This document shows, one piece after another, positions 1 to 64,000 of a stretch of DNA of 64,000 bases (position 1 is the first letter of the stretch; each line of letters starts with the position of its first letter). Under the pieces are notes generated by a model. The model made no database searches, was not told the DNA's origin, and saw only the letters and a program-made list of their open reading frames with translations. Source of the stretch: Candidatus Bathyarchaeota archaeon (GTDB lineage: Archaea; Thermoproteota; Bathyarchaeia; Bathyarchaeales; Bathycorpusculaceae). The DNA lies in the NCBI GenBank assembly GCA_963806535.1, contig CAWDYC010000005.1, positions 128,001 to 192,000 of the forward strand, read 5' to 3'. A program made the position numbers and the translations under genes.

Positions 1-389
1 AATATAACTGTTGGAACAATAAACAAAATCATGTCTTCTCCATTTGTAGAGAATTTGTAATCTTTTAAAAGCCGATTAAGTTGGTTTTTAGTAAACATCG
101 TGCATGAGATTGCACCAACTGCTAAGCCAGCAATTATCCAAGCCACTAATTGGAAAGCTGAAATAGGGTACGTTTCAAGGTTTCGGGAAATAGAAAAGGT
201 AAGAAACCCGTAAAGGGTTATCCAGAAAATTGCAAGTGCTCCTGCAACTTTCGTGGCGCTTACTTTGTATTGGGGCGGAGTTATCTGCGGTGGCTTTTTG
301 TTTTCATAGTCCATATTTGATCTTCTGCTAATTATGTATGGCTCTTTTGGCAACCAACCGTGAAAAAGTTTTTCTAACCGCTTTTTCAA
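1..389 (-). CDS. Membrane protein with N-terminal GWLPKEP motif (runs off window start)
   Basis: Not in the ORF track. Manual translation from TTG at 389 gives MKKRLEKLFHGWLPKEPYIISRR..., followed by hydrophobic segments (VAGALAIFWITLYGFL). Confidence 0.75.
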   Translation of the reverse strand, partial: MKKRLEKLFHGWLPKEPYIISRRSNMDYENKKPPQITPPQYKVSATKVAGALAIFWITLYGFLTFSISRNLETYPISAFQLVAWIIAGLAVGAISCTMFTKNQLNRLLKDYKFSTNGEDMILFIVPTVI

Positions 390-392
390 TTT

Positions 393-1445
393 TCAACCAC
401 TCCCAAAATTCAGTTGGTCAACCCAGAGATTCCCAAAAACTTTATCATTGAATCCTATTTTTGCAGTGACATTTACTGAAAAATGCGCATCTTGGGGAAC
501 CCATATGTCAGTTGAAAATGTCTCGCTTTGTTTGGGGTTAAGTGTTGATTCTATCCAGCCTATTTTTGTTTGGTCAGAATTAAACAGGACAGTTTCAAAG
601 TTTCCAACGTACAAGGTTGCGATGCCAAGTCCGATGCCTGCCGGGGTTCCGGGACTTGCTTGCGGCTCATGGGACATCCCCCAGAGTATCCAATCAAGGG
701 GCATAGTTCCGTTTTGGGTTTCTACAGAAACATTTACGATGGCCGAGTTAAAATTTCTTTGTGGACACTGCAAATCTATCTCTAAATAGTAGTAGTCTTT
801 CTTGCTGTCAAGGTCAGCATATTGGTATACGTTGACGCTGACGTTAAAACTGCCGTTGTTACTTATTTGGTTCTGGCTTTTTACTATTGTTTTTGAAGGA
901 TTAATTATTTGTGGATCCGTGGCATAAACAGGCGCAAACGTTGCGGCGCATAAGATTACTAATAATGCCACGGGCGCCACTTGAATCAACTTTGAGGACG
1001 CGGTACCTTTGCCCATGCGTAGCGTAACCAAATAAACTAAGACAACAGCTTCCAAAGGCAGAGCGAACCTCAGTGGAACAATGTAGAATGCAATAAGCGA
1101 TATTACTAAAAATATGATGGCGATGTTTACCCAAACTTTTTTCATTGTAAGCAAGCCCGCACCCACAACAAACAAAGCTGCGCTGTCCATCGCTGCTACT
1201 GCAGCCATAATGAACTGCACGTTAAAAGAGAGGTAGCCAAGTTGTGTTACCTGCTGAATAATTGCTAATATTGCGCCAAAACCGAATATCCAAAACAAAG
1301 CAGTAACGAGCTTCAAGCCTAGTGGCGCTCGGCTTAAGAAAATTCTTCGGGCTTTCTTATCCTGTGAATTTGACGCATTTAAACTTCTGGGAAGGCTTGG
1401 TTCTTTAGGTAACCAACCGCGAATACGGCCTTGAAGGTATCTCAG
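393..1445 (-). CDS. Multi-pass membrane protein with extracellular C-terminal domain and N-terminal GWLPKEP motif
   Basis: Track ORF 393..1316 stays open upstream as LRYLQGRIRGWLPKEPSLPRS... back to a CTG at 1445, which overlaps the upstream TGA (CTGA). Confidence 0.75.
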   Translation of the reverse strand: MRYLQGRIRGWLPKEPSLPRSLNASNSQDKKARRIFLSRAPLGLKLVTALFWIFGFGAILAIIQQVTQLGYLSFNVQFIMAAVAAMDSAALFVVGAGLLTMKKVWVNIAIIFLVISLIAFYIVPLRFALPLEAVVLVYLVTLRMGKGTASSKLIQVAPVALLVILCAATFAPVYATDPQIINPSKTIVKSQNQISNNGSFNVSVNVYQYADLDSKKDYYYLEIDLQCPQRNFNSAIVNVSVETQNGTMPLDWILWGMSHEPQASPGTPAGIGLGIATLYVGNFETVLFNSDQTKIGWIESTLNPKQSETFSTDIWVPQDAHFSVNVTAKIGFNDKVFGNLWVDQLNFGSG

Positions 1446-1630
1446 TGGTTTCGCATGCTCAGCTCCGGAATAAGTTTACTGAAAATTACGCGAGCTATTT
1501 TGGCTGGGTGAATGCTTGCTTTGTTTTCTTCCGTTATACCTCTTTCTTTGGCAATGTCGATTACGAAGTTGTTGAGGTGCGAATATCTGCTTTCGACTTG
1601 AAGGGGGAATTCCACTTTAGTAACTGGCAT
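1442..1630 (-). CDS. Small protein homologous to the C-terminal domain of the upstream HTH regulator
   Basis: FVIDIAKERGITEENKASIHPAKIARVIFSKLIPEL aligns with FLIDIARERGVEIEGCEKIHPAKLAHIVFSKLIPEL of 2441..2929. ATG at 1630, alternative start 1657. Confidence 0.65.
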   Translation of the reverse strand: MPVTKVEFPLQVESRYSHLNNFVIDIAKERGITEENKASIHPAKIARVIFSKLIPELSMRNH

Positions 1631-2444
1631 TTTCTTCGACCTGATACTTGTTTGCATTTTTTCTTAGATTAACTAATGAAATAGCCATGGCTACAATCAA
1701 ACTTGCTATTCCTACGGAAAGGAGAATATTGCCTTGGTTTCTATAGGGGTAAGAGACGATGAACCCGCTATGGGTTAGGTCAATTGGTGTTGTTATGGTA
1801 AACAAAGGTGAGGGCAGTTTTCCAGTCGCATTGCAGTAGAAACTGAAAACAACGTCTCTTACTATGGGTTGCTGGTCGCTCGGGCCGACTTCAAATGGTG
1901 GTTTCATAGAGATTGCGCTAATAATCAAGTCCTGCTTTTTAGTTTGGATGGTCGAAAAAGTACCAGTATAGTTGGTCTGTTGAGGACTGTAAGAGCTTGC
2001 TGAGACGTTGTAGGATGCGTACCTTAAAGTGACAAAGTAAACTCCTGCTGTGAGATTACTGGGCTCATTTAGATATACGTAGATTGGTGCCACCCAGTTA
2101 GAAGTGCCGACTCCTTCTAATGGCGGTGAAACAAAGACATTGATACTGCAGTTATAGTTCGTTCCGTTAAACTGGATAGGTGTTCGTAAAGACCCCCATT
2201 CTACGGGCAATTGGTAAGAACTCTGCACCTTAGAGACCGAGTTTAGGTATAATCCGCTAAGTATTAGACTAACGGCTAACACTACTACAATGAAATGGGC
2301 CAAATTAATTGCCGATTTTTCCGTTATCTGTCTGAGTTTCAAGGGCTTGGTTTCGAGCTTTATCTTCAATGGTTTGTTAGGATTTAGAGGCTCTTTCGGA
2401 AGCCAACCTCTAATTCTGCTTTGCAAACATCTTTTGGCTTTCAT
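1617..2444 (-). CDS. Two-TM membrane protein with extracellular loop and N-terminal GWLPKEP motif
   Basis: Begins MKAKRCLQSRIRGWLPKEP, with TM helices near both termini. ATGA overlap with the HTH gene. Confidence 0.8.
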   Translation of the reverse strand: MKAKRCLQSRIRGWLPKEPLNPNKPLKIKLETKPLKLRQITEKSAINLAHFIVVVLAVSLILSGLYLNSVSKVQSSYQLPVEWGSLRTPIQFNGTNYNCSINVFVSPPLEGVGTSNWVAPIYVYLNEPSNLTAGVYFVTLRYASYNVSASSYSPQQTNYTGTFSTIQTKKQDLIISAISMKPPFEVGPSDQQPIVRDVVFSFYCNATGKLPSPLFTITTPIDLTHSGFIVSYPYRNQGNILLSVGIASLIVAMAISLVNLRKNANKYQVEENASY

Positions 2445-2929
2445 TGGCTCGTCAGCTCCGGGATTAATTTGCTAAAAACTATGTGTGCCAATTTCGCTGG
2501 ATGGATTTTTTCGCAACCTTCAATTTCCACGCCTCTTTCTCTTGCAATATCGATTAGGAATTGTTTTGTTTGGTTTAGGAAGGCTGCGTCGGTGACTTCT
2601 TCGGGGTTGTCATGCCAGTACCAGACTTTTAGGCCATGGCTTGTCGTGTAAGTTATGATGGCTTTTCGTTTGAGGACAGGGTGATAACCGAGCAGTATAG
2701 CTTGTTTTGGATACAGTTTTGTTAATTGAAGATCGTTTACTTGCGCCACATCCAGAAGTGTAGTAGCTATTTTCGCTTCGGCCGTCAAGCGTGTTTGATT
2801 TACGTATTGGCGTGTAGTGTTGAGTTTGTCAGCTATTTTGGTTACTGAAAAACCCTCGCTAATTAGGGACCAGATGACTTTTTGACTTTGGCTTAGCGGT
2901 GAGGAGAACGAACAGTTCGGACTCATCAA
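2441..2929 (-). CDS. HTH transcriptional regulator (LuxR/sigma-region-4-like HTH plus unknown C-terminal domain)
   Basis: LSQSQKVIWSLISEGFSVTKIADKLNTTRQYVNQ helix-turn-helix pattern. Confidence 0.8.
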   Translation of the reverse strand: MMSPNCSFSSPLSQSQKVIWSLISEGFSVTKIADKLNTTRQYVNQTRLTAEAKIATTLLDVAQVNDLQLTKLYPKQAILLGYHPVLKRKAIITYTTSHGLKVWYWHDNPEEVTDAAFLNQTKQFLIDIARERGVEIEGCEKIHPAKLAHIVFSKLIPELTSQ

Positions 2930-2933
2930 TATC

Positions 2934-2968
2934 CACGTAAATACGTGAGTATTTACAAGTATTTATAA
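2934..2968 (-). promoter_or_regulatory. Putative TATA box and overlapping operator for the HTH gene
   Basis: Inverted repeats CACGTA-AA-TACGTG and GTAAATAC-N4-GTATTTAC; AGTATTTA repeated at 10-bp spacing; TTATAAAT on the minus strand about 30 bp upstream of the start. Confidence 0.45.
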
Positions 2969-3082
2969 TTTGCTAAAATTGCTACACTTGAAAGTTTTCG
3001 CGGTGAAATTCTCACGCTGTACGCTGATTTTTAATTAAAATTGTTTTAGCGGTTTCCAGCCCATAAAGGGTTAGTAAAGAAA

Positions 3083-3104
3083 TCTTGACTAAGACAAGTC
3101 AAGA
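3083..3104. promoter_or_regulatory. Palindromic candidate operator
   Basis: TCTTGACT-N6-AGTCAAGA in the divergent intergenic region. Confidence 0.4.
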
Positions 3105-3151
3105 AAGTTTTACGAGAAGTCTTTTATTGTAAATTAGTTCCAGAAGTTATC

Positions 3152-3994
3152 ATGGGAAGCATGAGCAAAGGTTTTGCATTATTATTCATTCTAACCATGA
3201 GTGTTTCATGTCTAATTCTGTTGATTATTAGACCTTCATATGCTCAGTCAATACCAACTCCATCTGTTCCAGAATTTAGTTTGAAGTATTTTACAAAATC
3301 ACTTGATTCAGAACCTGAAACTTCAATAAACCCCTACACTGGACAGAATGAAACAATCTCATCAGGCTATCATTATGACACAAGAAATGTAGAAATAACT
3401 ATAAAGAATCAGCCATTCAACCCATTTACAGATTCAAATGGAAACCATGTTGATTTGAACTATAATGTTACTTTCAAAGGACATTATACAGATACTTGGA
3501 GCCACTATCCTGACAGCACATACGAGGACCTTTTCAGCATGTCAGCTACTGGCGACACAATTATTAATGTATCTTTAGAAGGTTGGCCAGAACTTCCTAA
3601 GGGTGCTCTGTTAGATTTTAGATTGCAAGCAGTAATAGGACATTATAACTACGACACACCCCCATCAGGAACAGATTATATAACTGGTTTTACTGCCTAT
3701 CAAACAAGCAATTGGAGTAATCCACTGACGGTAACTGTCGGAGAAACTTCAAGCACAACTTCAACAAGCCAAACGGCTACACTAACGTCTACATCCACGC
3801 CGACCGTTCCAGAATTTCCAATATGGATCCCGATGTTTTTTACTGCAACGGTAATCTTCGGTTGTTTATTTGTGTACTTCAGGAAACACAATCCTGTAAC
3901 TAATCGCAATTTAGAGTGGGAGAATAACAAGAGAGTTATGGGAAATAATAAAAAGAAAGCAAACGATACTAAAAGATGCTGGAAGCCTGAGTAA
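3152..3994 (+). CDS. Secreted/surface protein with PEF-CTERM-like sorting signal
   Basis: Signal peptide, Thr/Ser linker, then PTVPEFP + TM + basic residues. Confidence 0.8.
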   Translation: MGSMSKGFALLFILTMSVSCLILLIIRPSYAQSIPTPSVPEFSLKYFTKSLDSEPETSINPYTGQNETISSGYHYDTRNVEITIKNQPFNPFTDSNGNHVDLNYNVTFKGHYTDTWSHYPDSTYEDLFSMSATGDTIINVSLEGWPELPKGALLDFRLQAVIGHYNYDTPPSGTDYITGFTAYQTSNWSNPLTVTVGETSSTTSTSQTATLTSTSTPTVPEFPIWIPMFFTATVIFGCLFVYFRKHNPVTNRNLEWENNKRVMGNNKKKANDTKRCWKPE

Positions 3995-6937
3995 ATGCAT
4001 AAATCGCTTTTGAGTTTGGTTTTAATTGGATTAATTGTTTCCTTAAGCTTATTTGGCACCGTACGGTTAAGCACGGCTCAAATCGGCACAAGCGTCAAGG
4101 GAACAATAAGTTCAGACACAACCTGGACGCAAGCGAAGAGCCCGTATAATCTGATGGGAACAGTAAATGTTGCCAGTGGAGTGATTTTAACAATTGAAGC
4201 TGGAACTGTCGTAAACTTGAACGGTACCAGCATAATAGTTAACGGCACTTTGAACGCAAACGGCAGTGCCACTAATAATATTCAGTTTAACGGTGGGAAC
4301 CTCAACAATGGGGTTTCTCTGGCTGGTTCAGATGGTCAATCAATAATTTCAAACAGCATTTTTACCGGCCAAATTATCGCCGGAGGCTCATCGACAATTT
4401 CAAACAACTTTATCATAGGAAGAATCGACATAAAGGGTGGTTCACAAACAATTGAGAACAACACAGTTTTGGGGTCTTTTAACGCGGACGGAATAGACTT
4501 TTTTGATTCAGCTAACGCCTACGCCTTAATCTCAGGTAACGTAATTTCCAGTTCTTGGAGAGGCATAGCAGTAACCGCCGGAAGCAGTGCAGTCATCGAA
4601 AGAAACCTTCTCTACAACAATACATACGCTATCGTTTCCGGAGCCAGCTCATATATGAATACTTCAGGATCCAACACCACAATTCTGAATAACACTGTTA
4701 CCGACAATGTGGGGGGAATTAGCGTAATAGGTTCTTTCTCTCCAACAATCATGAGCAACAATATCCAAAACAACAGCCAATACAGCCTTTCGTTAGCAGC
4801 ATCCAAGTCAGATATCAATGCAACTTACAATTGGTGTACTCTAAATGTTACAGCCACTTACAATTGGTGGGGAACAACAAATACAACTATTATCGGCCAA
4901 ACAATTCTTGATTCCAACTATAATTCTCCATCAGGCACCGTTACATTTGTTCCCGTCTTGAACGCACCAAATCCTCAAGCTCCAACTTATCCAAAAACAT
5001 GGATAGTTGATCCTCAAGGAACAGGTGATTTCATGTCGATTCAAGCTGCAATAAATGCATCCGCCCCTGGAGACACCATTTACGTTAAAAGCGGAACATA
5101 CTGCGAGCATCCTCTAATTACAAAAACCTTAACGTTGATTGGTCAAAGCGCGACTTCAACCATAATAGACGGTCAAGGTCAAAACAGAACATTGACTGCT
5201 CCCGGTTTGCTTCCTGAATCAATCGGAAGCATCCTAGCAATTGTAGCAAATGGCGTCACGATAAATGGTTTCACGATTCAAAACAGTGTTTCAGACGGAA
5301 GCGCAATCTGGCTTCAAGGTTACAATTATATAATGATTCAAAATAATATTGTTGCTAACAACAGTGACGGCATCAGGATACTTAATTCTACAGGAAACAT
5401 CATTAGCGGCAATACTTTAAGAAATAACTCAAATACCAGTCTAGGATTTGACGCATCCTACAACAATTCAGTTGTCAGCAATTATATTGCAAACAACAAT
5501 ATTGGAATAGGCGCAGGCATTCCATCGTACAACAACACAATTTCGTACAACAATATGACAGGTAATAATTACGGGTTCTATTTAGCAATTTATAACAGCA
5601 CTTTCTTTGGAAATAACTTTAACAACAATGTTCAAGTTGCCTTCTATGGAACTTACCCAAACAATTGGGATAACGGTGCTTCTGTTGGAGGGAACTTTTG
5701 GAGTGACTATCGAACAAAATATCCGAATGCAACTCAAATAGGCACTTCAAGAATTGGAAATACTCCTTACGTTATTGATTCAAACAACAAAGATAACTAT
5801 CCACTATGGACCACACAAGAAGGTGGACCATCGCCTTCACCAGCTCCAACGCCAACATCACACAACCCGACAATAACATTGAATCCTTCTGTGGGCCAAG
5901 TAGGCACTGGAGTTGTGGCCACGGTAACTGGGTTTCCCGCGTATGTATCAATTCTCTTTACTTTTGGCACAATAAACGGCACTCAGAACGTCGGGACGTT
6001 AACCTCAAGCAGCGGTGGCGGAACTGTTCAATTCAATGTTCCCCAAGTTCCTAACGGTATGTATAATGTTTCTGCGATCGGATCTCAAGGCGGCTTTGCT
6101 ACGGCAACATTTTTCGTCGGTCAAACACTATATCCAACTCCGACACCTACACTTTCACCAACCACTACCCCTACCCCAACGCAATCTCCAACGCCAACAC
6201 CCACCCCAGCACCCACGCCAACACTGCCAGCGCCAACCGTTACCGTTTCCTGCCAAAGTTCTGCTTTTTACTCAAACTTCAAAGTAGACATCACTGGAAC
6301 CCTGTCGGGAAACGGAATAGGAATAGCAAATGCTCCAATCTTGCTTTCTATCAGCGTTGATGAAGGCAAATCATGGACTGGACTAACAACTGCAGGCACT
6401 GATAATAGCGGTAACTTTGCTGCCGTTTGGTTTCCATCAGCCTCAGGCATTTATCTTCTTAATGCACGCTGGGATGGAAATTCATCTTTTTCAGATGCCA
6501 ACACAACAATCAATTTTGCCGTTTTACCCTATCAGGAACAGAGTGTTTTTTCCGTTTCTTCCAACTCAACCATCTCCGCGTTTGCTTTCAACTCCACAAG
6601 TCATGACCTAAGTTTCAGCGTCAGCGGACCCTCAGGCACAACAGGATACGTCGATATATATGTTCCAAAAACACTTATCGGTGACGCATCCATTCTCAAA
6701 GTTTCTCTTGACGGAAACAAATTAGAATATACCATCGCATCGCAAGGAGATTCTTGGCTCTTATCTTTTACTTATCACCATAGCATTCATCAAGTAACCA
6801 TAAACTTGGGGACTGCAACATCAGTTTCGTCAACACAAAGCCAAACTGAAGAATTAGTCGTCAGTGCAGCCGCAATCACTGCAATATTAGTTGTTGCAGT
6901 TGTGCTGATTCTTCGAAAACGAAAAAGCAAGAATTGA
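3995..6937 (+). CDS. Large surface protein with right-handed parallel beta-helix (NosD/pectin-lyase-like) repeats, Pro/Thr linker and C-terminal TM anchor
   Basis: Asn-rich PbH1 repeats; NATYNWWG, SIQAAINA and GGNFWSDY motifs; RKRK tail. Confidence 0.85.
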   Translation: MHKSLLSLVLIGLIVSLSLFGTVRLSTAQIGTSVKGTISSDTTWTQAKSPYNLMGTVNVASGVILTIEAGTVVNLNGTSIIVNGTLNANGSATNNIQFNGGNLNNGVSLAGSDGQSIISNSIFTGQIIAGGSSTISNNFIIGRIDIKGGSQTIENNTVLGSFNADGIDFFDSANAYALISGNVISSSWRGIAVTAGSSAVIERNLLYNNTYAIVSGASSYMNTSGSNTTILNNTVTDNVGGISVIGSFSPTIMSNNIQNNSQYSLSLAASKSDINATYNWCTLNVTATYNWWGTTNTTIIGQTILDSNYNSPSGTVTFVPVLNAPNPQAPTYPKTWIVDPQGTGDFMSIQAAINASAPGDTIYVKSGTYCEHPLITKTLTLIGQSATSTIIDGQGQNRTLTAPGLLPESIGSILAIVANGVTINGFTIQNSVSDGSAIWLQGYNYIMIQNNIVANNSDGIRILNSTGNIISGNTLRNNSNTSLGFDASYNNSVVSNYIANNNIGIGAGIPSYNNTISYNNMTGNNYGFYLAIYNSTFFGNNFNNNVQVAFYGTYPNNWDNGASVGGNFWSDYRTKYPNATQIGTSRIGNTPYVIDSNNKDNYPLWTTQEGGPSPSPAPTPTSHNPTITLNPSVGQVGTGVVATVTGFPAYVSILFTFGTINGTQNVGTLTSSSGGGTVQFNVPQVPNGMYNVSAIGSQGGFATATFFVGQTLYPTPTPTLSPTTTPTPTQSPTPTPTPAPTPTLPAPTVTVSCQSSAFYSNFKVDITGTLSGNGIGIANAPILLSISVDEGKSWTGLTTAGTDNSGNFAAVWFPSASGIYLLNARWDGNSSFSDANTTINFAVLPYQEQSVFSVSSNSTISAFAFNSTSHDLSFSVSGPSGTTGYVDIYVPKTLIGDASILKVSLDGNKLEYTIASQGDSWLLSFTYHHSIHQVTINLGTATSVSSTQSQTEELVVSAAAITAILVVAVVLILRKRKSKN

Positions 6938-7058
6938 TACTTAAAATCGCTGAATAACTTATTCCCCATTTCTTTAAACGAAAATTGCGCATCGAGGGCA
7001 AAAATTCGCACTACTTAGAAGAAAGATTTGGGAAGTGTTAGAAAAGATTTTTGCGCTT

Positions 7059-7346
7059 TCAACTGAATTTGGGAAATTTAACCTTTCCTACATAATGCAG
7101 AATCCACTTTACAAGCTCATCATAGGTGTCCAATCCAAGCTTAGTTAAATAAACATCGTCATTTGAGTCAAATTGAATCAATCCCTTTCCTGACATCCAA
7201 GCCAGATACTTTACGAGCCGATCATAGGACATGCTAGTAGCAGTGGCAAGACTGGTTTTGTTTGTTCTGCCATGGTCTTTGAGGGTTTTGATTACCCTTG
7301 CCAAGACATAGAGATCAGGCTTTGAAATCGGCTCTCCTGAACTCAC
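7059..7346 (-). CDS. Winged-helix DNA-binding protein (archaeal HTH_45-like)
   Basis: NKTSLATATSMSYDRLVKYLAWMSGKGLI...YLTKLG pattern. Start uncertain (GTG 7346, up to 7400). Confidence 0.75.
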   Translation of the reverse strand: MSSGEPISKPDLYVLARVIKTLKDHGRTNKTSLATATSMSYDRLVKYLAWMSGKGLIQFDSNDDVYLTKLGLDTYDELVKWILHYVGKVKFPKFS

Positions 7347-7983
7347 TGTCAAACCACCGAAGCTCCCATAGAAGCGAATCAAGACGTCCAACCTGTTCAA
7401 AACGAATGCGAAGATCCTTCATGCTTAGAACTAAAACAAGAACAAGAGGAATCACGAAAAGCGAAATTGGGTCAAGGCTCGAATGAACAATATTCCCCAT
7501 GAATCCCGACAAAACACCAAACAAAATGAAAGCCAACACCCAATAAGCCATTATCTTTGCAACCCCATAAACTGCGAATCCAAGCTTTGCCACCCTTATA
7601 TCGCTAAAGGTTTTTTCCCAGTTTGTTTCTTGCAAAAGCTTCAATGCGCCAGGAGTTCCCTCGTTCAACGTGCTTTTCCACTGCATAATTGCAACGGAAT
7701 TTAATTTTCGTCGAACCCACAAAACTCCAATAATCACTCCAAAGAAAACGATTACAACACTGTAGAAAGGAAGCACAACCGAATTTCCTGGATAAACAAT
7801 GCTATACCCATAAAAAACATCCAGTAAATTAATTGCAATGTTTACTGCTTCTGCAGATACTAACGAAGCCACAAAAATTATTACAAAATCCGCCATCGCA
7901 TTCGCGAATTCTTTGTATGCTTTAACTTGATCCAACGCATTCATGAACTCAACCATTTTGCTGGTAAGGTTCTCTTCTGTCAA
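7315..7983 (-). CDS. Integral membrane protein (about 4 TM), unknown function
   Basis: Hydrophobic segments; overlaps both neighbours as an operon. Confidence 0.7.
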   Translation of the reverse strand: MTEENLTSKMVEFMNALDQVKAYKEFANAMADFVIIFVASLVSAEAVNIAINLLDVFYGYSIVYPGNSVVLPFYSVVIVFFGVIIGVLWVRRKLNSVAIMQWKSTLNEGTPGALKLLQETNWEKTFSDIRVAKLGFAVYGVAKIMAYWVLAFILFGVLSGFMGNIVHSSLDPISLFVIPLVLVLVLSMKDLRIRFEQVGRLDSLLWELRWFDSEFRRADFKA

Positions 7984-8486
7984 AATCCAACACCATATCC
8001 TTGAATACTTACCTGCGCGTTTCCTTGAATAAGAAACCAGTAAACCGAAATTCGCGAGTCCATTTCTGGGTAAGTTTCTGGGAATTGATTTACAGCGAGA
8101 AGGCGAGGGAGGTCAGTGCTGTTTGAAACGAACTCTGCATCTATTGGATGATTGTCAGAAAGATTGATCCCTAAACTTTGAGTTGCAAAACTTCCTGGAG
8201 AGGGTCCGGTGCTGCGTAAGTTTACTGAGAATTTGTAATGAGCTACCGCAGGTATCACTGTTTGCGTGCCGTTTGGGAATATTAACGTTGTATTGGATTG
8301 TCCATTGTAAACTTGGGGTATTATGTCAATTTCAACTCTGAGGTTAGCATAGGAAGTTTTTGAGATAACTACTGCTGTATAGGCATTTGCGTAAGTGTTA
8401 ACATTGATGGCGCGAAATGAAGATACAACGGCGACTTGGGCCGCTACGATTATAACTAATGCTAAGAGCAGCCAGAGTTTTTTCAT
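7980..8486 (-). CDS. Secreted/membrane-anchored hypothetical protein
   Basis: Signal peptide MKKLWLLLALVIIVAAQ from ATG 8486. Confidence 0.65.
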   Translation of the reverse strand: MKKLWLLLALVIIVAAQVAVVSSFRAINVNTYANAYTAVVISKTSYANLRVEIDIIPQVYNGQSNTTLIFPNGTQTVIPAVAHYKFSVNLRSTGPSPGSFATQSLGINLSDNHPIDAEFVSNSTDLPRLLAVNQFPETYPEMDSRISVYWFLIQGNAQVSIQGYGVGF

Positions 8487-8651
8487 GATTGCTATAGAAG
8501 AAAGCTGTGAATATAAGTCAAACTCACTTTCAATGAGTATGTTCAAATTATTACAAAAAAAGATGTTGGTTGGTTGTTGAATTGATTTAGTGAATCTATC
8601 ACACAATCTTTTAACGGGCGGAGTTCGCAAGAGAGCCTTGGAGACGGCAAC

Positions 8652-8891
8652 TTGAGGAAAGACAACAGGTACATCAGATATTTCGTTAATAGAAAATTTG
8701 CGGTAGACGCTGTTAGCATGGCAATCTTTTGGGTAATAGTATACACGCCTGTATTTTTGTATACTTCAAAGTCGATCGAGGCCGCGTTGATTGGTCTCGG
8801 TTCCTCCGCGATATTAGAGATTCTTTTCGGTGGAGTTTACGGCAAATTCAACGATTGGTTTAGAAGAAAAGCAGGCGTAAATGAAAGTTAA
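8652..8891 (+). CDS. Small membrane protein resembling the N-terminal half of L-alanine exporter AlaE
   Basis: DAVSMAIFW...GGVYGKFNDWFRR resembles the AlaE DTFAM...PYGxYRD pattern (recognised by eye). Confidence 0.45.
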   Translation: MRKDNRYIRYFVNRKFAVDAVSMAIFWVIVYTPVFLYTSKSIEAALIGLGSSAILEILFGGVYGKFNDWFRRKAGVNES

Positions 8892-8955
8892 TACTTTTCA
8901 TAGTTAACACCAGTTGGTTTATATTGTTTAATGTCGATGAAACGTCTGAAATTCA

Positions 8956-9144
8956 ATGCCAATAAAGAAAGAACTTGAAAAAACATGCCCTGAATGCGAA
9001 GAAGAAATGAATCCTGTATATGACAAAAACAAGATTCTAATTTGTTGGGAATGTACCGAGTGCGGTACACGCGTTTCAGAATCTAAAGAAGATTTAACAA
9101 GAAAAGCTATAGCCTGTATCATGTTTGAGTTGGTTTTCACTTGA
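8956..9144 (+). CDS. Small zinc-ribbon protein
   Basis: CPEC...CTECG. Confidence 0.5.
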   Translation: MPIKKELEKTCPECEEEMNPVYDKNKILICWECTECGTRVSESKEDLTRKAIACIMFELVFT

Positions 9145-9182
9145 AGAAAGATAAATTTGGATCCCACGAAGACGGGTACAAT

Positions 9183-10421
9183 TTAAGGTTGTATAAGGTC
9201 ATTGAATAGTTTGAGGTAGTCTTTCAAGTCCTTTACGATTAAGAAGTTGTTTTTGACATGTTCTTTGCCTTGTGCACCCATCATTTGGGCTTCCTCTTTG
9301 TGATTGAGCAGGTAGATGGTTTTTTCGGCAGCTTCGTTTACTGTGTTGATTAGGTAGCCGTTGGTGCCGTTGATTATTTGCAGCGGTATTCCTCCTACAC
9401 CTCTTGCGACTACAGGAATGCCTTTCCACAATGATTCAGTTACGCTAAGTCCGAACCCCTCTCGCGTTGACATTTGAAGTATAACGGAGGAAGCCCTTTG
9501 AAAAGCGTTCACTTCTATATCGTTGACGCCTTTAAAGTCCGTTAAGAGGTGAACGTCGGTGTCGTCGCCTGAATGACGGGCTGTCTTCTCAAAGTATGTC
9601 CAGCCTTCAGGGTCATCAGTGGCCATGCCTGCGATGAGGAGTAATTGAACCTGAGGAATTTCCTTTTTTACCAATTTGTAAACATCGATGACTCCAACTG
9701 GGTCTTTCCAAGGGTCAAAACGCCCAACTTGGGTAATGATTGGTTTTTCAGGATTTATACCGAACTTTTCCAAAATGGTCAAAATAGTTTCTGCTGGAAT
9801 TTCTTTGTTCTTATCGCTCAACGGGTCAATTGACGGAGGTCTTATGAGGATTTTTGGGACTTTTAAGCTGGGAATGATGTATTTTTCTGAGGTGAATATT
9901 GCTGCATCGTATCGGCTGATGTATTGCTCAAGAAAACTCCAAACAGATGTGTTGGGCGTTGAGAGGTCGATGTGGCAGCGCCAAATCCACTTGTCATTTT
10001 TTGCAGGAAGAAACTGAATCATGGCTGCTGGTTGGTTGTCGTGAACCACCACAAAATCAGTGTTCAAAATTGTGGATTCACTGTTTTGCCTATTATATTC
10101 CAGATACGTCCTTACTTCTTCCGGAGAAAGTTCTAGGTTCATTCCTTGAAGTGCATTATGAATTTTTTTGGTCACATTGAAAAAATCCAGTGACCCTTTG
10201 ATAACTTCCCAGTGAACATCCAGTCCAACATCATTCATTATAGGCACTAAATTACGAAGCATTTCCGCTACTCCGCCCCCGAAAGATGTAGAGTTAACAT
10301 GGGTCACGGATTTTCCCTTAAGTGTCTCCGCTAAAGCCTTAACCGAAGCGACTTCTTCCTCTCCAACAATTCCAATATAATCGTCAAGACTAATTTTCCT
10401 TAGCTGCTCCACATGTAACAT
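9183..10421 (-). CDS. treT: Trehalose synthase / glycosyltransferase TreT (GT4)
   Basis: HVNSTSFGGGVAE, HNALQG, WRCHID, RFDPWKDP and EGFGLSVTE motifs. Confidence 0.85.
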   Translation of the reverse strand: MLHVEQLRKISLDDYIGIVGEEEVASVKALAETLKGKSVTHVNSTSFGGGVAEMLRNLVPIMNDVGLDVHWEVIKGSLDFFNVTKKIHNALQGMNLELSPEEVRTYLEYNRQNSESTILNTDFVVVHDNQPAAMIQFLPAKNDKWIWRCHIDLSTPNTSVWSFLEQYISRYDAAIFTSEKYIIPSLKVPKILIRPPSIDPLSDKNKEIPAETILTILEKFGINPEKPIITQVGRFDPWKDPVGVIDVYKLVKKEIPQVQLLLIAGMATDDPEGWTYFEKTARHSGDDTDVHLLTDFKGVNDIEVNAFQRASSVILQMSTREGFGLSVTESLWKGIPVVARGVGGIPLQIINGTNGYLINTVNEAAEKTIYLLNHKEEAQMMGAQGKEHVKNNFLIVKDLKDYLKLFNDLIQP

Positions 10422-10597
10422 AAAATAAAACCTCAGAAATTCGATTTGCCGCATTTGCGACAAATTAATATCACTGTCCGCGGATAATAATGTTTGTTTA
10501 GCGTTAAAAGCAAAAAACATTTTTCAGATCGAAATCAACGATGTGTCGAAGATTTTTTTTGCTTCCCACTTACTCTCAATAAATTAGGAGTAGATTT

Positions 10598-12438
10598 TTG
10601 CAACGAAAACGAAAATTGGCGCAAATTATTCTAAAGACAAAACCGAATTTTCAGTCTGGGCACCACAAAAAGACGTAATCTCTCTTGTTCTTCCAGAAAA
10701 AAACGAAGTCCACAAAATGAACAAGACGGCTAATGGATATTGGAATTTAGAAATTGATGGACTAAAACCTGGGACCCACTATCAATTTCGTCTGAACAAC
10801 AAAAAAGACAGACCCGACCCAGCTTCGCATTTTCAACCCGACGGCGTCTTTGGTGCATCAGCCACCGTAGATCATTCTTCTTTCTCTTGGTCAGACAATG
10901 ACTGGCTCGGAACAAAGCTTGAAGACATGGTTATTTACGAGCTTCATATCGGTACTTTCAGCAGCCAAGGTACATTTGCTGGGGCAAAAGGTAGAGCTCG
11001 TGAGCTTTCGCAGTTGGGAATTAACGCGGTAGAGCTCATGCCAGTTTCACAGTTCTCGGGTGCGAGAAACTGGGGCTACGACGCAGTCTTCCCGTTTGCA
11101 GTACAGAACACTTACGGTGGACCCGAAGGGTTGAAGATGTTGGTTGACGAGTTCCATGCTAATGGAATCGCAGTGGTTCTTGACGTTATCTATAATCATA
11201 TTGGCCCAGAAGGAAATTTTCTTGGTGATTTCGGGCCGTATTTTCTGTTTTGACCGCAGGCTTCCTTGGGGAGCTGCAATCAATTTTGACGGTGCACTAA
11301 GTCCAGAAGTCAGAAACTTTTTTCTTCAAAACGCTGTTAACTGGTTCCAAAATTACCATGTTGATGGCTTAAGACTCGACGCCATATTCACAATAGTCGA
11401 CAACAGTCCCAAACATTTCTTGAAAGAGCTATCTGAAACTATAGAAAACTTGGGAATATGTCAGAGAAAATTGCTGCTTATCGGGGAAAATGACCGCGTT
11501 GATCCAAAAATAGTTAATGTGAAAGCGGACGGGTTTGGTTTGGATGCGGTCTGGCACGACAACCTGCACCATTCAATACATGCAATGTTGACTGGAGAAC
11601 GAAATTGGTATTACTCATCATTTGGGACTCTGAAAAAAATCGTTAGCGCTCTTCACCAAGAATACGTTAATTGTGAAGAAGCAGTTTCAGTGGAAAAGCT
11701 AGAAATTATGTTCCCAAGAAAGAATTGCCCCACAGAAAGCTTGTGGTTTTTTCTCAAAACCATGATCAAATTGGAAACAGGGCGTTGGGTGAACGGTTAA
11801 TTTCGGTTGCAGGGTTTGAAGCTGCAAAACTTGCGGCGGGAATCGTAATCTTGTCGCAGTATACGCCTTTACTTTTTATGGGAGAAGAATACGGCGAAAA
11901 AGCTCCTTTTCTTTTTTTCACTGACTTTTCCAATGAAGCATTAGGCAAAAGAGTAAGAAACGGAAGGAAAAAAGAACTCAAGAAAAATGGCTGGAAAGAC
12001 GAACCGCCCAATCCTCAGGGACCCTCAACATTTGATTGTTCGAAAATAAATTGGCAGGAAAGGTCAAGTAGAAATGGCAGAAGAATTCTGGAGTACTACC
12101 AGAACCTTATTGAAATAAGGAAGACTTTTCTTAACAGAGACCCTAATAAGCGGCTTAGAATTAAGTTTTATAAGGCAAAGGACGAGTCGCTTTTGGTAAT
12201 TCAAAAAAGAAACTCCAACTCCACTTTGGTATCTGTAGCTAATTTTGGCGAAAAAGAGAGCAAATACACATTTCCCTGCAGCGGAGGATTTTACATTAAA
12301 GCGTTAGATTCCGCAGATGTTAAATGGTTAGGCCCCGGTTCTATGGTTCCTGAGACAGCAAAATTAGGCGATAATCAATCAATTCGCCCTTTAAGCATCG
12401 CAGTTTTTTCTAATCAAAAGGTGAAAAACAATGGTTGA
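10598..12438 (+). CDS. treZ: Malto-oligosyltrehalose trehalohydrolase (GH13), split by frameshifts near 11250 and 11725
   Basis: FSVWAP, PDPASHFQPDGV, YELHIGTF, RNWGYD, DGLRLDA, QNHDQIGNR and PLLFMGEEYGE motifs across three ORFs. Confidence 0.85.
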
Positions 12439-14877
12439 AAAATTCATTTGCATCCACGGCCATTTTTATCAGCCGCCCCGAGAAAACCCGTGGCTTGAAG
12501 AAGTTGAATTCGAAAAATCCGCTAGTCCCTACCATGATTGGAATGCTCGGATAACTGCTGAATGCTATGCTCCCAACTCTGTTTCCCGCATCATGGATAC
12601 GCAATGGAGAATAATTGGTCTCGTGAACAATTATTCAAAAATCAGCTTCAACTTTGGCCCAACTCTCCTATACTGGCTAGCGAGGAATGAACCTGCATTA
12701 TACCAAGCGATCATTGACGCAGACAAGAAAAGTACAATGAATTTTTCAGGGCACGGAACCGCAATTGCCCAAGTCTACAACCACATGATTATGCCATTAG
12801 CCAATAAAAAAGACAAAGAAACACAAGTAAAATGGGGCATAAGAGATTTCCAGGTAAGATTCGGAAGATATCCTGAGGGAATGTGGCTGCCTGAAACCGC
12901 GGTTGACATCGATACCCTGGAAACTCTTGCTTTACACGGAATTAAATTCACAATATTGGCCCCTCATCAAGCAATGAGGATTCGAAGAATTGGCGAAAAA
13001 GACTGGACTGATGTGCAAGAAGCCAAGATTGATCCAAGAAGAGCGTATGTCTGCCCGCTTCCTTCAGGAAAAAAAATCAATCTTTTCTTTTTTGACAAGT
13101 ATAAAGCTTCAGATGTAGCGTTTGGGGAAATTCTGTCAAATGGGGAGGTATTCGCCAACAAACTAATTGAGGGTTTCCAGAATGAACCGGCTGATGCAAA
13201 AGCACTCATAACAAACATGGCAAGCGACGGAGAAGTATACGGTCACCATCAGTCATCACGGCGACATGACCTTAGCCTACTGCCTTTACTACATACAATC
13301 GAAAAACCTTGCTAAAATAACAAACTATGCTGAGTTCCTTGAAAAGTTTCCCCCGGAATTTGAAGTTGAAATCAAAGAGAACACTTCGTGGAGCTGTCCT
13401 CACGGCGTCGAAAGATGGAGAAGCGACTGTGGCTGTAACACGGGATCCCGACCTGGCTGGAAACAGACGTGGCGAAAACCTCTGCGTGAAGCAATGAACA
13501 TGCTTCGAGACGAAATAGCCTCGAAATTTGAGTCTGACGCCGCCAAATACTTGAAAGACCCTTGGGAGGCAAGAGAAAGCTACATTGATGTAGTTTTTGA
13601 CAGGTCAAGCGAGAGTGTCCAGCGATTTTTGGACGCTCAAAAGAGTAGAGACTTATCCGAAGATGAAAAAAAGCGGGTCATGAAACTCCTTGAAATGGAG
13701 CGGCAAGCAATGCTCATGTTTACTAGCTGCGGCTGGTTTTTCGATGAAGTTTCGGGCTTAGAAACCGTTCAGGTAATGATGTATGCTGCAAGAGCAATTC
13801 AGCTTGCCAAGCAAGTACTTGGCTTAGATCTAGAAGGATAAATACGTCAAAATGCTTGAGCAGGCACCCAGCAACATTCCCGAGTTCGAAAACGGTACAA
13901 AAACTTATAATTTACTTGTCAAAACAAAAGTCGTTGACCTATCAAAGATAGCCGCACATTGTACAATTCTTCGATTGTTTTCAAACGCGAAAACTAATAG
14001 TCAAACAAACATCCAGCATTACGGTTGCTGCTTTACAATTACGGATAAAGAAATGGAACAATATGATGCTGGGAAATTCCGGCTTGTAATTAGCTTCTCA
14101 AATGTGCAGTCAACCATAACTTTTGACGAAGAAATGTTTGCTTGCGCTGCAATTTGGCTTGGTGACCACAATGTTTCCTGCGGAGTAAAAGCCGGTGCCG
14201 ACGCGGAACTTTACAAGACAATGAAGAACGAGTTATTAGAAAAATTCAGTAAAGGCGAAATAAACGAAGCAATCATGCAACTGCCAAAATATTTTGGAGT
14301 AAACAATTACTCACTTAAAGACGTGTTCAAAGACGGCCAAAAAAGAATATTGGACTTCATAGTTCAAGATGCCGTTAAAAAAGCAACTGACTTAAATGAA
14401 ATTATTTACAGGGACAATTTGGCCTTTCTGCGCTTCATGAATGAAACCAAAATTCCTATTCCAAAACCGTTTAGGACTGCCACTGAAATCGTTTTAAACC
14501 ACAAGATTAAGCAAATGCTTGTAGATGAAGAAGTAAACGTTGAAGAGTTAAGCAAGCTAATCTCTGATTCCAAAGCTTTATCCATCGAATTCGAATCGGA
14601 CATAATATCTTTGGAAGCAAGCGAGAAAATCGATAAAGAATTTACCAAGCTAATAGATGCAACGCCAGATAGCAAGAAACTCGAAAACGTTGACAAATTA
14701 ATAACCGCTCTAAACGAGCTGCCGCTAAAACTTGAGCTTTGGCATGCACAAAACAACGCTTTTGAAATTGCCCGAAAAACCTACAGACCCCTCAAAGAGA
14801 TGAAAGATGAAGACTCTCAAAAATGGGTTTTGGCATACGAGAAACTTTGTAAATCAATTGGAATAAGGCTGGATTAA
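12431..14877 (+). CDS. Glycoside hydrolase family 57 / DUF3536 protein, split by frameshifts near 13260 and 13840
   Basis: [41 protein letters not shown] and [11 protein letters not shown] motifs. Confidence 0.85.
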
Positions 14878-14879
14878 CT

Positions 14880-17544
14880 TTGAAACCTTTGGCAACTTAC
14901 CGGGTACAGTTAAACCGAGACTTTGACTTCTGCAAGCTCAAAGCAATACTTCCCTATTTGCATCAACTCGGAATATCCCATGTTTACGCATCGCCTATAG
15001 TTCAAGCCCGACATTGGAAGCACTCACGGTTACGACGCCACAGACCAAAACGTGATTAACAAAGAACTGGGCGGAGAAAACGGCTTCGATGAATTAATCA
15101 AAGAAGCAGCCTCATTGGGCTTAGAATGGTTACAAGACATAGTTCCTAATCACATCTCATATTCGCCAGAAAGCACATTTGTTTCTGACTTAATGACGCA
15201 TGAATCTGCCTCAAAATTCCACGGCTTTTTGGATATTGACTGGAACCACCCGTCTCCAAAACTCAACCGCAAAGTCCTCGCGCCTTTCTTAAACGATGAC
15301 TTTGAGGTTTGTTTGCGGAAGGGACAGATAAAACTTGCATATCACAGCGGTTTCCGAATACTGTATGGAGACACCGAATTTCCAGTTAATGTACGTTCGT
15401 ACAAAAAAATCCTGGAGAAAAGCCCTCATATTATTTCACTTGAATGTGAAGAAAATGAAAAACTGGTTTTAACACTCATGCAACATTACAATTCCGATAA
15501 TGCATTAAGAACGGCGGTCGATGAAGCAGTAAATCGAATCAACAACGATTTACAACTTCTAAAAGAACTTCTGTCGAACCAAATTTATGTACTTTCAAAT
15601 TGGAGAAGCGTTCTAAAAGAAATCAACTACCGGAGATTCTTCGATATAGCTGGTTTAATATGTCTTCGCATGGAAGAAAACAAAGTTTTTGAAGTAACAC
15701 ATGAGTTGATCGGGCAGCTCTTGCGAGAAAACAAAGTAGCAGGGTTAAGAGTTGATCATGTAGATGGGTTATATGATCCTGAGGAGTATTTGCAATGGCT
15801 TCGAAGATTAGCGCCCGACGCATACATTGTTGTTGAAAAAATACTTCTAAACGGAGAAAACTTGCCTGCATCTTGGCCTGTCGACGGAACAACAGGATAC
15901 GACTTCCTCAACGAGCTAAACAATTTATTCATTTCAGCTGAGAATGAAAAAGAAATATCCACGGTTTACTGCGAATTCACGAAAAATAAAAAGTCATTCA
16001 ATGAACTCGCCTACGTACATAAAAAAAGCGTAATCAAAAGGTACTTTGGCGGTGACATCGCAAACCTGGCCAGAATTCTTAACCAAATCTCAAAAACAAG
16101 ACCGTACGGAGAAAAATGTTCTCCCCAAAGAACCTCCGAAGCCATTATAGAGTTGATTTCAAATTTTCCAATTTACAGAACATATTTCAACTGCAAAGAC
16201 GGAAAAACTGCAGACAACAAAACTTTTGAAGCTGCCCTAAAAAGTTCAAAGGAAAAAAACAGAAAAATAAGAAATGAATTAGCCGCCATAGAACACTTGA
16301 TTCAAGAAGGTTCTAAGTCAACCGACGCTATCCATTTCATCACGAGGCTTCAACAATTCACGGGACCCATTATGGCCAAAGGCGTTGAAGACACCGCGCT
16401 TTACGTTTACAACAGACTTCTTTCGCTCAATGAAGTGGGTAGCAACCCCGAAAATTTTGGCTGCGCAATTGAAGATTTCAATAATTTAATAATAGCGCGC
16501 CAAAACAATTGGCCTAGCACCTTGAATGCCACCTCAACCCATGACACAAAAAGGGGCGAAGACTGTAGAGCCAGAATAAATGTTATCAGCGAAGTACCAA
16601 GTGAATTCAGCAATCATTTGAACAAATGGTCTGAGATAAACTCCAGGAAGAAATACCCACCAAAACTTGCTCCAAACAAAAACGAAGAATACTACATTTA
16701 TCAAACCCTCATAGGCTCATTTCCCCTCCAAAAAACCGAGCTGGACGACTACAAGAACCGGTTGAAGCTGCATATGACAAAGGCGTTGAGAGAAGCTAAA
16801 AAAAACTCATCCTGGCTCTCACCCAATCTGCCTTACGAGCAAGCTGTCAGCAAATTCGTGACTGAACTTTTAAATCAAGGCAGCGAAAACATTTTCCTTC
16901 AGGATTTTTTGTCCTTCCAGAAAAGAATTGCTTTTTGCGGATTCCTCAATTCTCTCTCTCAAACCCTAATAAAAATAGCCAGCCCCGGAGTTCCAGATTT
17001 CTATCAGGGCTCAGAACTCTGGGACCTAAATTTAGTGGACCCAGATAACCGCCGTCCTGTTGATTATTCAAAAAGGAAGCGTTTCTTAGATGAGGTTCAA
17101 AATTTGAGCACTTCAAAACTTCATGGACTTTTAGATAACTTTGCTGATGGAAAAGTGAAGATTTACGAAATAAGCAAAGCATTAGAAACTCGAAAGAAGA
17201 ACAGTTGTCTCTTCCAAAGTGGTGCCTACATTCCGTTGACGACAAAAGGCTCCTTTAACAACAACATTATTGCTTTTTGCCGAAGGAAAGAAACAGCCTC
17301 TGTAGTAATCGTTGCTCTCAGGTTCACTGCTAAACTTACGAATATGGAGAGACTGCCGTTAGGAGATGTTTGGGGTGACACTTTTGTTTGTCTTCCTCAG
17401 GGTGCTTCAAAAGTTTGGCGGGAAATTTTCTCTGAAGACACATTGATTTCAAGGAGGATAGATGGCGCTGAGGGATTTTATGTCTGCGATTTGCTGAAGA
17501 CATTTCCTGTGGCGATGCTTATGCAAGGGGAATCCAAAACATGA
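14880..17544 (+). CDS. treY: Malto-oligosyltrehalose synthase (frameshift near 15010)
   Basis: N-terminus [11 protein letters not shown]...ISHVYASP from TTG 14880; [34 protein letters not shown] and [11 protein letters not shown] motifs. Confidence 0.88.
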
Positions 17545-19049
17545 AACCACTGAAGAGGGCAAGCGGGGTTTTGCTTCATGTAACATCGCTTCCATCTGAT
17601 TTTGGCATAGGTGATTTGGGGCCAAATAGTTACCGCTTCGTAGATTTCCTCTTTAAAACCAATCAACGTTTTTGGAACATCCTTCCACTGACACCAGCTA
17701 GTACCCAATTCAACAATTCTCCATATCAGCCTACTTCAGCGTTTGCAGGAAATACTCTACTCTTGAGCCCAAAACTTCTTAGTGAAGATGGGCTGCTGAC
17801 AAAAGAAGATCTTGAAATGTTAAAGCTGCCGGAGGGTCAGGTTAATTTCAAAACCGTAACAGCCTCCAAAGCGGAAATGAAGAAGAAGGCATACTTGAAT
17901 TTTGTCCAAAACAAGACTAGCCAAAGTCGATTTAATGAAAGCAGTTTTGAAAAGTTCCTTTCGGAAAACTCTACTTGGATTAACGATTACACTCTTTTCT
18001 GCGCACTTGAAGCCGTCACAGAGAAACCCTGGTACCAATGGCCAAATCAACTGCGTGATAGAGATCCAAAAGCTCTCGCCCAAAAAGAAGCTGAACTGAA
18101 AAACAGGATTGAACAAGAAAAGTTTGCGCAATACCTTTTTTCAAAGCAATGGATCGCCTTAAAAGAATACTGCCGGGTAAGAGAAGTAGCTGTGTTTGGC
18201 GATTTGCCATTTTACATGTGCTACGATAGCGCGGATGTTTGGGTGAACCCTGAACTATTTAACTTGGACAATCAAAAACTGCCAAGGTACGTTAGCGGAG
18301 TGCCTCCGGACTACTTCAGTAAGTCAGGGCAACGATGGGGAAACCCAACATACAATTGGGGTGAACATAAAAAAACATCTTTTCAATGGTGGATAACCAG
18401 AATACAGGAGAATTTGAAGCGTTTCGAGATTTTGCGTTTTGATCATTTTAGGGGGTTCACGGCTACCTGGCAAATACCTGCATCTTCCAAAACCGCCAAA
18501 AAAGGCAGGTGGATTAAGTCGCCAACGAAGAGCTTTTTTGAAGTCTTAAAACGGTTTTTTCCAAATATGCCCTTCGTGGCTGAAGACCTCGGATTAATCA
18601 CAAACAGTGTACGGGAAAACCTAGCGCTTCTAGGGATTTCTGGCATGAAAGTCTTAGTTTTTGCCTTCAACGGCGCATCGAATAATCCTAACTTACCAGA
18701 AAATCACACGGAAAACTCTGTGATTTACACAGGAACCCACGATACCAACACGGCGAAAGGCTGGTTTATGGAGGAAGCCTCCTGCGAAGAAAAAGAGCAG
18801 TTCTTCAAATTTGTAGGCAGAAAAGTTCCTCAAAACCAGATTAGTAATGAGTTTATTAAGTTAGCTCTATCATCCAAATCTAAATTGAGCATTATCACAA
18901 TGCAGGATTTGCTCTCTTTAGGCTCAGAAGCACGAATGAACAACCCTGCGAAAAGCGCTAATAATTGGCAATGGAAACTAAAAAGTGAACAGTTAAATGG
19001 CAAGAATTTTGAAAGAATCATAGCGTTAACTGAGGCGTCAGGAAGATAA
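17541..19049 (+). CDS. malQ: 4-alpha-glucanotransferase (GH77)
   Basis: RASGVLLHVTSLP, GVPPDYFS, RFDHFRG, AEDLG and YTGTHD motifs. Confidence 0.92.
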   Translation: MKPLKRASGVLLHVTSLPSDFGIGDLGPNSYRFVDFLFKTNQRFWNILPLTPASTQFNNSPYQPTSAFAGNTLLLSPKLLSEDGLLTKEDLEMLKLPEGQVNFKTVTASKAEMKKKAYLNFVQNKTSQSRFNESSFEKFLSENSTWINDYTLFCALEAVTEKPWYQWPNQLRDRDPKALAQKEAELKNRIEQEKFAQYLFSKQWIALKEYCRVREVAVFGDLPFYMCYDSADVWVNPELFNLDNQKLPRYVSGVPPDYFSKSGQRWGNPTYNWGEHKKTSFQWWITRIQENLKRFEILRFDHFRGFTATWQIPASSKTAKKGRWIKSPTKSFFEVLKRFFPNMPFVAEDLGLITNSVRENLALLGISGMKVLVFAFNGASNNPNLPENHTENSVIYTGTHDTNTAKGWFMEEASCEEKEQFFKFVGRKVPQNQISNEFIKLALSSKSKLSIITMQDLLSLGSEARMNNPAKSANNWQWKLKSEQLNGKNFERIIALTEASGR

Positions 19050-19374
19050 ATTGTGGGTAAAAGCTCAGCTTAATTCTAGATTTTCTTTTTGCGCCACGTT
19101 GAGTAACATATAGCTGTAATTTGGTCGTTGGAGCGCTTCTCTGTTTCAGCTTTGCTATTGTTTTCTTCATGCATGAATTTTTCACATCTTGAAATGAAAT
19201 CTCGTTCAGACTCATTCGATTTAGGTTTTGGGACAGGCATCAAAAACACCACATTAAGAATTAGTTCTTACTGTCCTTACAAATTAGTTTCTGATTGATT
19301 AGAATTTGTGATTGATACCTCACAGTAACAAGGGATTATATGCTTGGCTATTGGACTAAATATAGTGATAATTC

Positions 19375-19641
19375 TTGTTTGCACTTCAAGTGATTAATCT
19401 AGTGGATCCAGGCTTTTGGTGGCTGCTTATAGTTCTACTTATAATTGCATTAATTGCAATCGTCTTTATCGGCTTTTTATTCGCTTTCCCAATTGCAGCA
19501 CTCGCAGGGATAGCGGTGTTCTTCTTAACAGGCAGCTTGGTATGGGCGGGAATAACTTTCTTAATAGTTGCCTTGATTTCTGCAGCCGTGGGCGATTTGT
19601 TGCACATGACACGGCGTCACCATCACCATCATGAAGATTAG
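19375..19641 (+). CDS. Small very hydrophobic membrane protein with C-terminal His tract
   Basis: About 3 TM segments, ending TRRHHHHHED. Confidence 0.6.
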   Translation: MFALQVINLVDPGFWWLLIVLLIIALIAIVFIGFLFAFPIAALAGIAVFFLTGSLVWAGITFLIVALISAAVGDLLHMTRRHHHHHED

Positions 19642-19657
19642 TTTTTAGAAGCTTAAT

Positions 19658-20077
19658 ATGGAGAATATCAAGATGTCAAAACTCAAATCAGTAATAGCCT
19701 TACTGGCAATCGTAATTATCATTATCACAGCTTTCTCGGTTTATGCAGGCGTAACCTACCCAAGAACAACTGCAAGCATACCAGTATCTTTTAGGGTAGG
19801 TGCTGATTCGAAGATTATAGCTTTTGACCAGCCAATCTTGGATGATAGAGTACAAATTCAAGTGGTAGTTCAAAATGGCGCAGCATTGTGGCGGGCTCAA
19901 ATTCTTAACGGCGGCCAAGTTATCTGGGAACACTCGGCAGCACAGGGTGAACAACAAAGCTACAATAGCGGCTGGATTCAAATGCCATCTGGAAACTATA
20001 ATTTCACTTTTGGAACAATAGGCATCGGGTCATTAGACGCCACCGCTTCAGTTATGTCTAAAGGCGGTTTTTGGTGA
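19658..20077 (+). CDS. Secreted/membrane-anchored hypothetical protein
   Basis: N-terminal hydrophobic helix followed by a beta-rich domain. Confidence 0.7.
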   Translation: MENIKMSKLKSVIALLAIVIIIITAFSVYAGVTYPRTTASIPVSFRVGADSKIIAFDQPILDDRVQIQVVVQNGAALWRAQILNGGQVIWEHSAAQGEQQSYNSGWIQMPSGNYNFTFGTIGIGSLDATASVMSKGGFW

Positions 20078-20152
20078 AAAAATGCGGTTTCCCAAGGGGT
20101 CCCACAGTTTTTCCCAAACCAGGAGATGCGAATCAATTCACCTTTAAAATGT

Positions 20153-20659
20153 TTAGTTCTCGTTGAGTTTTTCATTAACCTTTAAGTCAATTTTGCCGCA
20201 TTTGGGACAAAAATAAACTATTACGGGTAACGCTTCCTTCCCAAGTTTTACTGAATTATTGTCAGCAGATTTTTGATCCATTCTTTCCAATCCATCAATT
20301 CTAAACTCGGTTCGAGTTTGAGACATCTCAACATTACATAAAGAGCAACAAGGAACTATGGCGTTTTTCGTTTGGTCTTCCTTGGTTTTGTTGTCATCGA
20401 TAACTGTGCCTTCGACATCGATTTTTTCAACCTCAATTGGTGAGGAAATATTTTCCGTATTCCCTAAAAATCGGCAGGGCGTTGCACAATCTAGTACAAA
20501 CAAGCAATGATAGCAACAAGACATCTTCTCTTCATTTTTACATCGAACCTGCCTGCTTGCCTTCGCTCTCTCGCTATCAGTAACAGCTAGACATAATTTC
20601 TCACTTGTTAAATATTCACAGCAATTGGCTATGTCTGACAAATTACTTTCTTCCTGCAC
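20153..20659 (-). CDS. Cys-rich putative zinc-binding protein
   Basis: N-terminal Cys cluster (CCEYL...CCYHC...C..C) and C-terminal CSLC...CPKCG ribbon. Confidence 0.65.
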   Translation of the reverse strand: MQEESNLSDIANCCEYLTSEKLCLAVTDSERAKASRQVRCKNEEKMSCCYHCLFVLDCATPCRFLGNTENISSPIEVEKIDVEGTVIDDNKTKEDQTKNAIVPCCSLCNVEMSQTRTEFRIDGLERMDQKSADNNSVKLGKEALPVIVYFCPKCGKIDLKVNEKLNEN

Positions 20660-20854
20660 TATTCAAGACAAGGATTTCTCCTATGTGTGTTTTGGTTCAG
20701 AAACTCCGAAAAATGGTTGAGATTAAAGCACAGTGTAGCTTCTCAGGTCAGCATTCTACTCGGTGAAATAAATAAATGCTCTTCTCACGAAACAATACGG
20801 GAAATGGTGAAAATAGTGGCTTCAATGATCTTTGAACTTGTGAAAATAGAGTTG

Positions 20855-21385
20855 TTAGCGCTCGTTTGCGGTTATGAGGGTGTTGAAACTGAAATTGCTT
20901 ATGTCCAGTATGTCGTGGGACACAGTTAGGTTCAGTTGAATGGGAATCACTTGTCCTGGGCTGAGGATTTGACCTGAGTAGTTCCAGTTTAGAGAAATAT
21001 AGTTCGAGGAGGCGGATGGGGTCCAATTTGTCATTTCCAAAGACAATGAAGCCTTCGAATTCATTTCATTACTAATATAGATCATTAAGGTATTGTTTGA
21101 ACCAGCTTCTATGTTTCCCCAGTTGAGTGAGAGCGTTCTGTTGGTGCAGGCTTGATCCCAGTAAATCCCCACTCCAATGCCGTTCACGGAGCTCGCATGG
21201 GCAACGATTTTGTCCGACTCGAAGACAGTGGCGGCACAAAAAACAAAGAGAGATAATAAGCATATTACTGCTAGCATTATTTTTCTGTGAGCATGATTTC
21301 CTGTCGGAATAGTAAATGTTTGTCTTAAGTTTTTTATTCCTTTGTTGATTTTGTGGGGCAACTTCCTGAGGCTTTTATTAGACAT
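20855..21385 (-). CDS. Secreted hypothetical protein
   Basis: TM/signal segment then GIYWDQACTNRTLSLNWG Ig-like domain. Confidence 0.7.
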   Translation of the reverse strand: MSNKSLRKLPHKINKGIKNLRQTFTIPTGNHAHRKIMLAVICLLSLFVFCAATVFESDKIVAHASSVNGIGVGIYWDQACTNRTLSLNWGNIEAGSNNTLMIYISNEMNSKASLSLEMTNWTPSASSNYISLNWNYSGQILSPGQVIPIQLNLTVSHDILDISNFSFNTLITANER

Positions 21386-21696
21386 TCCAAATCCCCCAAT
21401 AGTATTATATCATAATAAACCATATAGTGATGTATAAACAAATGTGATTGTATTGACACTCCAACAGTCTATTCTGCGAAAGTTGTCTCAGAAAACCAAA
21501 AAAGAAAAAATACGAATTAAAACGTTGACCTTGTAGTTGATGTGCTGGCCATTATCTGGAATTTTCCTCTCATTAAGTGATTTTTCCTAACAATCAGTTC
21601 AACCTTTCACAGGGTTCGAAGTATATCTACACTGAGCGATTAAAAAAATCGCACATATTATTAAGTCGTTTTTATTGTAATATTTTATTGGTATTA

Positions 21697-22098
21697 ATGC
21701 AGTCTCTAACAGGCAATAAGAGTAGGCTTACGTTTTGGACTTTGATACTGATTGGAATTTTTCTTTGGCTTAGTGGGGTTCCTTTGGCAGCATATGATTA
21801 TGGCAAAACATATCCGTATCTAATTTTGGGATTTCTTTTGATTGCTCTTGGAATATTCATGGTGGCTGTCTCCGCAATTCAAAGAATTAATCAACGTGTC
21901 GCCCAAATAATTATTGGTTTGTGTGGTCAGATTCTTTTTGGATTAGTAATATTTGAGATTCCGTTACTACCTGCATTTCCCTTTTCACCCTTCAATTTTC
22001 ATACATACTCAATCATTCTAGGTGTTTTAGGGATGGCTCTTTCAATAGAAAGCATATTTACGCTCAGTAAAAATAGAGAAACTCCGCTACAAAAATAA
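21697..22098 (+). CDS. 4-TM membrane protein
   Basis: Hydrophobic ORF; likely start is ATG 21697 (MQSLTGNK). Confidence 0.65.
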   Translation: MQSLTGNKSRLTFWTLILIGIFLWLSGVPLAAYDYGKTYPYLILGFLLIALGIFMVAVSAIQRINQRVAQIIIGLCGQILFGLVIFEIPLLPAFPFSPFNFHTYSIILGVLGMALSIESIFTLSKNRETPLQK

Positions 22099-22170
22099 CT
22101 CTAATCGGGGTTTATGCATTTTCTCATAGGAAAAGATGCTGATAATAATGAAAATCTAAGTGTGCAGGCC

Positions 22171-22195
22171 TGAAGCTGGGATGGGGAATTGAGCC
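22171..22195 (-). repeat. Degenerate tRNA-Cys 3'-end copy (att scar, class I)
   Basis: TGAAGCTGGGATGGGGAATTGAGCC vs tRNA end TGGAGCTGGGGATGGGAATTGAACC. Confidence 0.7.
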
Positions 22196-22662
22196 TTCAC
22201 CAAAGAAGAGATTCACCCGCATTTTCTTTTTTTCATTTTAACCTAAAAAACTATTTGCAATGAGAAAACAAATTTGGCATATATAATTCTCTCTTACCAT
22301 TGTCTAATCCTTTTATGGCGCAACCCGCGCGATTATTTTTATTTAACAGCCTGCATTAGAGCATGTTGCCTGTGAAGATAAACACGTCAGTCGGAGAAAG
22401 GATTGGTAGTCCTATCGATGATGTCAGTTAACGAATTCTGAGGCACACGAAAACAACAAACAAAGCGGCGTTGACTGATGAGCAAGTAACAGAAAATTGA
22501 AGCCGAATGAATCAGATTCATTGTGAGAAATTCGATTAAGAATGTTGTATAAACCGGTGCTGTTGTAGATGGACAATCCTCGAATTCTCTTAATGAGTGT
22601 CTCAGAAGTGCATTCCCTGATGTGCCGTCCAAGTTAGAGTTGAAACTCTTGTGTGCGACATG

Positions 22663-22752
22663 GGAGCTGAGGATGGTTTTTTGAGTTGAGGTGCGATTCC
22701 ATTCTTCGTTTAGGTTTTTATGAAATGTCTTGCATGTGTTTACGTCTTGAAT
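22663..22752 (-). repeat. att-like repeat class II (tRNA 3' 14-mer plus ~75 bp arm)
   Basis: 56/74 identical to the repeat starting at 26528 by manual alignment. Confidence 0.75.
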
Positions 22753-22831
22753 ACTTGAATGAGAGGTTTAGTCAACACTGAAATCCTTTAACTTAACGTT
22801 TTCACATTATCCTAAAAGAGGCATAAGTTAA

Positions 22832-23605
22832 GTGGTGAGTAAAAAGAAAAAGCGCTCAAGCATCTTTTTTGTAACTCTCTGCCTTTTCGTTTTCATAGGT
22901 TGCTTTGCAACAGGAGTTTTAATGCGACAAAATACTGTCCTTTTAATAAATCACTTACCACAGACTAATCTATTAGTGCAGCCAACTAATTCACAGCCTA
23001 AGATGCAATTGGGACCAAATTTGGAGCCATTGAGTGCATTCTTCTTAGACATGAATGGTGCCGCGTCTTCATATGCGAGTTTAAGCACATCAATAACTCA
23101 CAATGGGCACGCAAGTATCCGTTTAGCTGCTGATCGTATTCGAGGAACACGGGAAGATGATGGTGCCTGGATAAATGTTCATCCTGGTGACCACATATAT
23201 GCTGGCGTTTGGGCTAAAACTGATCCGAATACGGCTAATGGTGGCAACCCAGACATTTACAGAGGCGCACGTGTTGGCATAGATTTATGCGCTCAAACTT
23301 CTGCAGGCTACGGTGTGGTTGATGGAATACCGCATGACTACACAATAATAAACGGATTACCTGTTAGTCAATGGCAGAATACCCCCGTCTCACGGTTTCA
23401 GCTTCCTTACGATAATGACTGGACGCTTATTTATTGGAACATAACAGTTCCAGACAACTATTACGATAGGTACAATCCTGGAAACGAAAATATCGCTGTA
23501 ACTCCAGTTCAAATAAATAGTTTAGTGATGTGGTTTGATGCTAGAGAATTGACTGATGGACCATACGTTTACTTCAGTGATCCTTTTTTGTACGTTAATC
23601 CATAA
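22832..23605 (+). CDS. Membrane-anchored secreted protein (carbohydrate-binding-like beta domain)
   Basis: Basic N-terminus plus TM, then a Trp/Tyr-rich beta domain. Confidence 0.7.
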   Translation: MVSKKKKRSSIFFVTLCLFVFIGCFATGVLMRQNTVLLINHLPQTNLLVQPTNSQPKMQLGPNLEPLSAFFLDMNGAASSYASLSTSITHNGHASIRLAADRIRGTREDDGAWINVHPGDHIYAGVWAKTDPNTANGGNPDIYRGARVGIDLCAQTSAGYGVVDGIPHDYTIINGLPVSQWQNTPVSRFQLPYDNDWTLIYWNITVPDNYYDRYNPGNENIAVTPVQINSLVMWFDARELTDGPYVYFSDPFLYVNP

Positions 23606-23771
23606 TGGAGAGTTGGTTTTCAGGCTAACCATGGCCTGGTAGAACCGTTGTTAACGGAAGGAGATAACATAACAATGCTTAAGTGGTCTAGCTTCTTAGG
23701 ATTTATTGCTGTTAGAGGCATACAAACCATAATTTTTTGTGATCATCAGAGTCAACGTAGAACTTGAAGAA

Positions 23772-23794
23772 TAGAGCTGAGGAGAATTGAACCC
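23772..23794 (-). repeat. Degenerate tRNA-Cys 3'-end copy (att scar, class I)
   Basis: TAGAGCTGAGGA---GAATTGAACCC. Confidence 0.65.
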
Positions 23795-24156
23795 TCAACT
23801 ATTTGGAGAGGTCACGCCAAGATCCTTTCTTTTTTGCTTCCAGTATTCTTTATGGTTTGATTGATTTTGCTTTTGCCTTAAATCTTAATTCGCATTTTTT
23901 ATTACTCAATTCTGAGTAATTTTGGGGGATACCCTTTTTGGAAAAAGACTTTGTGTTGGTTGTTTTTAGTCAGTGGCCTTTTTTGCGGCTTATTTGGTTT
24001 GCGGATTTTGGGGTTTGCAGGTTTTCTGCGTAACGAATTAGTTGATTTGAAGCTAACTCTTCAATTTACGCCGCATTGTTTTTTGGGAGAGGCTTAAATT
24101 GCAGTTAGAAACGCTTAAGCGTGGTGAAGAATGGTTAGAGTTCTTTGCAATGTGAA

Positions 24157-24230
24157 GGAACTAGACGTGAATTATGCGCTTATTTGCGCTAATTATGCGT
24201 GAACTTGCGTGGATTTGACGCTTGTTTGCA
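24157..24230. repeat. Element-end motif followed by helically phased TGCG repeats
   Basis: GGAACTAGACGTGAATTATG matches GGAACTAGACTCGAACTATG at 30099; TGCG at 24175, 24185, 24196 and 24206. Confidence 0.5.
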
Positions 24231-24280
24231 GGCGACCAAGACTTGGCGCTTTTTGACATTATAGCCAAGCAGCTTCTGCA

Positions 24281-24943
24281 TTATTCTGTTACAATATGAG
24301 CGATTAGGCGAAGTTCGGCTTTTCTGGAATGAGTTGCCAACGTAGATTTGGTTAGGTTGAGCTTTTTTGCCAACTGTCTAGAGCTTATTCTTCTGGGCGA
24401 GTCATAGTACCCGAGCCTGTAAGCAGCAATTAAGACTTCCCTTTGTTTTTCTGTTAAAATGTTAAGAGGTGAATCCAGCGAAAACCGTGCGTCGGTCAAC
24501 GAGACAATCTTGTAGCGCATTTTCAGTTTCTGGAAATCCTCAAAAACCTTGCCCATTTGGCTTGCGCTTCCTATAAAAGTTAGCCTAACTTGCCTTTCGC
24601 GAATTTCGCGGGAAACAACATATGCGATATCGGCTCCTGGCTCTTTGGAGATAGTCTTTTGCGGTTTGGGGAGTTTCTGTTTAACGAAGACCACGTATGC
24701 TCCTGTTTTTTCTCTTTCGATGAGCTTCACTTCAAAAACATTGTCGCTAATTAGCCTCACAAAATCTTCAATGTTGGGTACTTCATCCTCAAGCTCTATT
24801 CTCCCTATTGCCGTCATCTCTTCTTGGTCCTGTCTGAGGACTTGCAGGATTTTCAACATTTTCACTTTTTGCAAGCGTGACACATCTACACTCTTATTTT
24901 TTCTCAATTCGTTAATGGAGAACTCTACGATAAGCCTACGCAT
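24281..24943 (-). CDS. Transcriptional regulator with C-terminal HTH-10 (bacterio-opsin-activator-type) domain
   Basis: LTEKQREVLIAAYRLGYYDSPRRISSRQLAKKLNLTKSTLATHSRKAE. Confidence 0.88.
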   Translation of the reverse strand: MRRLIVEFSINELRKNKSVDVSRLQKVKMLKILQVLRQDQEEMTAIGRIELEDEVPNIEDFVRLISDNVFEVKLIEREKTGAYVVFVKQKLPKPQKTISKEPGADIAYVVSREIRERQVRLTFIGSASQMGKVFEDFQKLKMRYKIVSLTDARFSLDSPLNILTEKQREVLIAAYRLGYYDSPRRISSRQLAKKLNLTKSTLATHSRKAELRLIAHIVTE

Positions 24944-24993
24944 GATATCCACATCATATACCAAATCATATATATTTTTTGTATTAGGCGGAC

Positions 24994-26127
24994 ATGTCCG
25001 CTAAAAAACTAATCCGATTCAACGCATTCTTAATCATCAAGGAGCCAACAAAAATTTCTGAGCGAATTGACGTACATCACCACATTGTTCCAAAAGAATA
25101 CGTTGACGCCCTATCCAAGAAAGGAGTAAAAAAAGGTCTTGGAGTTCAACTTCCAGGCTGGAACGCAGACAAAACCCTCGAGATTATGGACAAAAACGGA
25201 ATTTCCGCATCCATACTTTCAATTTCTGCACCAGGAGTTTACTTCAAAGACAAAGACCCTTCGCTGGAACTTGCCAGAAACCTATCAAGACAGACAAACG
25301 AAATATGCGCCAAATTGATCAGTGATCATCCTAAACGGTTCGGCGCTTTCGCCACTTTGCCCCTTCCTGATATCAACGCAGCTTTGGAAGAACTAAGGTA
25401 CGCTTATGAAAGGCTGAAACTTGACGGAGTGGTACTGCTATCGAACTACGATGGTTACTATCTGGGCGATTCAAGGTTTGACAAGCTGTTTATGGAGCTA
25501 AATCGCCGAAAAGCGGTCGTGTTCATTCACCCAGCTACGCCGCCAGGCATTGAAGAATCGCATCTTGGTCTCCCAGAATCGATGGTCGACGTGTGCTTCG
25601 ACACGACAAGAACCGCTTTTTCCCTAGTCGTGAATGGCATTACTAAGAAATGTCCTGATGTGCGCTTTATCCTAGCTCATGCAGGAGGCGCGGTTCCTTA
25701 CATGGCCGCAAGAGTAGGCATTACGTCAGCTCTCCTTGCAGAAAAAGGCGGCGTAGGACCTTTCATAGCAGATGGGCTTGGAAAGATTGCGTCCGTTTTC
25801 CCGAAATTGAAAGAATCCATGCCCGACCTTCTTAAATACTACTTAAGGTTCAAAGAAAACGTATTACCCGAAGGTCCAGATTTTTACCTGAAGAAGTTCT
25901 ATTACGATACTGCTCTTTCAGCTTCCCCTCACACTTTTGCTTCCCTTCAGACACTTGTCGACAGTTCAAAAATCTTGTTCGGAACCGACTACATTTTTGC
26001 AACACAAGATGCTGTACCCATAACAATTAAGGGCATAGAGGAATACTCAGGCTTCAACGAAAAAGACGTAAGAGCAATTGAGAAAGAAAACTCTTTAGGT
26101 CTGTTTCCGAGGTTCAAAGGCAGTTAA
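24994..26127 (+). CDS. Amidohydrolase_2 family (ACMSD / aromatic acid decarboxylase-like)
   Basis: RIDVHHH, FGAFATLP, VFIHP, FDTTR, LAHAGG, YYDTA and LFGTDY motifs. Confidence 0.85.
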   Translation: MSAKKLIRFNAFLIIKEPTKISERIDVHHHIVPKEYVDALSKKGVKKGLGVQLPGWNADKTLEIMDKNGISASILSISAPGVYFKDKDPSLELARNLSRQTNEICAKLISDHPKRFGAFATLPLPDINAALEELRYAYERLKLDGVVLLSNYDGYYLGDSRFDKLFMELNRRKAVVFIHPATPPGIEESHLGLPESMVDVCFDTTRTAFSLVVNGITKKCPDVRFILAHAGGAVPYMAARVGITSALLAEKGGVGPFIADGLGKIASVFPKLKESMPDLLKYYLRFKENVLPEGPDFYLKKFYYDTALSASPHTFASLQTLVDSSKILFGTDYIFATQDAVPITIKGIEEYSGFNEKDVRAIEKENSLGLFPRFKGS

Positions 26128-26527
26128 CATATTTGAAAGAATCCTGAGTGATTCTTAACTTTCTTTTTGATGTAAGTAATGTTTGGAGAACAGATTTTGG
26201 TTTTGGGTTGTGGTGATGCCGCTGGGATTTGTACCTCGGATAAGCCGGAGATTACCCGTATTTTCCTTTTTCTATTATTTGAGGTTTGAGCGTTAACTTT
26301 CATCTACACATAATGCAAAATATTAGCAATAAGCGCATAAGAAACACAATAATGTACACGCAACCTGGTCGATTTCCAAGAAGACGGTCATGTCGCAAGA
26401 ATTGCCCCTCTGAAAATGAGACATGCCAATTACTTGAAGCCAACTTCGAGTTTGTGTGCAACTTCGGCTATAAAAGTTTTCAGAAAACGCAAGTAGCATT
26501 TTTTCAAAGTATATGAGTTTATGCTAA

Positions 26528-26616
26528 AGAGCGGGGGATGGACTTTTGAGTTGAAGTACGATTCCCTTCCACGTTTAGGCTTCAAAGAAGTGGTTTGTAT
26601 GCTCATTACCTTGAAT
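26528..26616 (-). repeat. att-like repeat class II
   Basis: AGAGCGGGGGATGGACTTTTGAGTTGAAGTACGATTCC..., homologous to the 22663 repeat. Confidence 0.75.
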
Positions 26617-26883
26617 TCATCCAGTTGGAAAACTGGCTTATTAGAATGAGCCTTTTAAGCTGAGCGAAGTATTGTGTGCCTTTTTGCACGCAAAATACAC
26701 ATTATCTATAATCTTTTCCCTTTTTTCTTCACAACGGATTTCGTTAATAGTTGTTGGAAAAATTATCGAAACGAATCTTTTGTTAGCTCTGAATATGTCT
26801 CGCATTTTGAGTTTTCCAACAACTTTAATAGCTCAAACGATGTGCCTAAAAATACATATCGCTAATTGATTTGAGGTAATTAA

Positions 26884-27576
26884 ATGATATACCTAGGAAT
26901 AGATGACACCGACATTTTGGGTTCTAGAGGCACAGGCAGGCTCGCCAGAAACATCGCCGCCGAGCTCTCAAAGAAATACCAAATATTCGGTGTCACACGC
27001 CACCAACTTCTAGTACACCCAGACATCCCATTCACTTCACACAATAGCTGCGCTGTAGTTCATACTGAAACATCACCAACAGACATGGAAGAAATATTTT
27101 GCACCACAAGAAAGCTAATGCTGGAAGATTTCATTGAAGGAAGCGACCCAGGATTAGCTATAGCAGATAGTAATCAGGTGACGCCAGGAACAGTGGCATT
27201 TGGTCTAGATGCTAAAACCATCGTCGTCACTCAGGAACGAGCCAGAGAAGTGGCAAAAAATAGCAAAATCCGTTTTGAAGGTTTAGGCGGAACCGAAGGA
27301 GGTATAATAGGTGCAATCGCAGGCGTTGGTTTAGCTTCTTTGAAAAATGACGGCAGGTTCCTTCTGAAAGGCAAAAATAGAGAGCTCTCAGGAGTTCGGT
27401 CAATTTCAGAAATCATTAACTCAGGCATAGACGAAGTGCTTACGCTTCAAGGAGAGACGATTAATGAAGGAAAAGTGCAGATTCCAAAAAACGCCACCCC
27501 TTCTTTCATTCAAGGAAAAGCGGTGCTTTTCGTGGAACAAAACGAGGATTATTGGATTGCACTTAAGAGGGCCTAA
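26884..27576 (+). CDS. DDTD-motif protein (TiaS N-terminal / DUF1743-related fold), function unknown
   Basis: IGIDDTD...RGTGRLAR, RHQL..HPDIPFTSHNS, EGSDPG and GIIGAIAG motifs; lacks the TiaS OB and Zn-ribbon domains. Confidence 0.7.
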   Translation: MIYLGIDDTDILGSRGTGRLARNIAAELSKKYQIFGVTRHQLLVHPDIPFTSHNSCAVVHTETSPTDMEEIFCTTRKLMLEDFIEGSDPGLAIADSNQVTPGTVAFGLDAKTIVVTQERAREVAKNSKIRFEGLGGTEGGIIGAIAGVGLASLKNDGRFLLKGKNRELSGVRSISEIINSGIDEVLTLQGETINEGKVQIPKNATPSFIQGKAVLFVEQNEDYWIALKRA

Positions 27577-27579
27577 AGA

Positions 27580-28358
27580 TTGCAGTTTAAGTATAAGCTG
27601 GCGGCTGCTTTTGCGATTTTTGGTTTGCTGATTTTAATAGTCTTTGCTGTTCAATGGGTTTACTTAAGCCAGCCAGCAAACATCCTCGGAGGAAATTATT
27701 ACCTGGATCAAACGTTTTCTCAAGCAAGTTTTCTTTATGGTCCTCAAGCATGGATTCCCTATGCGTCTAAATTGCCAGTTATGCCAGGGGTGGACACTAA
27801 CAGTAACGGAAACTTCTATGTTATGTTTGTCGATTTGAATGCCACATCTAATTTGAACGCTACGTTTCCCTGTGTAAGGGTTGATTACTCATTTAGTGGT
27901 TTACATGGGACAGCAGCTTTCCATGTTTACGGATATATCAAAGATAATGGGGGATTTTCATGGACGAATCGTGTGGATGGGCTTGGGGCAAGCGGTTTCT
28001 ATGTAACAGCTCCAGCATTGGATCGTCCAGCATTTCGGCAAATGCCCAGATGATGTCTGACATCGACCACATATACGTTAAGGTTTCAAACAAAGAAGGC
28101 GCTGCATTCAATGATTTTGGAAATAACACTTATTTTATGAAATTTGACAAGGATGGTGGCGGCTTAAATTCTCTCCACCTTACAACTGACCCAAGAAATC
28201 CCAGCGGCAACGTTACCACAACAAGCAATACGAGCGGTACTTTTTATGTGGATTTTACGGGTGGCCGAGTTCAGGATGATTTAGTTCTGTTAGTTGCCGT
28301 TAATGGTACTATAGATCACAATTTCAAATTAAATCTAAAGTCGAGTGTGCCAGGGTGA
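27580..28358 (+). CDS. Membrane-anchored surface protein (frameshift near 28015)
   Basis: Two overlapping ORFs that join into one gene; C-terminal part GGGLNSLHLTTDP...SGTFYVDFTGGRVQDDLVLLVAVNGTI. Confidence 0.6.
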
Positions 28359-28367
28359 GATGAGGCT

Positions 28368-28928
28368 ATGAAGCGTCAGAAATATTTTTTGGTCTACGAG
28401 GTCTCTTTCTTGTCGCTTATGGCTGCCCTTGTTTATGTTTTCAAGGCTTTCTTCAAAACTCCGATCGGTTTGCCCGCCCATACTGCGATTGTGTGGGTAA
28501 TCCCTTTCATAATAGGAATTGGTTTAACAAAGAAGTTTGGTGCAGGCATCTACATAGGCGTGCTTTCAGGCTTGCTTCTAGGTGTGCTGGGAATGGCAGA
28601 TAAAGGCTTTTTCGAAGTATTTGAGTATGCAGCGATGGGAATCACCATGGACATTTTAGCTTTGGTGTTTAGAGGTCATTTGGGAAATATTTTGGTCGGC
28701 TGCGTTCTCGGTGCTTTCGGAAGTTTTGATAAAACAATGGTCAATTATTACATAACGAGTCTAATAGGCCAGAATGCACACATACTTCTAGTAGGAATCG
28801 GCGTTGCGGGAACTTCAAGTTTAATTTTTGGAGGAGCAGGCGGCATAATTTCAGCGATAGTTGTCAACCGTACGCAGCATTTGCATTTTCCAAACCGAAC
28901 TAAGAAAAAAGAAAAGATTAAGACTTAA
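28368..28928 (+). CDS. ECF-transporter S-component-like membrane protein
   Basis: 5-6 TM segments; LMAALVYV..F.KTPIGLPAHTAI; FGAG..IG pattern. Confidence 0.55.
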   Translation: MKRQKYFLVYEVSFLSLMAALVYVFKAFFKTPIGLPAHTAIVWVIPFIIGIGLTKKFGAGIYIGVLSGLLLGVLGMADKGFFEVFEYAAMGITMDILALVFRGHLGNILVGCVLGAFGSFDKTMVNYYITSLIGQNAHILLVGIGVAGTSSLIFGGAGGIISAIVVNRTQHLHFPNRTKKKEKIKT

Positions 28929-28946
28929 TTCAAACCTAAACCAGAT

Positions 28947-29777
28947 TTAGGTTTGACTTGATTTTCTTTTGTAAGTCATTATTGCTATTGTTGCGGCCAT
29001 CAGTACGATTATGGCAATAGCTGCAGCTGGAAATTCTGGAACAGTGGGCGAGGGTGATGGAGATGTTAAGGGAGTTGGGGTAGGTGTAGGCGATGTAGTT
29101 GGTGTTGGAGTTGGAGAAGCGGTTGGAGTAGGTGTTGGTGTCGGAGTTGGCGTGGGGGTGGCTGTTGGAGTCGGGGTAGGAGATGGGGCTGTGTCAGTTA
29201 CATTCACTTGTGTTATGCTTCTTCCGCCCGAACCATCCATAAGTAAACCTTCCTGACCAACAATTACTAGTCTGGGAGCTGGAAGAGAGCTGCTGGGCAG
29301 AGTAGTGCCGTTAACTTGGTAAGCCAAAATTAAGGTGACAGGCTGAACTTGATTCTGCACTGTTCCAGTTAGGTTATTGTACGTTGTGTATTGTGCGTTG
29401 AAGTTGGTGCCACTGTTTACCATATCATAAGTAAAATTGTTAGTGCCTTGACCCGTAACTGTCACATTGCAGGTTGAGGTGATTCCGCCCACTTGATTAC
29501 AAAGATAAAGCAGCGATACACCCACCCATAAACCACTATTGATGACATGTTGATTAGGTTGGTAGAATCCACCATACATGGTGACGTTTGGCATAGCTTC
29601 TAATTGAGTTAATGTATAGTTTATGCTTGTTCCAGTGTATCCAGTTACCTGTATAGTTGCTTCTGTCTGTGCTTTCGCTTGAGGCGAACTGCCTAAAGCA
29701 GCTGTGACGGTTAGCGTAATTATGAGTAACAAGAGAAAAGCTGTATGAGTGGGCTTGTTCGTGAGTTTAGTTAACAT
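28947..29777 (-). CDS. Surface protein with molybdopterin-oxidoreductase-like (sulfite oxidase fold-like) domain, Pro/Thr linker and PEF-CTERM
   Basis: [28 protein letters not shown]...PRLVI; ends TVPEFP + TM + KRK. Confidence 0.7.
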
Positions 29778-30116
29778 TTATGGTTTTTCTCCTTTTGATT
29801 TGGAAGTTGCCGAGATGTACATAAAAACATTTCGGGGCAAATCTATAGATGTTTTTTTTGACTTTCGAGATCAAAGAAGACTATGGACACTATAGAAAGT
29901 TACGTCGGAGAAAGCTATGAGGAATCCCATTTTTGAAGCTGTTAAAGAGCGGATTACTGAGCCTGTAGGGAACCGAACCTTAAACATCCATGTCAGTAAT
30001 TGTACTGGGGATGGGCTTTTACAAAGATGTTGTCAATTCCATAGATGACGATTCTTTTCGGGTTCGTACTTGTACCCTTAAGAAAAATAGATATTTGCGG
30101 AACTAGACTCGAACTA

Positions 30117-30142
30117 TGGAGCTGGGGATGGGAATTGAACCC
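30117..30142 (-). repeat. Perfect 26-bp duplication of the tRNA-Cys 3' end (att site)
   Basis: TGGAGCTGGGGATGGGAATTGAACCC is identical to 31216..31241. Confidence 0.9.
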
Positions 30143-30346
30143 TAACACGCTGGCGACATCGCCAATTCTTAATATTCTATGCAGCCTTTTTCTCTTTTTT
30201 TGAATCTCTTCCGTATAATGGCGTATCCCAGCTAAGTTGTGCTATCGCTTTAGGTGGCAATCGGTGGCTGACTTGGTTCTTTCTGTATTCCCTTTTTTTA
30301 CAAAAATTCTTAAGAAACGCCCGCGCATAAAAGGTGTGGTATTCGA

Positions 30347-30763
30347 ATGGTTGAGTATTACCAATTACCTTTGCCGTCCAGAATTCCAAAATCGATAATT
30401 ATATTAGTGCTTTTACTGGTCATCGCAGCAGTAGTGGCTATTCTGCTTTCTCCTTTTCTACCACATGGTCCCGCTGGAAGCCTATTTGTAGTTTTAACTT
30501 TGGGGATTTTAACCCTAATTTCCTATATCATCGCCCGCAGTACAGGGCTCAAAGACCAACGCTCTCCAAGACAAAAACGGGTAAATACTCTGCTATGCTC
30601 TGGTTTTGCGAGCTTTTTTAGCTATGCCGCTTTAGCAGTCGCGTTGATGGGTCACCCTATGCATTTTCCGTCTAATCTGCCGCTATTATTAGCCGTAGTC
30701 TTAGCTGCTGCTTCAACCGCGTTGATTGCAGACAGTGCTTCAAAGAAGATTGGCTTGTACTAA
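30347..30763 (+). CDS. 4-TM membrane protein
   Basis: Hydrophobic ORF lying between two att copies. Confidence 0.55.
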   Translation: MVEYYQLPLPSRIPKSIIILVLLLVIAAVVAILLSPFLPHGPAGSLFVVLTLGILTLISYIIARSTGLKDQRSPRQKRVNTLLCSGFASFFSYAALAVALMGHPMHFPSNLPLLLAVVLAAASTALIADSASKKIGLY

Positions 30764-31215
30764 CTGACGCATAGTCAAGCCTAAATGTTGCAATAGCAAA
30801 CCAAAGCATACGATAATGGAGCCCCACTATAGGGGGTAATTAAAACCGCGGCTGGAATCGTTATAGCGGGTTTAAGCTAGATTTGTATATTATCAGCAGC
30901 ATACGGACATGGCGCTAACTCAGTCATCAAGAATACCGGGATTTGAAAACCGTACGTTCCACCAAGGGGATTTACTCTTTCTCCATTTAAAAAATATTTA
31001 AGGAATACCGAGTGACTAAAATGCTGTTCTGTTTCACCCCTTTACCCAAAAGTTGGGAGTGCGGTCTTCTAAGTTAACACATAAACGCGGTAGACGAAGT
31101 ACTAAATCAGAAGAGGTAGGCAGTCAATGACAGACGGCAGCGAATTTGGGAAGAACCAAACCTTCTTAATAGAAGGCTCAAAGTAGAAGCCGCCAGAGGA
31201 TGGGAATGCATACGT

Positions 31216-31291
31216 TGGAGCTGGGGATGGGAATTGAACCCATATATAACAGCTCTGCAGGCTGTCGCCTGAACGATTCGGCCACCCCAGC
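31216..31291 (-). tRNA. tRNA-Cys (GCA), CCA encoded
   Basis: GCTGGGG/CCCCAGC acceptor stem, ACAGC-CTGCAGA-GCTGT anticodon arm, ATGGG-TTCAATT-CCCAT T arm, ending TCCA. Confidence 0.93.
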
Positions 31292-31374
31292 ATCTTGAAT
31301 CTAGGGCTAGAGCACACATAAAAATATTGTTGGATATAAAACATATTATTTCCTGCATGTTTAATGCTTGGTTG

Positions 31375-31743
31375 CTAAATTATTTTTTTGAAGGCTAAAC
31401 CTGAAAAGAAAGCAACACTTTTATCTCTGTTCTTCACGGTTACATTGTATAGACCCATGGTTTTTCCATCCGAAACTCGTGTTGCCTCAGCCGTCAATAG
31501 ATCTCCTTCAACAGAGGGCTTAAGAAAATTTATGCTCACCTGAACTGCAACCGCTACGTTATCGCCAAAGTTGCATGCATGCGCAAAAGCGTAATCCGCC
31601 AACGAGAAGATTGCGCCTCCATGCGTGAAGCCCAACGCATTTGTATGTTTCTTCTCAACTTTCATTGATACTTTGGCATAGCCGTCTTTTGCTTCGAGAA
31701 CTTTGATGCCTAATGCTTCGGCGAAATAGTCTGTTCCTTTCAT
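31375..31743 (-). CDS. paaI: PaaI-family hotdog thioesterase
   Basis: HTNALGFTHGGAIFSLAD. Confidence 0.85.
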   Translation of the reverse strand: MKGTDYFAEALGIKVLEAKDGYAKVSMKVEKKHTNALGFTHGGAIFSLADYAFAHACNFGDNVAVAVQVSINFLKPSVEGDLLTAEATRVSDGKTMGLYNVTVKNRDKSVAFFSGLAFKKII

Positions 31744-32810
31744 TTTGTTTTAGCTCCTTTAGGTTTCTCCTCTGATAATAGGTAATTGTAGAATTTGCGG
31801 AACAGCGATGTTAATCCTTTTGGAGAGAAAATAACGATTACTAGTAGGATTACTCCTATGATTAGGTATGTTAATGGGGGTCCAACGTAGCCGACTTTGG
31901 GGAAGAGTGGTCCAATGTGGTGCTTAAGGATTGGGTGACGCTTTGGGTGGTTAATATTTGTCCGATGGATGTGAGGAAAATTGCGCCGATGATTGGTCCG
32001 CTTACGGTTCCTAAGCCACCGATAACCGTCATTATGAGAGGCAAAAACGAGTTGGCAGGCGAGAAAATTGAATTATCGATAAACTGTATGAAATAAACGT
32101 ATAATCCTCCTGCGATTCCAGCAAAGAATGTGCTGATGACAAAGGCTATCAGCTTGTATTTTGCAGTGTTTATTCCAATCATTCGTGCCTCTGCTTCATT
32201 TCCATGTATAGCCCTAAAAGCAAGCCCCATCCGCGACTTCATAATCAAATACATAATCGTAATGGAAACTGCCGCAAAAGATATCACTAAAATGTAAAAT
32301 GGGTACCCTCCAGACACAAATGTTGGCGTTCGAAAACCGTTTATTCCATTTGTGAAAGAATCAAACTGGCTTGACAAAGTAAAAGCTATCACTGAAAAAC
32401 CAAAAGTTACCATAGCCAAATACCATGCTTTTAATCGTACACAAGCCAAACCAATCAGCAAGCCGATTCCTGCAGAAATCAAGCCTCCGATAAGAAGAAC
32501 TGAAACCTGAATCAGCAAAGATAAAGCTCCAGATTGGCATTGCGTTAGCACCGAATGCTCCAATTATGGCATTGGAGATTCTGCTTCCAATTATTGCTGA
32601 TGAGAAGCCGCCGATGCCTAAGAAAGCAGCGTGTCCCAGTGAACCTTGCCCTGAATTTGCTAGAAAATTCCAGCTTGCCGCATAAATTGAAAAGATAAAA
32701 ATTAACGTAAAAACGAACAGGAAGAAGGTGTCAGTTATGAATATTGGAATTAGCGCTAAAACTGCGAAACTTACAACTAAAAATAGAAAGCTTCTTGAAC
32801 GCAGGAACAT
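31740..32810 (-). CDS. livM: Branched-chain amino acid-type ABC permease (frameshifted)
   Basis: SWNFL..SGQGSLGHAAFLGIG, SRMGLAFRAI and IGGLGT motifs. Confidence 0.8.
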
Positions 32811-32836
32811 GGTGAGTTTCTGTTTTAGTCGGCATG

Positions 32837-33718
32837 TTATTCTCCTTTTTCCCCAAATAATCCGTTAGGTCTGATAATGAGGACGACTATTAGCAGTGCA
32901 AAAGCAACGGCGCTTGACCAAATTCCTCCCAGAAACAGCGTTGCCAATTGCTCAGTGATGCCGTAGAGCAATCCGCCTACAATGGCGCCTCGTATGCTTC
33001 CTAACCCACCAAGAATGATTATGGCGAATGCTATGATTGTTGGCATTGCTCCAGTTTGGGAGTTAAAAGAGAAAATGATGCCGTATAGTCCACCGGCTAC
33101 AGCGGCTAATGCTGAGCCTAAAGCAAAGGTAATCATGTAAATTCTTTCAACGTTTATTCCCATGAGCATGGCTGTTCTGTTTATTTGGCTGGTAGCACGC
33201 ATTGCTAAGCCAATTTTTGTTTTCCACAGCAGCAAACCAAAACCGACTAGAACAGCAACTACGACGAAAACAGCGACAATGCGGTCATATGTTATGGATA
33301 TGCTTGGAAAACTCAAACTCATGCCGTAAAAGGGGCTTTTAATCTGTTGAGACTGGTCACCCCAAATAAGTAGGGCAGCATTTTCAAAAATGTAAATCAA
33401 GCCGAGGCTAACAAAAATCTCGTTGAGTTTTTCTGTTCCCATGAACCCTTCGAAAAGTGAACCGTTCAATAACTACGCCTAATCCAGCAACTATCGCCAT
33501 TGAGACAAGAATTGCTACATAAGCGTTTAATCCCTAAAGCAACTGAGATGGTCCAGGTAAGATAATGCGCCTATCATTAGAAATTGTCCGTGAGCAAAAT
33601 TGACAAGTTTCATAACGCCGAAAATAATGTTTAATCCAGAAGCAAGCAACATGTAGATGCAGCCGATTGCAACGCCCCAAATTAATGTTAAAACTATTGT
33701 TCCAGCAGTTATGTCCAT
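32837..33718 (-). CDS. livH: Branched-chain amino acid-type ABC permease (frameshift near 33530)
   Basis: GLNIIFGVMKLVNFAHG, KTKIGLAMRA, IILGGLGS and RPNGLFG motifs. Confidence 0.85.
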
Positions 33719-33845
33719 GATTCAGTTGTTCCCTCAGTCATTAATCGGTAAACTCTTGGCTTTCTTATTCATCAGCATAACTATTTAAAATGTTTTTTAA
33801 TTTCAAGAAAATAAAAGAAGAAAAATTTTTGGAAGGAAGCTTAGT

Positions 33846-35225
33846 TTAGCTTCCAGGTTGATAGCCTGTTGGCAATCTAAAGTCTGCTTGTTTGAAGTTG
33901 CTTATGCCTGGTACTGATGGCTGGCCAAATTATTTGTGATTCCAGTTGTGTTGGTTTGGCTGTTCCATTTGAGTTGTTCCATGAATGTTACTGGGCCAAT
34001 TTCGTGGTAGTTAACGCCTGTGCTGAATTGTATTTTGCCTGTATGTGGTCATGATGAGTCTTTGGTTCATGTTGGTGTTTTCTATTGCTTGTCGTACTGC
34101 TGCTTTGTCGATTGTTCCAGCATTTTCAATTGCGTTCTTAGCGATGTAGAATGCGTCATATGTGTCAACTCCCATCATTCCTGGCGCTACATGGTAAGTT
34201 TGGTTGAATTTCTGAGAGTATGTCTGTACTGCGGATGAGTATGAAGGTACTTGGAATGGGTCCATCTTTGACTCCAAAAGTTGTCCGTCACCAACGGCTC
34301 CTAATAGATTGTAGAATACTGGGTCTTGGTTGTTTTCAACTGCAATGTAAACGGTCTTTAATCCTACGTCGTTCCATCCCTGCTGGATTACCAGTGGTGT
34401 TATGTCTGGGTTGTCAGCGACAAATACTGCGTCTGGGTTTGCTTGTTTGATTACTGTTAGGTCAGTTTGGAAGGTATTGGATGTAGTTGGGTGTTTTCTG
34501 TCTGCTACGATGTTAATTGGTAGGCTTTCGTTCTGAATCCAGTATTTGGCTGCTTGTTCAACTGCGTTTCCGAAAGAGTCATCACGGTAGTATAGTGCAA
34601 GGCTGAAGTTTCGGTCTGGTGCTACCATCGGCTTCATTTCTTGAGCTAAGAAGTCAACGACTGTTTTTGCGTAGTCATAGGTTGTTGTGCAGTAGTGGAA
34701 CATGTAGCTCATTCCTTCTGCATCGGTGATGCTGTAGGTTCCTGTTGCTCCAACGCCGCCATAGTTGCCTTGTGGTCCTCTTCTGGTAACAAGTTGGTTT
34801 GATGCTCCAGTGATTATGAAGGGAACTTTGTTTTCGATGGCTACTACTTCGTCAGCAAGGGTTGCTGCGCTTCCGTATCCGCCGATGAGCATGTCTACTT
34901 TGTCTGATTGAACTGCTTGTGTTACTGCTGTTACGGCGTCGGCTGGAACTGTGTCTTTTCCGGTGTCAACGGTTACTAAAGTTATGTTGACTTTGGTGTT
35001 CCAACCAGAAACGGAAATTCCGCCTGCATCGTTGATTTCGTCAACTGCCATTTGTGCTGCTTTCTGCATGTCTTGTCCAATTGAGGTAGACATTGGAGCA
35101 ACTAAGCCTATCTTTATGTTTCGTGCGTCAGCTGATGGTGCTGGTTTTGTTGTTAATTCTAAAGCTGCAACTGCTGAAACTGCAATTATTACAACAACTA
35201 TTATAGCTAGTATTTTCTTTTGCAA
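33846..35225 (-). CDS. livK: ABC transporter substrate-binding protein, LivK/LivJ family (C-terminus frameshifted)
   Basis: IKIGLVAP, AVDEINDAGG, LIGGYGS and YDAFY motifs. Confidence 0.8.
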
Positions 35226-35285
35226 ATTTTACATCCTCTCGTTTTTTCTTTGCTATATCAAAGCTAAACGCTTAATAAAATTAAC

Positions 35286-35872
35286 TCATAACACGCTTTC
35301 TCTGCCTAACTGGAACGCTTTTAGGTTTAAACTGATGTATTTTTCTTTAAGTCTGCCCGCTATAGCTTGCTGGAAAGACTTCACTTTAACTGGAATCTCT
35401 GGAAGCGCCGATAAAGCTCCAAGAAGAATCGTGTTCACAACCAGCATGTTGCCCAGTTTTTCGGCTATGCCTACGCCGTCTACTTCATGAACCAACGCCT
35501 TTGACCGCAGAATCTGCCATTAATTCCTCGATTTTTTTGGGTTTAGCACCCGAAACCATGCAGTTTGGCGGAATATACTTCATGTTAACAATTACCGTTG
35601 CCCTTTTTCTTTAGCATTGGAAGCGCTCTTGCGGTTTCCAAGAATTTCAAAACCAACAAGCACATCGGCTTTTCCGGTTTCAATCAGAGGAGACTCAACT
35701 TTGTCGCCGATTCTGTGCATACGCAACAATTGAGCCTCCACGTTGAGCCATCCCGTGAATCTCTGCTTTTGCCACATCAAAACCATCAAGCATAGCGGCT
35801 TCACAGTAAATGTCGCTTAAAACTACGACTCCTTGTCCGCCGACGCCGCTAGAAGACTATGTCAAGCTTCAT
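35286..35872 (-). CDS. iorB: Indolepyruvate:ferredoxin oxidoreductase beta subunit (frameshifted)
   Basis: [23 protein letters not shown] and NLKAF..G fragments. Confidence 0.8.
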
Positions 35873-38065
35873 TTTTCTTTTCTCCTTATGGCTTCAAAGG
35901 GGCAGACGTTTTCGCAGACACCACATCCGTAGCAAAGTGTGTGTCGATTTCGGCGCGTTCACCTGTTAAGGCTGATGGCTGGGCAACCGAAGGCTTTCAC
36001 GCATACTCCGCAGGCGTTACATTTTTCTATAACTTCTCGTGGCTTTCCTCTTTCAATTAAGAGTGGGCATGGCTTCTGCGAGATTATGACTGATGGACCA
36101 TTGATAATCCAGAGTTTGTCTTATCGCTTCTGATTGTAGCTTTAATGTCATAGGGGTCAACAACTTCCACTTTTTCTATCCCCAGTCCTTTTGCGATATC
36201 TTGTATTCTAACTATTTTAGCGTCAGCACCCATAGGCGGTTTTTCCTGAACCTGGCGTCGGCTGATGTCCCGTCATGGCAACTATGCTATTATCCATAGA
36301 TAATTACACAGACGTTAGCCTTGTTGTACACTATGTTTAGTAGTCCGGGCATTCCTGCATGGAAAAATGTTGAGTCGCCAATAACCGCGAACACCTTTTC
36401 TTTCACCCCAGCATGAATCATACCTGCAGCCTGAGAAATTCCAGCCCCCATACATAGGCAAGATTGAACTGTGGTTACAGGCGGCAAAACACCAAGCGTA
36501 TAGCAGCCAATGTCGCCTGTGACAATTTTGTCATTTGATTTTCCAGTCAAACTTAATGCGCTTTCTGGGCAAAGCGGAATACATTTTGGGTTTCCGTTGC
36601 ATGTGTCGCAAATCATAACTTTGTGCGTGTTCGGGTGAATGGTTATTGCGCCGTATTGACAGCCTTCTATGCACCAGCCGCATCCGTTGCATTTTTGCTC
36701 ATCAACCAAAATGGCGCCCGATTTTTCATGTCGTGTTATGGCTTTTTCTTGGCAGGCGATGATGCACGGTGCTTCTACGCATGCTTTGCAGGTTACTGCA
36801 GTGTTGAATGTTTGTCCAATCCTGACTGAGCGGATTCTCGATTTTAATGGATTGAAAACTTTTTCTTTTTCAAAAGAGCAAGCATACTCACATACGTCGC
36901 AGCCAACACATTTCTCATTGTCGCATTGAACATGTTGGTTAACCATGTTAAGCGCGTAGTAGAAGGCTCGGTGAGGGCATCCAGGGCAAAGCGCAGGCGG
37001 CCTCGGAGGCAAGTTCAGAAGCTCAGGAATTTCCCCTTTAGAGGTCAAGTGTAAACTTGCAAAGGCTTGACGTACATTATCGGGTGTAAGTTCCCCAATT
37101 TCCTCCAGGCCAAGCTGGTTCTTTCCGACCACGTTTAAACCTAATCGTTGGATATTTTCCTCAAGATAAGGTCTTAGCTCTTCAATTACAATCATTTTTT
37201 TGACTTTAAGAGCAAATCTCCTAACCATTTCTGTGGGAAAAGGATAAACAAACCCTAACTTTAGCCAAGAAAACTTTTTCGTGTCAAGCACTGACCGTGC
37301 ATAATAATAGCCTACTCCGCTTCCTATTATTCCAATTTCGGCTGAATTGTCTTCAATAAAGTTGAATCTTGAATGGTTAACAAGTGTTTTTGCCTCAGCC
37401 ATCTTGACCTCTAAAACTCTATGTTGCCGAATTGCGTTTGAAGGTACCATGACCCATTTTGAACTTTGTTTATCAAATTTGGGTTTTCTTTTTAGATTTT
37501 GCATTCGGCCAAGTTTTACTTTTGCCTTTCCGTGGGCTACTCTTGTGGTTAAGCGTAATATGACTGGTAAATGCAATTTTTCACTTATCTCAAATGCTTC
37601 TTTCGCCATATCCAGCGCTTCTTGGGGACTGCCAGCATCTAGCAACGGCAACTTTGAGTGTAGGGCAAAATATCTTGTGTCCTGCTCGTTTTGGCTACTG
37701 TGCAATGCAGGATCATCGCAGACTGCAATTACCATTCCGCCTTCAACACCTGTATAGGCCAAAGTCATGGCGGCGTCAGAGGCAACATTTAAGCCAACAT
37801 GCTTCATAGAAACAATTGAGCGAACGCCCGCCATTGAAGCGCCTGCTGCAACTTCCGCTGCAACAATCTCATTGGTGCTCCATTCAGCGTAAATGTCAAA
37901 TTCTTTTGCAAAGTCAGCAATAGTTTCCAAAATTTCTGTAGCAGGAGTTCCTGGATAAGATGCTGCAACTTTTACAGTGGCTTCCAATGCTCCTCTTGCA
38001 ACAGCCTCATCGCCGTTTAGCAAGGCAAAACTGCCCGGCTTATCTACTGCAATCTTGGAGGTCAT
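35869..38065 (-). CDS. iorA: Indolepyruvate:ferredoxin oxidoreductase alpha subunit with internal polyferredoxin insertion (C-terminus frameshifted)
   Basis: GDEAVARGA, YPGTP, MKHVGLNVA, SSQNEQD, CPGCPHR, GDIGCY and GDSTFFH motifs; C-terminal CNACGVC/CYGCGVC. Confidence 0.9.
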
Positions 38066-38077
38066 AGTTTGTATCCT

Positions 38078-39394
38078 TTACATTTTGCCTTTGCGCAAAT
38101 CTAAAACTCTTTTTGCTTTTCCCTCTGTTCTTGGAAGTTCACCTGGCTTGACGATTTCAACGTCAGCAGATATACCAGTTACAATGTGGATTCTTTTTTG
38201 AATTTCATTCTTTAATGCGTTTTTATCTATCTGAGTGTCTTTTGAGGCTTTCTCGGATAATTCAACCTTAACCACAAAAGTGTCTAAGGCTCCAGGTCTA
38301 TCAACGACGATTAGGTATTGTGTGGCAAGTTCTGAGAAGCACATTACAGCAAACTCTATTTGAGAAGGGAAAACGTTTACTCCGCGAATAATGAGCATGT
38401 CGTCTGATCTTCCATGCACTCGATTCATTCTGGCATGTGTGCGTCCGCATGGACATTTCTCTGGTTGTATTTTTGAGATGTCTCTTGTTCTGTACCTTAG
38501 CATGGGCAAGCCTGTTTTGCTAAGTGTTGTAAAGACAAGTTCGCCTTCTTCTCCAACAGGCAAAACTTCGCCTGTATCAGGGTCAATTGTTTCAACGATG
38601 AAATGGTCTTCTGCAATGTGTAATCCATTGTGCACAGGGCACTCGATAGAGACACCTGGACCACAAAGTTCTGTTAACCCATAAACATCATAGGCTTTGA
38701 TTCCCATGTCATTTTCTATTCTTTCTCTAATTTTGTCTGACCATGGTTCAGCTCCAAACATTCCAATTTTGAGTTTAAGGTCTTTTCTGGGGTCTATTCC
38801 TTCTTGTACCATTGTTTCAGCAAGGTAAACTGCAAAACTTGGTGTGCATGCCAAAATGGTGGCTTCTAAATCTTTCATAAGTTTTATTTGGCGCTGGGTC
38901 ATTCCGCCGCTTGCTGGAATAATTTTGGTTCCAACTTTTTGAGCGCCATAATGAAAGCCCATGCCACCTGTAAACAATCCGTAGCCATAAGCGATATGTA
39001 TAACGTCTTGTTGTCGTCCGCCACAAGTGTAGATGGATCTTGCCATTAATTCTTGCCAAACATCCAAGTCACTTCTTGTGTAAGCGCCGACAATTGGGTT
39101 TCCGGTTGTTCCGCTGGAAGCATGAATCTCACAGATTTCATCAGATTTGACGGCGACCATGCCAAACGGGTAATTGTCTCTTAAATCGGTCTTTATTGTG
39201 AAAGGAATTTTCTGTAGGTCGTCAAGTGAGCGTATGTCTTCAGGTTTTAATCCGATGCTGTCAAATTTTTTCTTGTAAAAGCCGCTATTTTGATAGCAAT
39301 GTTTGACTTGTTCTCTTAATTTTTTCAGCTGAAGCTTTTTAACTTCTTCTGCAGGCATGGTTTCGATTTTTTCGTTCCAGTATTTGCCGTTCAA
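38078..39394 (-). CDS. paaK: Phenylacetate-CoA ligase
   Basis: IHASSGTTG, YGYGLFTGG, GAEPWS, YGLTE, RYRTRD, GRSDDMLIIRGVNVFP and EGKAKRV motifs. Confidence 0.92.
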   Translation of the reverse strand: MNGKYWNEKIETMPAEEVKKLQLKKLREQVKHCYQNSGFYKKKFDSIGLKPEDIRSLDDLQKIPFTIKTDLRDNYPFGMVAVKSDEICEIHASSGTTGNPIVGAYTRSDLDVWQELMARSIYTCGGRQQDVIHIAYGYGLFTGGMGFHYGAQKVGTKIIPASGGMTQRQIKLMKDLEATILACTPSFAVYLAETMVQEGIDPRKDLKLKIGMFGAEPWSDKIRERIENDMGIKAYDVYGLTELCGPGVSIECPVHNGLHIAEDHFIVETIDPDTGEVLPVGEEGELVFTTLSKTGLPMLRYRTRDISKIQPEKCPCGRTHARMNRVHGRSDDMLIIRGVNVFPSQIEFAVMCFSELATQYLIVVDRPGALDTFVVKVELSEKASKDTQIDKNALKNEIQKRIHIVTGISADVEIVKPGELPRTEGKAKRVLDLRKGKM

Positions 39395-39416
39395 CCGTTT
39401 TTTTCCCTCGCTTTTT

Positions 39417-40121
39417 TTAAAGCCCTAAATACACTTCTTTTATGTGACTATTAGATAAAAGTTCCCTACTTTTTCCTTCTAAAACAATTCTTCCTTCTTC
39501 TAAAACATAACCTCTGTCGGCCACATTTAGCGAGTCATGAATATTCTGTTCCACAAGTACAACCGTGACGCCTTCATCATTGATTGTGCGAATAGTATCC
39601 AAAACTTTTTCCACAATTATTGGTGCCAATCCTAATGATGGCTCATCCAAAATCAACAGTTGAGGATTAGACATTAAGCTTCGGCAGATAACGAGCATTT
39701 GCTGTTCGCCGCCGCTCAAGGTTTGAGCCAAAGCTTTTTCTTTCTTTTTAAGCACTGGAAAAATTTGGTAAACGTTCTCTTTTGTTTCTTTAATCTTCGC
39801 TTTGTCTTTTATTGTGTAGGCACCTAGCATTAGGTTTTCTTCAATGGTCATTCTGGGAAAGATTTCTCTGCCTTCAGGAATCATTGTTAAGCCTTTTTTG
39901 ACTATTTCATATGTCGGCGTTTTCTCGATGTTTTCACCCTTAAACTTGATGGTTCCAGCTTTCGGATGCAGAAAACCCATGATCGTTTTTACAAGAGTTG
40001 TTTTTCCAGCGCCATTAGGCCCGATTATGCTGAGAATTTCTTTCTCTTCAACTTTGAAGGTTACGTCTCGGAGTATTTGCACCATGCCATAAGAAGATGA
40101 AACATTCTCTACTTCTAACAC
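39417..40121 (-). CDS. livF: ABC ATP-binding protein LivF
   Basis: GPNGAGKT, LSGGEQQM and LDEPSLGLAP motifs. Confidence 0.9.
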   Translation of the reverse strand: MLEVENVSSSYGMVQILRDVTFKVEEKEILSIIGPNGAGKTTLVKTIMGFLHPKAGTIKFKGENIEKTPTYEIVKKGLTMIPEGREIFPRMTIEENLMLGAYTIKDKAKIKETKENVYQIFPVLKKKEKALAQTLSGGEQQMLVICRSLMSNPQLLILDEPSLGLAPIIVEKVLDTIRTINDEGVTVVLVEQNIHDSLNVADRGYVLEEGRIVLEGKSRELLSNSHIKEVYLGL

Positions 40122-40123
40122 AT

Positions 40124-40864
40124 TTACTCCTCCTCATTAAACGTAAACTTTTTGCCCAAGTAAACTTTCACAACATTTTCGTCAGAACAGACTTCTTTTG
40201 GTGTTCCTTCGCATATTTTTTCGCCGTGTTGTAGGACGATTACGTGGTCGCATAATCCCATAATTACTCTCATGACATGCTCAACTATGAGCACGGTTAC
40301 GCCTTGTTTGTTAATTTGTTTGATAAGTTCAATAGCTTCGTTAGATTCTGCTGGAGTTAAACCAGTAAGCAATTCATCTAAAAGTAGCAATTTAGGGTTT
40401 GTTGCCAAAGCTTTGGCAAGCTGGATACGTCGTAACTCAACAACATTTAGATTTTTCGCGGGAACATCAAATTTTTCTTTTCCTAATCCAACAAAACTCA
40501 GAAGCTCTTGAGCCTTAGATATGGCATTGATTTTGTTTTGAGATTTTTTCTGATTGAAAAGTACACTTATTAACACATTGTCGACGGCTGTCATTTCTGG
40601 AAAAGATTGCACGGTCTGCGACGTTTTTGTAATTCCTTTTGCGCAAATCTTGTATGGCGGCAACTTGGTGATGTCTTCTTCCAAAAAAACAATTTGCCCA
40701 GAATCTGGGTTGTAAACTCCGCTGATAAGATTTAGCAATGTGGATTTGCCTGAACCATTAGGTCCAACAAGCCCAGTTATTTCGTTGCTGTTTACTGTGA
40801 AATTCACTTTTTTTAATGCTTGAAGTCCTCCAAATTGCTTGGATACTTCGGTGCACTTTAGCAA
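40124..40864 (-). CDS. livG: ABC ATP-binding protein LivG
   Basis: FGGLQAL, GPNGSGKST, LLLDE, VEH and VYLG motifs. Confidence 0.9.
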   Translation of the reverse strand: MLKCTEVSKQFGGLQALKKVNFTVNSNEITGLVGPNGSGKSTLLNLISGVYNPDSGQIVFLEEDITKLPPYKICAKGITKTSQTVQSFPEMTAVDNVLISVLFNQKKSQNKINAISKAQELLSFVGLGKEKFDVPAKNLNVVELRRIQLAKALATNPKLLLLDELLTGLTPAESNEAIELIKQINKQGVTVLIVEHVMRVIMGLCDHVIVLQHGEKICEGTPKEVCSDENVVKVYLGKKFTFNEEE

Positions 40865-41080
40865 ACTTGATTATTCTCCGATTAGCAAGGATTAATCTCC
40901 GTAGAAATATAAAGTTTGGTAAAAATCATGTTTCATCGGGGTAGAAAAAATAATCTCAATCGTAACTTTGGTTGAAGAGAGCGAAGACAGTAATTGCTTG
41001 GAGCTAGAGCACTCCCTATTATCGAGAACAGAATATTATTCTCTTTTTTAAAACATCAATAATGGGTCAATTTTGAGAGT

Positions 41081-41599
41081 TTACGCAATTTGGATTGGTG
41101 CCCAAGTGTTATTCTCCCAGTTATCATAGGGGAATTCGCTTTGTCCGCCCCAGTTAGTCTCAATGTGACGTATGAATGGTTGATTTGTTTGAAAAGCGAT
41201 TGAAATAACAAATTGAGTAACTTTGCTATCGATTGTGAAGTAGACGTTAGTGTAGTTTTCTTCATGGCCCTGCAGATTGTAGTTCAGTTTAATTGTGTTG
41301 CTGTTGATAAATTGCGAGGGCTGATAAGAATTCTCGGAGAAAGTTGCGTTAGTCAACCTTACTATTATGCCAAAGGCACCGTCTAATGAACCCTTGTTTT
41401 GACTGTAAATCCGTGTGAAGGTTTCAGGAAAGCTCATGTTATTTTCATAGTCAACGGTATGCCATTGGTTACCGATTTTTTGATACAAATAAGGGTTAAG
41501 TGAATAGTTAATCGATGCTTCAGAAAAATAAACTGCAGCTATGCTTGCTCCCACTAAGACAGCTATTAAAGCCAAACCCCTGAAGGTTTTATAGTTCAT
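41081..41599 (-). CDS. Membrane-anchored hypothetical protein
   Basis: N-terminal TM and Asn-rich extracellular domain. Confidence 0.65.
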   Translation of the reverse strand: MNYKTFRGLALIAVLVGASIAAVYFSEASINYSLNPYLYQKIGNQWHTVDYENNMSFPETFTRIYSQNKGSLDGAFGIIVRLTNATFSENSYQPSQFINSNTIKLNYNLQGHEENYTNVYFTIDSKVTQFVISIAFQTNQPFIRHIETNWGGQSEFPYDNWENNTWAPIQIA

Positions 41600-41655
41600 C
41601 TGATTTTACCTATTATTCTTTGATTTGAACAAGAATATTGAGTTTTTGTGATTTC

Positions 41656-42045
41656 TTAGGTTGTTTGTGGAAAGTGCCGTTTAGCTCGTGTTGCATAGTA
41701 GATGCCGACAACTATTATGATAATGCCGATCGCAACCAGCCAGAAAGCCCCTGCTTCCGGTCCACTTGGAACCCAATGATAAAGAATGTTGGTATAAGCT
41801 GCCACACCGAAGAACACTAAAATTAGCCCTCCTATCAACCAGCCAACCATTCCACCTTGACCCTTTTCGTGTTTCTCCCCTTTTTCCTGCTTTTCGTTTT
41901 TCTCCTGCTTTTCATTTCTATTCCGAGCAGAATATGCTGATGGAGGCGCGCCCTGATAGGTTCCCGTTTTCAATGAAGCTCCGCAATTTGGACAAAAAGT
42001 CATCGTTTCGTCCACTTTATGGCCACATTTTGGACAATACGACAT
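41656..42045 (-). CDS. Zinc-ribbon domain membrane protein
   Basis: YCPKCG...FCPNCG, EKxEK repeats, two TM segments. Confidence 0.8.
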   Translation of the reverse strand: MSYCPKCGHKVDETMTFCPNCGASLKTGTYQGAPPSAYSARNRNEKQEKNEKQEKGEKHEKGQGGMVGWLIGGLILVFFGVAAYTNILYHWVPSGPEAGAFWLVAIGIIIIVVGIYYATRAKRHFPQTT

Positions 42046-42246
42046 AAAATCTCACCTATTCTATGATTCTCTATAAGAGATTGAGTATATAAAATATTCA
42101 CTGTGTTAAATTGACAAAGGAAAAGCTACATGCAGTATCGCTAGATACACATCCGAAACCATACAAATCTGTCGATAACAAAATTGAATCTAAAGAAAAA
42201 AAATAATGAAAACGATTTGAAAAAACAAGAAATTTGACGAAGAAGA

Positions 42247-42432
42247 TTACTCGCCCCAATCTTCGCCTTCAATAACTAGCTCTTGAAGATCTACGCATCC
42301 ACCTCCATCAGATATTTTCTTGACTTCGAGTTCAAGTCCACAACCGGGACAGCTCAAAACTTCTCCCATTTCTGTGTCGAAAGGAATATTGAGTTCTGAA
42401 TCGCAGTCTGGACATTTGGTTTTGTTAACCAT
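42247..42432 (-). CDS. lysW: Amino-group carrier protein LysW
   Basis: CPDC...CPGCG zinc ribbon and C-terminal EDWGE. Confidence 0.88.
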   Translation of the reverse strand: MVNKTKCPDCDSELNIPFDTEMGEVLSCPGCGLELEVKKISDGGGCVDLQELVIEGEDWGE

Positions 42433-42520
42433 TTTTTGCAAATTTGAATTTGTTGGGCTAATCATTATCTTTTCACTTTTTTAGGATTAACCTTCTAAAG
42501 AAAAGGAAGCCTATTAAATA

Positions 42521-42540
42521 TTGTGACATTTATGTCACAA
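42521..42540. promoter_or_regulatory. Perfect palindrome immediately upstream of the lysW TATA-like box
   Basis: TTGTGACAT-TT-ATGTCACAA; TATTTAAT on the minus strand at 42513..42520. Confidence 0.55.
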
Positions 42541-42723
42541 ATTAAGCTATATGTGTTCTATTTGGTACAATTAGCCTTTCTGAATCAGGCAGAAAATCTG
42601 AGACCGATTTCCAGAAGGACATTGAAAAGATCATTAAGCTGTCCAATGTGTATTTGGCAAAGGCGATTTTTTGGATGAATGTTTAGGAAACGTTTAAGTG
42701 GGTTGTAAACAGTACTGTTTACG

Positions 42724-42954
42724 GTGGTTTATTTGGCTCAAGTACAATTGCGTCTTCCACAAAAAACACTCGAAGAAATAGACAAATGGGTAGCGGAAGG
42801 CCGCTTCAAAAACCGAAGCGACGCCATAAAATCAATCATCAGCCACTACCAAGAACGCGAAAAAACATGCAACTTCTTTAACATGCTCCTGAAGCGAAGC
42901 GAAGAAGCAAAACAACACCCAGAATCCCTCATCCCCATAGAGGAAATAGAGTGA
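42724..42954 (+). CDS. Ribbon-helix-helix antitoxin
   Basis: VQLRLP..LEEIDKWV.EG.FKNRSDAI; overlaps the toxin gene. Confidence 0.8.
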   Translation: MVYLAQVQLRLPQKTLEEIDKWVAEGRFKNRSDAIKSIISHYQEREKTCNFFNMLLKRSEEAKQHPESLIPIEEIE

Positions 42955-43220
42955 CTTTCAAAGTACTCCTGCACCCTAAAGCAGCAAAAGAACTCCAAAA
43001 AACAGAAAAACATATCCGAACCAGAATAATCGAGAGCGCAAAACAACTTCGTGAAAACCCCGACAAAATCGGAAAACCCCTAAAGCAATCAGATTTCTGG
43101 AGCCTAAGAGTAGGCGACTATCGAGTCATCTACGAAATAGACCAAAACAAAAAACAAGTAGTCATTCTTTTTATCGGGCATAGAAGCAAAGTGTACGATG
43201 ACTTTTCAAAAATGCTCTGA
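42951..43220 (+). CDS. relE: RelE/ParE-family toxin
   Basis: WSLRVGDYRVIYEID...IGHRSKVY. Confidence 0.85.
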   Translation: MTFKVLLHPKAAKELQKTEKHIRTRIIESAKQLRENPDKIGKPLKQSDFWSLRVGDYRVIYEIDQNKKQVVILFIGHRSKVYDDFSKML

Positions 43221-43513
43221 TATTACGATATTTCTTGATTAAACTTTCTTGTTTTTTGTTTCCTGAAGCAAATAACCAAAGTAGCAACAATCCCAATTAT
43301 TATTACTTCTGGAATAGTGGCAACAGTTGCGATTGTAAAAGGTGCTAGCTTTGAGTTCTTTTCCTCATTTTCCGTGCACTTCTTACTTTGCCTAATCCCG
43401 TTTGACTATTAATTTTATTGGTTTTTCTACTTTTTCAGTAAACCCTACTTGACGTAGTAATATATAGTATGTATAATAATACTTTAAATAGACCAGACAT
43501 GCAAGGAGAAAAA

Positions 43514-44083
43514 ATGAAAGAAAAAACAAATCATGTAAATGTCAAAGAGATGAATTTTGATCAATTATTTAAACAAATTTCTCCGGAAGAGATATGCGAC
43601 AATGTATTTACGTTGGTAGGAAAAGTTTTTCCGGTTATTACTGCGGGCAAGGAAGATCATTATAATTCCATGACAGCCAGTGGGGGTGGTTTGGGGATTC
43701 TTTTCAAGAAACCCACCACTTGGTGTATTCTTCGAGCAGACCGTTATACGCTTGAAATGATTCAAAAAGAGCAAACATATACGATGTCTTACTTCCCGAA
43801 TGAATATAAGGAACAAATACTCTTTTTGGGAAGTAAATCAGGAAGAGATAGTGAGAAAATGAAAGAAGTTGAATTGACAAGTGTTCAAACTCCTTCCGGA
43901 GATATGTCTTTCAAAGAAGCCAGACTAATTATTGAATGTAAATTAACGGAAATTACTACCCCCAATCCCAATGATTTTTACACACAAGAAGCTAAAGACT
44001 ATATAAACGAAGCTTACAAAGAAGCAAACGATTATCGCAAATATGTATTTGGGGAAATCACCCATGTTTGGGTAAAGAAATAA
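43514..44083 (+). CDS. Flavin reductase-like FMN-binding protein
   Basis: ITAG...NSMTASGGGLG, RYT, GSKSGRD and FKEARLIIECK motifs. Start uncertain (43469-43514). Confidence 0.75.
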   Translation: MKEKTNHVNVKEMNFDQLFKQISPEEICDNVFTLVGKVFPVITAGKEDHYNSMTASGGGLGILFKKPTTWCILRADRYTLEMIQKEQTYTMSYFPNEYKEQILFLGSKSGRDSEKMKEVELTSVQTPSGDMSFKEARLIIECKLTEITTPNPNDFYTQEAKDYINEAYKEANDYRKYVFGEITHVWVKK

Positions 44084-44100
44084 GAATAAACCAGAATTAA

Positions 44101-44128
44101 CGAAGAGAATGATTAGTCATTCTCTTCG
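44101..44128. terminator. Perfect hairpin downstream of the flavin reductase gene
   Basis: CGAAGAGAATGA-TTAG-TCATTCTCTTCG, 12-bp stem. Confidence 0.45.
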
Positions 44129-44575
44129 TCATCATACAAATTATCCAATTCAAAAAATATGCTCCTAACTTTGACAATGCGTCACCCAAATCGACCTTAA
44201 CTTTTGAGAAATCGTATATTCGATTTGAAATTCGATTTTCTCGAAATGAGGATTTTTTATTCGATCCTCAGGCTGATATCCTCCCAGAATTTTTGGTCAA
44301 AAAGCTTCGCAATCATCCTGTGCTTGTCTGTTATTAACATGGTTTTGGAGACGCTTGTTTGGTTCAGCGGGCATCTTTACTTTTTATGGTGGTAATTGTT
44401 TTGGCTATACTCAAGACCTTGTCAACGCTTAGTTTGATGCCGCTTAAGACCAAAATGTTTGTCATAAAATGGTTCTTGTCAAGGTTTCTGAACTAAACTT
44501 CGATTTTTTAGTCAAAATTTCTTGACTTTTGAGTTAACATACAGTTAAATATTATTATAAACCTTTGAGGTATGG

Positions 44576-45031
44576 GTGTCATGCTTGCCTATAACTCAAG
44601 TAAGTGTCTTTCTTGATAATCATCCGGGCTCCCTTTTTGACGTTATGTCAAAGCTTGATCAAAACAAATTGAAAGTCTTCGCATTGTCAATTGCGGATGC
44701 AGGCGAGTTTGGCTTGGTCAGGTTGATAACTGAAGAACCTGAAAAAGCTACAAAGTTCTTGGAAGATGCCGAATTTAACCTTGCCAAATCCAAGAAGAAC
44801 ACGGAAGTAACGGCGATTTTCATATCTGCTCAGGAAACGCTATCAAAAATAACAAAGATTTTGGGTGACGCTGGCATAAACATAGAGTATGCTTATTCAT
44901 CAGCTGTCCACGTGGACGGCAAAGTAGCGTTGATATTGCGCCCAAGCAATGTAGAGAAAGCAGAGCAAATGTTAACTGCTAACGGCGTTGCAGTTCTTTC
45001 GCTTGCTGAAATCAAAAAATACTTTCAATAA
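44576..45031 (+). CDS. Double ACT-domain protein (PaaK/Ior-associated family)
   Basis: QVSVFLDNHPG, ALSIAD.GEFGLVRL and GINIEYAY motifs. Confidence 0.85.
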   Translation: MSCLPITQVSVFLDNHPGSLFDVMSKLDQNKLKVFALSIADAGEFGLVRLITEEPEKATKFLEDAEFNLAKSKKNTEVTAIFISAQETLSKITKILGDAGINIEYAYSSAVHVDGKVALILRPSNVEKAEQMLTANGVAVLSLAEIKKYFQ

Positions 45032-45178
45032 TTAGTTTTCTTAGCCTACTTCTATAATTGTTAAGAGAGCTAATCTACCGTTTTTTGTGAAGTTAAGCTC
45101 CACAAAGTAATTAAATCAGACGATAAGCGTTAATTTATCGCGTTAGATACGACGGATACTTAGAAGGTTAAAGCCAGA

Positions 45179-47948
45179 ATGGGAACATTAAATCTTGATA
45201 AGATTTTCGACCCTCAAAGTGTAGCTATCGTAGGAGCCAGTGATGCGGAAGGTTCAGTTGGTTACGCAATTGTTAAAAATTTTACCCAAATGGGCTTCAC
45301 TGGCAAAGTTTACTTTGTAAACATTCGAAAGCCAGAAATTTTGGGCGTTAAAACTTACAAATCAGTTGATCAGATTCCAGAGCCAGTTGATTTGGTCATG
45401 ATTGCCACACCCGCCAAAACTGTTCCAGACGTTATGGAGGAATGTGGAAGGGCAAAGGTGAAAGGCGTAATCATTGTTTCTGCAGGATTCAAGGAAACTG
45501 GTCCAGCAGGAAAAGCTTTAGAAGAAAAAATTGTTGAAATCGCCAAGAAATATGGCATCAGAGTTATTGGTCCAAACTGCATTGGCATGATTCGTCCGCG
45601 AGTAAACCTTAACGCTACTTTTTTGGATAAAATGCCAAAACCAGGCAATGTCGCTTTTCTTTCACAAAGCGGCGCTTTAGGTTCAGCAATCCTTGATTGG
45701 GCAATCCACGAAAACATTGGTTTTAGCAATTTCGTTTCAGTCGGCTCCATGATTGACGTTGACTTTGGCGATCTTATTGATTATTTTGGTTCTGACCCAA
45801 AAACCAAAAGCATACTGATGTATGTTGAAGGCATAACTGAAGCACGCAAATTCATGAGTGCAGCAAGACACTTTGCAAGAACCAAACCCATAATTGTTGT
45901 TAAATCAGGCAAATTCGCCGAAAGCGCAAAAGCCGCAGCTTCACACACGGGTTCACTTTCAGGTGAAGATGACATTTACGATGCAGCTTTCAAACGTGCA
46001 GGTATTGTACGAGTAAACGAAATTGCTGATTTATTTAACGCAGCTGAAGTTTTAGGAACACAACCACTGCCCAAAGGTCCAAGACTTGCCATAATCACTA
46101 ACGCTGGTGGACCCGGTGTAATGGCAACTGACGCTTTGATTGCTCAAGGCGGTAAATTGGCAAAGTTAAGCCAGAAAACGATGGATTCACTTAACGCTGT
46201 TTTGCCTCCTTTCTGGAGCCACGGTAACCCAGTTGATGTTTTAGGTGATGCAAAGTCTGAGCGTTATAAGGCTGCAGTTGAAGCTTGCTTAAACGACGAA
46301 AACATTGATGGTATCTTGATTATTTTTACTCAGCAAGCAGTTTCGGAATCAGTTGAAATAGCCAAAAACATAGTTGAACTTGGTACGCAACAAAACCTAC
46401 CAGAACAAAACTATCTTAACCTCGTTTATGGGTTTTGGCGCAGTGCAAGAAGCAAACAGCATCCTTAACGCAAACAACATTCCCACTTACAGTACTCCTG
46501 AACAAGCAATCAAAACCTACATGTACATGTACAATTACCAACGCAACATTGAACTTCTCTACGAAACCCCTGAAGAACTGCCAGTTGATGCTTCACCACC
46601 AAAACGCCCAATCATGGTAATATTGAGAAACGCAGCGTTTGAAGGCCGAGAAGTTTTAACTGAAGATGAAGCTAAAAAAATTCTCAAATACTACAATTTC
46701 CCAGTCGTAAGAACCGCAGTCGCCAACAACGTGGATGAAGCAGTTGCTTTTGCCCAAGAAATGGGCTTCCCAGTTGTACTAAAGATTCTGTCACCTCAAA
46801 TCGTCCATAAAAGCGATGCAGGCGGAGTAATCCTAAACGTTAACACTCCAAACGAAGTCCGCGAAGCCTTCGAAGTGCTAATTCAAAGAGCAACCGCCTA
46901 CAACCCGAACGCCCAAATAATCGGTGTAACCGTTCAACCTATGATTGAAAAGAAAGGACAAGAAATTATCATCGGCGGAAAAACTGACCCTGTCTTTGGT
47001 CCCGTAATACTTTTCGGCATGGGCGGCGTCGGCGTTGAACTCTTCAAAGACTACTCAATTGGTCTTCCACCATTAAATACCACTCTTATTCACCGCATGA
47101 TGGAAGAAACAAAAGTTTACCGTTTACTCAAAGGCTACCGAGGTTCAGCTCCAGTTGACCTCAAAAAACTCGATGAAACTATGCTACTTTTCTCTCAGTT
47201 GCTTGTTGATTTCCCGCAAATAAAAGAAATTGACATCAATCCCCTTTTGATAAGCGAGAAAGACGCCTGCATCCTTGACGCCCGCATAGTAATTGACAAA
47301 GAAGCAGTTTGCAAGAAATTTGAACCCCACGAACACATGGTTATCAGCCCTTACCCAAAAGGACAAGAAATTCTGTGGCAACTAAAAAACGGCCAAGAAG
47401 TACTGCTACGACCCATAAAACCTGAAGATGAACCAATGTGGCTGGAAATGTTCCAAAGCTTCTCAGAAGAATCCATACGATACAGATTCTTCCAAATGCT
47501 AAAAGACACACCACATGAAGTTCGAGTCCGCTACTGCAACGTTGATTATGACAGAGAAGTCGCAATTGTCGCTGAAATGGTTGAAAATGGAAAAAGAAAA
47601 ATCCTCGGCGTAAGCCGCGTCAGCATTGAATCTGACGGAAAAAGCAGTGAAATGGCTTTCATTGTAAGCGATTACTGGCAAGGTTTAGGTTTAGGCACTA
47701 AAATGGTTGATTACGCGCTTGATATTGCAAAGGAAAAAGGCGTTGAAAGTGTTTACGCAATCATGCTGCCTGATAATTACCGAGCTTTAAGCTTAACAAA
47801 GAAAATGGGTTTCAACATTGAATACTTAAGCGATGGCACAGTCAAAGCAACACTTGACCTCAAAAACGAAGATATCGATACACGATGCTCTAGTAACAGT
47901 TGCCTGAACCTCCAAAAGAACAATCAAAACAGCAAATCACACCGGTAG
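45179..47948 (+). CDS. Acyl-CoA synthetase (NDP-forming) alpha-beta fused to GNAT acetyltransferase (Pat/PatZ-like); frameshift near 46380
   Basis: GPNCIG, SQSGA, SHTG, NPVD, HKSDAGGV and DINP motifs; C-terminal LRPIKPEDE...WQGLGLG GNAT. Confidence 0.88.
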
Positions 47949-48200
47949 AACAAGAAAAAAAGAAGTCAAAGAACAGCAAGAAATAGCATCAACCTAAAGA
48001 AAAAAACCTAATTTCTCTTTTATCCTGAAACTTAATCTTTTATTTACCAATAAAATAATTATTCTTAGCCTAAGTTCAAAAGTTAATTATTTTGCAAAAA
48101 CTTTCGTATATGGCATTAATTCTTTGCTGTATCCTTTTATATTTCGAGCTTCTGTAAATTTTGAGAAAGCGTTGAAAACAACCCTAACGGAGGATAATTT

Positions 48201-48692
48201 TTGGCAAAAGACGATAAACGACGCCTAATGCTGGAAAAAGTCCTAAAAGAACACAATTATCAGGAAAGCGCTCTTCTTGAAATATTGCATCGCGCCCAAG
48301 AAATTTATGGATACTTAGATAAAGATTTGCTTATGGATATTTCTGCTTCGCTGAATCTTCCTCCAAGCCACGTTTATGGCGTTGTAACTTTCTACAGTTT
48401 CTTTAAACTTAGAAAACCAGGCGAACATGTCGTAACTGGATGCTTAGGCACCGCCTGCTACGTTAAAGGTGTTGAGCAAATCATCGAAGCTATTGAGCAA
48501 GAATTCAACGTTAAACGAGGAGGCTCCACAGCTGATGGCAAGTTTTCTTTGCTTTTGACTCGTTGCATTGGTGCATGCGCTATGGCTCCAAACATCGTTG
48601 TTGATGACGAAGTAATTGGTAAAGCAACCAAAGAAGTGGTAATTCAAAAAATCAAAAATGCGCTCGGAGGAGTCAAATCTGAAACTAGCTGA
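48201..48692 (+). CDS. hoxE: Bidirectional hydrogenase diaphorase subunit E (NuoE-like)
   Basis: LH.AQE.YGYL, YGVVTFY, CLGTACYVKG and RCIGAC motifs. Confidence 0.85.
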   Translation: MAKDDKRRLMLEKVLKEHNYQESALLEILHRAQEIYGYLDKDLLMDISASLNLPPSHVYGVVTFYSFFKLRKPGEHVVTGCLGTACYVKGVEQIIEAIEQEFNVKRGGSTADGKFSLLLTRCIGACAMAPNIVVDDEVIGKATKEVVIQKIKNALGGVKSETS

Positions 48693-50331
48693 TCTGCAAG
48701 CATAGTTACTCAAGAACTTGAATTCCAAAGAGCCTACAAATACCGTATTAACGTGTGCTGCTCAAGCGGCTGCGTTCCTTTTGGCGCCTTTAAAGTTCTT
48801 AAAGCCTTCGAGGACGCTGTCAAAGAATTCGGCGTTGACAAGGAATGCAAAGTTGCCCGTACAGGTTGCATCGGCACCTGCTCTGTTGGTCCAGCAGTGC
48901 TTATTGAACCAGGCGACTACCTCTACCAAAGCGTTAGCCCAGAAAGAGTACGAGAAATAGTTCGCGACCACATCGTTTTAGGATTACCCGTAAAAGACAT
49001 GCTCTACAAGAACCAAGCATACTTCCAAAAGCAGCATCGGTTGGTTCTTCGTAACGCAGGAAAAATTGATCCTTCAAGAATTCAAGATTACATTTCTGCG
49101 GGCGGCTACTCTGCAATTGTTAAATGTCTTGCAACCATGACTCCGCAAGGAGTAATTTACGAAGTAGTAACCAGCGGACTCAGAGGACGAGGCGGCGCAG
49201 GTTTTCCAACAGGACAGAAATGGAGTCTTGTAGCAAGAGCACAAAACACACCCAAATACATAGTAGCCAACCTTGACGAAGGCGACCCAGGAGTCTTCGC
49301 CAACCGAACACTTGCTGAAGCTGACCCACACGCAATCATTGAAGGCATGCTTATCGCAGCCTACGCGATAGGCGCAGAGAAAGGCTACATTTACATTCGC
49401 TCTGAATATCCACTTGCAATTCAAACTCTTCAGAAAGCCATGGCCCAAGCAAAAGCCATGACTCTTTTGGGCGAAAATATTCTGGAAACACCCTTCAAGT
49501 TTGATCTTGAAGTACGACTTCGGCGCAGGAGCGTTCGTGGCTGGAGAAGAAACGGCTATTCTCGCTTCAGTTGAAGGTCGCAGAGCAATGCCTCGTCCCC
49601 GTCCACCATACCCAGCCAACTCTGGATTGTGGCAGAAACCCACACTTATCCAAAACGTGGAAACCCTAGCCAACATCCCACTCATCATTCAGAACGGCGG
49701 CTTATGGTTCCAAAAGCTGGGCACACCAAAATGCAGCGGAACAAAATGTTTCTCGTTAACAGGCAAAGTAAACAATCCTGGCTTAATCGAAGTTCCAATG
49801 GGTATAACCCTGAGAGAAGTAGTTTTTGACATTGGCGGCGGAGTACCAGACGGCAAAAAATTCAAAGCAGTCCTCGTCGGTGGACCCTCAGGCGGTTGTC
49901 TTCCAGAAACGCTCCTTGAATCACCAATTGACTATGACTCGTTAACAAAGGTTGGCGCAATCATGGGTTCAGGCGGCATAGTCGTGCTTGATGAAGATTC
50001 ATGTATGGTTGACACTGCAAGGTTCTTCACTGAATTCTGTATTGACGAATCCTGCGGCAAATGCACTCCATGCCGAGCAGGGTTAGCCCGAGTTAAGGAA
50101 GTTTTTGACAAAATAACTCACGGCCAAGGCGAAATGAGTGACATTGCAACCTTGGAGAAATCCAGTGTTTTCATCCGGGACGCCAGCCTCTGTGGTCTAG
50201 GTCAAACAGCACCCAACCCAGTGATAACCACTCTGCGTTACTTCAAAGACGAATACGTTAAACATATCATTGAAAAGCAATGTGACGCTGGAAAATGCTT
50301 CAAAACCCGAGACGAGGAGGAAGAAGCATGA
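48679..50331 (+). CDS. hoxF: Diaphorase flavin subunit (NuoF-like), probable CTG start, two frameshifts
   Basis: N-terminal CCSSGC...GCIGTC; [40 protein letters not shown] and [12 protein letters not shown] motifs. Confidence 0.88.
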
Positions 50332-51035
50332 GCATTAACCAAATTAAACTCAAAATTGACGACGTTGAAATAACAGTTCCTGAAGGCACAACAATTTTAA
50401 ACGCGGCAAAAGACATCGGCATCATAATTCCTACTCTTTGCAACGTTGAAGGCTTAACTGCTTATGGCGGCTGCCGATTGTGTCTCGTAGAAATTGGCGG
50501 CAACCCGAAACTTTTCCCAGCCTGCACAACTCCAGTTGGCCAAGGAATGGAAGTTATTACTCAATCTCCTAAACTGAAAGAGTACCGTAAAATGGCTGTA
50601 CAGATGCTGCTTGCTGAACGCACTCATATTTGCTCGGTGTGCGTAGCTAACGATCACTGTGAACTGCAAGCCATGGCAAATCAGCTTGGAGTTGACCATG
50701 TCATGTTTGAACGTAACTGGAGCCATGATGAGATCGATTCCACTCATGACTTTTTAGTTATTGACCGAAACAGATGCATCCTGTGCACCCGATGCATTCG
50801 AGTCTGCGACCAAATCGAAGGCGTCCACACTCTTGACCTTAAACTCCGAGGTAAAGACTCTCAGGTCATCATGGATCTTGATGAACCTTGGGGTAATTCC
50901 TGCTCATGCACTTCCTGCCGCAAATGCGCCAAAGTCTGCCCAGTCGGAGCCATCTACATTGAAGGCGAACCCATAGACCACACCAAAAACAAAGATATCG
51001 CCGAATTTATTACGGCGAGGAGGAACCGCAAATGA
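50328..51035 (+). CDS. hoxU: Diaphorase Fe-S subunit (NuoG N-terminal-like)
   Basis: [34 protein letters not shown] and [12 protein letters not shown] motifs. Confidence 0.9.
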
Positions 51036-51575
51036 CTGCAAATCAGAAAGTTAGGGTTGCAACTGTTTGGCTTAGCGGCTGTTCAGGGTGCCACATGTCC
51101 TTTCTTGACCTGGACGAACGGCTAATTGATTTAGCCAAAAAAATAACGTTGGTTCACAGTCCAATAGTGGACGTAAAAGAATTCCCGGAAAACGTTGACG
51201 TTACACTCATCGAGGGCGCAGTTGCAAACGAAGATCAATTTGCAATGCTAAAAAAAGTTCGAACAAAAACAAAAATCCTAATTTCACTTGGCGACTGCGC
51301 CGTAACTGGAAACGTTACAGCCCTGCGAAATTCATGGCGACACAGCGACCAAGCAGTTCTGGAGCGGGCATATAAAGATCCAGCCGACTTAAACGCCGCC
51401 ATCCCCACAGCCGTGCCTAAACTGCTTATCCATGCTCGTCCACTACATGAAATGGTCAAAGTTGACTTTTTTATTCCAGGATGTCCACCTCCACGCCGAC
51501 CTCATAAATTATGTTTTAACTGAATTGTTGGCTGGCCGAACACCAGTTATGGAGGGAAGATCAAAATATGGTTAA
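51032..51575 (+). CDS. hoxY: Group 3d [NiFe] hydrogenase small subunit (frameshift near 51492)
   Basis: [20 protein letters not shown] and IPGCPP motifs. Confidence 0.88.
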
Positions 51576-53009
51576 AGTGAACGCAGAGAAAAAAATTACT
51601 ATTAGTCCAATCACGCGCATCGAAGGGCACGCTCAAGTAACTATCCTGCTAAACGAAGATGACTCAGTAAAAGAAGCCCTATTCAAAGTAGTTGATTTCC
51701 GCGGATTCGAAAAATTCACCGAAGGCAGACCATTCTACGAAATGCCAAGTATAACATCAGAGCCTGCGGCATCTGCCCAGTCAGCCACCTACTTGCTTCA
51801 GCCAAAGCATGCGACGCTATCGTCGGCGTAAACCCACCAAAAACCGCCATAATGCTAAGACGTTTAATGCATATGGGTCAACTAATCCAATCACACGCAC
51901 TAAACTTTTTCCACCTCTCCTCACCCGACTTCCTTTTGGGCTTCGATTCTGACCCAGCGCAAAGAAACATTTTCGGCTTAATTGAAAAACAGCCTGAACT
52001 AGCCATGCGTGGAATAAAACTCCGCAAGTATGGACAAGAACTGATCGAAAAAATCGCTGGCAAACGCATTCATTCAAGCGAATGGATACTGCCAGGCGGC
52101 GCAAAATGGCCACTTACAAAGGAAAGAGCCGACTATCTTCGCGTCAATCTGCCTGAAGCCCTTCAGGGAGCCCAACAAACGTTGGAAATGTACAAGAAGA
52201 TGCTGGATGGCTTTGAAGAAGAGGTTGAAAACTTCGGCAATTTCCCAAGTTACTACATGGGTTTAGTAACTGCTGATGGGGGCTTAGAACATTATGACGG
52301 CACACTTACTATCGTTGACAATAACGGCAAAGTCTCTGCACAATGCGTTGATCCAACAACATACCGCGACTTCATCGGAGAAGCCGTTGAACCATGGTCT
52401 TTCATGAAGTTTCCATACTTCAAATCAGTCGGGTACCCAGACGGCGCATACAGAGTCGGACCGTTGGCAAGACTTAATGTCGCTTCTCACTGTGACACAC
52501 CGCTTGCAGACCAAGAACTAAAAGAATTCAAGAAACTAGGCAAAAATGGCGTTGTACAAAGCACGTTCCACTATCACTATGCTCGATTAATCGAAATGCT
52601 ATTCTGCCTTGAAACGGCCAAAAATTTGCTTGAAGACCCAGAAATCCTCTCTGAACACGTCACATCAAAAGCCCTAGTCAACAACTATGAAGGCGTCGGA
52701 GTGGCAGAAGCACCCAGAGGCACCCTGATTCACCACTACAAAGTCGACTCGCAAGGAATGATAACGTGGAACAACATGATAATTGCAACAGAACACAACA
52801 ACATCGCCTACAACATGGCAGTAACGCAAGTAGCCAAAAAATACGTCAAAGCAAAACAGCTTCAAGAAGGCATGCTAAACCGCGTTGAAGCAGTAATCCG
52901 CGCTTTTGACCCATGCTTAAGCTGCGCAACCCATGCAGTTGGCAAAATGCCTCTTGAAATAAAAATGTTTGACTCGAGCGGATTGCTAGTGGACCGCAAA
53001 ATTAAGTAA
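51568..53009 (+). CDS. hoxH: Group 3d [NiFe] hydrogenase large subunit (frameshift near 51760)
   Basis: [22 protein letters not shown] (after shift) and DPCLSCATH motifs. Confidence 0.9.
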
Positions 53010-53089
53010 ACATCTTTTCTTTTTTCGACAATTGATTCTTAATTAATAAATCTTAAATCTTAAAGCGACCACTTATCAGCTGTGGAAAC

Positions 53090-54520
53090 ATGAAGAAGCT
53101 TTTCTGCTCTTTGCTAATTATTGTCTTCTTAGCTGGCAGCACATTTTTCATGGGTAATGTTCATGCCTCTTCGTCTGTTGGTGGACTAATAACTTCCGAC
53201 ACTACTTGGGGAATAGCAAATAGCCCTTATCAACTAACAGGGTCCGTCGGCGTGTCAAGTGGCGTAACCTTAACGATTGAGCCTGGGGTAACTGTCGATT
53301 TTAAGGCTTACTACATACAGGTTAACGGAACACTGAGAGCTGAAGGTACAAACGATAAGAATATTGTTTTTACAACGGATTACCCGTTCGGTCAAACCGA
53401 AGGCTTCCAAATCCAATTTTTCCCAGGTAGCGCAAGTTGGAGCGAACAAACACAGACAGGTTGTATAATAGAAAACTGCTTTGTTCATAGCAGCTGCATT
53501 GTCATTACAGATTGTTCCCCAAAAATAAGTAAAAACGTTTTTTCCAACCAGACAGCACAAGCATTATGGGTAAATAGTGACCCTACATTAGTAGCTTCAC
53601 CATTAGTTGTTAATAACACTTTTAATTTAATGGGAAACGCCTGCATGCATGTAAGAGGCTCCTCAAACATTGTAAATAACAAGATTATTGGAACAGGTAA
53701 TGAATATGGAATCACTGCTTCAGATAACGCGTATGTGCGAAACAACCGGATAGAACATTGCTGTGTTGGGGCATCTCTCAGCCAACAAGTAATCCTTGAA
53801 GGGAACACCATATTGTACTGTAGTCTCCACGCAGTGGACAGTGGTGACTCATCTAAAATTTTACACAACTACATATCCGGTAACCAAATTGGAATAATTG
53901 GGAGCGGAATAATTCAGGACAACACAGTAATCAACAATAAAGAGGGTTTAGATGTCAATCCCCCAACGAGCGTTACCAACAACAACATTTACGGCAACTC
54001 CGAAAACAACGTAGTTCTGAGAAGCCCAGAAAATGTTGATTTAGCTAATAATTGGTGGGGAACCACGGACACCCATGCTATAACCACATCAATCCACGAT
54101 TCAAAATATGACTTCAGCCTGGGCACTGTTAACTTTGAGCCAATTCTAACAGATCCAAGCTCAACAGCGCCGTCAAGCCCTAATATTAATCTTGGTCCAC
54201 TTCCAACGCCTGCGCTAACATTCTCCACACAAGAACCCACTCCTGTAATTTCACCAAATTACACACCCGGTCAAGGTCTTCAAACTTCAAGTCCAAATTC
54301 ATTAGGTGCAGTCAGCGGCTCCTCATCACCTGACGATCCATTAGCCCATCTAAGCTTCACGGAAGCAATCGAAATAATGCTAATAATCGTGGGCATTGGT
54401 TGGGTAGTTGGGACCCTTGCTTATTTCAACAGAAGATCTCAAAAAAATGTTGTTAAGAGAGCGAAAAGACGTAAGCCTATAAAACAAGGGCCCGCTAAGT
54501 TAATTGAGGGTAATAAATGA
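53090..54520 (+). CDS. Surface protein with parallel beta-helix repeats and C-terminal TM anchor
   Basis: Signal peptide, SDTTW...SPY, LANNWWGTTD, TM plus basic tail. Confidence 0.8.
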   Translation: MKKLFCSLLIIVFLAGSTFFMGNVHASSSVGGLITSDTTWGIANSPYQLTGSVGVSSGVTLTIEPGVTVDFKAYYIQVNGTLRAEGTNDKNIVFTTDYPFGQTEGFQIQFFPGSASWSEQTQTGCIIENCFVHSSCIVITDCSPKISKNVFSNQTAQALWVNSDPTLVASPLVVNNTFNLMGNACMHVRGSSNIVNNKIIGTGNEYGITASDNAYVRNNRIEHCCVGASLSQQVILEGNTILYCSLHAVDSGDSSKILHNYISGNQIGIIGSGIIQDNTVINNKEGLDVNPPTSVTNNNIYGNSENNVVLRSPENVDLANNWWGTTDTHAITTSIHDSKYDFSLGTVNFEPILTDPSSTAPSSPNINLGPLPTPALTFSTQEPTPVISPNYTPGQGLQTSSPNSLGAVSGSSSPDDPLAHLSFTEAIEIMLIIVGIGWVVGTLAYFNRRSQKNVVKRAKRRKPIKQGPAKLIEGNK

Positions 54521-55927
54521 AAAAGCTACTATTTGCTGCTCTCTTTATCGTTGTGACCCTAATTGGGTTAGCTTTTATAACCAATATTCATGCTTCCAAG
54601 TTTGTTGGTGGATTAATAGTTTCGGACACAACGTGGAGCGCGGCTGATAGTCCTTATCAATTGACTGGTCCTGTCGGAGTGCCAAGCGGTGTAACCTTAA
54701 CAATTGAGCCTGGAGCAACTGTTGATTTTGGCAGTTACTATCTTTTAGTAAACGGCACACTTACAGCACAAGGCACAAGCAGCAATAATATTTGTATAAA
54801 AACAGATGACCCAATAAGCAATCCATACCAACAAATACAGTTTAATCCTTCAAGCACCGGTTGGAATGACCAAACAAATTCAGGCTGCATTATTGAATAT
54901 GTCCTTTTCAATCAAGTATCCATTATTGCCCAAGGATGTTCCCCAAAAATAGCAAACAATGTTTTCAATAATCCAATTTGGATGGCGGTTTTATCAAAAG
55001 GCGGCGGTTCACCTTCTATTACAGGTAATATCGTTCAAAATGCAGCCATAGAAGGCATATCCGTTGGCGGCTCCTCAACCGTTGCAAATAACTTCTTCAA
55101 TATAACCGGGGGTCAAGCAACCGCAATTGTAGCACACGAAAATGCTGTCGTTTTAAATAACAAAATTCTCAGCTTTTACAACGGAATCAATGCTGATGGA
55201 CAGGTAGCTATTAAAGGAAATGTAATAGATAACTGCAGCAATTATGGAATATCAGGTAACAGTGCTAAAGTTGACATTGAGAACAATTACCTAGTTAACA
55301 ATAACATTGGAATTATAGCTGGAGGCACTATAGAAAATAACGCTTTAGTTAATAGTGCAATAGGAATCCAAATTCAATCAACACCTCTTTCCGCAACTAT
55401 AACAAATAACAATATCCTTGGTAGCACTCAAAACAGTGTTGTTATTCTATGTAACACAAATATTGACTTATCGAATAATTGGTGGGGCACAACAGATACG
55501 CAAGCAATAAACCAAACGATACGGGACTTCAAATACGATTTCAACCTTGGTGTTGTTAATTTCCTTCCCATTCTTAATCAACCAAGCTCAACCGCACCAA
55601 TAAGCGCTGACATCGATCTGGAACAAATGCCGACCGCAATGCCAACGAGCCAATCTCAGCCCACTAATAGTTTACCAACCAATACCAATCAAGCGTCGCA
55701 ACCAACAGCTACTAGCCCGAATTCTCTTAGGTGCAGTTAGTGGTTCATCATCAGTTGATGACCCTTTAGCCCATTTAAACCTCATTGAAGTAGTTGAAAT
55801 AGTGCTTATCGCACTAGCCGTCGTTTGGGTAATTGGAATTCTGGTGTACGTTAATAGAAGGTCTCAAAAAAAGGCTGTCAAAAAAGCGAAAAAACGTAAA
55901 GCTACTAAAGCAAAAGCCATAAAGTAA
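54517..55927 (+). CDS. Paralogous beta-helix surface protein (frameshift near 55725)
   Basis: Same architecture. The shifted frame continues LGAVSGSSSVDDPLAHL...TM...KK to a stop at 55927. Confidence 0.78.
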
Positions 55928-56130
55928 TCGATTCTTAAAGGCAACGAGACCAAATAAGATCTAACTTCTAACAAAAAACCGCTTACTTTCCATAGACTTC
56001 ACGTAAAAAAGTCATGTCTTAAACATGGAAGAATATCTAAGGCTTTACTGAAGATTTATGTATTTGAGTAGGGCATTCAAATAAAATAAGCACGTAGGTG
56101 CTACCTAACTGTCAAAGTGAATTAATGTGA

Positions 56131-56688
56131 CTGAGACAGCATCAACAATCTCCATCAGGCAAAGAGCCGATAAAAGCTTCTGAGCTAGATCCAAAATTCA
56201 AGTACGAACTGCAGAAACAGCACGGAAGCGAAAAAATACTTAAGTGTTTTCAGTGCGGAACATGCACATCAGACTGTCCAGTTGCGAGATACAGTGACAG
56301 TTACCGTCCACGCACACTAATTCACATGGCACAGCTTGGTCTGAAAGACCGCGTTCTCAAAAGTGACACATTATGGTTATGCGCAGCCTGCTTCACTTGC
56401 ACCGATCGATGCCCTCAGGATGTTGAGGTGGCAGCGGTAATTAGAGTATTTCGAAATTTAGCAGCAGAAAGTGGTTGTGTACCTCAAGTCTTCAAAGATC
56501 AAACTGCAAGTCTGCTTGAATCAGGTTACGCTTTCAAGATTCCTGAGTTGAGAGTTAAAAAACGCGAATCCCAATGTTTGCCTCCTTTGCCAAAAGGCAA
56601 CCCTGAAAACGTACGAAAAGTACTCAAAGGCGTAAAATTCGTCGAAACCGTCCAGAAACCAGTAGGAGGGCAACCAGCTGGGAAATAA
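56131..56688 (+). CDS. hdrC: Heterodisulfide reductase subunit C
   Basis: KCFQCGTCTSDCP upstream of the track ORF, then WLCAACFTCTDRCP. Start is CTG 56131, or GTG 56127 with an indel. Confidence 0.85.
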   Translation: MRQHQQSPSGKEPIKASELDPKFKYELQKQHGSEKILKCFQCGTCTSDCPVARYSDSYRPRTLIHMAQLGLKDRVLKSDTLWLCAACFTCTDRCPQDVEVAAVIRVFRNLAAESGCVPQVFKDQTASLLESGYAFKIPELRVKKRESQCLPPLPKGNPENVRKVLKGVKFVETVQKPVGGQPAGK

Positions 56689-57572
56689 ATACCTGATTTT
56701 TCTTGGATGCGCAATTCCTTATCGTGTTTCTGCCTATGAGATTTCTGCTCGCAAAGTTCTCGCGAAGCTCGGTGTTGAATTGGTTGAGATGCCCGAATTC
56801 AATTGTTGTGGTTTACCTTTAGATCCAGTAAGTCATGAAATGATGCTTATCTTAGCGGCAAAAAACTTGGCGATGGCAGAGCAAACGGGCTTAAATATTC
56901 TGACACTTTGTCCTGGATGTGCCGGCACACTAAAAAAAGTCAATAAAATCCTTAAAGAGGATAAAGCACTAAAAGAGCAAATTAATGGTCACCTCAAAGA
57001 AGTAGGATTGGAGTTCAAAGGTACAATAGAAGCAAAACATCTTCTTCAATTGTTAAAGGAAGATGTTGGCGTAGAAAAAATAAAAGCCTCGGTCGTAAAA
57101 CCACTTACAATGCTTAAAGTTGCAGAACACAACGGTTGCCACATCTTAAGACCCAAAGAATACATCGGTTTTGACGATCCTGAAGATCCACAAACTCTAA
57201 AAATGCTCATCGAAGCTACTGGAGCAACTATGCCTGGATTACATTGACGAAACAGAATGTTGTGGAGCACCAAGCGTTGGAGTTAGTGACAAAATCGCCT
57301 TGCAACTCGCTCGAGATAAGTTAAGTCACGTAAAAATGGTTGAGGCTCAAGCGTTAATCACAATTTGTCCATTTTGCCATATAATGTATGATACAAACGA
57401 GTTACGCATAGAGAAAGTGTTTAATGAAACCTATGGCATCCCGATTCTGCATTACCCACAACTGCTCGGGTTAGCAATGGGCTTAACTCCAGAAGAATTA
57501 GCCTTCAATGAACTCCGAGTTAACGCATCAAAAATACTAAAACAAATAGCTGAAGAAGGAAACAAACAATGA
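56678..57572 (+). CDS. hdrB: Heterodisulfide reductase subunit B (probable CTG start; frameshift near 57230)
   Basis: YLIFLGC, NCCG, CPGC, HNGCH, CCG, CPFC and YPQLLGLA CCG-domain motifs. Confidence 0.88.
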
Positions 57573-58558
57573 GCAAAAACAAACTAAAAATAGCGTTTTA
57601 CTGGGCTGCAAGCTGCGGCGGCTGCGAAATAGCAGTCCTAGACTTAAACGAAAAAATCCTTGACGTAGTACAATTAGCCGACATTGTTTTTTGGCCAGTG
57701 GCTATTGACATCAAATACAAAGATGTAGAAGCAATGCCTGAAAAATCAATTGACATAACATTCTTTAACGGTTCAATACGCAACTCAGAACAAGAACATA
57801 TGGCTAAGGTTTTGAGGGAAAAATCGAAAACACTTGTTGCATTCGGCTCATGCGCTCACCAAGGAAGTGTGCCTGGACTAGCAAACTTAAATAACAAAAA
57901 AGAAATTTTCGATCAAGTTTACATAAAAGACAAATCAAATATTAACCCGCAAGCAACTACTCCTAAAACTCAAACTCAAGTCAAAGAAGGCACACTCAAA
58001 ATCCCTGAATTCTACGACACAGTAAAAACCCTTGCTCAAACAGTCGATGTAGATTATTACTTGCCAGGTTGCCCACCACCAGTTAAACTAATCGCTGCCG
58101 CAATAGATGCAATAGCCAGCAACAAACTGCCGCCAAAAGGCTCAGTGCTTGCACCGCTCAAAGCAGTATGCGATGAATGCCCAAGAAAACGTGATAACAA
58201 AAAAATCGGCAAAATTTTCAGAGTTTACGATAAAGCTCCTGAACCAGAAAAATGTTTGCTTGAACAAGGTATCCTCTGTTTAGGACTTGCAACTAGAAGC
58301 GGATGCGGTGCTCAATGCTTAAAAGTTGATATGCCATGCACAGGCTGCGGTGGACCAGCTCCAAACGTTCCAGATCAAGGAGCAGCAATGATCAGCGCTT
58401 TAGCGTCGATACTTGGGTACGAAGGCGAGCCGGGTAAGGTAAAGTACACCGAGAAAGAAATTGAAGATTTGCTCAGTCAAGTTAAAGATCCAGTTGGAAC
58501 ATTCTATATGTATAGTTTACCAGCCTCAATTTTAAAAAGAAAAGTGATTAAAAAATGA
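57569..58558 (+). CDS. mvhG: F420-non-reducing (group 3c) hydrogenase small subunit
   Basis: WAASCGGCE, FGSCA, LPGCPP, VCDEC, CLLEQG..CLG...RSGC and PCTGC motifs. Confidence 0.88.
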   Translation: MSKNKLKIAFYWAASCGGCEIAVLDLNEKILDVVQLADIVFWPVAIDIKYKDVEAMPEKSIDITFFNGSIRNSEQEHMAKVLREKSKTLVAFGSCAHQGSVPGLANLNNKKEIFDQVYIKDKSNINPQATTPKTQTQVKEGTLKIPEFYDTVKTLAQTVDVDYYLPGCPPPVKLIAAAIDAIASNKLPPKGSVLAPLKAVCDECPRKRDNKKIGKIFRVYDKAPEPEKCLLEQGILCLGLATRSGCGAQCLKVDMPCTGCGGPAPNVPDQGAAMISALASILGYEGEPGKVKYTEKEIEDLLSQVKDPVGTFYMYSLPASILKRKVIKK

Positions 58559-60009
58559 AAGAAATAATTATAGATCCAATTACCCGACTTGAAGGACATG
58601 GCAACGTATCCATATTCCTAAACGACAACGGCGAAGTAGAAAACGCATATCTCAAGATTCCAGAGCTTAGAGGCTTCGAAAAATTCTGCATCGGCAGACG
58701 AGCCGAACTCATGCCTCAACTAACCACAAGAATCTGCGGTGTCTGCCCAGTTGCCCACCATTTTGCAGCAACAAAAGCCTTAGACGCGGCATTCAACGTT
58801 GAACCACCCTCAGCAGCAAAGAAACTACGCGAGCTCATGTACAGCGCATATTTCATTTACGATCATACATTGCATTTCTATTATCTTGGCGGACCAGACT
58901 TCGTAGTTGGACCAGATGCACCTCCAGAAAAACGCAACATCCTAGGTGTCATCGAGAAAGTAGGTATGCCTGTTGCAAAAGAAGTAATAAAACACAGAGC
59001 TTACGGCCAAAAAATGACTGAAATAATCGGGGGAAAAGCAACCCATCCAGTCTGCGGATTACCAGGCGGAATCTCCAAATCATTAACTGAAGAAAATAGA
59101 CAAGAAATCGAAAACATGGCTTCTTCATGCGTAGACTTTGCACAGTTCACACTGAAACTTTTCCATGACATTGTTTTAGGCAACACCAAATACCTTGAAA
59201 TGATCAAGAGCCAAGCATACACTATGCCCACCTACTACATGGGAACAGTTGACCAAAACAACAAAGTCAACTTTTACGACGGCAAAATCCGCGTCGTTGA
59301 CCCATCAGGCAAAGAATTCCTCAAATTCGAATCAAAAGATTACCTAAAACACATCGGCGAACACGTTGAAGAATGGACATACAGTAAATTCCCATACCTA
59401 AAAGCAATCGGTTGGAAAGGACAAGTTCCAGGTAAAGACAGTGGCATCTACCGTGTTGGCCCACTGGCAAGGCTAAACGCTTCAGATGGTATGGCAACAC
59501 CGCTTGCACAGGCAGAATACGAAGTTATGTACAAGACGCTTGGCGGCAAACCAGTCCACAGCACCTTGGCTTTCCACTGGGCACGGCTAATCGAACTTCT
59601 ATATGCGACTGAACGAACAATGGAACTAGTCAAAGATCCAGAAATCACCAGCACAAACGTTCGAAACACACCAGGAGAACCAACTGAAGGCGTCGGTATC
59701 ACCGAAGCAGCACGCGGCACGCTAATCCACCACTACACATTAGACAAAGATGCACTTGTCAAAGACGTAAACCTAATCGTAGCAACAACAAACAATTACC
59801 CAGCAATCTGTATGAGCATACGTGACGCAGCAAAAGGATTAATCCACAACGGCAAAGTTGACCAAGGCATACTAAACATGGTTGAAATGGCTTTCCGAGC
59901 TTACGACCCATGCTTCGGATGCGCAACGCATGCCGCAATCGGACAAATGCCACTTACTGTAGAAGTCTTCAACGCCCAAAAACAATTAGTCAGCACCGTT
60001 AGTCGTTAG
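58555..60009 (+). CDS. mvhA: F420-non-reducing (group 3c) hydrogenase large subunit
   Basis: TRLEGHG, ELRGFEKF, RICGVCPVAH and RAYDPCFGCATH motifs. Confidence 0.9.
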   Translation: MKEIIIDPITRLEGHGNVSIFLNDNGEVENAYLKIPELRGFEKFCIGRRAELMPQLTTRICGVCPVAHHFAATKALDAAFNVEPPSAAKKLRELMYSAYFIYDHTLHFYYLGGPDFVVGPDAPPEKRNILGVIEKVGMPVAKEVIKHRAYGQKMTEIIGGKATHPVCGLPGGISKSLTEENRQEIENMASSCVDFAQFTLKLFHDIVLGNTKYLEMIKSQAYTMPTYYMGTVDQNNKVNFYDGKIRVVDPSGKEFLKFESKDYLKHIGEHVEEWTYSKFPYLKAIGWKGQVPGKDSGIYRVGPLARLNASDGMATPLAQAEYEVMYKTLGGKPVHSTLAFHWARLIELLYATERTMELVKDPEITSTNVRNTPGEPTEGVGITEAARGTLIHHYTLDKDALVKDVNLIVATTNNYPAICMSIRDAAKGLIHNGKVDQGILNMVEMAFRAYDPCFGCATHAAIGQMPLTVEVFNAQKQLVSTVSR

Positions 60010-60115
60010 TTAGCCCATTTTTTCTAAGGGCAATTTTTCATTTTTCTAATTCTGACTTAGTTTTTCGTCACAGCAAGTTTTATATTCAATTTCCTTTGAC
60101 TACAGCTCTGCTGAT

Positions 60116-60598
60116 GTGTTTAATTTGAAGAGTCTTGTTGTTTATTATTCCCGAACTGGTAACGCACGTTTTGTTGCTGAAACCATTGCAGCAGAAGTTG
60201 GTGCGGACGTTGAAGAAATCATCGATCAAAAAAAGCGAAGCGGCCCACTTGGCTTTCTTGCTGGCGGTTCTGACGCTAGAAGAGGCAAAGAAACTGTAAT
60301 TTCACCAACCACAAAATCACCCGCTGAATACGATCTGATCATCGTTGGAACACCTGTTTGGGCTAGTAGACCAAGTCCTGCTATTGTCACTTACCTCAAG
60401 AGGAACGATCTTTCAGGAAAGAAAGTGGCCTTTTTCTTTACTCGTGGAGGCAAAAAACCAACAGCTTTTGGCGAGACTAAAGCTTTAATTCCAAATTCTG
60501 ACTTCGTTGGCCAACTATCACTGATTACCCCTTTAGCTACAAAGAATGAATCTGAAAAGCAAATTACAGATTGGTGTAAAACACTAACTACGAACTAG
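60116..60598 (+). CDS. Flavodoxin family protein
   Basis: VVYYSRTGN and YDLIIVGTPVW motifs. Confidence 0.85.
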   Translation: MFNLKSLVVYYSRTGNARFVAETIAAEVGADVEEIIDQKKRSGPLGFLAGGSDARRGKETVISPTTKSPAEYDLIIVGTPVWASRPSPAIVTYLKRNDLSGKKVAFFFTRGGKKPTAFGETKALIPNSDFVGQLSLITPLATKNESEKQITDWCKTLTTN

Positions 60599-60698
60599 CA
60601 AACGGACATATTATTTACTTTTTGAAAACCCTAACATTTTAGGGTAAACCCTTATGTGAGTACAACGCTCTTTCTACTCCTGTACGTTTGGATGTTTT

Positions 60699-61058
60699 AT
60701 GCAACCGCAACCACCGAATCCCGAACATAAAAGAATGAAACGTGAGAAAAAAACCATAGGATACATGGTAGAAATCTACTGCAAAGGACACCACGAAACG
60801 CACGGCGAGCTATGCCCCGAATGCACAGAATTCAAAACATATGCGTTTATGCGACTTGACAAATGTCCTTTTCAAGACAAAAAAAGCACTTGTGGCAAAT
60901 GCACAATTCACTGTTATCGCCCAGACATGAAAGAAAAAGTAAAGAAAGTTATGCGTTATTCAGGTCCACGGATGCTTCTGCATCATCCAGGCTTAGGGTT
61001 GCATCATGCTTGGGATAGCCATCGAAAGCCTCCGCATTTAGCTAAGAAAGCAAACTAA
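60699..61058 (+). CDS. YgbA / nitrous-oxide-stimulated-promoter family Cys-rich protein
   Basis: REKKTI..M..IYC, CPEC, RLDKCP, C..C.IHCY and VMRYSGPRM motifs. Confidence 0.85.
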   Translation: MQPQPPNPEHKRMKREKKTIGYMVEIYCKGHHETHGELCPECTEFKTYAFMRLDKCPFQDKKSTCGKCTIHCYRPDMKEKVKKVMRYSGPRMLLHHPGLGLHHAWDSHRKPPHLAKKAN

Positions 61059-61129
61059 TGCTGCATCCTTCAGTATTGCATGGGAAACTTTTTCTAACTT
61101 TAACGATAATAATGTAAATTGAAGTTTCC

Positions 61130-61615
61130 ATGGTCGATCAACTTGAAAATGACCTGAAAAACTGGTTAATTTGCGCAAAAAAGGTTGTCTTAGCAGGTAT
61201 AGGCAACCCTATTCGTACAGATGATTTCATAGGGTTAAAGGTTATTCAGAGCCTGCAGGGTAAGCTGCAAAAAACTGTTCTTCTACTCGAAGCGGAAACA
61301 GTCCCAGAAAGCTACCTTTTGGACATAGAAGAGTTTAAGCCCACGCATGTACTGCTGATAGATGCTGCCTTTCTTGGCAAACACCCTGGAGCCGCCAGCC
61401 TTGTCGATGCTGAAAAAATAGTTGATTACTCTTCCATCACGACTCATCTGTTGCCTCTGCGCATTTTTTGCGAATATGTTAAGCATGCGACTGGAGCAAA
61501 AATTGCTTTACTTTTAGTTGAGCCAAAAAATATGGAGTTCGGTGAAGGCTTGACAATGGAAGTTCAAGCGGCTTCTGAACGGCTAGCAAAAATATTATTT
61601 GAATTGCTTGGTTAA
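61130..61615 (+). CDS. hycI: Hydrogenase maturation endopeptidase (HycI-type)
   Basis: GIGNPIRTDD, ETVPE, IDAA and TTHLLPL motifs. Confidence 0.85.
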   Translation: MVDQLENDLKNWLICAKKVVLAGIGNPIRTDDFIGLKVIQSLQGKLQKTVLLLEAETVPESYLLDIEEFKPTHVLLIDAAFLGKHPGAASLVDAEKIVDYSSITTHLLPLRIFCEYVKHATGAKIALLLVEPKNMEFGEGLTMEVQAASERLAKILFELLG

Positions 61616-62097
61616 CTTTCTTTTCTTTTGAAAACATAGTTTATTGTAAGAGTTACTTTACCTAAGTTGGTGTGTAATTCTTTTAATTCAATTTGGTCTT
61701 TGCCTACCCATTTTGCCGTTATGTTTTCTTCTAGCTCTTGATCTTCAAATGTTCCTCTCCAGTGTAGCTCAAGGATTGCGTTATCTTTCCAGTTTCCTAC
61801 ATGGTCGTGTACATCGCCTTCTGAGGTTACGCTAAAGAGGTGAACTTTGCCAGTGGAGCAATCAAAACTCCACAAGTCATTTTCATAGTAATCATCGTAG
61901 CCTTCGATATGAGCGTCTATTTCAGAGTTTACGCCTACATCCCTGATTTCTACCGCAGTCATTTCACCGCAACCGGAAACAATTTTTTCTTCGCCAGCTT
62001 TCATAGCTATTCCTACAGCCCATTCTCCAATTAGTTGCTTGAGTAATTCTAACTCTTTACTCCGTTGAATGCTATGTGTCATAAAATCAACAATCAC
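61612..62097 (-). CDS. Hypothetical beta-barrel protein (DUF1579-like)
   Basis: LKQLIGEW motif followed by a beta-rich sequence. Confidence 0.55.
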   Translation of the reverse strand: MIVDFMTHSIQRSKELELLKQLIGEWAVGIAMKAGEEKIVSGCGEMTAVEIRDVGVNSEIDAHIEGYDDYYENDLWSFDCSTGKVHLFSVTSEGDVHDHVGNWKDNAILELHWRGTFEDQELEENITAKWVGKDQIELKELHTNLGKVTLTINYVFKRKES

Positions 62098-62194
62098 AAA
62101 AAGTCGAAATTATATTATAAAGAAATGTGATTGATGTGTTGCAACAACTATGTACAAGTTATGTTAATTAGCCAGTTTTTAATTAGGCTTAACT

Positions 62195-62686
62195 GTGAAA
62201 AATGTTATGACTGGAAAAGCAGTTATTGTTATGGGTTCAGAGCGGGACTTAGACTTTTCTCGAGGTATAGCAAAGTACCTTAAGATTTTAGGGGTAGCTT
62301 ACGAATTTCGAGTAGCTTCAGCACATAAAAGTCCGGAGAAAGTTCTTGAAATAACAAAAGAATTCCAAAATGAAAAAATAGTCTTCATAACTGTTGCCGG
62401 ACGCTCAAATGCGCTTAGCGCTTTTGTTGACGCAAACTCATCTAAACCAGTTATCGCATGTCCACCTTACTCTGAAACTTACAGTGGAGTTGATATCTTC
62501 TCTTCTCTTCGAGTCCCTAGTGGTATAGGTTCGGTTGTAACTATCGAGCCAGAAGGAGCAGCCATAGCTACCGCAAAGATTTTTGCCTTAGAAGATACTG
62601 TTGTCGCAGAAACAATCAAGGGTTACCAAGCGTCAAAGAAGAAAGAGCTTGAAAAAGCAAATGAATCAGTAAAAAAACTGAAGTAA
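62195..62686 (+). CDS. purE: AIR carboxylase / N5-CAIR mutase
   Basis: MGSERD, VASAHK, AGRSNAL and PVIACP motifs. Confidence 0.9.
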   Translation: MKNVMTGKAVIVMGSERDLDFSRGIAKYLKILGVAYEFRVASAHKSPEKVLEITKEFQNEKIVFITVAGRSNALSAFVDANSSKPVIACPPYSETYSGVDIFSSLRVPSGIGSVVTIEPEGAAIATAKIFALEDTVVAETIKGYQASKKKELEKANESVKKLK

Positions 62687-62817
62687 ACCCAACTCCTCAC
62701 TTCTTTTTTATTTTGAAATTCTATTAAAAATAAGAAAACATGGATGACCCCAAGACTAAAGCGATATAAACTATAACAGAATAATCTGCTAGAACCAAAA
62801 TAGCTGAGGGAATAGTC

Positions 62818-63879
62818 ATGGGCAGCGTTAAAGACCTCGAAATAATCAAAAAACCAACCCAGGAAACCATGGGTATTGGCCGATTCCACTTTTCAGACCG
62901 CTACAGCGTTTTTGACTGGGGCGAAATGCCCGACAAAATCGGAGCAAAAGGCGCAGCTCTTTGCCTTATGGGAGCTTATTGTTTTGAACAGTTAGAGCGT
63001 AAGGGTGTAAAGACTCATTATCAAGGTTTAGTTGGCGCAAATGGAAAGGTGGTGAGACTTGGGGCTTTAAAGCAGCCTGAAAGCGTTATGGAAGTCAATA
63101 TAGTTAATGTTTACAAGCCAAAGACAGGTGTAATTAACGGAAAAGTTGTCCATGATTACAGCCTGTACAAAAATAGCTTGAAGAACTGTTTGATTCCCCT
63201 TGAAATAATCTATAGAAACGGCTTGCCAGAAGGCTCGTCTGTTTTTAAGCGGCTTGAACAAGGAAAAATATCTTTCAAAGATTTAGGTTTAGATCACTAC
63301 CCTGAGCCAGGAGAACAGCTTGAAAAACCAATATTTGACGTTAGCACAAAACTTGAAGAAACAGACCGCTATGTCACGTGGCAAGAAGCACAGAAAATGG
63401 CTGGTTTAAACGACCAAGAACTAGCGGACATAACCAACGTTCTAGTTAAAGCAAATGAAACCATCACTGAAATGGCTTCAAAAGCAGGCCTAAAGAATGA
63501 AGATGGCAAAATAGAGTTAGCCTTCGACGAAAACAGGAAACTCATGGTGGTAGACGTTGTCGGAACCCTTGATGAATGCAGATTTACTTACGATGGAATG
63601 CATGTAAGCAAAGAAATTGCAAGGCAATTCTACAAAAAAACAGAGTGGTACATTGATTTGGAACAAGCCAAAAAAGAAGCTGAAGCCAAAGGCATACAGG
63701 ATTGGAAGTCACTGTGCAAATCGCAGCCTCCGAAATTAGACCCTAAACTTAAAACAATCATCAGTGAAATGTACATGGCAGCCGCAAATGAAATGACGGG
63801 TCACAAACTATTCAATGCGCCCTTGCTTGCGGACGTAATAGTCAAGTACAAAAATTACATGAAGGAACAACCATGTTAG
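62818..63879 (+). CDS. purC: SAICAR synthetase (archaeal long form)
   Basis: GSVKD, FSDRYSVFDWG, IPLEIIYRN, STKLE and DGKIE motifs. Confidence 0.92.
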   Translation: MGSVKDLEIIKKPTQETMGIGRFHFSDRYSVFDWGEMPDKIGAKGAALCLMGAYCFEQLERKGVKTHYQGLVGANGKVVRLGALKQPESVMEVNIVNVYKPKTGVINGKVVHDYSLYKNSLKNCLIPLEIIYRNGLPEGSSVFKRLEQGKISFKDLGLDHYPEPGEQLEKPIFDVSTKLEETDRYVTWQEAQKMAGLNDQELADITNVLVKANETITEMASKAGLKNEDGKIELAFDENRKLMVVDVVGTLDECRFTYDGMHVSKEIARQFYKKTEWYIDLEQAKKEAEAKGIQDWKSLCKSQPPKLDPKLKTIISEMYMAAANEMTGHKLFNAPLLADVIVKYKNYMKEQPC

Positions 63880-64000
63880 TCAAAGAAATTAAGCAAGTAA
63901 TAAAAAATTACAATGTCAAAGAGATTCGTATAGGCGTTTTAGGTTCGCATTCAGCACTTGAAATTGCTTCAGGCGCAAAACAGGAAGGTTATGAAACTGT
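63873..64000 (+). CDS. purP: PurP-family AICAR formate ligase (5' part only)
   Basis: MLVKEIKQVIKNYNVKEIRIGVLGSHSALEIASGAKQEGYET. Confidence 0.75.
   Translation, partial: MLVKEIKQVIKNYNVKEIRIGVLGSHSALEIASGAKQEGYET

Follow-up and report, generated by a model that had tools for sequence, protein, structure and literature searches.

The window is a stretch of 64,000 nt from a Bathyarchaeia genome. It starts within a copy of a module in which a regulator gene is followed by genes for the membrane proteins MP1, MP2, MP3 and MP4 (Table 1). All four membrane proteins carry a motif of the ...GWLPKEP type near the N-terminus, which reads RIRGWLPKEP in MP1 and MP2. A second complete regulator-led locus of this genome is present on contig C10. 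Neither MP4 nor the second locus formed part of the first-pass annotation of this DNA.

Table 1. Features of the regulator-led array. Positions are those of the window unless a contig is named.
Feature	Position	Strand	Description
Putative BRE/TATA	2960..2974	-	AGCAAA TTATAAATA, upstream of the operon; read from sequence
Palindrome	2937..2956		GTAAATAC-TCAC-GTATTTAC; putative regulator operator, between TATA box and start codon
Regulator gene	2441..2926	-	161 aa from ATG at 2926; alternative TTG start at 2929; C-terminus ...IHPAKLAHIVFSKLIPELTSQ
MP1	1617..2444	-	275 aa; RIRGWLPKEP at 2388..2417; N-terminus bears QSRIRGWLPKEP; two predicted TM segments, sequon-rich middle
Second-regulator remnant	1442..1657	-	71-aa ORF ending ...IHPAKIARVIFSKLIPEL; no HTH
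MP2 open frame	393..1445	-	About 350 codons; RIRGWLPKEP at 1398..1427 (QGRIRGWLPKEP)
MP3	1..389 (complete gene G000:C5:127736..128389)	-	TTG start at 389; LFHGWLPKEP (in KLFHGWLPKEP) at 339..368; complete protein 217 aa
MP4	G000:C5:127125..127739		Just outside the window; fourth motif protein, MNVKKSLENRIRGWLPKEP

The first-pass annotation had both MP1 and MP2 translationally coupled to an upstream regulator. This is correct for MP1, where the regulator stop and the MP1 start share an ATGA at 2441..2444. The orthologue of MP1 in locus L006 has 73% aa identity and a dN/dS of 0.245. The claim does not hold for MP2. The conserved C-terminal ending that was reported upstream of both genes is indeed present twice, and the second copy belongs to a 71-aa remnant. 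Its homology to the regulator is confined to about 1445..1579, which represents the last two helices (...NNFVIDIAKERG...IHPAKIARVIFSKLIPEL); an alignment with locus L051 shows a resemblance across the last ~45 residues only. The identity is 78% over 41 aligned codons. The proposed CTGA overlap needs a CTG start, which would put the motif W at residue 9 and not at residue 14. From the TAA upstream of the motif up to the motif itself, ATG, GTG and TTG are all absent, the first such codon being the TTG at 1316. The ATGA junction of the L051 orthologue reads GCG/CGA in the window, i.e., the orthologue's ATG is GCG in MP2. The MP2 body is 83.8% identical to that orthologue, with a dN/dS of 0.31 over 340 codons, and MP2 may be either a recent pseudogene or unconventionally translated. 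The array in the window is partly decayed, with a second regulator reduced to its C-terminal end and an MP2 that has no ATG, and the second regulator/partner pair is a decayed duplicate and not a working pair. An even shorter regulator remnant is found in L006, fused in frame to the MP1 orthologue, and P0218 and P0219 are further C-terminal-only pieces. Arrays differ strongly among close relatives, and remnants of the regulator 3' end recur at cassette junctions.

A search of the six-frame translation of the 2.95-Mb genome with an HMM of the 22-aa N-terminus gives six matches with E <= 4.4e-4, and the next match has an E of 1.9. The motif, noted at first in the three proteins in a row (MP1, the MP2 frame and MP3), is thus beyond chance. 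All six matches belong to one or other of the two arrays headed by a regulator. Three of these proteins had been described earlier as otherwise unrelated; with the motif removed, no pairwise blastp match among all six bodies is better than E = 0.10. MP3 is a member of the largest partner family, a cluster of 19, and has 14 blast relatives among the partners of other loci.

The linkage of motif and regulator that was noted at this one array holds across Bathyarchaeia. In a sample of 80 related loci the regulator core is found in 77, and in 65 of these the motif is directly behind the regulator stop. A 4-nt overlap between regulator and first partner is present in 64 of the 77 loci (63 ATGA, 1 TTGA). 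When the motif is defined as [GW]W[LIVMF]P within the first 40 residues of six-frame ORFs of at least 60 aa, it occurs in 137 of 2280 ORFs in the related loci, and 133 of the 137 are downstream of the regulator on the same strand. The motif-bearing segment, termed the handle here, is ~19 residues in length with the consensus MNVKKSLENRIRGW(L/F)P(K/Q)EP and W at residue 14. One to six membrane proteins with unrelated bodies accompany each regulator; 139 bodies form 40 blast clusters, of which 22 are singletons. The module, a transcription factor of ~160 aa with handle-bearing membrane proteins, spans Bathyarchaeia and is present in 132 of 401 sampled genomes, roughly one in three, often in multiple copies.

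In 60 of the 64 overlapping loci W is residue 14 of the partner, and such constant spacing from the N-terminus is typical of N-terminal signals. It is conceivable, if improbable, that the handle addresses other machinery, for sorting, insertion, processing or degradation, and that the regulator is simply the factor of the operon and makes no contact with it. Several handle proteins in an operon would then need but one regulator, and the 12 of 77 loci that have no motif gene directly behind the regulator are in keeping with this. The restriction of the handle to regulator-led arrays, complete in this genome (6/6) and nearly so in the related loci (133/137), speaks against it. So does the first TM segment, which starts a median of 42.5 residues into the protein, unlike a signal peptide. 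The change of handle type together with the regulator subfamily and the complex prediction, both described below, count against it as well.

The third codon positions of the handle vary freely, with entropies of 1.62 and 1.80 bits for its G and P codons in 133 copies, and selection therefore acts on the peptide. Positions that were not used in selecting the set are also conserved, i.e., M-12 (98 of 133), K-9 (99), L-6 (91), I-2 (94), R-1 (116), E+5 (97) and P+6 (99). These near-saturated third positions with fixed amino acids argue against a DNA or RNA element. It is very improbable that handle conservation serves translation, as a nascent-peptide or initiation element, or DNA rearrangement, as a recombination site for cassette swapping. 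The divergence of arrays among close relatives and the remnants at cassette junctions are in keeping with such a role, and the conserved P-E codons contain a GGAG that is located about 10 nt before the partner ATG as read from the sequence. A role of the nascent peptide would nevertheless leave the joint change of a handle Cys and a regulator Cys triad unexplained, and the docking prediction too.

At least one TM segment is predicted in 132 of the 133 partners. A tail of about 23 residues separates the handle from TM1. The 15 residues before TM1 contain a mean of 3.10 K+R, compared with 0.58 after it (121 partners have more before, 4 equal numbers and 7 fewer), and NxS/T sequons number 0.59 per 100 aa in the N-terminal tail and 1.84 after TM1. 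These values predict an N-in topology with a cytoplasmic handle, in agreement with the location first assumed for the peptide. The idea that the remainder of each protein is a variable extracellular sensor is not supported. The number of predicted TM segments per body varies between 1 and 9, and a Pfam domain above cut-off is present in just 3 of the 133 partners.

The regulator has an N-terminal HTH of the sigma-region-4/LuxR/Tfx-like type and a C-terminal domain of four strands and two helices. There are 1386 homologues at E <= 1e-3. The AF2 model has a pLDDT of 89.9, and residues 9–60 superimpose on EnfR (8hno_A) with a Z of 9.4 and an rmsd of 0.9 A over 52 residues at 27% identity; a structural resemblance of the HTH to the LuxR/FixJ type is also clear, with EsrB (7vim_A) at Z 9.3 and DesR (4ldz_B) at Z 8.9. 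When modeled alone (pLDDT 86.8), the C-terminal domain has no fold match at Z >= 5 among 48,161 chains, EnfR included, as determined by VIA-align; the top Z is 3.9, and a missing match at this level does not prove that the fold differs from that of EnfR/Tfx. No sequence match to this domain is present in Pfam, NCBIfam or PDB chains.

Docking of the conserved peptide on this C-terminal domain, as envisaged in the first-pass annotation, is reproduced in silico. With MP1 residues 1–45 as the partner chain, the complex prediction has an ipSAE of 0.74 (runs 0.74, 0.64 and 0.78), and the best of three controls is 0.00. The runs share at least 81% of contacts. Among solved complexes 116 of 157 attain an ipSAE of 0.74, as do 2 of 215 mismatched pairs; these counts are rough because the alignments were user-supplied here, unlike in the calibration. 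The partner chain has a pLDDT of only 44–46 in the complex. The predicted interface consists of partner residues 10–18 and regulator residues 65, 91, 101–110, 112, 117, 121, 124, 143–146, 148–149 and 152; it contains four near-invariant residues of the regulator family, W103, Y104, P144 and F152, and involves conserved residues of both chains. The pocket would be made up of strand 101–110 (KVWYWHDNPE) and helices 117–124 and 143–152 (HPAKLAHxxF). From this model we infer that the handle may bind the regulator inside the cell, which would tie the regulator to the membrane proteins.

In sister subfamilies the architecture is unchanged, but the handle is of another type, Phi-x-x-W-C-[PRQ]-x-P, and is paired with a CxxCx5C regulator. 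Cys is present at regulator positions 112, 115 and 121 in 38 of 128 regulators. Among Cys-triad regulators having a called partner, 29 of 36 have the aromatic-Cys-[PRQ] handle, and all 83 Cys-less regulators having a called partner are accompanied by a Cys-less handle. Positions 112 and 121 are within the predicted interface, and 121 contacts partner residue 15, the position of the handle Cys. This covariation agrees with the docking model, but it represents one change on the regulator tree (support of 97 for the Cys-less clade in a quick tree), i.e., a single event and not independent statistical evidence.

A strict form of the palindrome is found at two positions in the genome, both of them regulator promoters, where shuffled sequences give an expectation of 0.2. 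In a PWM scan no other site scores above 16.7, compared with 23.2 and 27.7 for the two regulator sites. Since the strict palindrome occurs nowhere else in this genome, there is no visible downstream regulon. Of 62 upstream regions that were examined, 45 contain the element as GTAAA[TC]A-N6-T[AG]TTTAC. A CTTAAATA-like box is found in related loci as well, always at the same place some 40 nt upstream of the ATG. Other subfamilies have their own palindromes, TGTAAGC..GCTTACA and TGTCAACC..GGTTGACA, in the same place. The BRE/TATA box probably acts as the operon promoter and the palindrome as a binding site of the regulator, and confinement of the palindrome to regulator promoters suggests autoregulation.

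The explanation favoured here, which we consider somewhat probable, is that of an autorepressor sequestered at the membrane by its handle-bearing partners. The regulator, presumably as a dimer, would bind the palindrome by its own operon's TATA box and repress; capture by handles at the membrane would inactivate it and lift repression. By sequestration of an anti-factor or Mlc/PtsG-like kind, operon expression would be set by how much of the membrane proteins is present or by their state. The putative operator lies between TATA box and start codon of the regulator's own operon, and its strict pattern occurs nowhere else in the genome; this layout fits a membrane-modulated autoregulated repressor better than a copy of an ECF sigma/anti-sigma pair. 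Several points do not sit easily with sequestration: 12 of the 77 loci lack a motif gene directly behind the regulator, up to six handles per regulator ill suits a simple 1:1 anti-factor, an autorepressor that is simply sequestered would set up positive feedback, handle binding could equally be required for repression, and the second unit in the window is broken.

The opposite sign is rather unlikely. Here the handle would be a co-repressor or activity switch, operator binding by the regulator would need handle loading or be improved by it, and accumulating partners would shut their own operon by negative feedback at the membrane, which is a more stable design. A palindrome at its own promoters only makes for a self-contained circuit in this case, the 4-nt overlap suggests that regulator and first partner are made in a coupled manner, the tail between handle and TM1 could act as a tether, and the docking prediction is equally compatible. 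This arrangement requires, however, that the operon DNA reach the membrane, and the model shows no effect of the handle on the HTH or on a dimer interface.

It is a tentative proposal, to which we give less than even weight, that a one-pocket factor reads a universal handle grafted on dozens of unrelated membrane proteins, and that the older form is the Cys type with a Cys4 clasp. Acquisition of about 19 residues would then wire any membrane protein into gene control, a signalling principle particular to Bathyarchaeia. Together with the regulator CxxCx5C, the single Cys of the handle would make up a Cys4 site, an intermolecular metal or disulfide clasp that would render the membrane tether redox- or metal-sensitive. 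The Cys type is taken as the older form on an unrooted tree; the subfamily in the window would be a Cys-less derivative with hydrophobic contacts. If this is true, no partner system of the anti-factor type would have been described from archaea before it.

Transmembrane signal transduction of archaea is poorly understood, and Bathyarchaeia are an abundant, uncultured lineage of sediment and soil. The 160-aa protein, the 10–19-residue peptide and the 20-bp operator are a defined set that can be tested in vitro without cultivation. If the docking is real, they represent a compact orthogonal peptide-protein-operator set, and the C-terminal domain, for which the searches gave no fold match at Z >= 5, comes with it. 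In the Cys-type relatives a switch between the two proteins that responds to metal or redox state may come to light.

Pairs of ECF sigma and anti-sigma factors were the analogy first drawn for this module; sigmaE-RseA and SigW-RsiW are examples with a membrane anti-sigma, and RsrA is one of the zinc-binding ZAS anti-sigmas. It stands as an analogy only. The regulator is small and DNA-binding, with an HTH of the sigma-region-4 type, it has a 4-nt coupling to a downstream membrane-protein gene with which it is probably co-transcribed, its binding by the cytoplasmic N-terminus of the membrane partner is predicted, the operon seems to be autoregulated, and sister subfamilies place a Cys cluster at the interface. 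Beyond the HTH the likeness ends. Similarity to sigma chains is limited to residues 1–66 and region 4 (Z 7–9 to many such chains, including several from structures that also contain the anti-sigma). ECF sigma factors (sigma-70 group 4) bind the core of bacterial RNA polymerase with two domains, sigma2 and sigma4, and membership among them is rejected; the remainder of the regulator forms a beta/alpha domain that does not match sigma2, and NCBIfam sigma70-ECF gives an E of 0.08 and 12.6 bits where the cut-off is 42.9, for region 4 only. The regulator lacks region 2 and does not act as a sigma factor, because archaeal RNA polymerase uses TBP/TFB, and its putative target is a palindrome beside a TATA box instead of a -35/-10 promoter. 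RskA, zf-HC2 or RseA-type anti-sigma factors are likewise rejected for the partners, none of the 133 matching an anti-sigma Pfam family at E <= 1e-3. Their only shared element before TM1 is a 10–19-residue motif, unlike the helical anti-sigma domain, which has some 80 residues; the Cys triad is in the regulator and not in the membrane partner; and up to six unrelated partners share one regulator.

Tfx/MTH0916 (PDB 1NR3) and EnfR/TON_1525 (PDB 8HNO) belong to the Tfx family of archaeal regulators, and the passages on them consulted in PMC10570040 mention no membrane partner, unlike the module. The regulator is similar to them in that it is archaeal, about 150 aa in length, and joins an N-terminal sigma-region-4-like HTH to a separate C-terminal domain; EnfR is the top structural match of its HTH. 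Tfx clusters are also its nearest named clusters in the ESM Atlas (0.87–0.88), which is a lead only. By score it is not a Tfx member, since NCBIfam TIGR00721, with a cut-off of 60.25 bits, gives it 14.6 bits (E 0.023) and covers residues 11–55 only, within the HTH, and TFX_C (PF14601) is absent at E <= 1 for the window regulator and at E <= 0.1 for 12 superfamily members. A whole-chain Foldseek comparison with 8hno is weak (E 0.19, TM 0.32–0.38, rmsd 10–13). Membership in LuxR/FixJ (GerE) is also rejected by Pfam, with 12 bits against a gathering cut-off of 23.5 and 21.4 bits for the best of 12 relatives.

In PADLOC defence and PHROGs families there are no matches at E <= 0.01 in either library for five proteins (regulator and partners). 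No archaeal partner system comparable to sigma/anti-sigma pairs or membrane-held repressors, and no published description of the regulator/handle module, was found in the literature, in line with the initial statement that no named system matches it. Repressors governed by membrane proteins of their own regulon are represented by Mlc, which is sequestered by PtsG, and by BlaI/MecI with BlaR1/MecR1. The proposed repressor would resemble these in being set by a membrane protein under its own control, through contact or through what that protein does. Their families are unrelated to the module and none is archaeal. Each has one dedicated membrane partner with a folded domain or protease, whereas the module has a short handle on dozens of unrelated membrane proteins. 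The module looks like an undescribed way of linking archaeal gene control to the membrane.

Bases 1-2968 of the window are a single gene row on the minus strand, in a genome (G000) of 2.95 Mb and 12 contigs. A search of sequencing runs listed two DNA runs (shares 0.07 and 0.05) and no RNA run. The row encodes an HTH protein of about 160 aa (the regulator) and, behind it, membrane proteins MP1 to MP3, with MP4 next beyond the window edge (the partners). The partners have a short conserved N-terminal peptide of the RIRGWLPKEP type (the handle), in the consensus of which W is residue 14. All three copies of the motif in the window lie where the first-pass annotation placed them. MP3 and MP4 are joined by another 4-nt overlap, seen in the contig sequence beyond the window. 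Contig C10 has a second locus, where the regulator is 160 aa long and 69% identical and the genes of two motif proteins come after it. The membrane proteins had been described as otherwise unrelated, and this holds for the six motif proteins of the genome: when the motif is removed, the best pairwise blastp match covers 11 residues at E = 0.10. A search of the genome with an HMM of the N-terminal 22 residues gives 6 matches at E ≤ 4.4e-4, all in the two regulator arrays; the next match has E = 1.9.

Coordinates of the regulator array, its promoter elements and other sites mentioned in the text (window positions unless a contig or locus is named)
Feature	Position	Strand	Remark
Regulator	2441..2926	-	161 aa from ATG; TTG one codon upstream
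MP1	1617..2444	-	275 aa; start within regulator stop (ATGA)
71-aa ORF	1442..1657	-	regulator remnant
MP2	393..1445	-	open frame
MP3	start at 389	-	extends past window edge; 217 aa in full contig
MP4	C5:127125..127739		handle protein MNVKKSLENRIRGWLPKEP; outside window
RIRGWLPKEP	2388..2417		motif site
RIRGWLPKEP	1398..1427		motif site
LFHGWLPKEP	339..368		motif site
Palindrome	2937..2956		putative operator
TATA-like box	2960..2968
280-aa and 980-aa genes	3152..6937	+	divergent from regulator promoter
About 310-aa gene	G000:C5:125405..126325		paralogue of the next
About 310-aa gene	G000:C10:87775..88713		divergent from regulator
159-aa ORF	G000:C5:124844..125323		near array
Terminase-like ORFs	G000:C5:121616..122918		about 5-6 kb before window start
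C9 promoter palindrome	C9:91639		own promoter of C9 paralogue
Second C9 palindrome	G000:C9:90397..90416		outside window
Next best palindrome PWM site	C3:143806		score 16.7
Regulator remnant in L006	L006:6300..6430		fused to MP1 orthologue

A database search gives 1386 relatives of the regulator at E ≤ 1e-3. The best 120 of these are 77-100% identical and about 160 aa long, and the named ones among the relatives are annotated as 'hypothetical protein' or 'CsgD family' regulators. The family profile, compared with 1.84 billion cluster representatives, has only 293 matches at E ≤ 1e-3, of which 27 reach E ≤ 1e-30. It is a small, compact family. The related loci are assigned almost all to Bathyarchaeota/Bathyarchaeia.

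Linkage between regulator and handle was determined in 80 loci from species-representative genomes, with the regulator found by a core regex in 77. The pattern [GW]W[LIVMF]P is present in frame less than about 45 codons after the regulator stop in 65/77 loci. A 4-nt start/stop overlap is found in 64/77 (63 ATGA, 1 TTGA); in 60 of these 64 loci the W stands at position 14 of the partner. Among 2280 six-frame ORFs of at least 60 aa in the 80-locus sample, 137 have the motif in the first 40 residues, and 133 of the 137 are downstream of a regulator on the same strand. The motif is linked to this HTH family elsewhere, as the first-pass annotation required. The number of handle genes per array is 0 (12 loci), 1 (31), 2 (21), 3 (7), 4 (7), 5 (1) or 6 (1). 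Loci L047, L058 and L077, from Bathycorpusculum and Nitrososphaerota MAGs, have a regulator with the tail ...HQIFSKLIPELKT and no handle gene directly downstream; a handle-bearing ORF is nearby on the opposite strand, an alternative gene arrangement. Longer database representatives were also searched for Rosetta-stone fusions. P0188 resembles a read-through of the regulator into a handle-like stretch and is not convincing as a fusion; P0151 and P0210 carry other N-terminal domains and were rejected.

The handle has the consensus MNVKKSLENRIRGW(L/F)P(K/Q)EP. Residues outside the selecting regex are conserved as well (numbered from W, n = 133: M-12 98, K-9 99, L-6 91, I-2 94, R-1 116, E+5 97, P+6 99). 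The codons of the invariant G and P have third-position entropies of 1.62 and 1.80 bits over 133 copies, and selection thus acts on the peptide. A role of the conserved stretch as nucleic acid or as nascent peptide is barely credible in view of this codon pattern.

At least one TM segment is present in 132/133 partners by a simple hydropathy scan, and the N-terminal tail has a median length of 42.5 residues. The mean K+R content is 3.10 in the 15 residues before TM1 vs 0.58 after it, and the density of NxS/T sequons beyond TM1 is threefold that in the tail. The positive-inside rule places a positively charged tail in the cytoplasm; the handle is therefore predicted to face the cytoplasm and not the exterior, in agreement with the earlier assignment. 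The remainder of the partners is diverse. The 139 partner bodies form 40 blast clusters, 22 of them singletons; the number of predicted TM segments varies from 1 to 9 and the length from 64 to 663 aa. This diversity, together with the few Pfam matches described below, supports the proposal of one handle on many bodies; a role of the bodies as sensors, proposed in the first-pass annotation, would go beyond it.

Neither the regulator nor the partners have matches above cut-off in Pfam, NCBIfam, PADLOC or PHROGs, except for NosD/Beta_helix (right-handed beta-helix) in 3/133 partners. The regulator has only sub-threshold HTH matches in Pfam and NCBIfam, namely to GerE, HTH_23, Tfx (TIGR00721, 14.6 vs 60.25 bits) and sigma70-ECF; 12 divergent relatives do no better. 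A confident AF2 model (pLDDT 89.9, pTM 0.82) begins with three helices (14-64), continues with four strands (68-104) and ends in a further pair of helices (115-131, 144-155). Matches to solved structures are confined to residues 1-66. The best is 8hno_A (EnfR; Z 9.4, rmsd 0.9 over 52 residues), followed by LuxR-type domains and many sigma region 4 chains at Z 7-9. EnfR is named in its source as a Tfx-family regulator (PMC10570040). A Foldseek search of the whole model against the PDB gives no match at E ≤ 1e-3, and the C-terminal domain folded alone (pLDDT 86.8) has a best Z of 3.9, with none of 48,161 chains at Z ≥ 5. The regulator is accordingly Tfx-like in its HTH, lies outside the Tfx family by the curated cut-off, and has a C-terminal domain with no recognised relative in these searches. 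Matches of this domain at Z 3.3-3.4, scores too weak to use, include EVH1, Ran-binding and PH-like domains, which bind proline-rich peptides.

The first-pass annotation proposed that the handle docks on this C-terminal domain. One controlled complex prediction was made, with the regulator (70-row alignment) and MP1 residues 1-45 (46 first partners aligned). The ipSAE is 0.74 (runs 0.74, 0.64 and 0.78), and the best of three controls is 0.00. This mark is reached by 116/157 solved complexes and 2/215 mismatched pairs, counts that are only a rough guide here, own alignments having been supplied. The runs have at least 81% of contacts in common and partner pLDDT of at least 44. The confident interface on the partner side is residues 10-18, exactly the conserved motif. 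On the regulator it comprises residues 65, 91, 101-110, 112, 117, 121, 124, 143-146, 148-149 and 152, and includes W103, Y104, P144 and F152; the family alignment has ten columns that hardly vary, and these are four of them. The predicted contacts set W14, L15 and P16 of the handle against W103-H106, T121 and H143-F152. The model supports the proposed binding of the handle to the C-terminal domain.

The regulator superfamily is present in 132/401 sampled Bathyarchaeia genomes (E ≤ 1e-8), often in several copies; a phylum-wide sample gives 41/401 at E ≤ 1e-5, with many matches to the HTH only. Sister-subfamily regulators, too, are followed by a membrane-protein gene, in most cases with the 4-nt overlap; the C4 and C9 loci of G000 belong to this Cys type. 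The sister handle is Phi-x-x-W-C-[PRQ]-x-P, e.g., SLWRWCPQPERMK, FFSDWCRQPERIQ and NLIDYCPQPQ, and TM1 begins about 25-35 residues in. Sister regulators have Cys aligned to 112, 115 and 121 (CxxCx5C), the full triad being found in 38/128 regulators. A partner was called for 36 of the triad regulators, and 29 of these partners have aromatic-Cys-[PRQ]; of the seven misses at least two (L127, L143) are wrong start calls, as the W-C motif is present in the partners concerned. For Cys-less regulators a partner was called in 83 cases, and in every one the handle is Cys-less too. Position 121 is Cys in 23/23 W-C pairs and Thr in 69/75 W-(L/F/I/V) pairs. The predicted complex brings residue 121 into contact with partner residue 15, the Cys position, and 112 is also in the interface. 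This contact and the Cys pairing suggest a 3+1 Cys site shared between regulator and handle, either a metal site or a disulfide. A quick unrooted tree has a single change in the Cys trait, with all Cys-less proteins in one clade (support 97). The covariation is thus a single coordinated change and not replicated evidence. The window's subfamily may be a Cys-less derivative.

The handle might instead be read by other machinery. This is distinctly improbable, given the docking result and given that the handle is linked to the regulator alone and changes with the regulator subfamily. The handle probably binds the C-terminal pocket and so connects the regulator with the membrane proteins whose genes follow.

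The 71-aa ORF and MP2 had been taken as a second regulator/partner pair. The motif and the shared C-terminal end are present, but the unit is a decayed copy, not a working pair, and MP2 is without an ATG. The window was aligned with L051, a close relative in which the MP2 orthologue stands behind an intact regulator. Homology of the 71-aa ORF is confined to positions below about 1579, which correspond to the last 45 or so residues of the regulator. The L051 sequence ACATGA, where the regulator stop overlaps the partner ATG, is ATGCGA in the window; the partner ATG is replaced by GCG, and the remnant frame extends four codons past the L051 stop position. No ATG, GTG or TTG is present between the upstream TAA and the MP2 motif, and the first canonical start is a TTG at 1316, after the motif. 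Apart from its start, MP2 has an intact body (identity with the L051 orthologue 83.8%, dN/dS 0.31 over 340 codons), so that either the start was lost recently or translation is unconventional.

In L006 an even shorter remnant (...RPAKLAHLIFSKLIPELKT) is fused in frame to the end of the MP1 orthologue and is followed by ATGA and a handle gene. C-terminal-only regulator pieces recur among database representatives, e.g., P0218 and P0219. The remnants in the window, in L006 and in these two proteins keep only the last two regulator helices (FLNQ...IAKERG...HPAKLAHxIFSKLIPEL). Some are separate small ORFs and others extend the C-terminal end of the preceding membrane protein; in each case a handle gene comes next. 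We read them as probable scars of tandem duplication of regulator-plus-partner units with later loss of the spare regulator. As read from the sequence, the last two helices carry the junction, with GGAG about 10 nt before the next ATG; their retention could reflect a constraint on the junction or RBS, a hot spot of recombination, or use as a half-pocket decoy.

In related loci the regulator gene is directly preceded by a TATA-like box and then a palindrome, GTAAA[TC]A-N6-T[AG]TTTAC, that ends about 10 nt before the ATG; the palindrome is found in 45/62 upstream regions. The strict pattern has 2 sites in the genome, both regulator promoters, vs 0.2 expected from shuffles. A PWM scores the two regulator sites at 27.7 and 23.2, well apart from the next best site, and a regulon search over the genome with strict pattern and PWM found only these two own promoters. 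In the distant paralogues on contigs C4 and C9 this place is taken by GTAAGC...GCTTAC palindromes (GTAAGCC-N6-GGCTTAC in C9), and in other subfamilies by TGTAAGC..GCTTACA or TGTCAACC..GGTTGACA. A site between TATA box and start codon is usual for archaeal repressors. From its position, its conservation and its change with the subfamily, we infer that the palindrome is bound by the regulator. A second copy of the C9 palindrome is located directly before ABC-transporter ATPase and permease genes behind the partner gene, and this subfamily may therefore control a transporter. ABC-type genes are also found behind the regulator in L068, L075, L079 and L084.

The favoured mechanism would be membrane sequestration of an autorepressor. 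The handle could also act with the opposite sign, as a co-repressor, which in terms of design fits a self-contained circuit at least as well; we regard this as less likely.

Several neighbouring genes were noted. The 280-aa and 980-aa genes likely encode surface proteins, with a signal-like N-terminal segment, many NxS/T sequons, PT-rich linkers, beta-helix-like repeats and a C-terminal TM; no palindrome was found in front of them. The three partners with NosD/beta-helix domains are from other loci. The paralogous genes of about 310 aa near both regulator-led arrays encode membrane-anchored, sequon-rich proteins and may be co-evolving neighbours. The 159-aa ORF has an apparent winged-helix N-terminus and then hydrophobic segments, and may encode another type of membrane-bound transcription factor. 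Two neighbouring ORFs resemble, by eye, a split terminase large subunit, one with a Walker-A-like SRQSGKTTT and the other with a nuclease-like C-terminal part; they may be a degraded provirus beside the array. These broken ORFs, about 6 kb off, suggested a mobile-element origin, which was rejected because the module lies on the chromosome and is conserved across many genomes.

A literature search of open journals and main texts found nothing on the module, nor did the library searches, in keeping with the first-pass statement that no named system matches it. An archaeal analogue of ECF sigma/anti-sigma pairs had been proposed; the logic is alike and the genes are adjacent, but neither ECF sigma nor anti-sigma domains were found. 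The HTH fold is shared with Tfx, although the Tfx cut-off is not reached, and the regulator and partners do not fall in GerE or in the PADLOC and PHROGs families. The logic is also like that of Mlc-PtsG, a repressor controlled by a membrane protein. As proposed here, the module would be of a known kind, a transcription factor controlled by a membrane partner; its families have no cover in the libraries searched, and a short shared peptide handle would serve instead of a folded anti-factor domain.

Follow-up and report, generated by a model that had tools for sequence, protein, structure and literature searches.

The region behind the tRNA-Cys gene of this Candidatus Bathyarchaeota archaeon is best explained as a pile-up of mobile elements, which integrated serially at the tRNA tail and subsequently lost their integrases and eroded (probability roughly 0.8). 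This reading is based on the repeats, the integrase remnants and the conserved element-end flanks found in the region. It is a known kind of genomic island, comparable to CIME/ICE accretion and to tycheposon islands, and not a new integron-like system. The features within the window, here the whole analyzed stretch of 64,000 nucleotides, are given in Table 1. The source genome (G000) is a 2.95-Mb assembly; all other G numbers refer to relatives in the Bathyarchaeia genus.

Table 1. Features of the tRNA-Cys array from right to left (positions within the window)
Feature	Position	Strand	Basis or remark
tRNA-Cys(GCA)	31216-31291	-	ARAGORN; Rfam tRNA 61.9 bits
U1, 1073-bp integrase-less unit	30143-31215	+	perfect 26-bp direct repeats on both sides
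Perfect distal O copy (30117-30142) and 'beta' P arm	30117-30205	+	repeat match, arm conservation
Z flank	30013-30116		homologue directly downstream of intact tRNA-Cys in G016 (88%) and G010 (75%)
X arm and degenerate core CTGGGGATGGG (30005-30015)	29968-30020	+	score-11 core match
U2 cargo, five-gene cluster	26812-29856		ORF calls; weak family matches
Degenerate core O* (26526-26541) and Y arm	26526-26651	+	pairs with 22664-22736
C-terminal remnant of alpha-family tyrosine integrase (26304-26486) and W arm	26304-26525	+	tblastn, blastp
tRNA-Pro(GGG) 3'-end fragment (26211-26236) and P-arm-like T-rich motif (26250-26272)	26211-26272	+	
U4: HTH_10 regulator (24281-24964, -) and Amidohydro_2 enzyme (24994-26127, +)	23796-26210		Pfam
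Degenerate O copy with 3-nt deletion, then P-arm-like motif	23773-23795	+	score 13
U5: 257-aa secreted protein (22832-23605)	22756-23772	+	ORF call
V arm (22583-22660), degenerate core (22661-22676), Y arm (22677-22755)	22583-22755	+	
Degenerate O (22171-22196), P arm (22197-22233), U6 mini-remnant	22171-22582	+	score 12
U7: two genes (20855-21385 -, 21577-22098 +), second V-like arm at end	20698-22170		beyond the span of the earlier note

The tRNA-Cys gene, placed on the minus strand in an earlier note on this DNA, was recovered there by both ARAGORN and Rfam. Its final 26 bases (31216-31241), here named core O, are perfectly repeated at 30117-30142 as had been stated, and these two sites were the only matches of the 26-mer with up to 3 mismatches in the assembly. 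Decayed copies at 30005, 26526, 23773, 22661 and 22171 lie on the same strand as the perfect copy. As in tandem arrays, direct repeats of the tRNA 3' end bound the units, all in the orientation of the tRNA. When both strands of the complete G000 assembly were searched with the 26-mer, allowing gaps (cut-off score of at least 11, maximum 26), 55 matches were obtained, many of them within other tRNAs. Six of the 55 were located in the 12.3 kb between 19000 and 31300, all on the plus strand (31216, 30117, 30005, 23774, 22663 and 22174), where approximately 0.1 core-like matches would be expected from the density of the remaining 49. The decayed cores are short and scored between 11 (30005) and 13 (23773), with 12 for the copy at 22171. 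The copy at 26526 scored below 11, but it forms a 73-90-nt repeat pair with the copy at 22661 and belongs to a family of 16 aligned copies across the genus. The decayed copies claimed in the earlier note are real. None of the array copies reached into the 5' part of the tRNA. A further echo of the tRNA end (GGATGGGAAT) proposed at 31198 was too short on its own, but lies within a U1 arm that is conserved in G045.

The flanks of the cores were found again in the relatives. The X arm matched with 81-92% in G016, G023, G002, G001 and G019; it continues straight into the Y arm in G016, G002:C1 and G019:C26 and adjoins tRNA-Cys in G045. The Y arm of approximately 125 nt is conserved in the 16 aligned copies, while their left flanks are variable, which is a prediction of tandem integration. 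The stretch 26526-26651 would be the boundary of an older and a newer element. The fragment at 26211-26236, a junction absent from the earlier note, is not a copy of tRNA-Cys, since 23 of its 26 bases are identical to the tRNA-Pro(GGG) at C11:225404. The presence of such a tRNA-Pro fragment within a tRNA-Cys array speaks against a simple serial integration. The motif at 26250-26272 next to it belongs to motif family D3.

Further to the left, the whole V-core-Y junction had 83% identity in G016. The V arm is homologous to the flank adjoining tRNA-Cys in G002 and is also found inside the G016 array; this recurring arm is the motif behind the likeness of the flanks at 22171 and 22663 that had been noticed before. 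Homologues of 22171-22582 with 84-88% identity were present in G009, G020:C56 and G016, there interrupted by 2.2 kb, and the P arm at 22197-22233 shares 80% identity with the distal end of the tRNA-Cys element in G002. The T-rich motif described after 22171 and 23772 was confirmed and occurs twice more, after 26211 and 30117. Overall, the junction flanks are conserved ends of elements.

Recognizable integrase remnants were present at only two array junctions. The remnant at 26304-26486 comprises 62 residues, corresponding to positions 354-415 of 417 with the region of the catalytic Tyr, and abuts the junction at 26526 (tblastn E values of 3e-6, 4e-6 and 4e-8 for G008, G005 and G002, respectively; also matched by blastp). 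The W arm represents the 3' end of the integrase; at 26473-26541 it shares 76-79% identity with the flank next to the tRNA in G003, G004 and G019. This alpha integrase combines PF00589 with an N-terminal zinc ribbon. Of the 18 relatives examined, 7 carried it at tRNA-Cys or at a repeat of the tRNA end. It is intact (417-418 aa) and ends 25-40 nt from tRNA-Cys in G008 and G005, but truncated in G022, G002, G015, G003 and G011, where C-terminal pieces adjoin either the tRNA or a copy of the core. An integrase or its remnant at the element end beside the att core is, again, a feature of tandem arrays. In G006 a different integrase was found 0.5 kb downstream of tRNA-Cys.

As read from the G002 flank, the V arm corresponds to the beginning of a second type of integrase, whose ATG lies in the T arm of the tRNA. 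The G002 ORF runs from this ATG into a fragment with 31% identity to alpha residues 119-240 and then into a stop, and is a pseudogene. SSV-type integrase elements, in which the att site lies inside the integrase gene and the reading frame crosses the core, are a possible counterpart of this V-arm family. The earlier suggestion that elements were serially inserted by tyrosine integrases at the tRNA-Cys 3' end is supported by intact integrases at the exact site in relatives and by the empty site of U1 in G016 and G010. The region had also been called integrase-free. This applies to intact genes, but not to the C-terminal remnant at 26304-26486, and with this remnant and the V arm the junctions carry the integrase pseudogene remnants that the earlier note itself had named as evidence against its cassette reading. 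No integrase trace was found in U1, U2, U4, U5 and U7, and their origin from autonomous elements is accordingly putative.

In total, G000 had eight PF00589 matches, none of the eight on contig C5 which carries the array. Five apparently intact tyrosine recombinases were found, all outside the array, and the best of these were only 26-28% identical to the alpha integrase. A closer copy with 39% identity (C3:472426-473631) is broken by stops. An intact integrase of the cognate alpha family was not found in G000, which gives no support to the recombinase that had been postulated to act in trans. Alpha-integrase remnants adjoin tRNA-Ser(CGA) and tRNA-Ser(GGA) of the same genome.

The unit nearest to the tRNA, U1, contains a single ORF for a membrane protein of 138 aa (30347-30763) and both element arms; neither integrase similarity nor a PHROG match was found within it. 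The beta P arm consists of two palindromes and a T run and is conserved in seven copies (window at 30117, G005:C24, G008:C5, two in G014, G000 C9:168138 and G045:C2). No covariation was seen in its palindromes and hence it is probably protein-binding DNA rather than RNA. Two relatives, G016 and G010, have an empty site for U1: their Z flank directly abuts tRNA-Cys, and the break is positioned exactly at the core. Among the relatives compared, an empty site was found for U1 only and not for the older units. The Z segment between its two cores measures 90 bp, which is too small for an element.

A copy of U1 is present in a third species at another locus (G045:C2), where it is bounded by identical att cores and abuts a Y-arm element. 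Conservation of the two arms extends as far as the cores. U1 and this copy are 93% and 87% identical, whereas syntenic core DNA reaches only 78-83%. The adjoining Y-arm element and this high similarity would fit a movement of U1 with, or by means of, the integrase of a neighbouring element. Like a CIME, U1 retains both attL and attR and lacks integration and transfer genes. We classify it as an integrase-less, CIME-like cassette with both att sites retained, and it looks like a non-autonomous, hitch-hiking one. The earlier proposal of non-autonomous cassettes partly holds for at least U1, which behaves like a discrete integrase-less unit with the same att cores in G045, but does not extend to the array as a family.

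The cargo of the units is diverse. U2 encodes five proteins: one that is TiaS/marker-11-like, two small ones, an ECF-S-like membrane protein and a secreted, PT-rich one. Its block recurs in different surroundings in G001 (84%, 140 nt downstream of tRNA-Val), G020:C56 and G023:C2. The cargo labels assigned previously to U4 are solid Pfam matches (HTH_10, E 1e-18; Amidohydro_2, E 4e-24), but the TiaS-like and ECF-like labels of U2 are sub-threshold matches only. A homologue of the HTH_10 regulator (58% aa) is located 290 nt from an alpha-like integrase in G020:C26, and a homologue lies directly downstream of tRNA-Pro in G004:C55. Outside the array, G000 has paralogues of the U5 protein (42-50%), as do 9 of 60 genus members. 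With U7, at the left end of which no att copy was detected, the variable region extends to approximately 20698, that is further left than the 22150 proposed before. In G009 only about 65 nt separate a conserved Cys-rich gene from the O remnant. This gene, positioned left of the array, was also matched between species. There are 0-5 ORFs per unit; they lie on both strands and apparently have upstream regions of their own. The array yielded neither a viral or plasmid hallmark gene nor a primase or helicase as part of a replication module. The cargo ORFs differ between the arrays of the species, with the exceptions of the integrase remnant and the PT-rich surface protein (one match of 37%, G021).

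Comparison across the genus revealed lineage-specific proximal units, while the distal junctions are common to G016, G009 and G020. Synteny within the genus is interrupted at the tRNA-Cys 3' end; for at least 9 relatives, matching DNA begins within a few bases of this end and continues to the right. Additional core copies downstream of tRNA-Cys were present in 5 of 18 relatives. Many tRNAs of G000 have repeats of their 3' ends 0.15-21 kb away, and orphan Cys-type cores were found far from tRNA-Cys in G000 (C4:3707, C4:4884, C9:168138) and G045:C2. Small integrase-less units bounded by repeats are located at tRNA-Cys of G015 (1.0 kb) and at tRNA-Arg(TCT) of G000 (1.04 kb, 45-nt repeat). No excised circle with an attP junction was observed; the four public sequencing runs contained at most 0.08 of the sampled words from the stretch and gave short contigs only.

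The junctions, the remnants, the empty site and the integrases of relatives at this site are direct observations, from which we infer the order of events, the deletions and the movement of U1 as follows. In this genus, the 3' end of tRNA-Cys is most probably a hotspot where tyrosine-integrase elements integrate. Recombination of the tRNA-like core of an element with the tRNA tail would rebuild the tRNA and leave a second core at the opposite end of the inserted element. Elements that arrived later would use the rebuilt site and displace the older elements outward, which may then lose most of their interior by deletion, including the integrase gene. In G000 this would have left a 10.5-kb stack (approximately 20.7-31.2 kb) of seven or so remnants, bounded by decaying cores and flanked by the beta P, Y, W, V and X arms. 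U1 was probably brought in by an integrase encoded elsewhere, for example by a neighbouring element since excised.

Mobile integrons consist of IntI, attI and attC cassettes. Their hallmarks are an adjacent integrase and cassettes ending in attC, an imperfect inverted repeat that folds; the cassettes are mostly promoterless, contain a single ORF, share one orientation and depend on a common promoter. A one-sided array of unrelated small units at one site and the involvement of a tyrosine recombinase are common to integrons and to the region analyzed here. However, contig C5 contained only the 62-aa phage-type integrase remnant in the array, and attC-type folded sites are absent, the junctions being direct tRNA-derived cores with element-specific arms. 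An active integron-like platform, in which a recombinase acting in trans captures small integrase-less cassettes singly at tRNA-Cys as attI and which is functional and not debris, is unlikely. The completeness of U1 with its two arms, empty site and closely similar, equally bounded copy in G045 would suit such a platform, as would the small units in G015 and at tRNA-Arg(TCT) and the five recombinases elsewhere in G000. The best intact recombinases are, however, only 26-28% identical to alpha and the closer copy is broken, the junctions carry integrase remnants, and ordinary integrase-bearing elements occupy the site in relatives. The functional integron proposed in the earlier note, with the tRNA as attI, lacks an adjacent integrase, an attC-like site and a single orientation of its genes, which are present in variable number and apparently with upstream regions of their own. 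Nor is the array a family of minimal cassettes, since two or more families of elements, which differ in their arms, are mixed in it.

Still less probable is a shuffling of blocks into the region by integrase-mediated or homologous recombination between att arrays at different tRNAs, without serial insertion in situ. The tRNA-Pro fragment within the Cys array, the distant orphan cores, the U2 block near tRNA-Val in G001 and the synteny break at tRNA-Cys would agree with it, and large chromosomal inversions are described as frequent in Thermococcales, with a model, in PMC5495485. Such exchanges leave the perfect repeat and the clean empty site of U1 as well as the single orientation of all cores unexplained, and would supplement serial integration rather than replace it. 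It is hardly credible that the decayed copies match by chance or are left over from a duplication of the tRNA gene, with only the repeat at 30117 being meaningful. Individually these are short indeed (11-13 of 26), but four extra same-strand matches compare with approximately 0.1 expected, every decayed core adjoins an arm conserved in other genomes, and all copies stop short of the 5' part of the tRNA. Serial integration followed by erosion remains the preferred reading.

The same process has been described elsewhere (PMC5704250, bioRxiv 10.1101/2020.12.28.424599, PMC6563490). For tandem accretion of ICEs and IMEs with CIMEs, such as ICESt1/ICESt3 of Streptococcus thermophilus, PMC5704250 describes elements that integrate site-specifically at the 3' end of their target, in many cases a tRNA gene, the decay of the resident to a unit with attL and attR but without integrase, and the entry of the next element at the rebuilt site, resulting in tandem arrays as found here. 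U1 matches the CIME definition given there; its mobilisation in cis is putative. In contrast to these systems, the present array belongs to an archaeon (Bathyarchaeia), no conjugation genes were seen in it, and its seven or so layers are very small (0.1-3.5 kb). In the tycheposon islands of Prochlorococcus, newcomers likewise displace older elements into the island, and fragmented integrases, scattered further partial tRNAs and variable cargo are reported (bioRxiv 10.1101/2020.12.28.424599); the integrase family and the host domain are different, and a primase/helicase replication module was not found in the array. In Thaumarchaeota, tyrosine-recombinase elements target tRNA genes and one att site is re-used, but the elements are defined there by their integrase (PMC6563490), which is lost here from nearly every unit. 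Archaeal tyrosine recombinases are reviewed in PMC8371274, and genomic islands at the ssrA gene of Dehalococcoides (PMC3146451) represent a bacterial system. Judged by titles and abstracts, no comparable study of mobile elements in Bathyarchaeia came up in our literature search.

The array provides a junction-by-junction record of the build-up and erosion of a hypervariable island at one tRNA gene. It does so in Bathyarchaeia, an abundant uncultured lineage of sediments. Serial integration accounts for the genus-wide synteny breakpoint and for the many tRNA-end fragments of these genomes, which one might otherwise take for tRNA genes. Because it has the same att-core boundaries in two species and a similarity above that of the surrounding core DNA, U1 is a concrete candidate for the mobilisation of non-autonomous cassettes by archaeal integrases. 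Tentatively, U1 might be the type example of miniature integrase-less integrative cassettes in Bathyarchaeia, made up of no more than two conserved arms, a core derived from a tRNA and a cargo of one to a few genes, which would spread between species and core-bearing loci via integrases borrowed from full-size elements. If this were true, tRNA-anchored arrays would in practice act as platforms for gene capture, the tRNA-based equivalent of cassette capture in archaea.

The locus at tRNA-Cys(GCA) is a stack of elements that were serially integrated at this gene and then eroded. In the following, G000 refers to the source genome, with the window on its contig C5, and G001 to G045 to related genomes; contig numbers follow a colon.

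Features of the tRNA-Cys locus (window coordinates)
Feature	Position	Strand	Description
tRNA-Cys(GCA)	31216-31291	minus	integration target
Core	31216-31241		last 26 bases of tRNA-Cys
Unit U1	30143-31215		nearest to tRNA-Cys
Second core	30117-30142		perfect copy
Z flank	30013-30116		beside second core
Unit U2	26812-29856		cargo block
Degenerate core	26526-26541		
W arm	26473-26541		element end
Integrase remnant	26304-26486		alpha family, C-terminal part
tRNA-Pro(GGG) fragment	26211-26236		23 of 26 bases
Unit U4	23796-26210		
Unit U5	22756-23772		
Unit U6	22173-22582		
Unit U7	20698-22170		

The core consists of the CCA end, the acceptor 3' strand and most of the T arm. Allowing up to three mismatches, only two matches to the 26-mer (31216 and 30117) were found in the 2.95-Mb assembly of 12 contigs. 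Scanning the full assembly on both strands with gaps allowed yielded 55 matches with a score of at least 11, many of them inside other tRNAs. Six lay within 19000-31300, all on the plus strand (31216, 30117, 30005, 23774, 22663 and 22174), where the frequency of the remaining 49 would predict about 0.1 by our own arithmetic. The copy at 26526 scored below these six; it is joined to 22661 by a repeat of 73-90 nt and is a member of a genus-wide family. The same-orientation repeats of the tRNA-Cys 3' end described in the earlier note were thereby confirmed. Its list of junctions was incomplete, however, since the tRNA-Pro(GGG) fragment, which is no copy of tRNA-Cys, had been overlooked. The junction repeats belong to no known RNA family, because apart from the tRNA itself Rfam (19000-35000, E up to 1) returned just two snoRNA matches, both insignificant.

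Clusters of Cys-like cores were also observed distant from tRNA-Cys in G000, namely at C4:3704-4900, at C4:367-372 kb and at C9:168138-168284. A comparable array of orphan cores, including a copy of U1, was present on G045:C2. In G016:C6:343100-359747, internal fragments of tRNA-Cys were found distant from the gene, 95-96% identical to positions 15-59 and 28-64 of the 76-nt tRNA (window plus strand as query). These may be att sites for elements that share a longer stretch with the tRNA.

Among the 40 relatives searched, at least nine members of the genus matched the DNA rightward of tRNA-Cys, which carries a thioesterase and the liv ABC transporter, with the match beginning no more than a few bases from the 3' end of the gene. 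Leftward, no conservation was found. The tRNA-Cys gene is therefore a synteny break. On the right side the permease genes of the branched-chain amino-acid ABC transporter are seen as three ORFs that overlap or adjoin one another (31871-32563, 32361-32810 and 32837-33469), which suggests a frameshift or an assembly error. The loci of 19 relatives were fetched and tRNA-Cys was located in 18 of them; in G014, core copies but no intact tRNA-Cys were detected by blastn-short of the fetched locus and by a genome DNA search with the 76-nt tRNA.

In G016 the 105 bases immediately 3' of the intact tRNA-Cys were 88% identical to the Z flank, and in G010 the corresponding 80 bases were 75% identical, with the homology extending up to and through the core. 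Since the Z flank abuts tRNA-Cys in both genomes, U1 together with one core copy represents an insertion into the tail of tRNA-Cys in the G000 lineage. An origin of the Z flank from an integrase of the type found in G006 was rejected, because the tblastn match covered the translated tRNA overlap alone.

U1 is a CIME-like unit (a cis-mobilizable element with att sites kept and integrase lost). Its copy at G045:C2:424028-425181 was 93% identical over 736 nt and 87% over 287 nt, compared with 78-83% in syntenic core DNA of both genomes. The homology begins at the left core and stops at a core leading into a Y arm, one of the conserved element ends. No tRNA-Cys is located near this copy, G045's own gene being on contig C11. 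As the copy is bounded by cores and more identical than syntenic DNA, we read it as pointing to transfer of U1 between lineages in one piece, with att cores as its limits. Contigs assembled from public reads (four runs, at most 0.08 of sampled words) contained short U1 pieces of 92-100% identity, with two contigs beginning exactly at 30143 and one loose end in which the core is joined to a Y arm; they were short, spanned neither an empty site nor a circle junction and are uninformative on excision either way. Within U1 a conserved non-coding motif of about 80 nt (31037-31114) was observed, with the hairpin CCCAAAAGTTGGG followed by ACACATAAACG and no Rfam match. Copies of 81-85% identity were present at C4:260046-260123 and C7:383099-383149 of the same genome as well as in G004:C27, G013:C61 and G045.

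Two kinds of distal ends follow the cores. The first, the beta P arm, contains two palindromes and a T run. It is kept after 30117, at C9:168138 of G000 and in G005:C24, G008:C5, G014 (two copies) and G045:C2, with weaker versions after 22171, 23773 and 26211. Within the arm at 30143-30205, the palindrome TTGGCGA-TG-TCGCCAA was perfect and kept in six aligned copies, and looks like a candidate binding site for a dimeric DNA-binding protein. For these copies RNAalifold found no covariation in favour of an RNA fold (covariation term +1.09, a single pair with compensatory change), so that a tRNA-like RNA was dropped and protein-binding DNA appears more likely. The second, the Y arm, is about 110 nt long and about 80% conserved in 16 aligned copies. 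It always follows a short core, and the flank on the left differs between copies (W, X, V and others). This is predicted by tandem integration, where the end of an older element is followed by a core and the start of a newer one.

The array had been described as free of integrase genes. This could not be maintained, since the alpha remnant aligned with residues 354-415 of the family, including the region of the catalytic tyrosine (E 3e-6 to 4e-8). Alpha is a tyrosine integrase of 417-418 aa with PF00589 and an N-terminal zinc ribbon, and the source names of its relatives assign G000 to Bathyarchaeia. It was present, whole or partial, at 7 of the 18 tRNA-Cys loci: in G008 and G005 the gene stops 25-40 nt short of tRNA-Cys, and in G022, G002, G015, G003 and G011 only C-terminal parts are left, next to the tRNA or to a copy of the core. 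G006 carried a different integrase of 443 aa, 0.5 kb downstream of tRNA-Cys. The remnant in G000 runs into the W arm, and the DNA adjoining the tRNA in G003, G004 and G019 shares 76-79% identity with this arm; the W arm thus represents the integrase gene's 3' end.

The V arm precedes 22661, and a weaker version of it precedes 22171. Its homologue in G002 is the flank adjoining the tRNA, where an ORF runs from an ATG within the tRNA T arm into an integrase fragment (alpha residues 119-240, in our reading the core-binding domain) and then breaks off. About 22 codons of similarity are left in G000, which makes the V arm weak evidence for a second remnant. The proposed unlinked tyrosine integrase was not found as an intact alpha-family gene in G000, the best intact recombinases being 26-28% identical to alpha. 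A closer copy (C3:472426-473631, 39% identical) is interrupted by stops, and short alpha-like fragments were present at C1:171-443 and next to tRNA-Ser(GGA) on C5.

The distal junctions recur in other species, and the proximal units are specific to G000. U6 (22173-22582) was 84-88% identical in G009, G016 and G020, and the V-core-Y junction 83% identical in G016. Cargo ORFs had no counterpart in the arrays of 18 relatives besides the integrase remnant and one PT-rich surface protein (a single 37% match, G021 array); a Cys-rich gene left of the array was matched as well. PHROGs and NCBIfam searches of the array cargo ORFs gave no mobile-element hallmark. The HTH_10 regulator of U4 had a homologue in G020, 290 nt from an alpha-like integrase. 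A stretch of about 450 nt without an ORF of at least 60 aa (23787-24239) was 73-77% identical to G016 C7:89606-90155 and C4:294487-294934, the latter about 470 nt upstream of tRNA-Ala.

The U2 cargo block also occurs in three further genomes, each time in a different context. In G001 its homologue is located 140 nt downstream of tRNA-Val, and no att repeats were seen there, a direct repeat of tRNA-Val being absent within 8.7 kb. The variable region extends to the left beyond the 22150-31291 given in the earlier note, as G009 carries only about 65 nt in place of U7. A left att of U7 was not found.

Similar repeats were observed elsewhere. Short-distance direct repeats of tRNA 3' ends are common at many tRNA genes of G000, e.g. 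tRNA-Arg(TCT) on C4 (45 nt perfect, 1.04 kb off), tRNA-Thr(TGT) on C5 (50 nt perfect, 154 bp off), tRNA-Val(TAC) on C3 (42 nt at 9 kb, 23 nt at 10.9 kb) and tRNA-Ser(CGA) on C3 (24 nt at 21 kb, with a broken integrase). On G020:C56 (locus L053, 4390-6046), ARAGORN predicted a tRNA-Gly(GCC) interrupted by a 1562-nt "intron"; an intact tRNA and a distal 3'-end copy around a 1.5-kb unit are the likelier explanation. A 3.6-kb interruption of a syntenic block in the window (40927-44540, GC 0.35-0.38) is probably another insertion; G001 is contiguous here, the segment is missing from the syntenic block of G045, and 555 nt of it (42670-43224) were 92% identical elsewhere in G045.

The proposal that the array is functionally an integron using a tRNA as attI fails for all testable defining features of integrons. 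Recombination between arrays at different tRNAs is hinted at by the tRNA-Pro fragment, the 90-bp Z segment with a core on either side, the lack of a left att at U7 and the orphan Cys-type cores of G000 and G045; it would add to serial integration rather than replace it. By serial integration, elements would have entered singly and in succession at the tail of tRNA-Cys and later eroded into the present stack. The same process is described for the accretion of streptococcal ICEs, IMEs and CIMEs (PMC5704250), for archaeal tyrosine-recombinase elements in general (PMC6563490) and for the tycheposon islands of Prochlorococcus, with their partial tRNAs, fragmented integrases and older elements pushed inward by newer ones (bioRxiv 10.1101/2020.12.28.424599).
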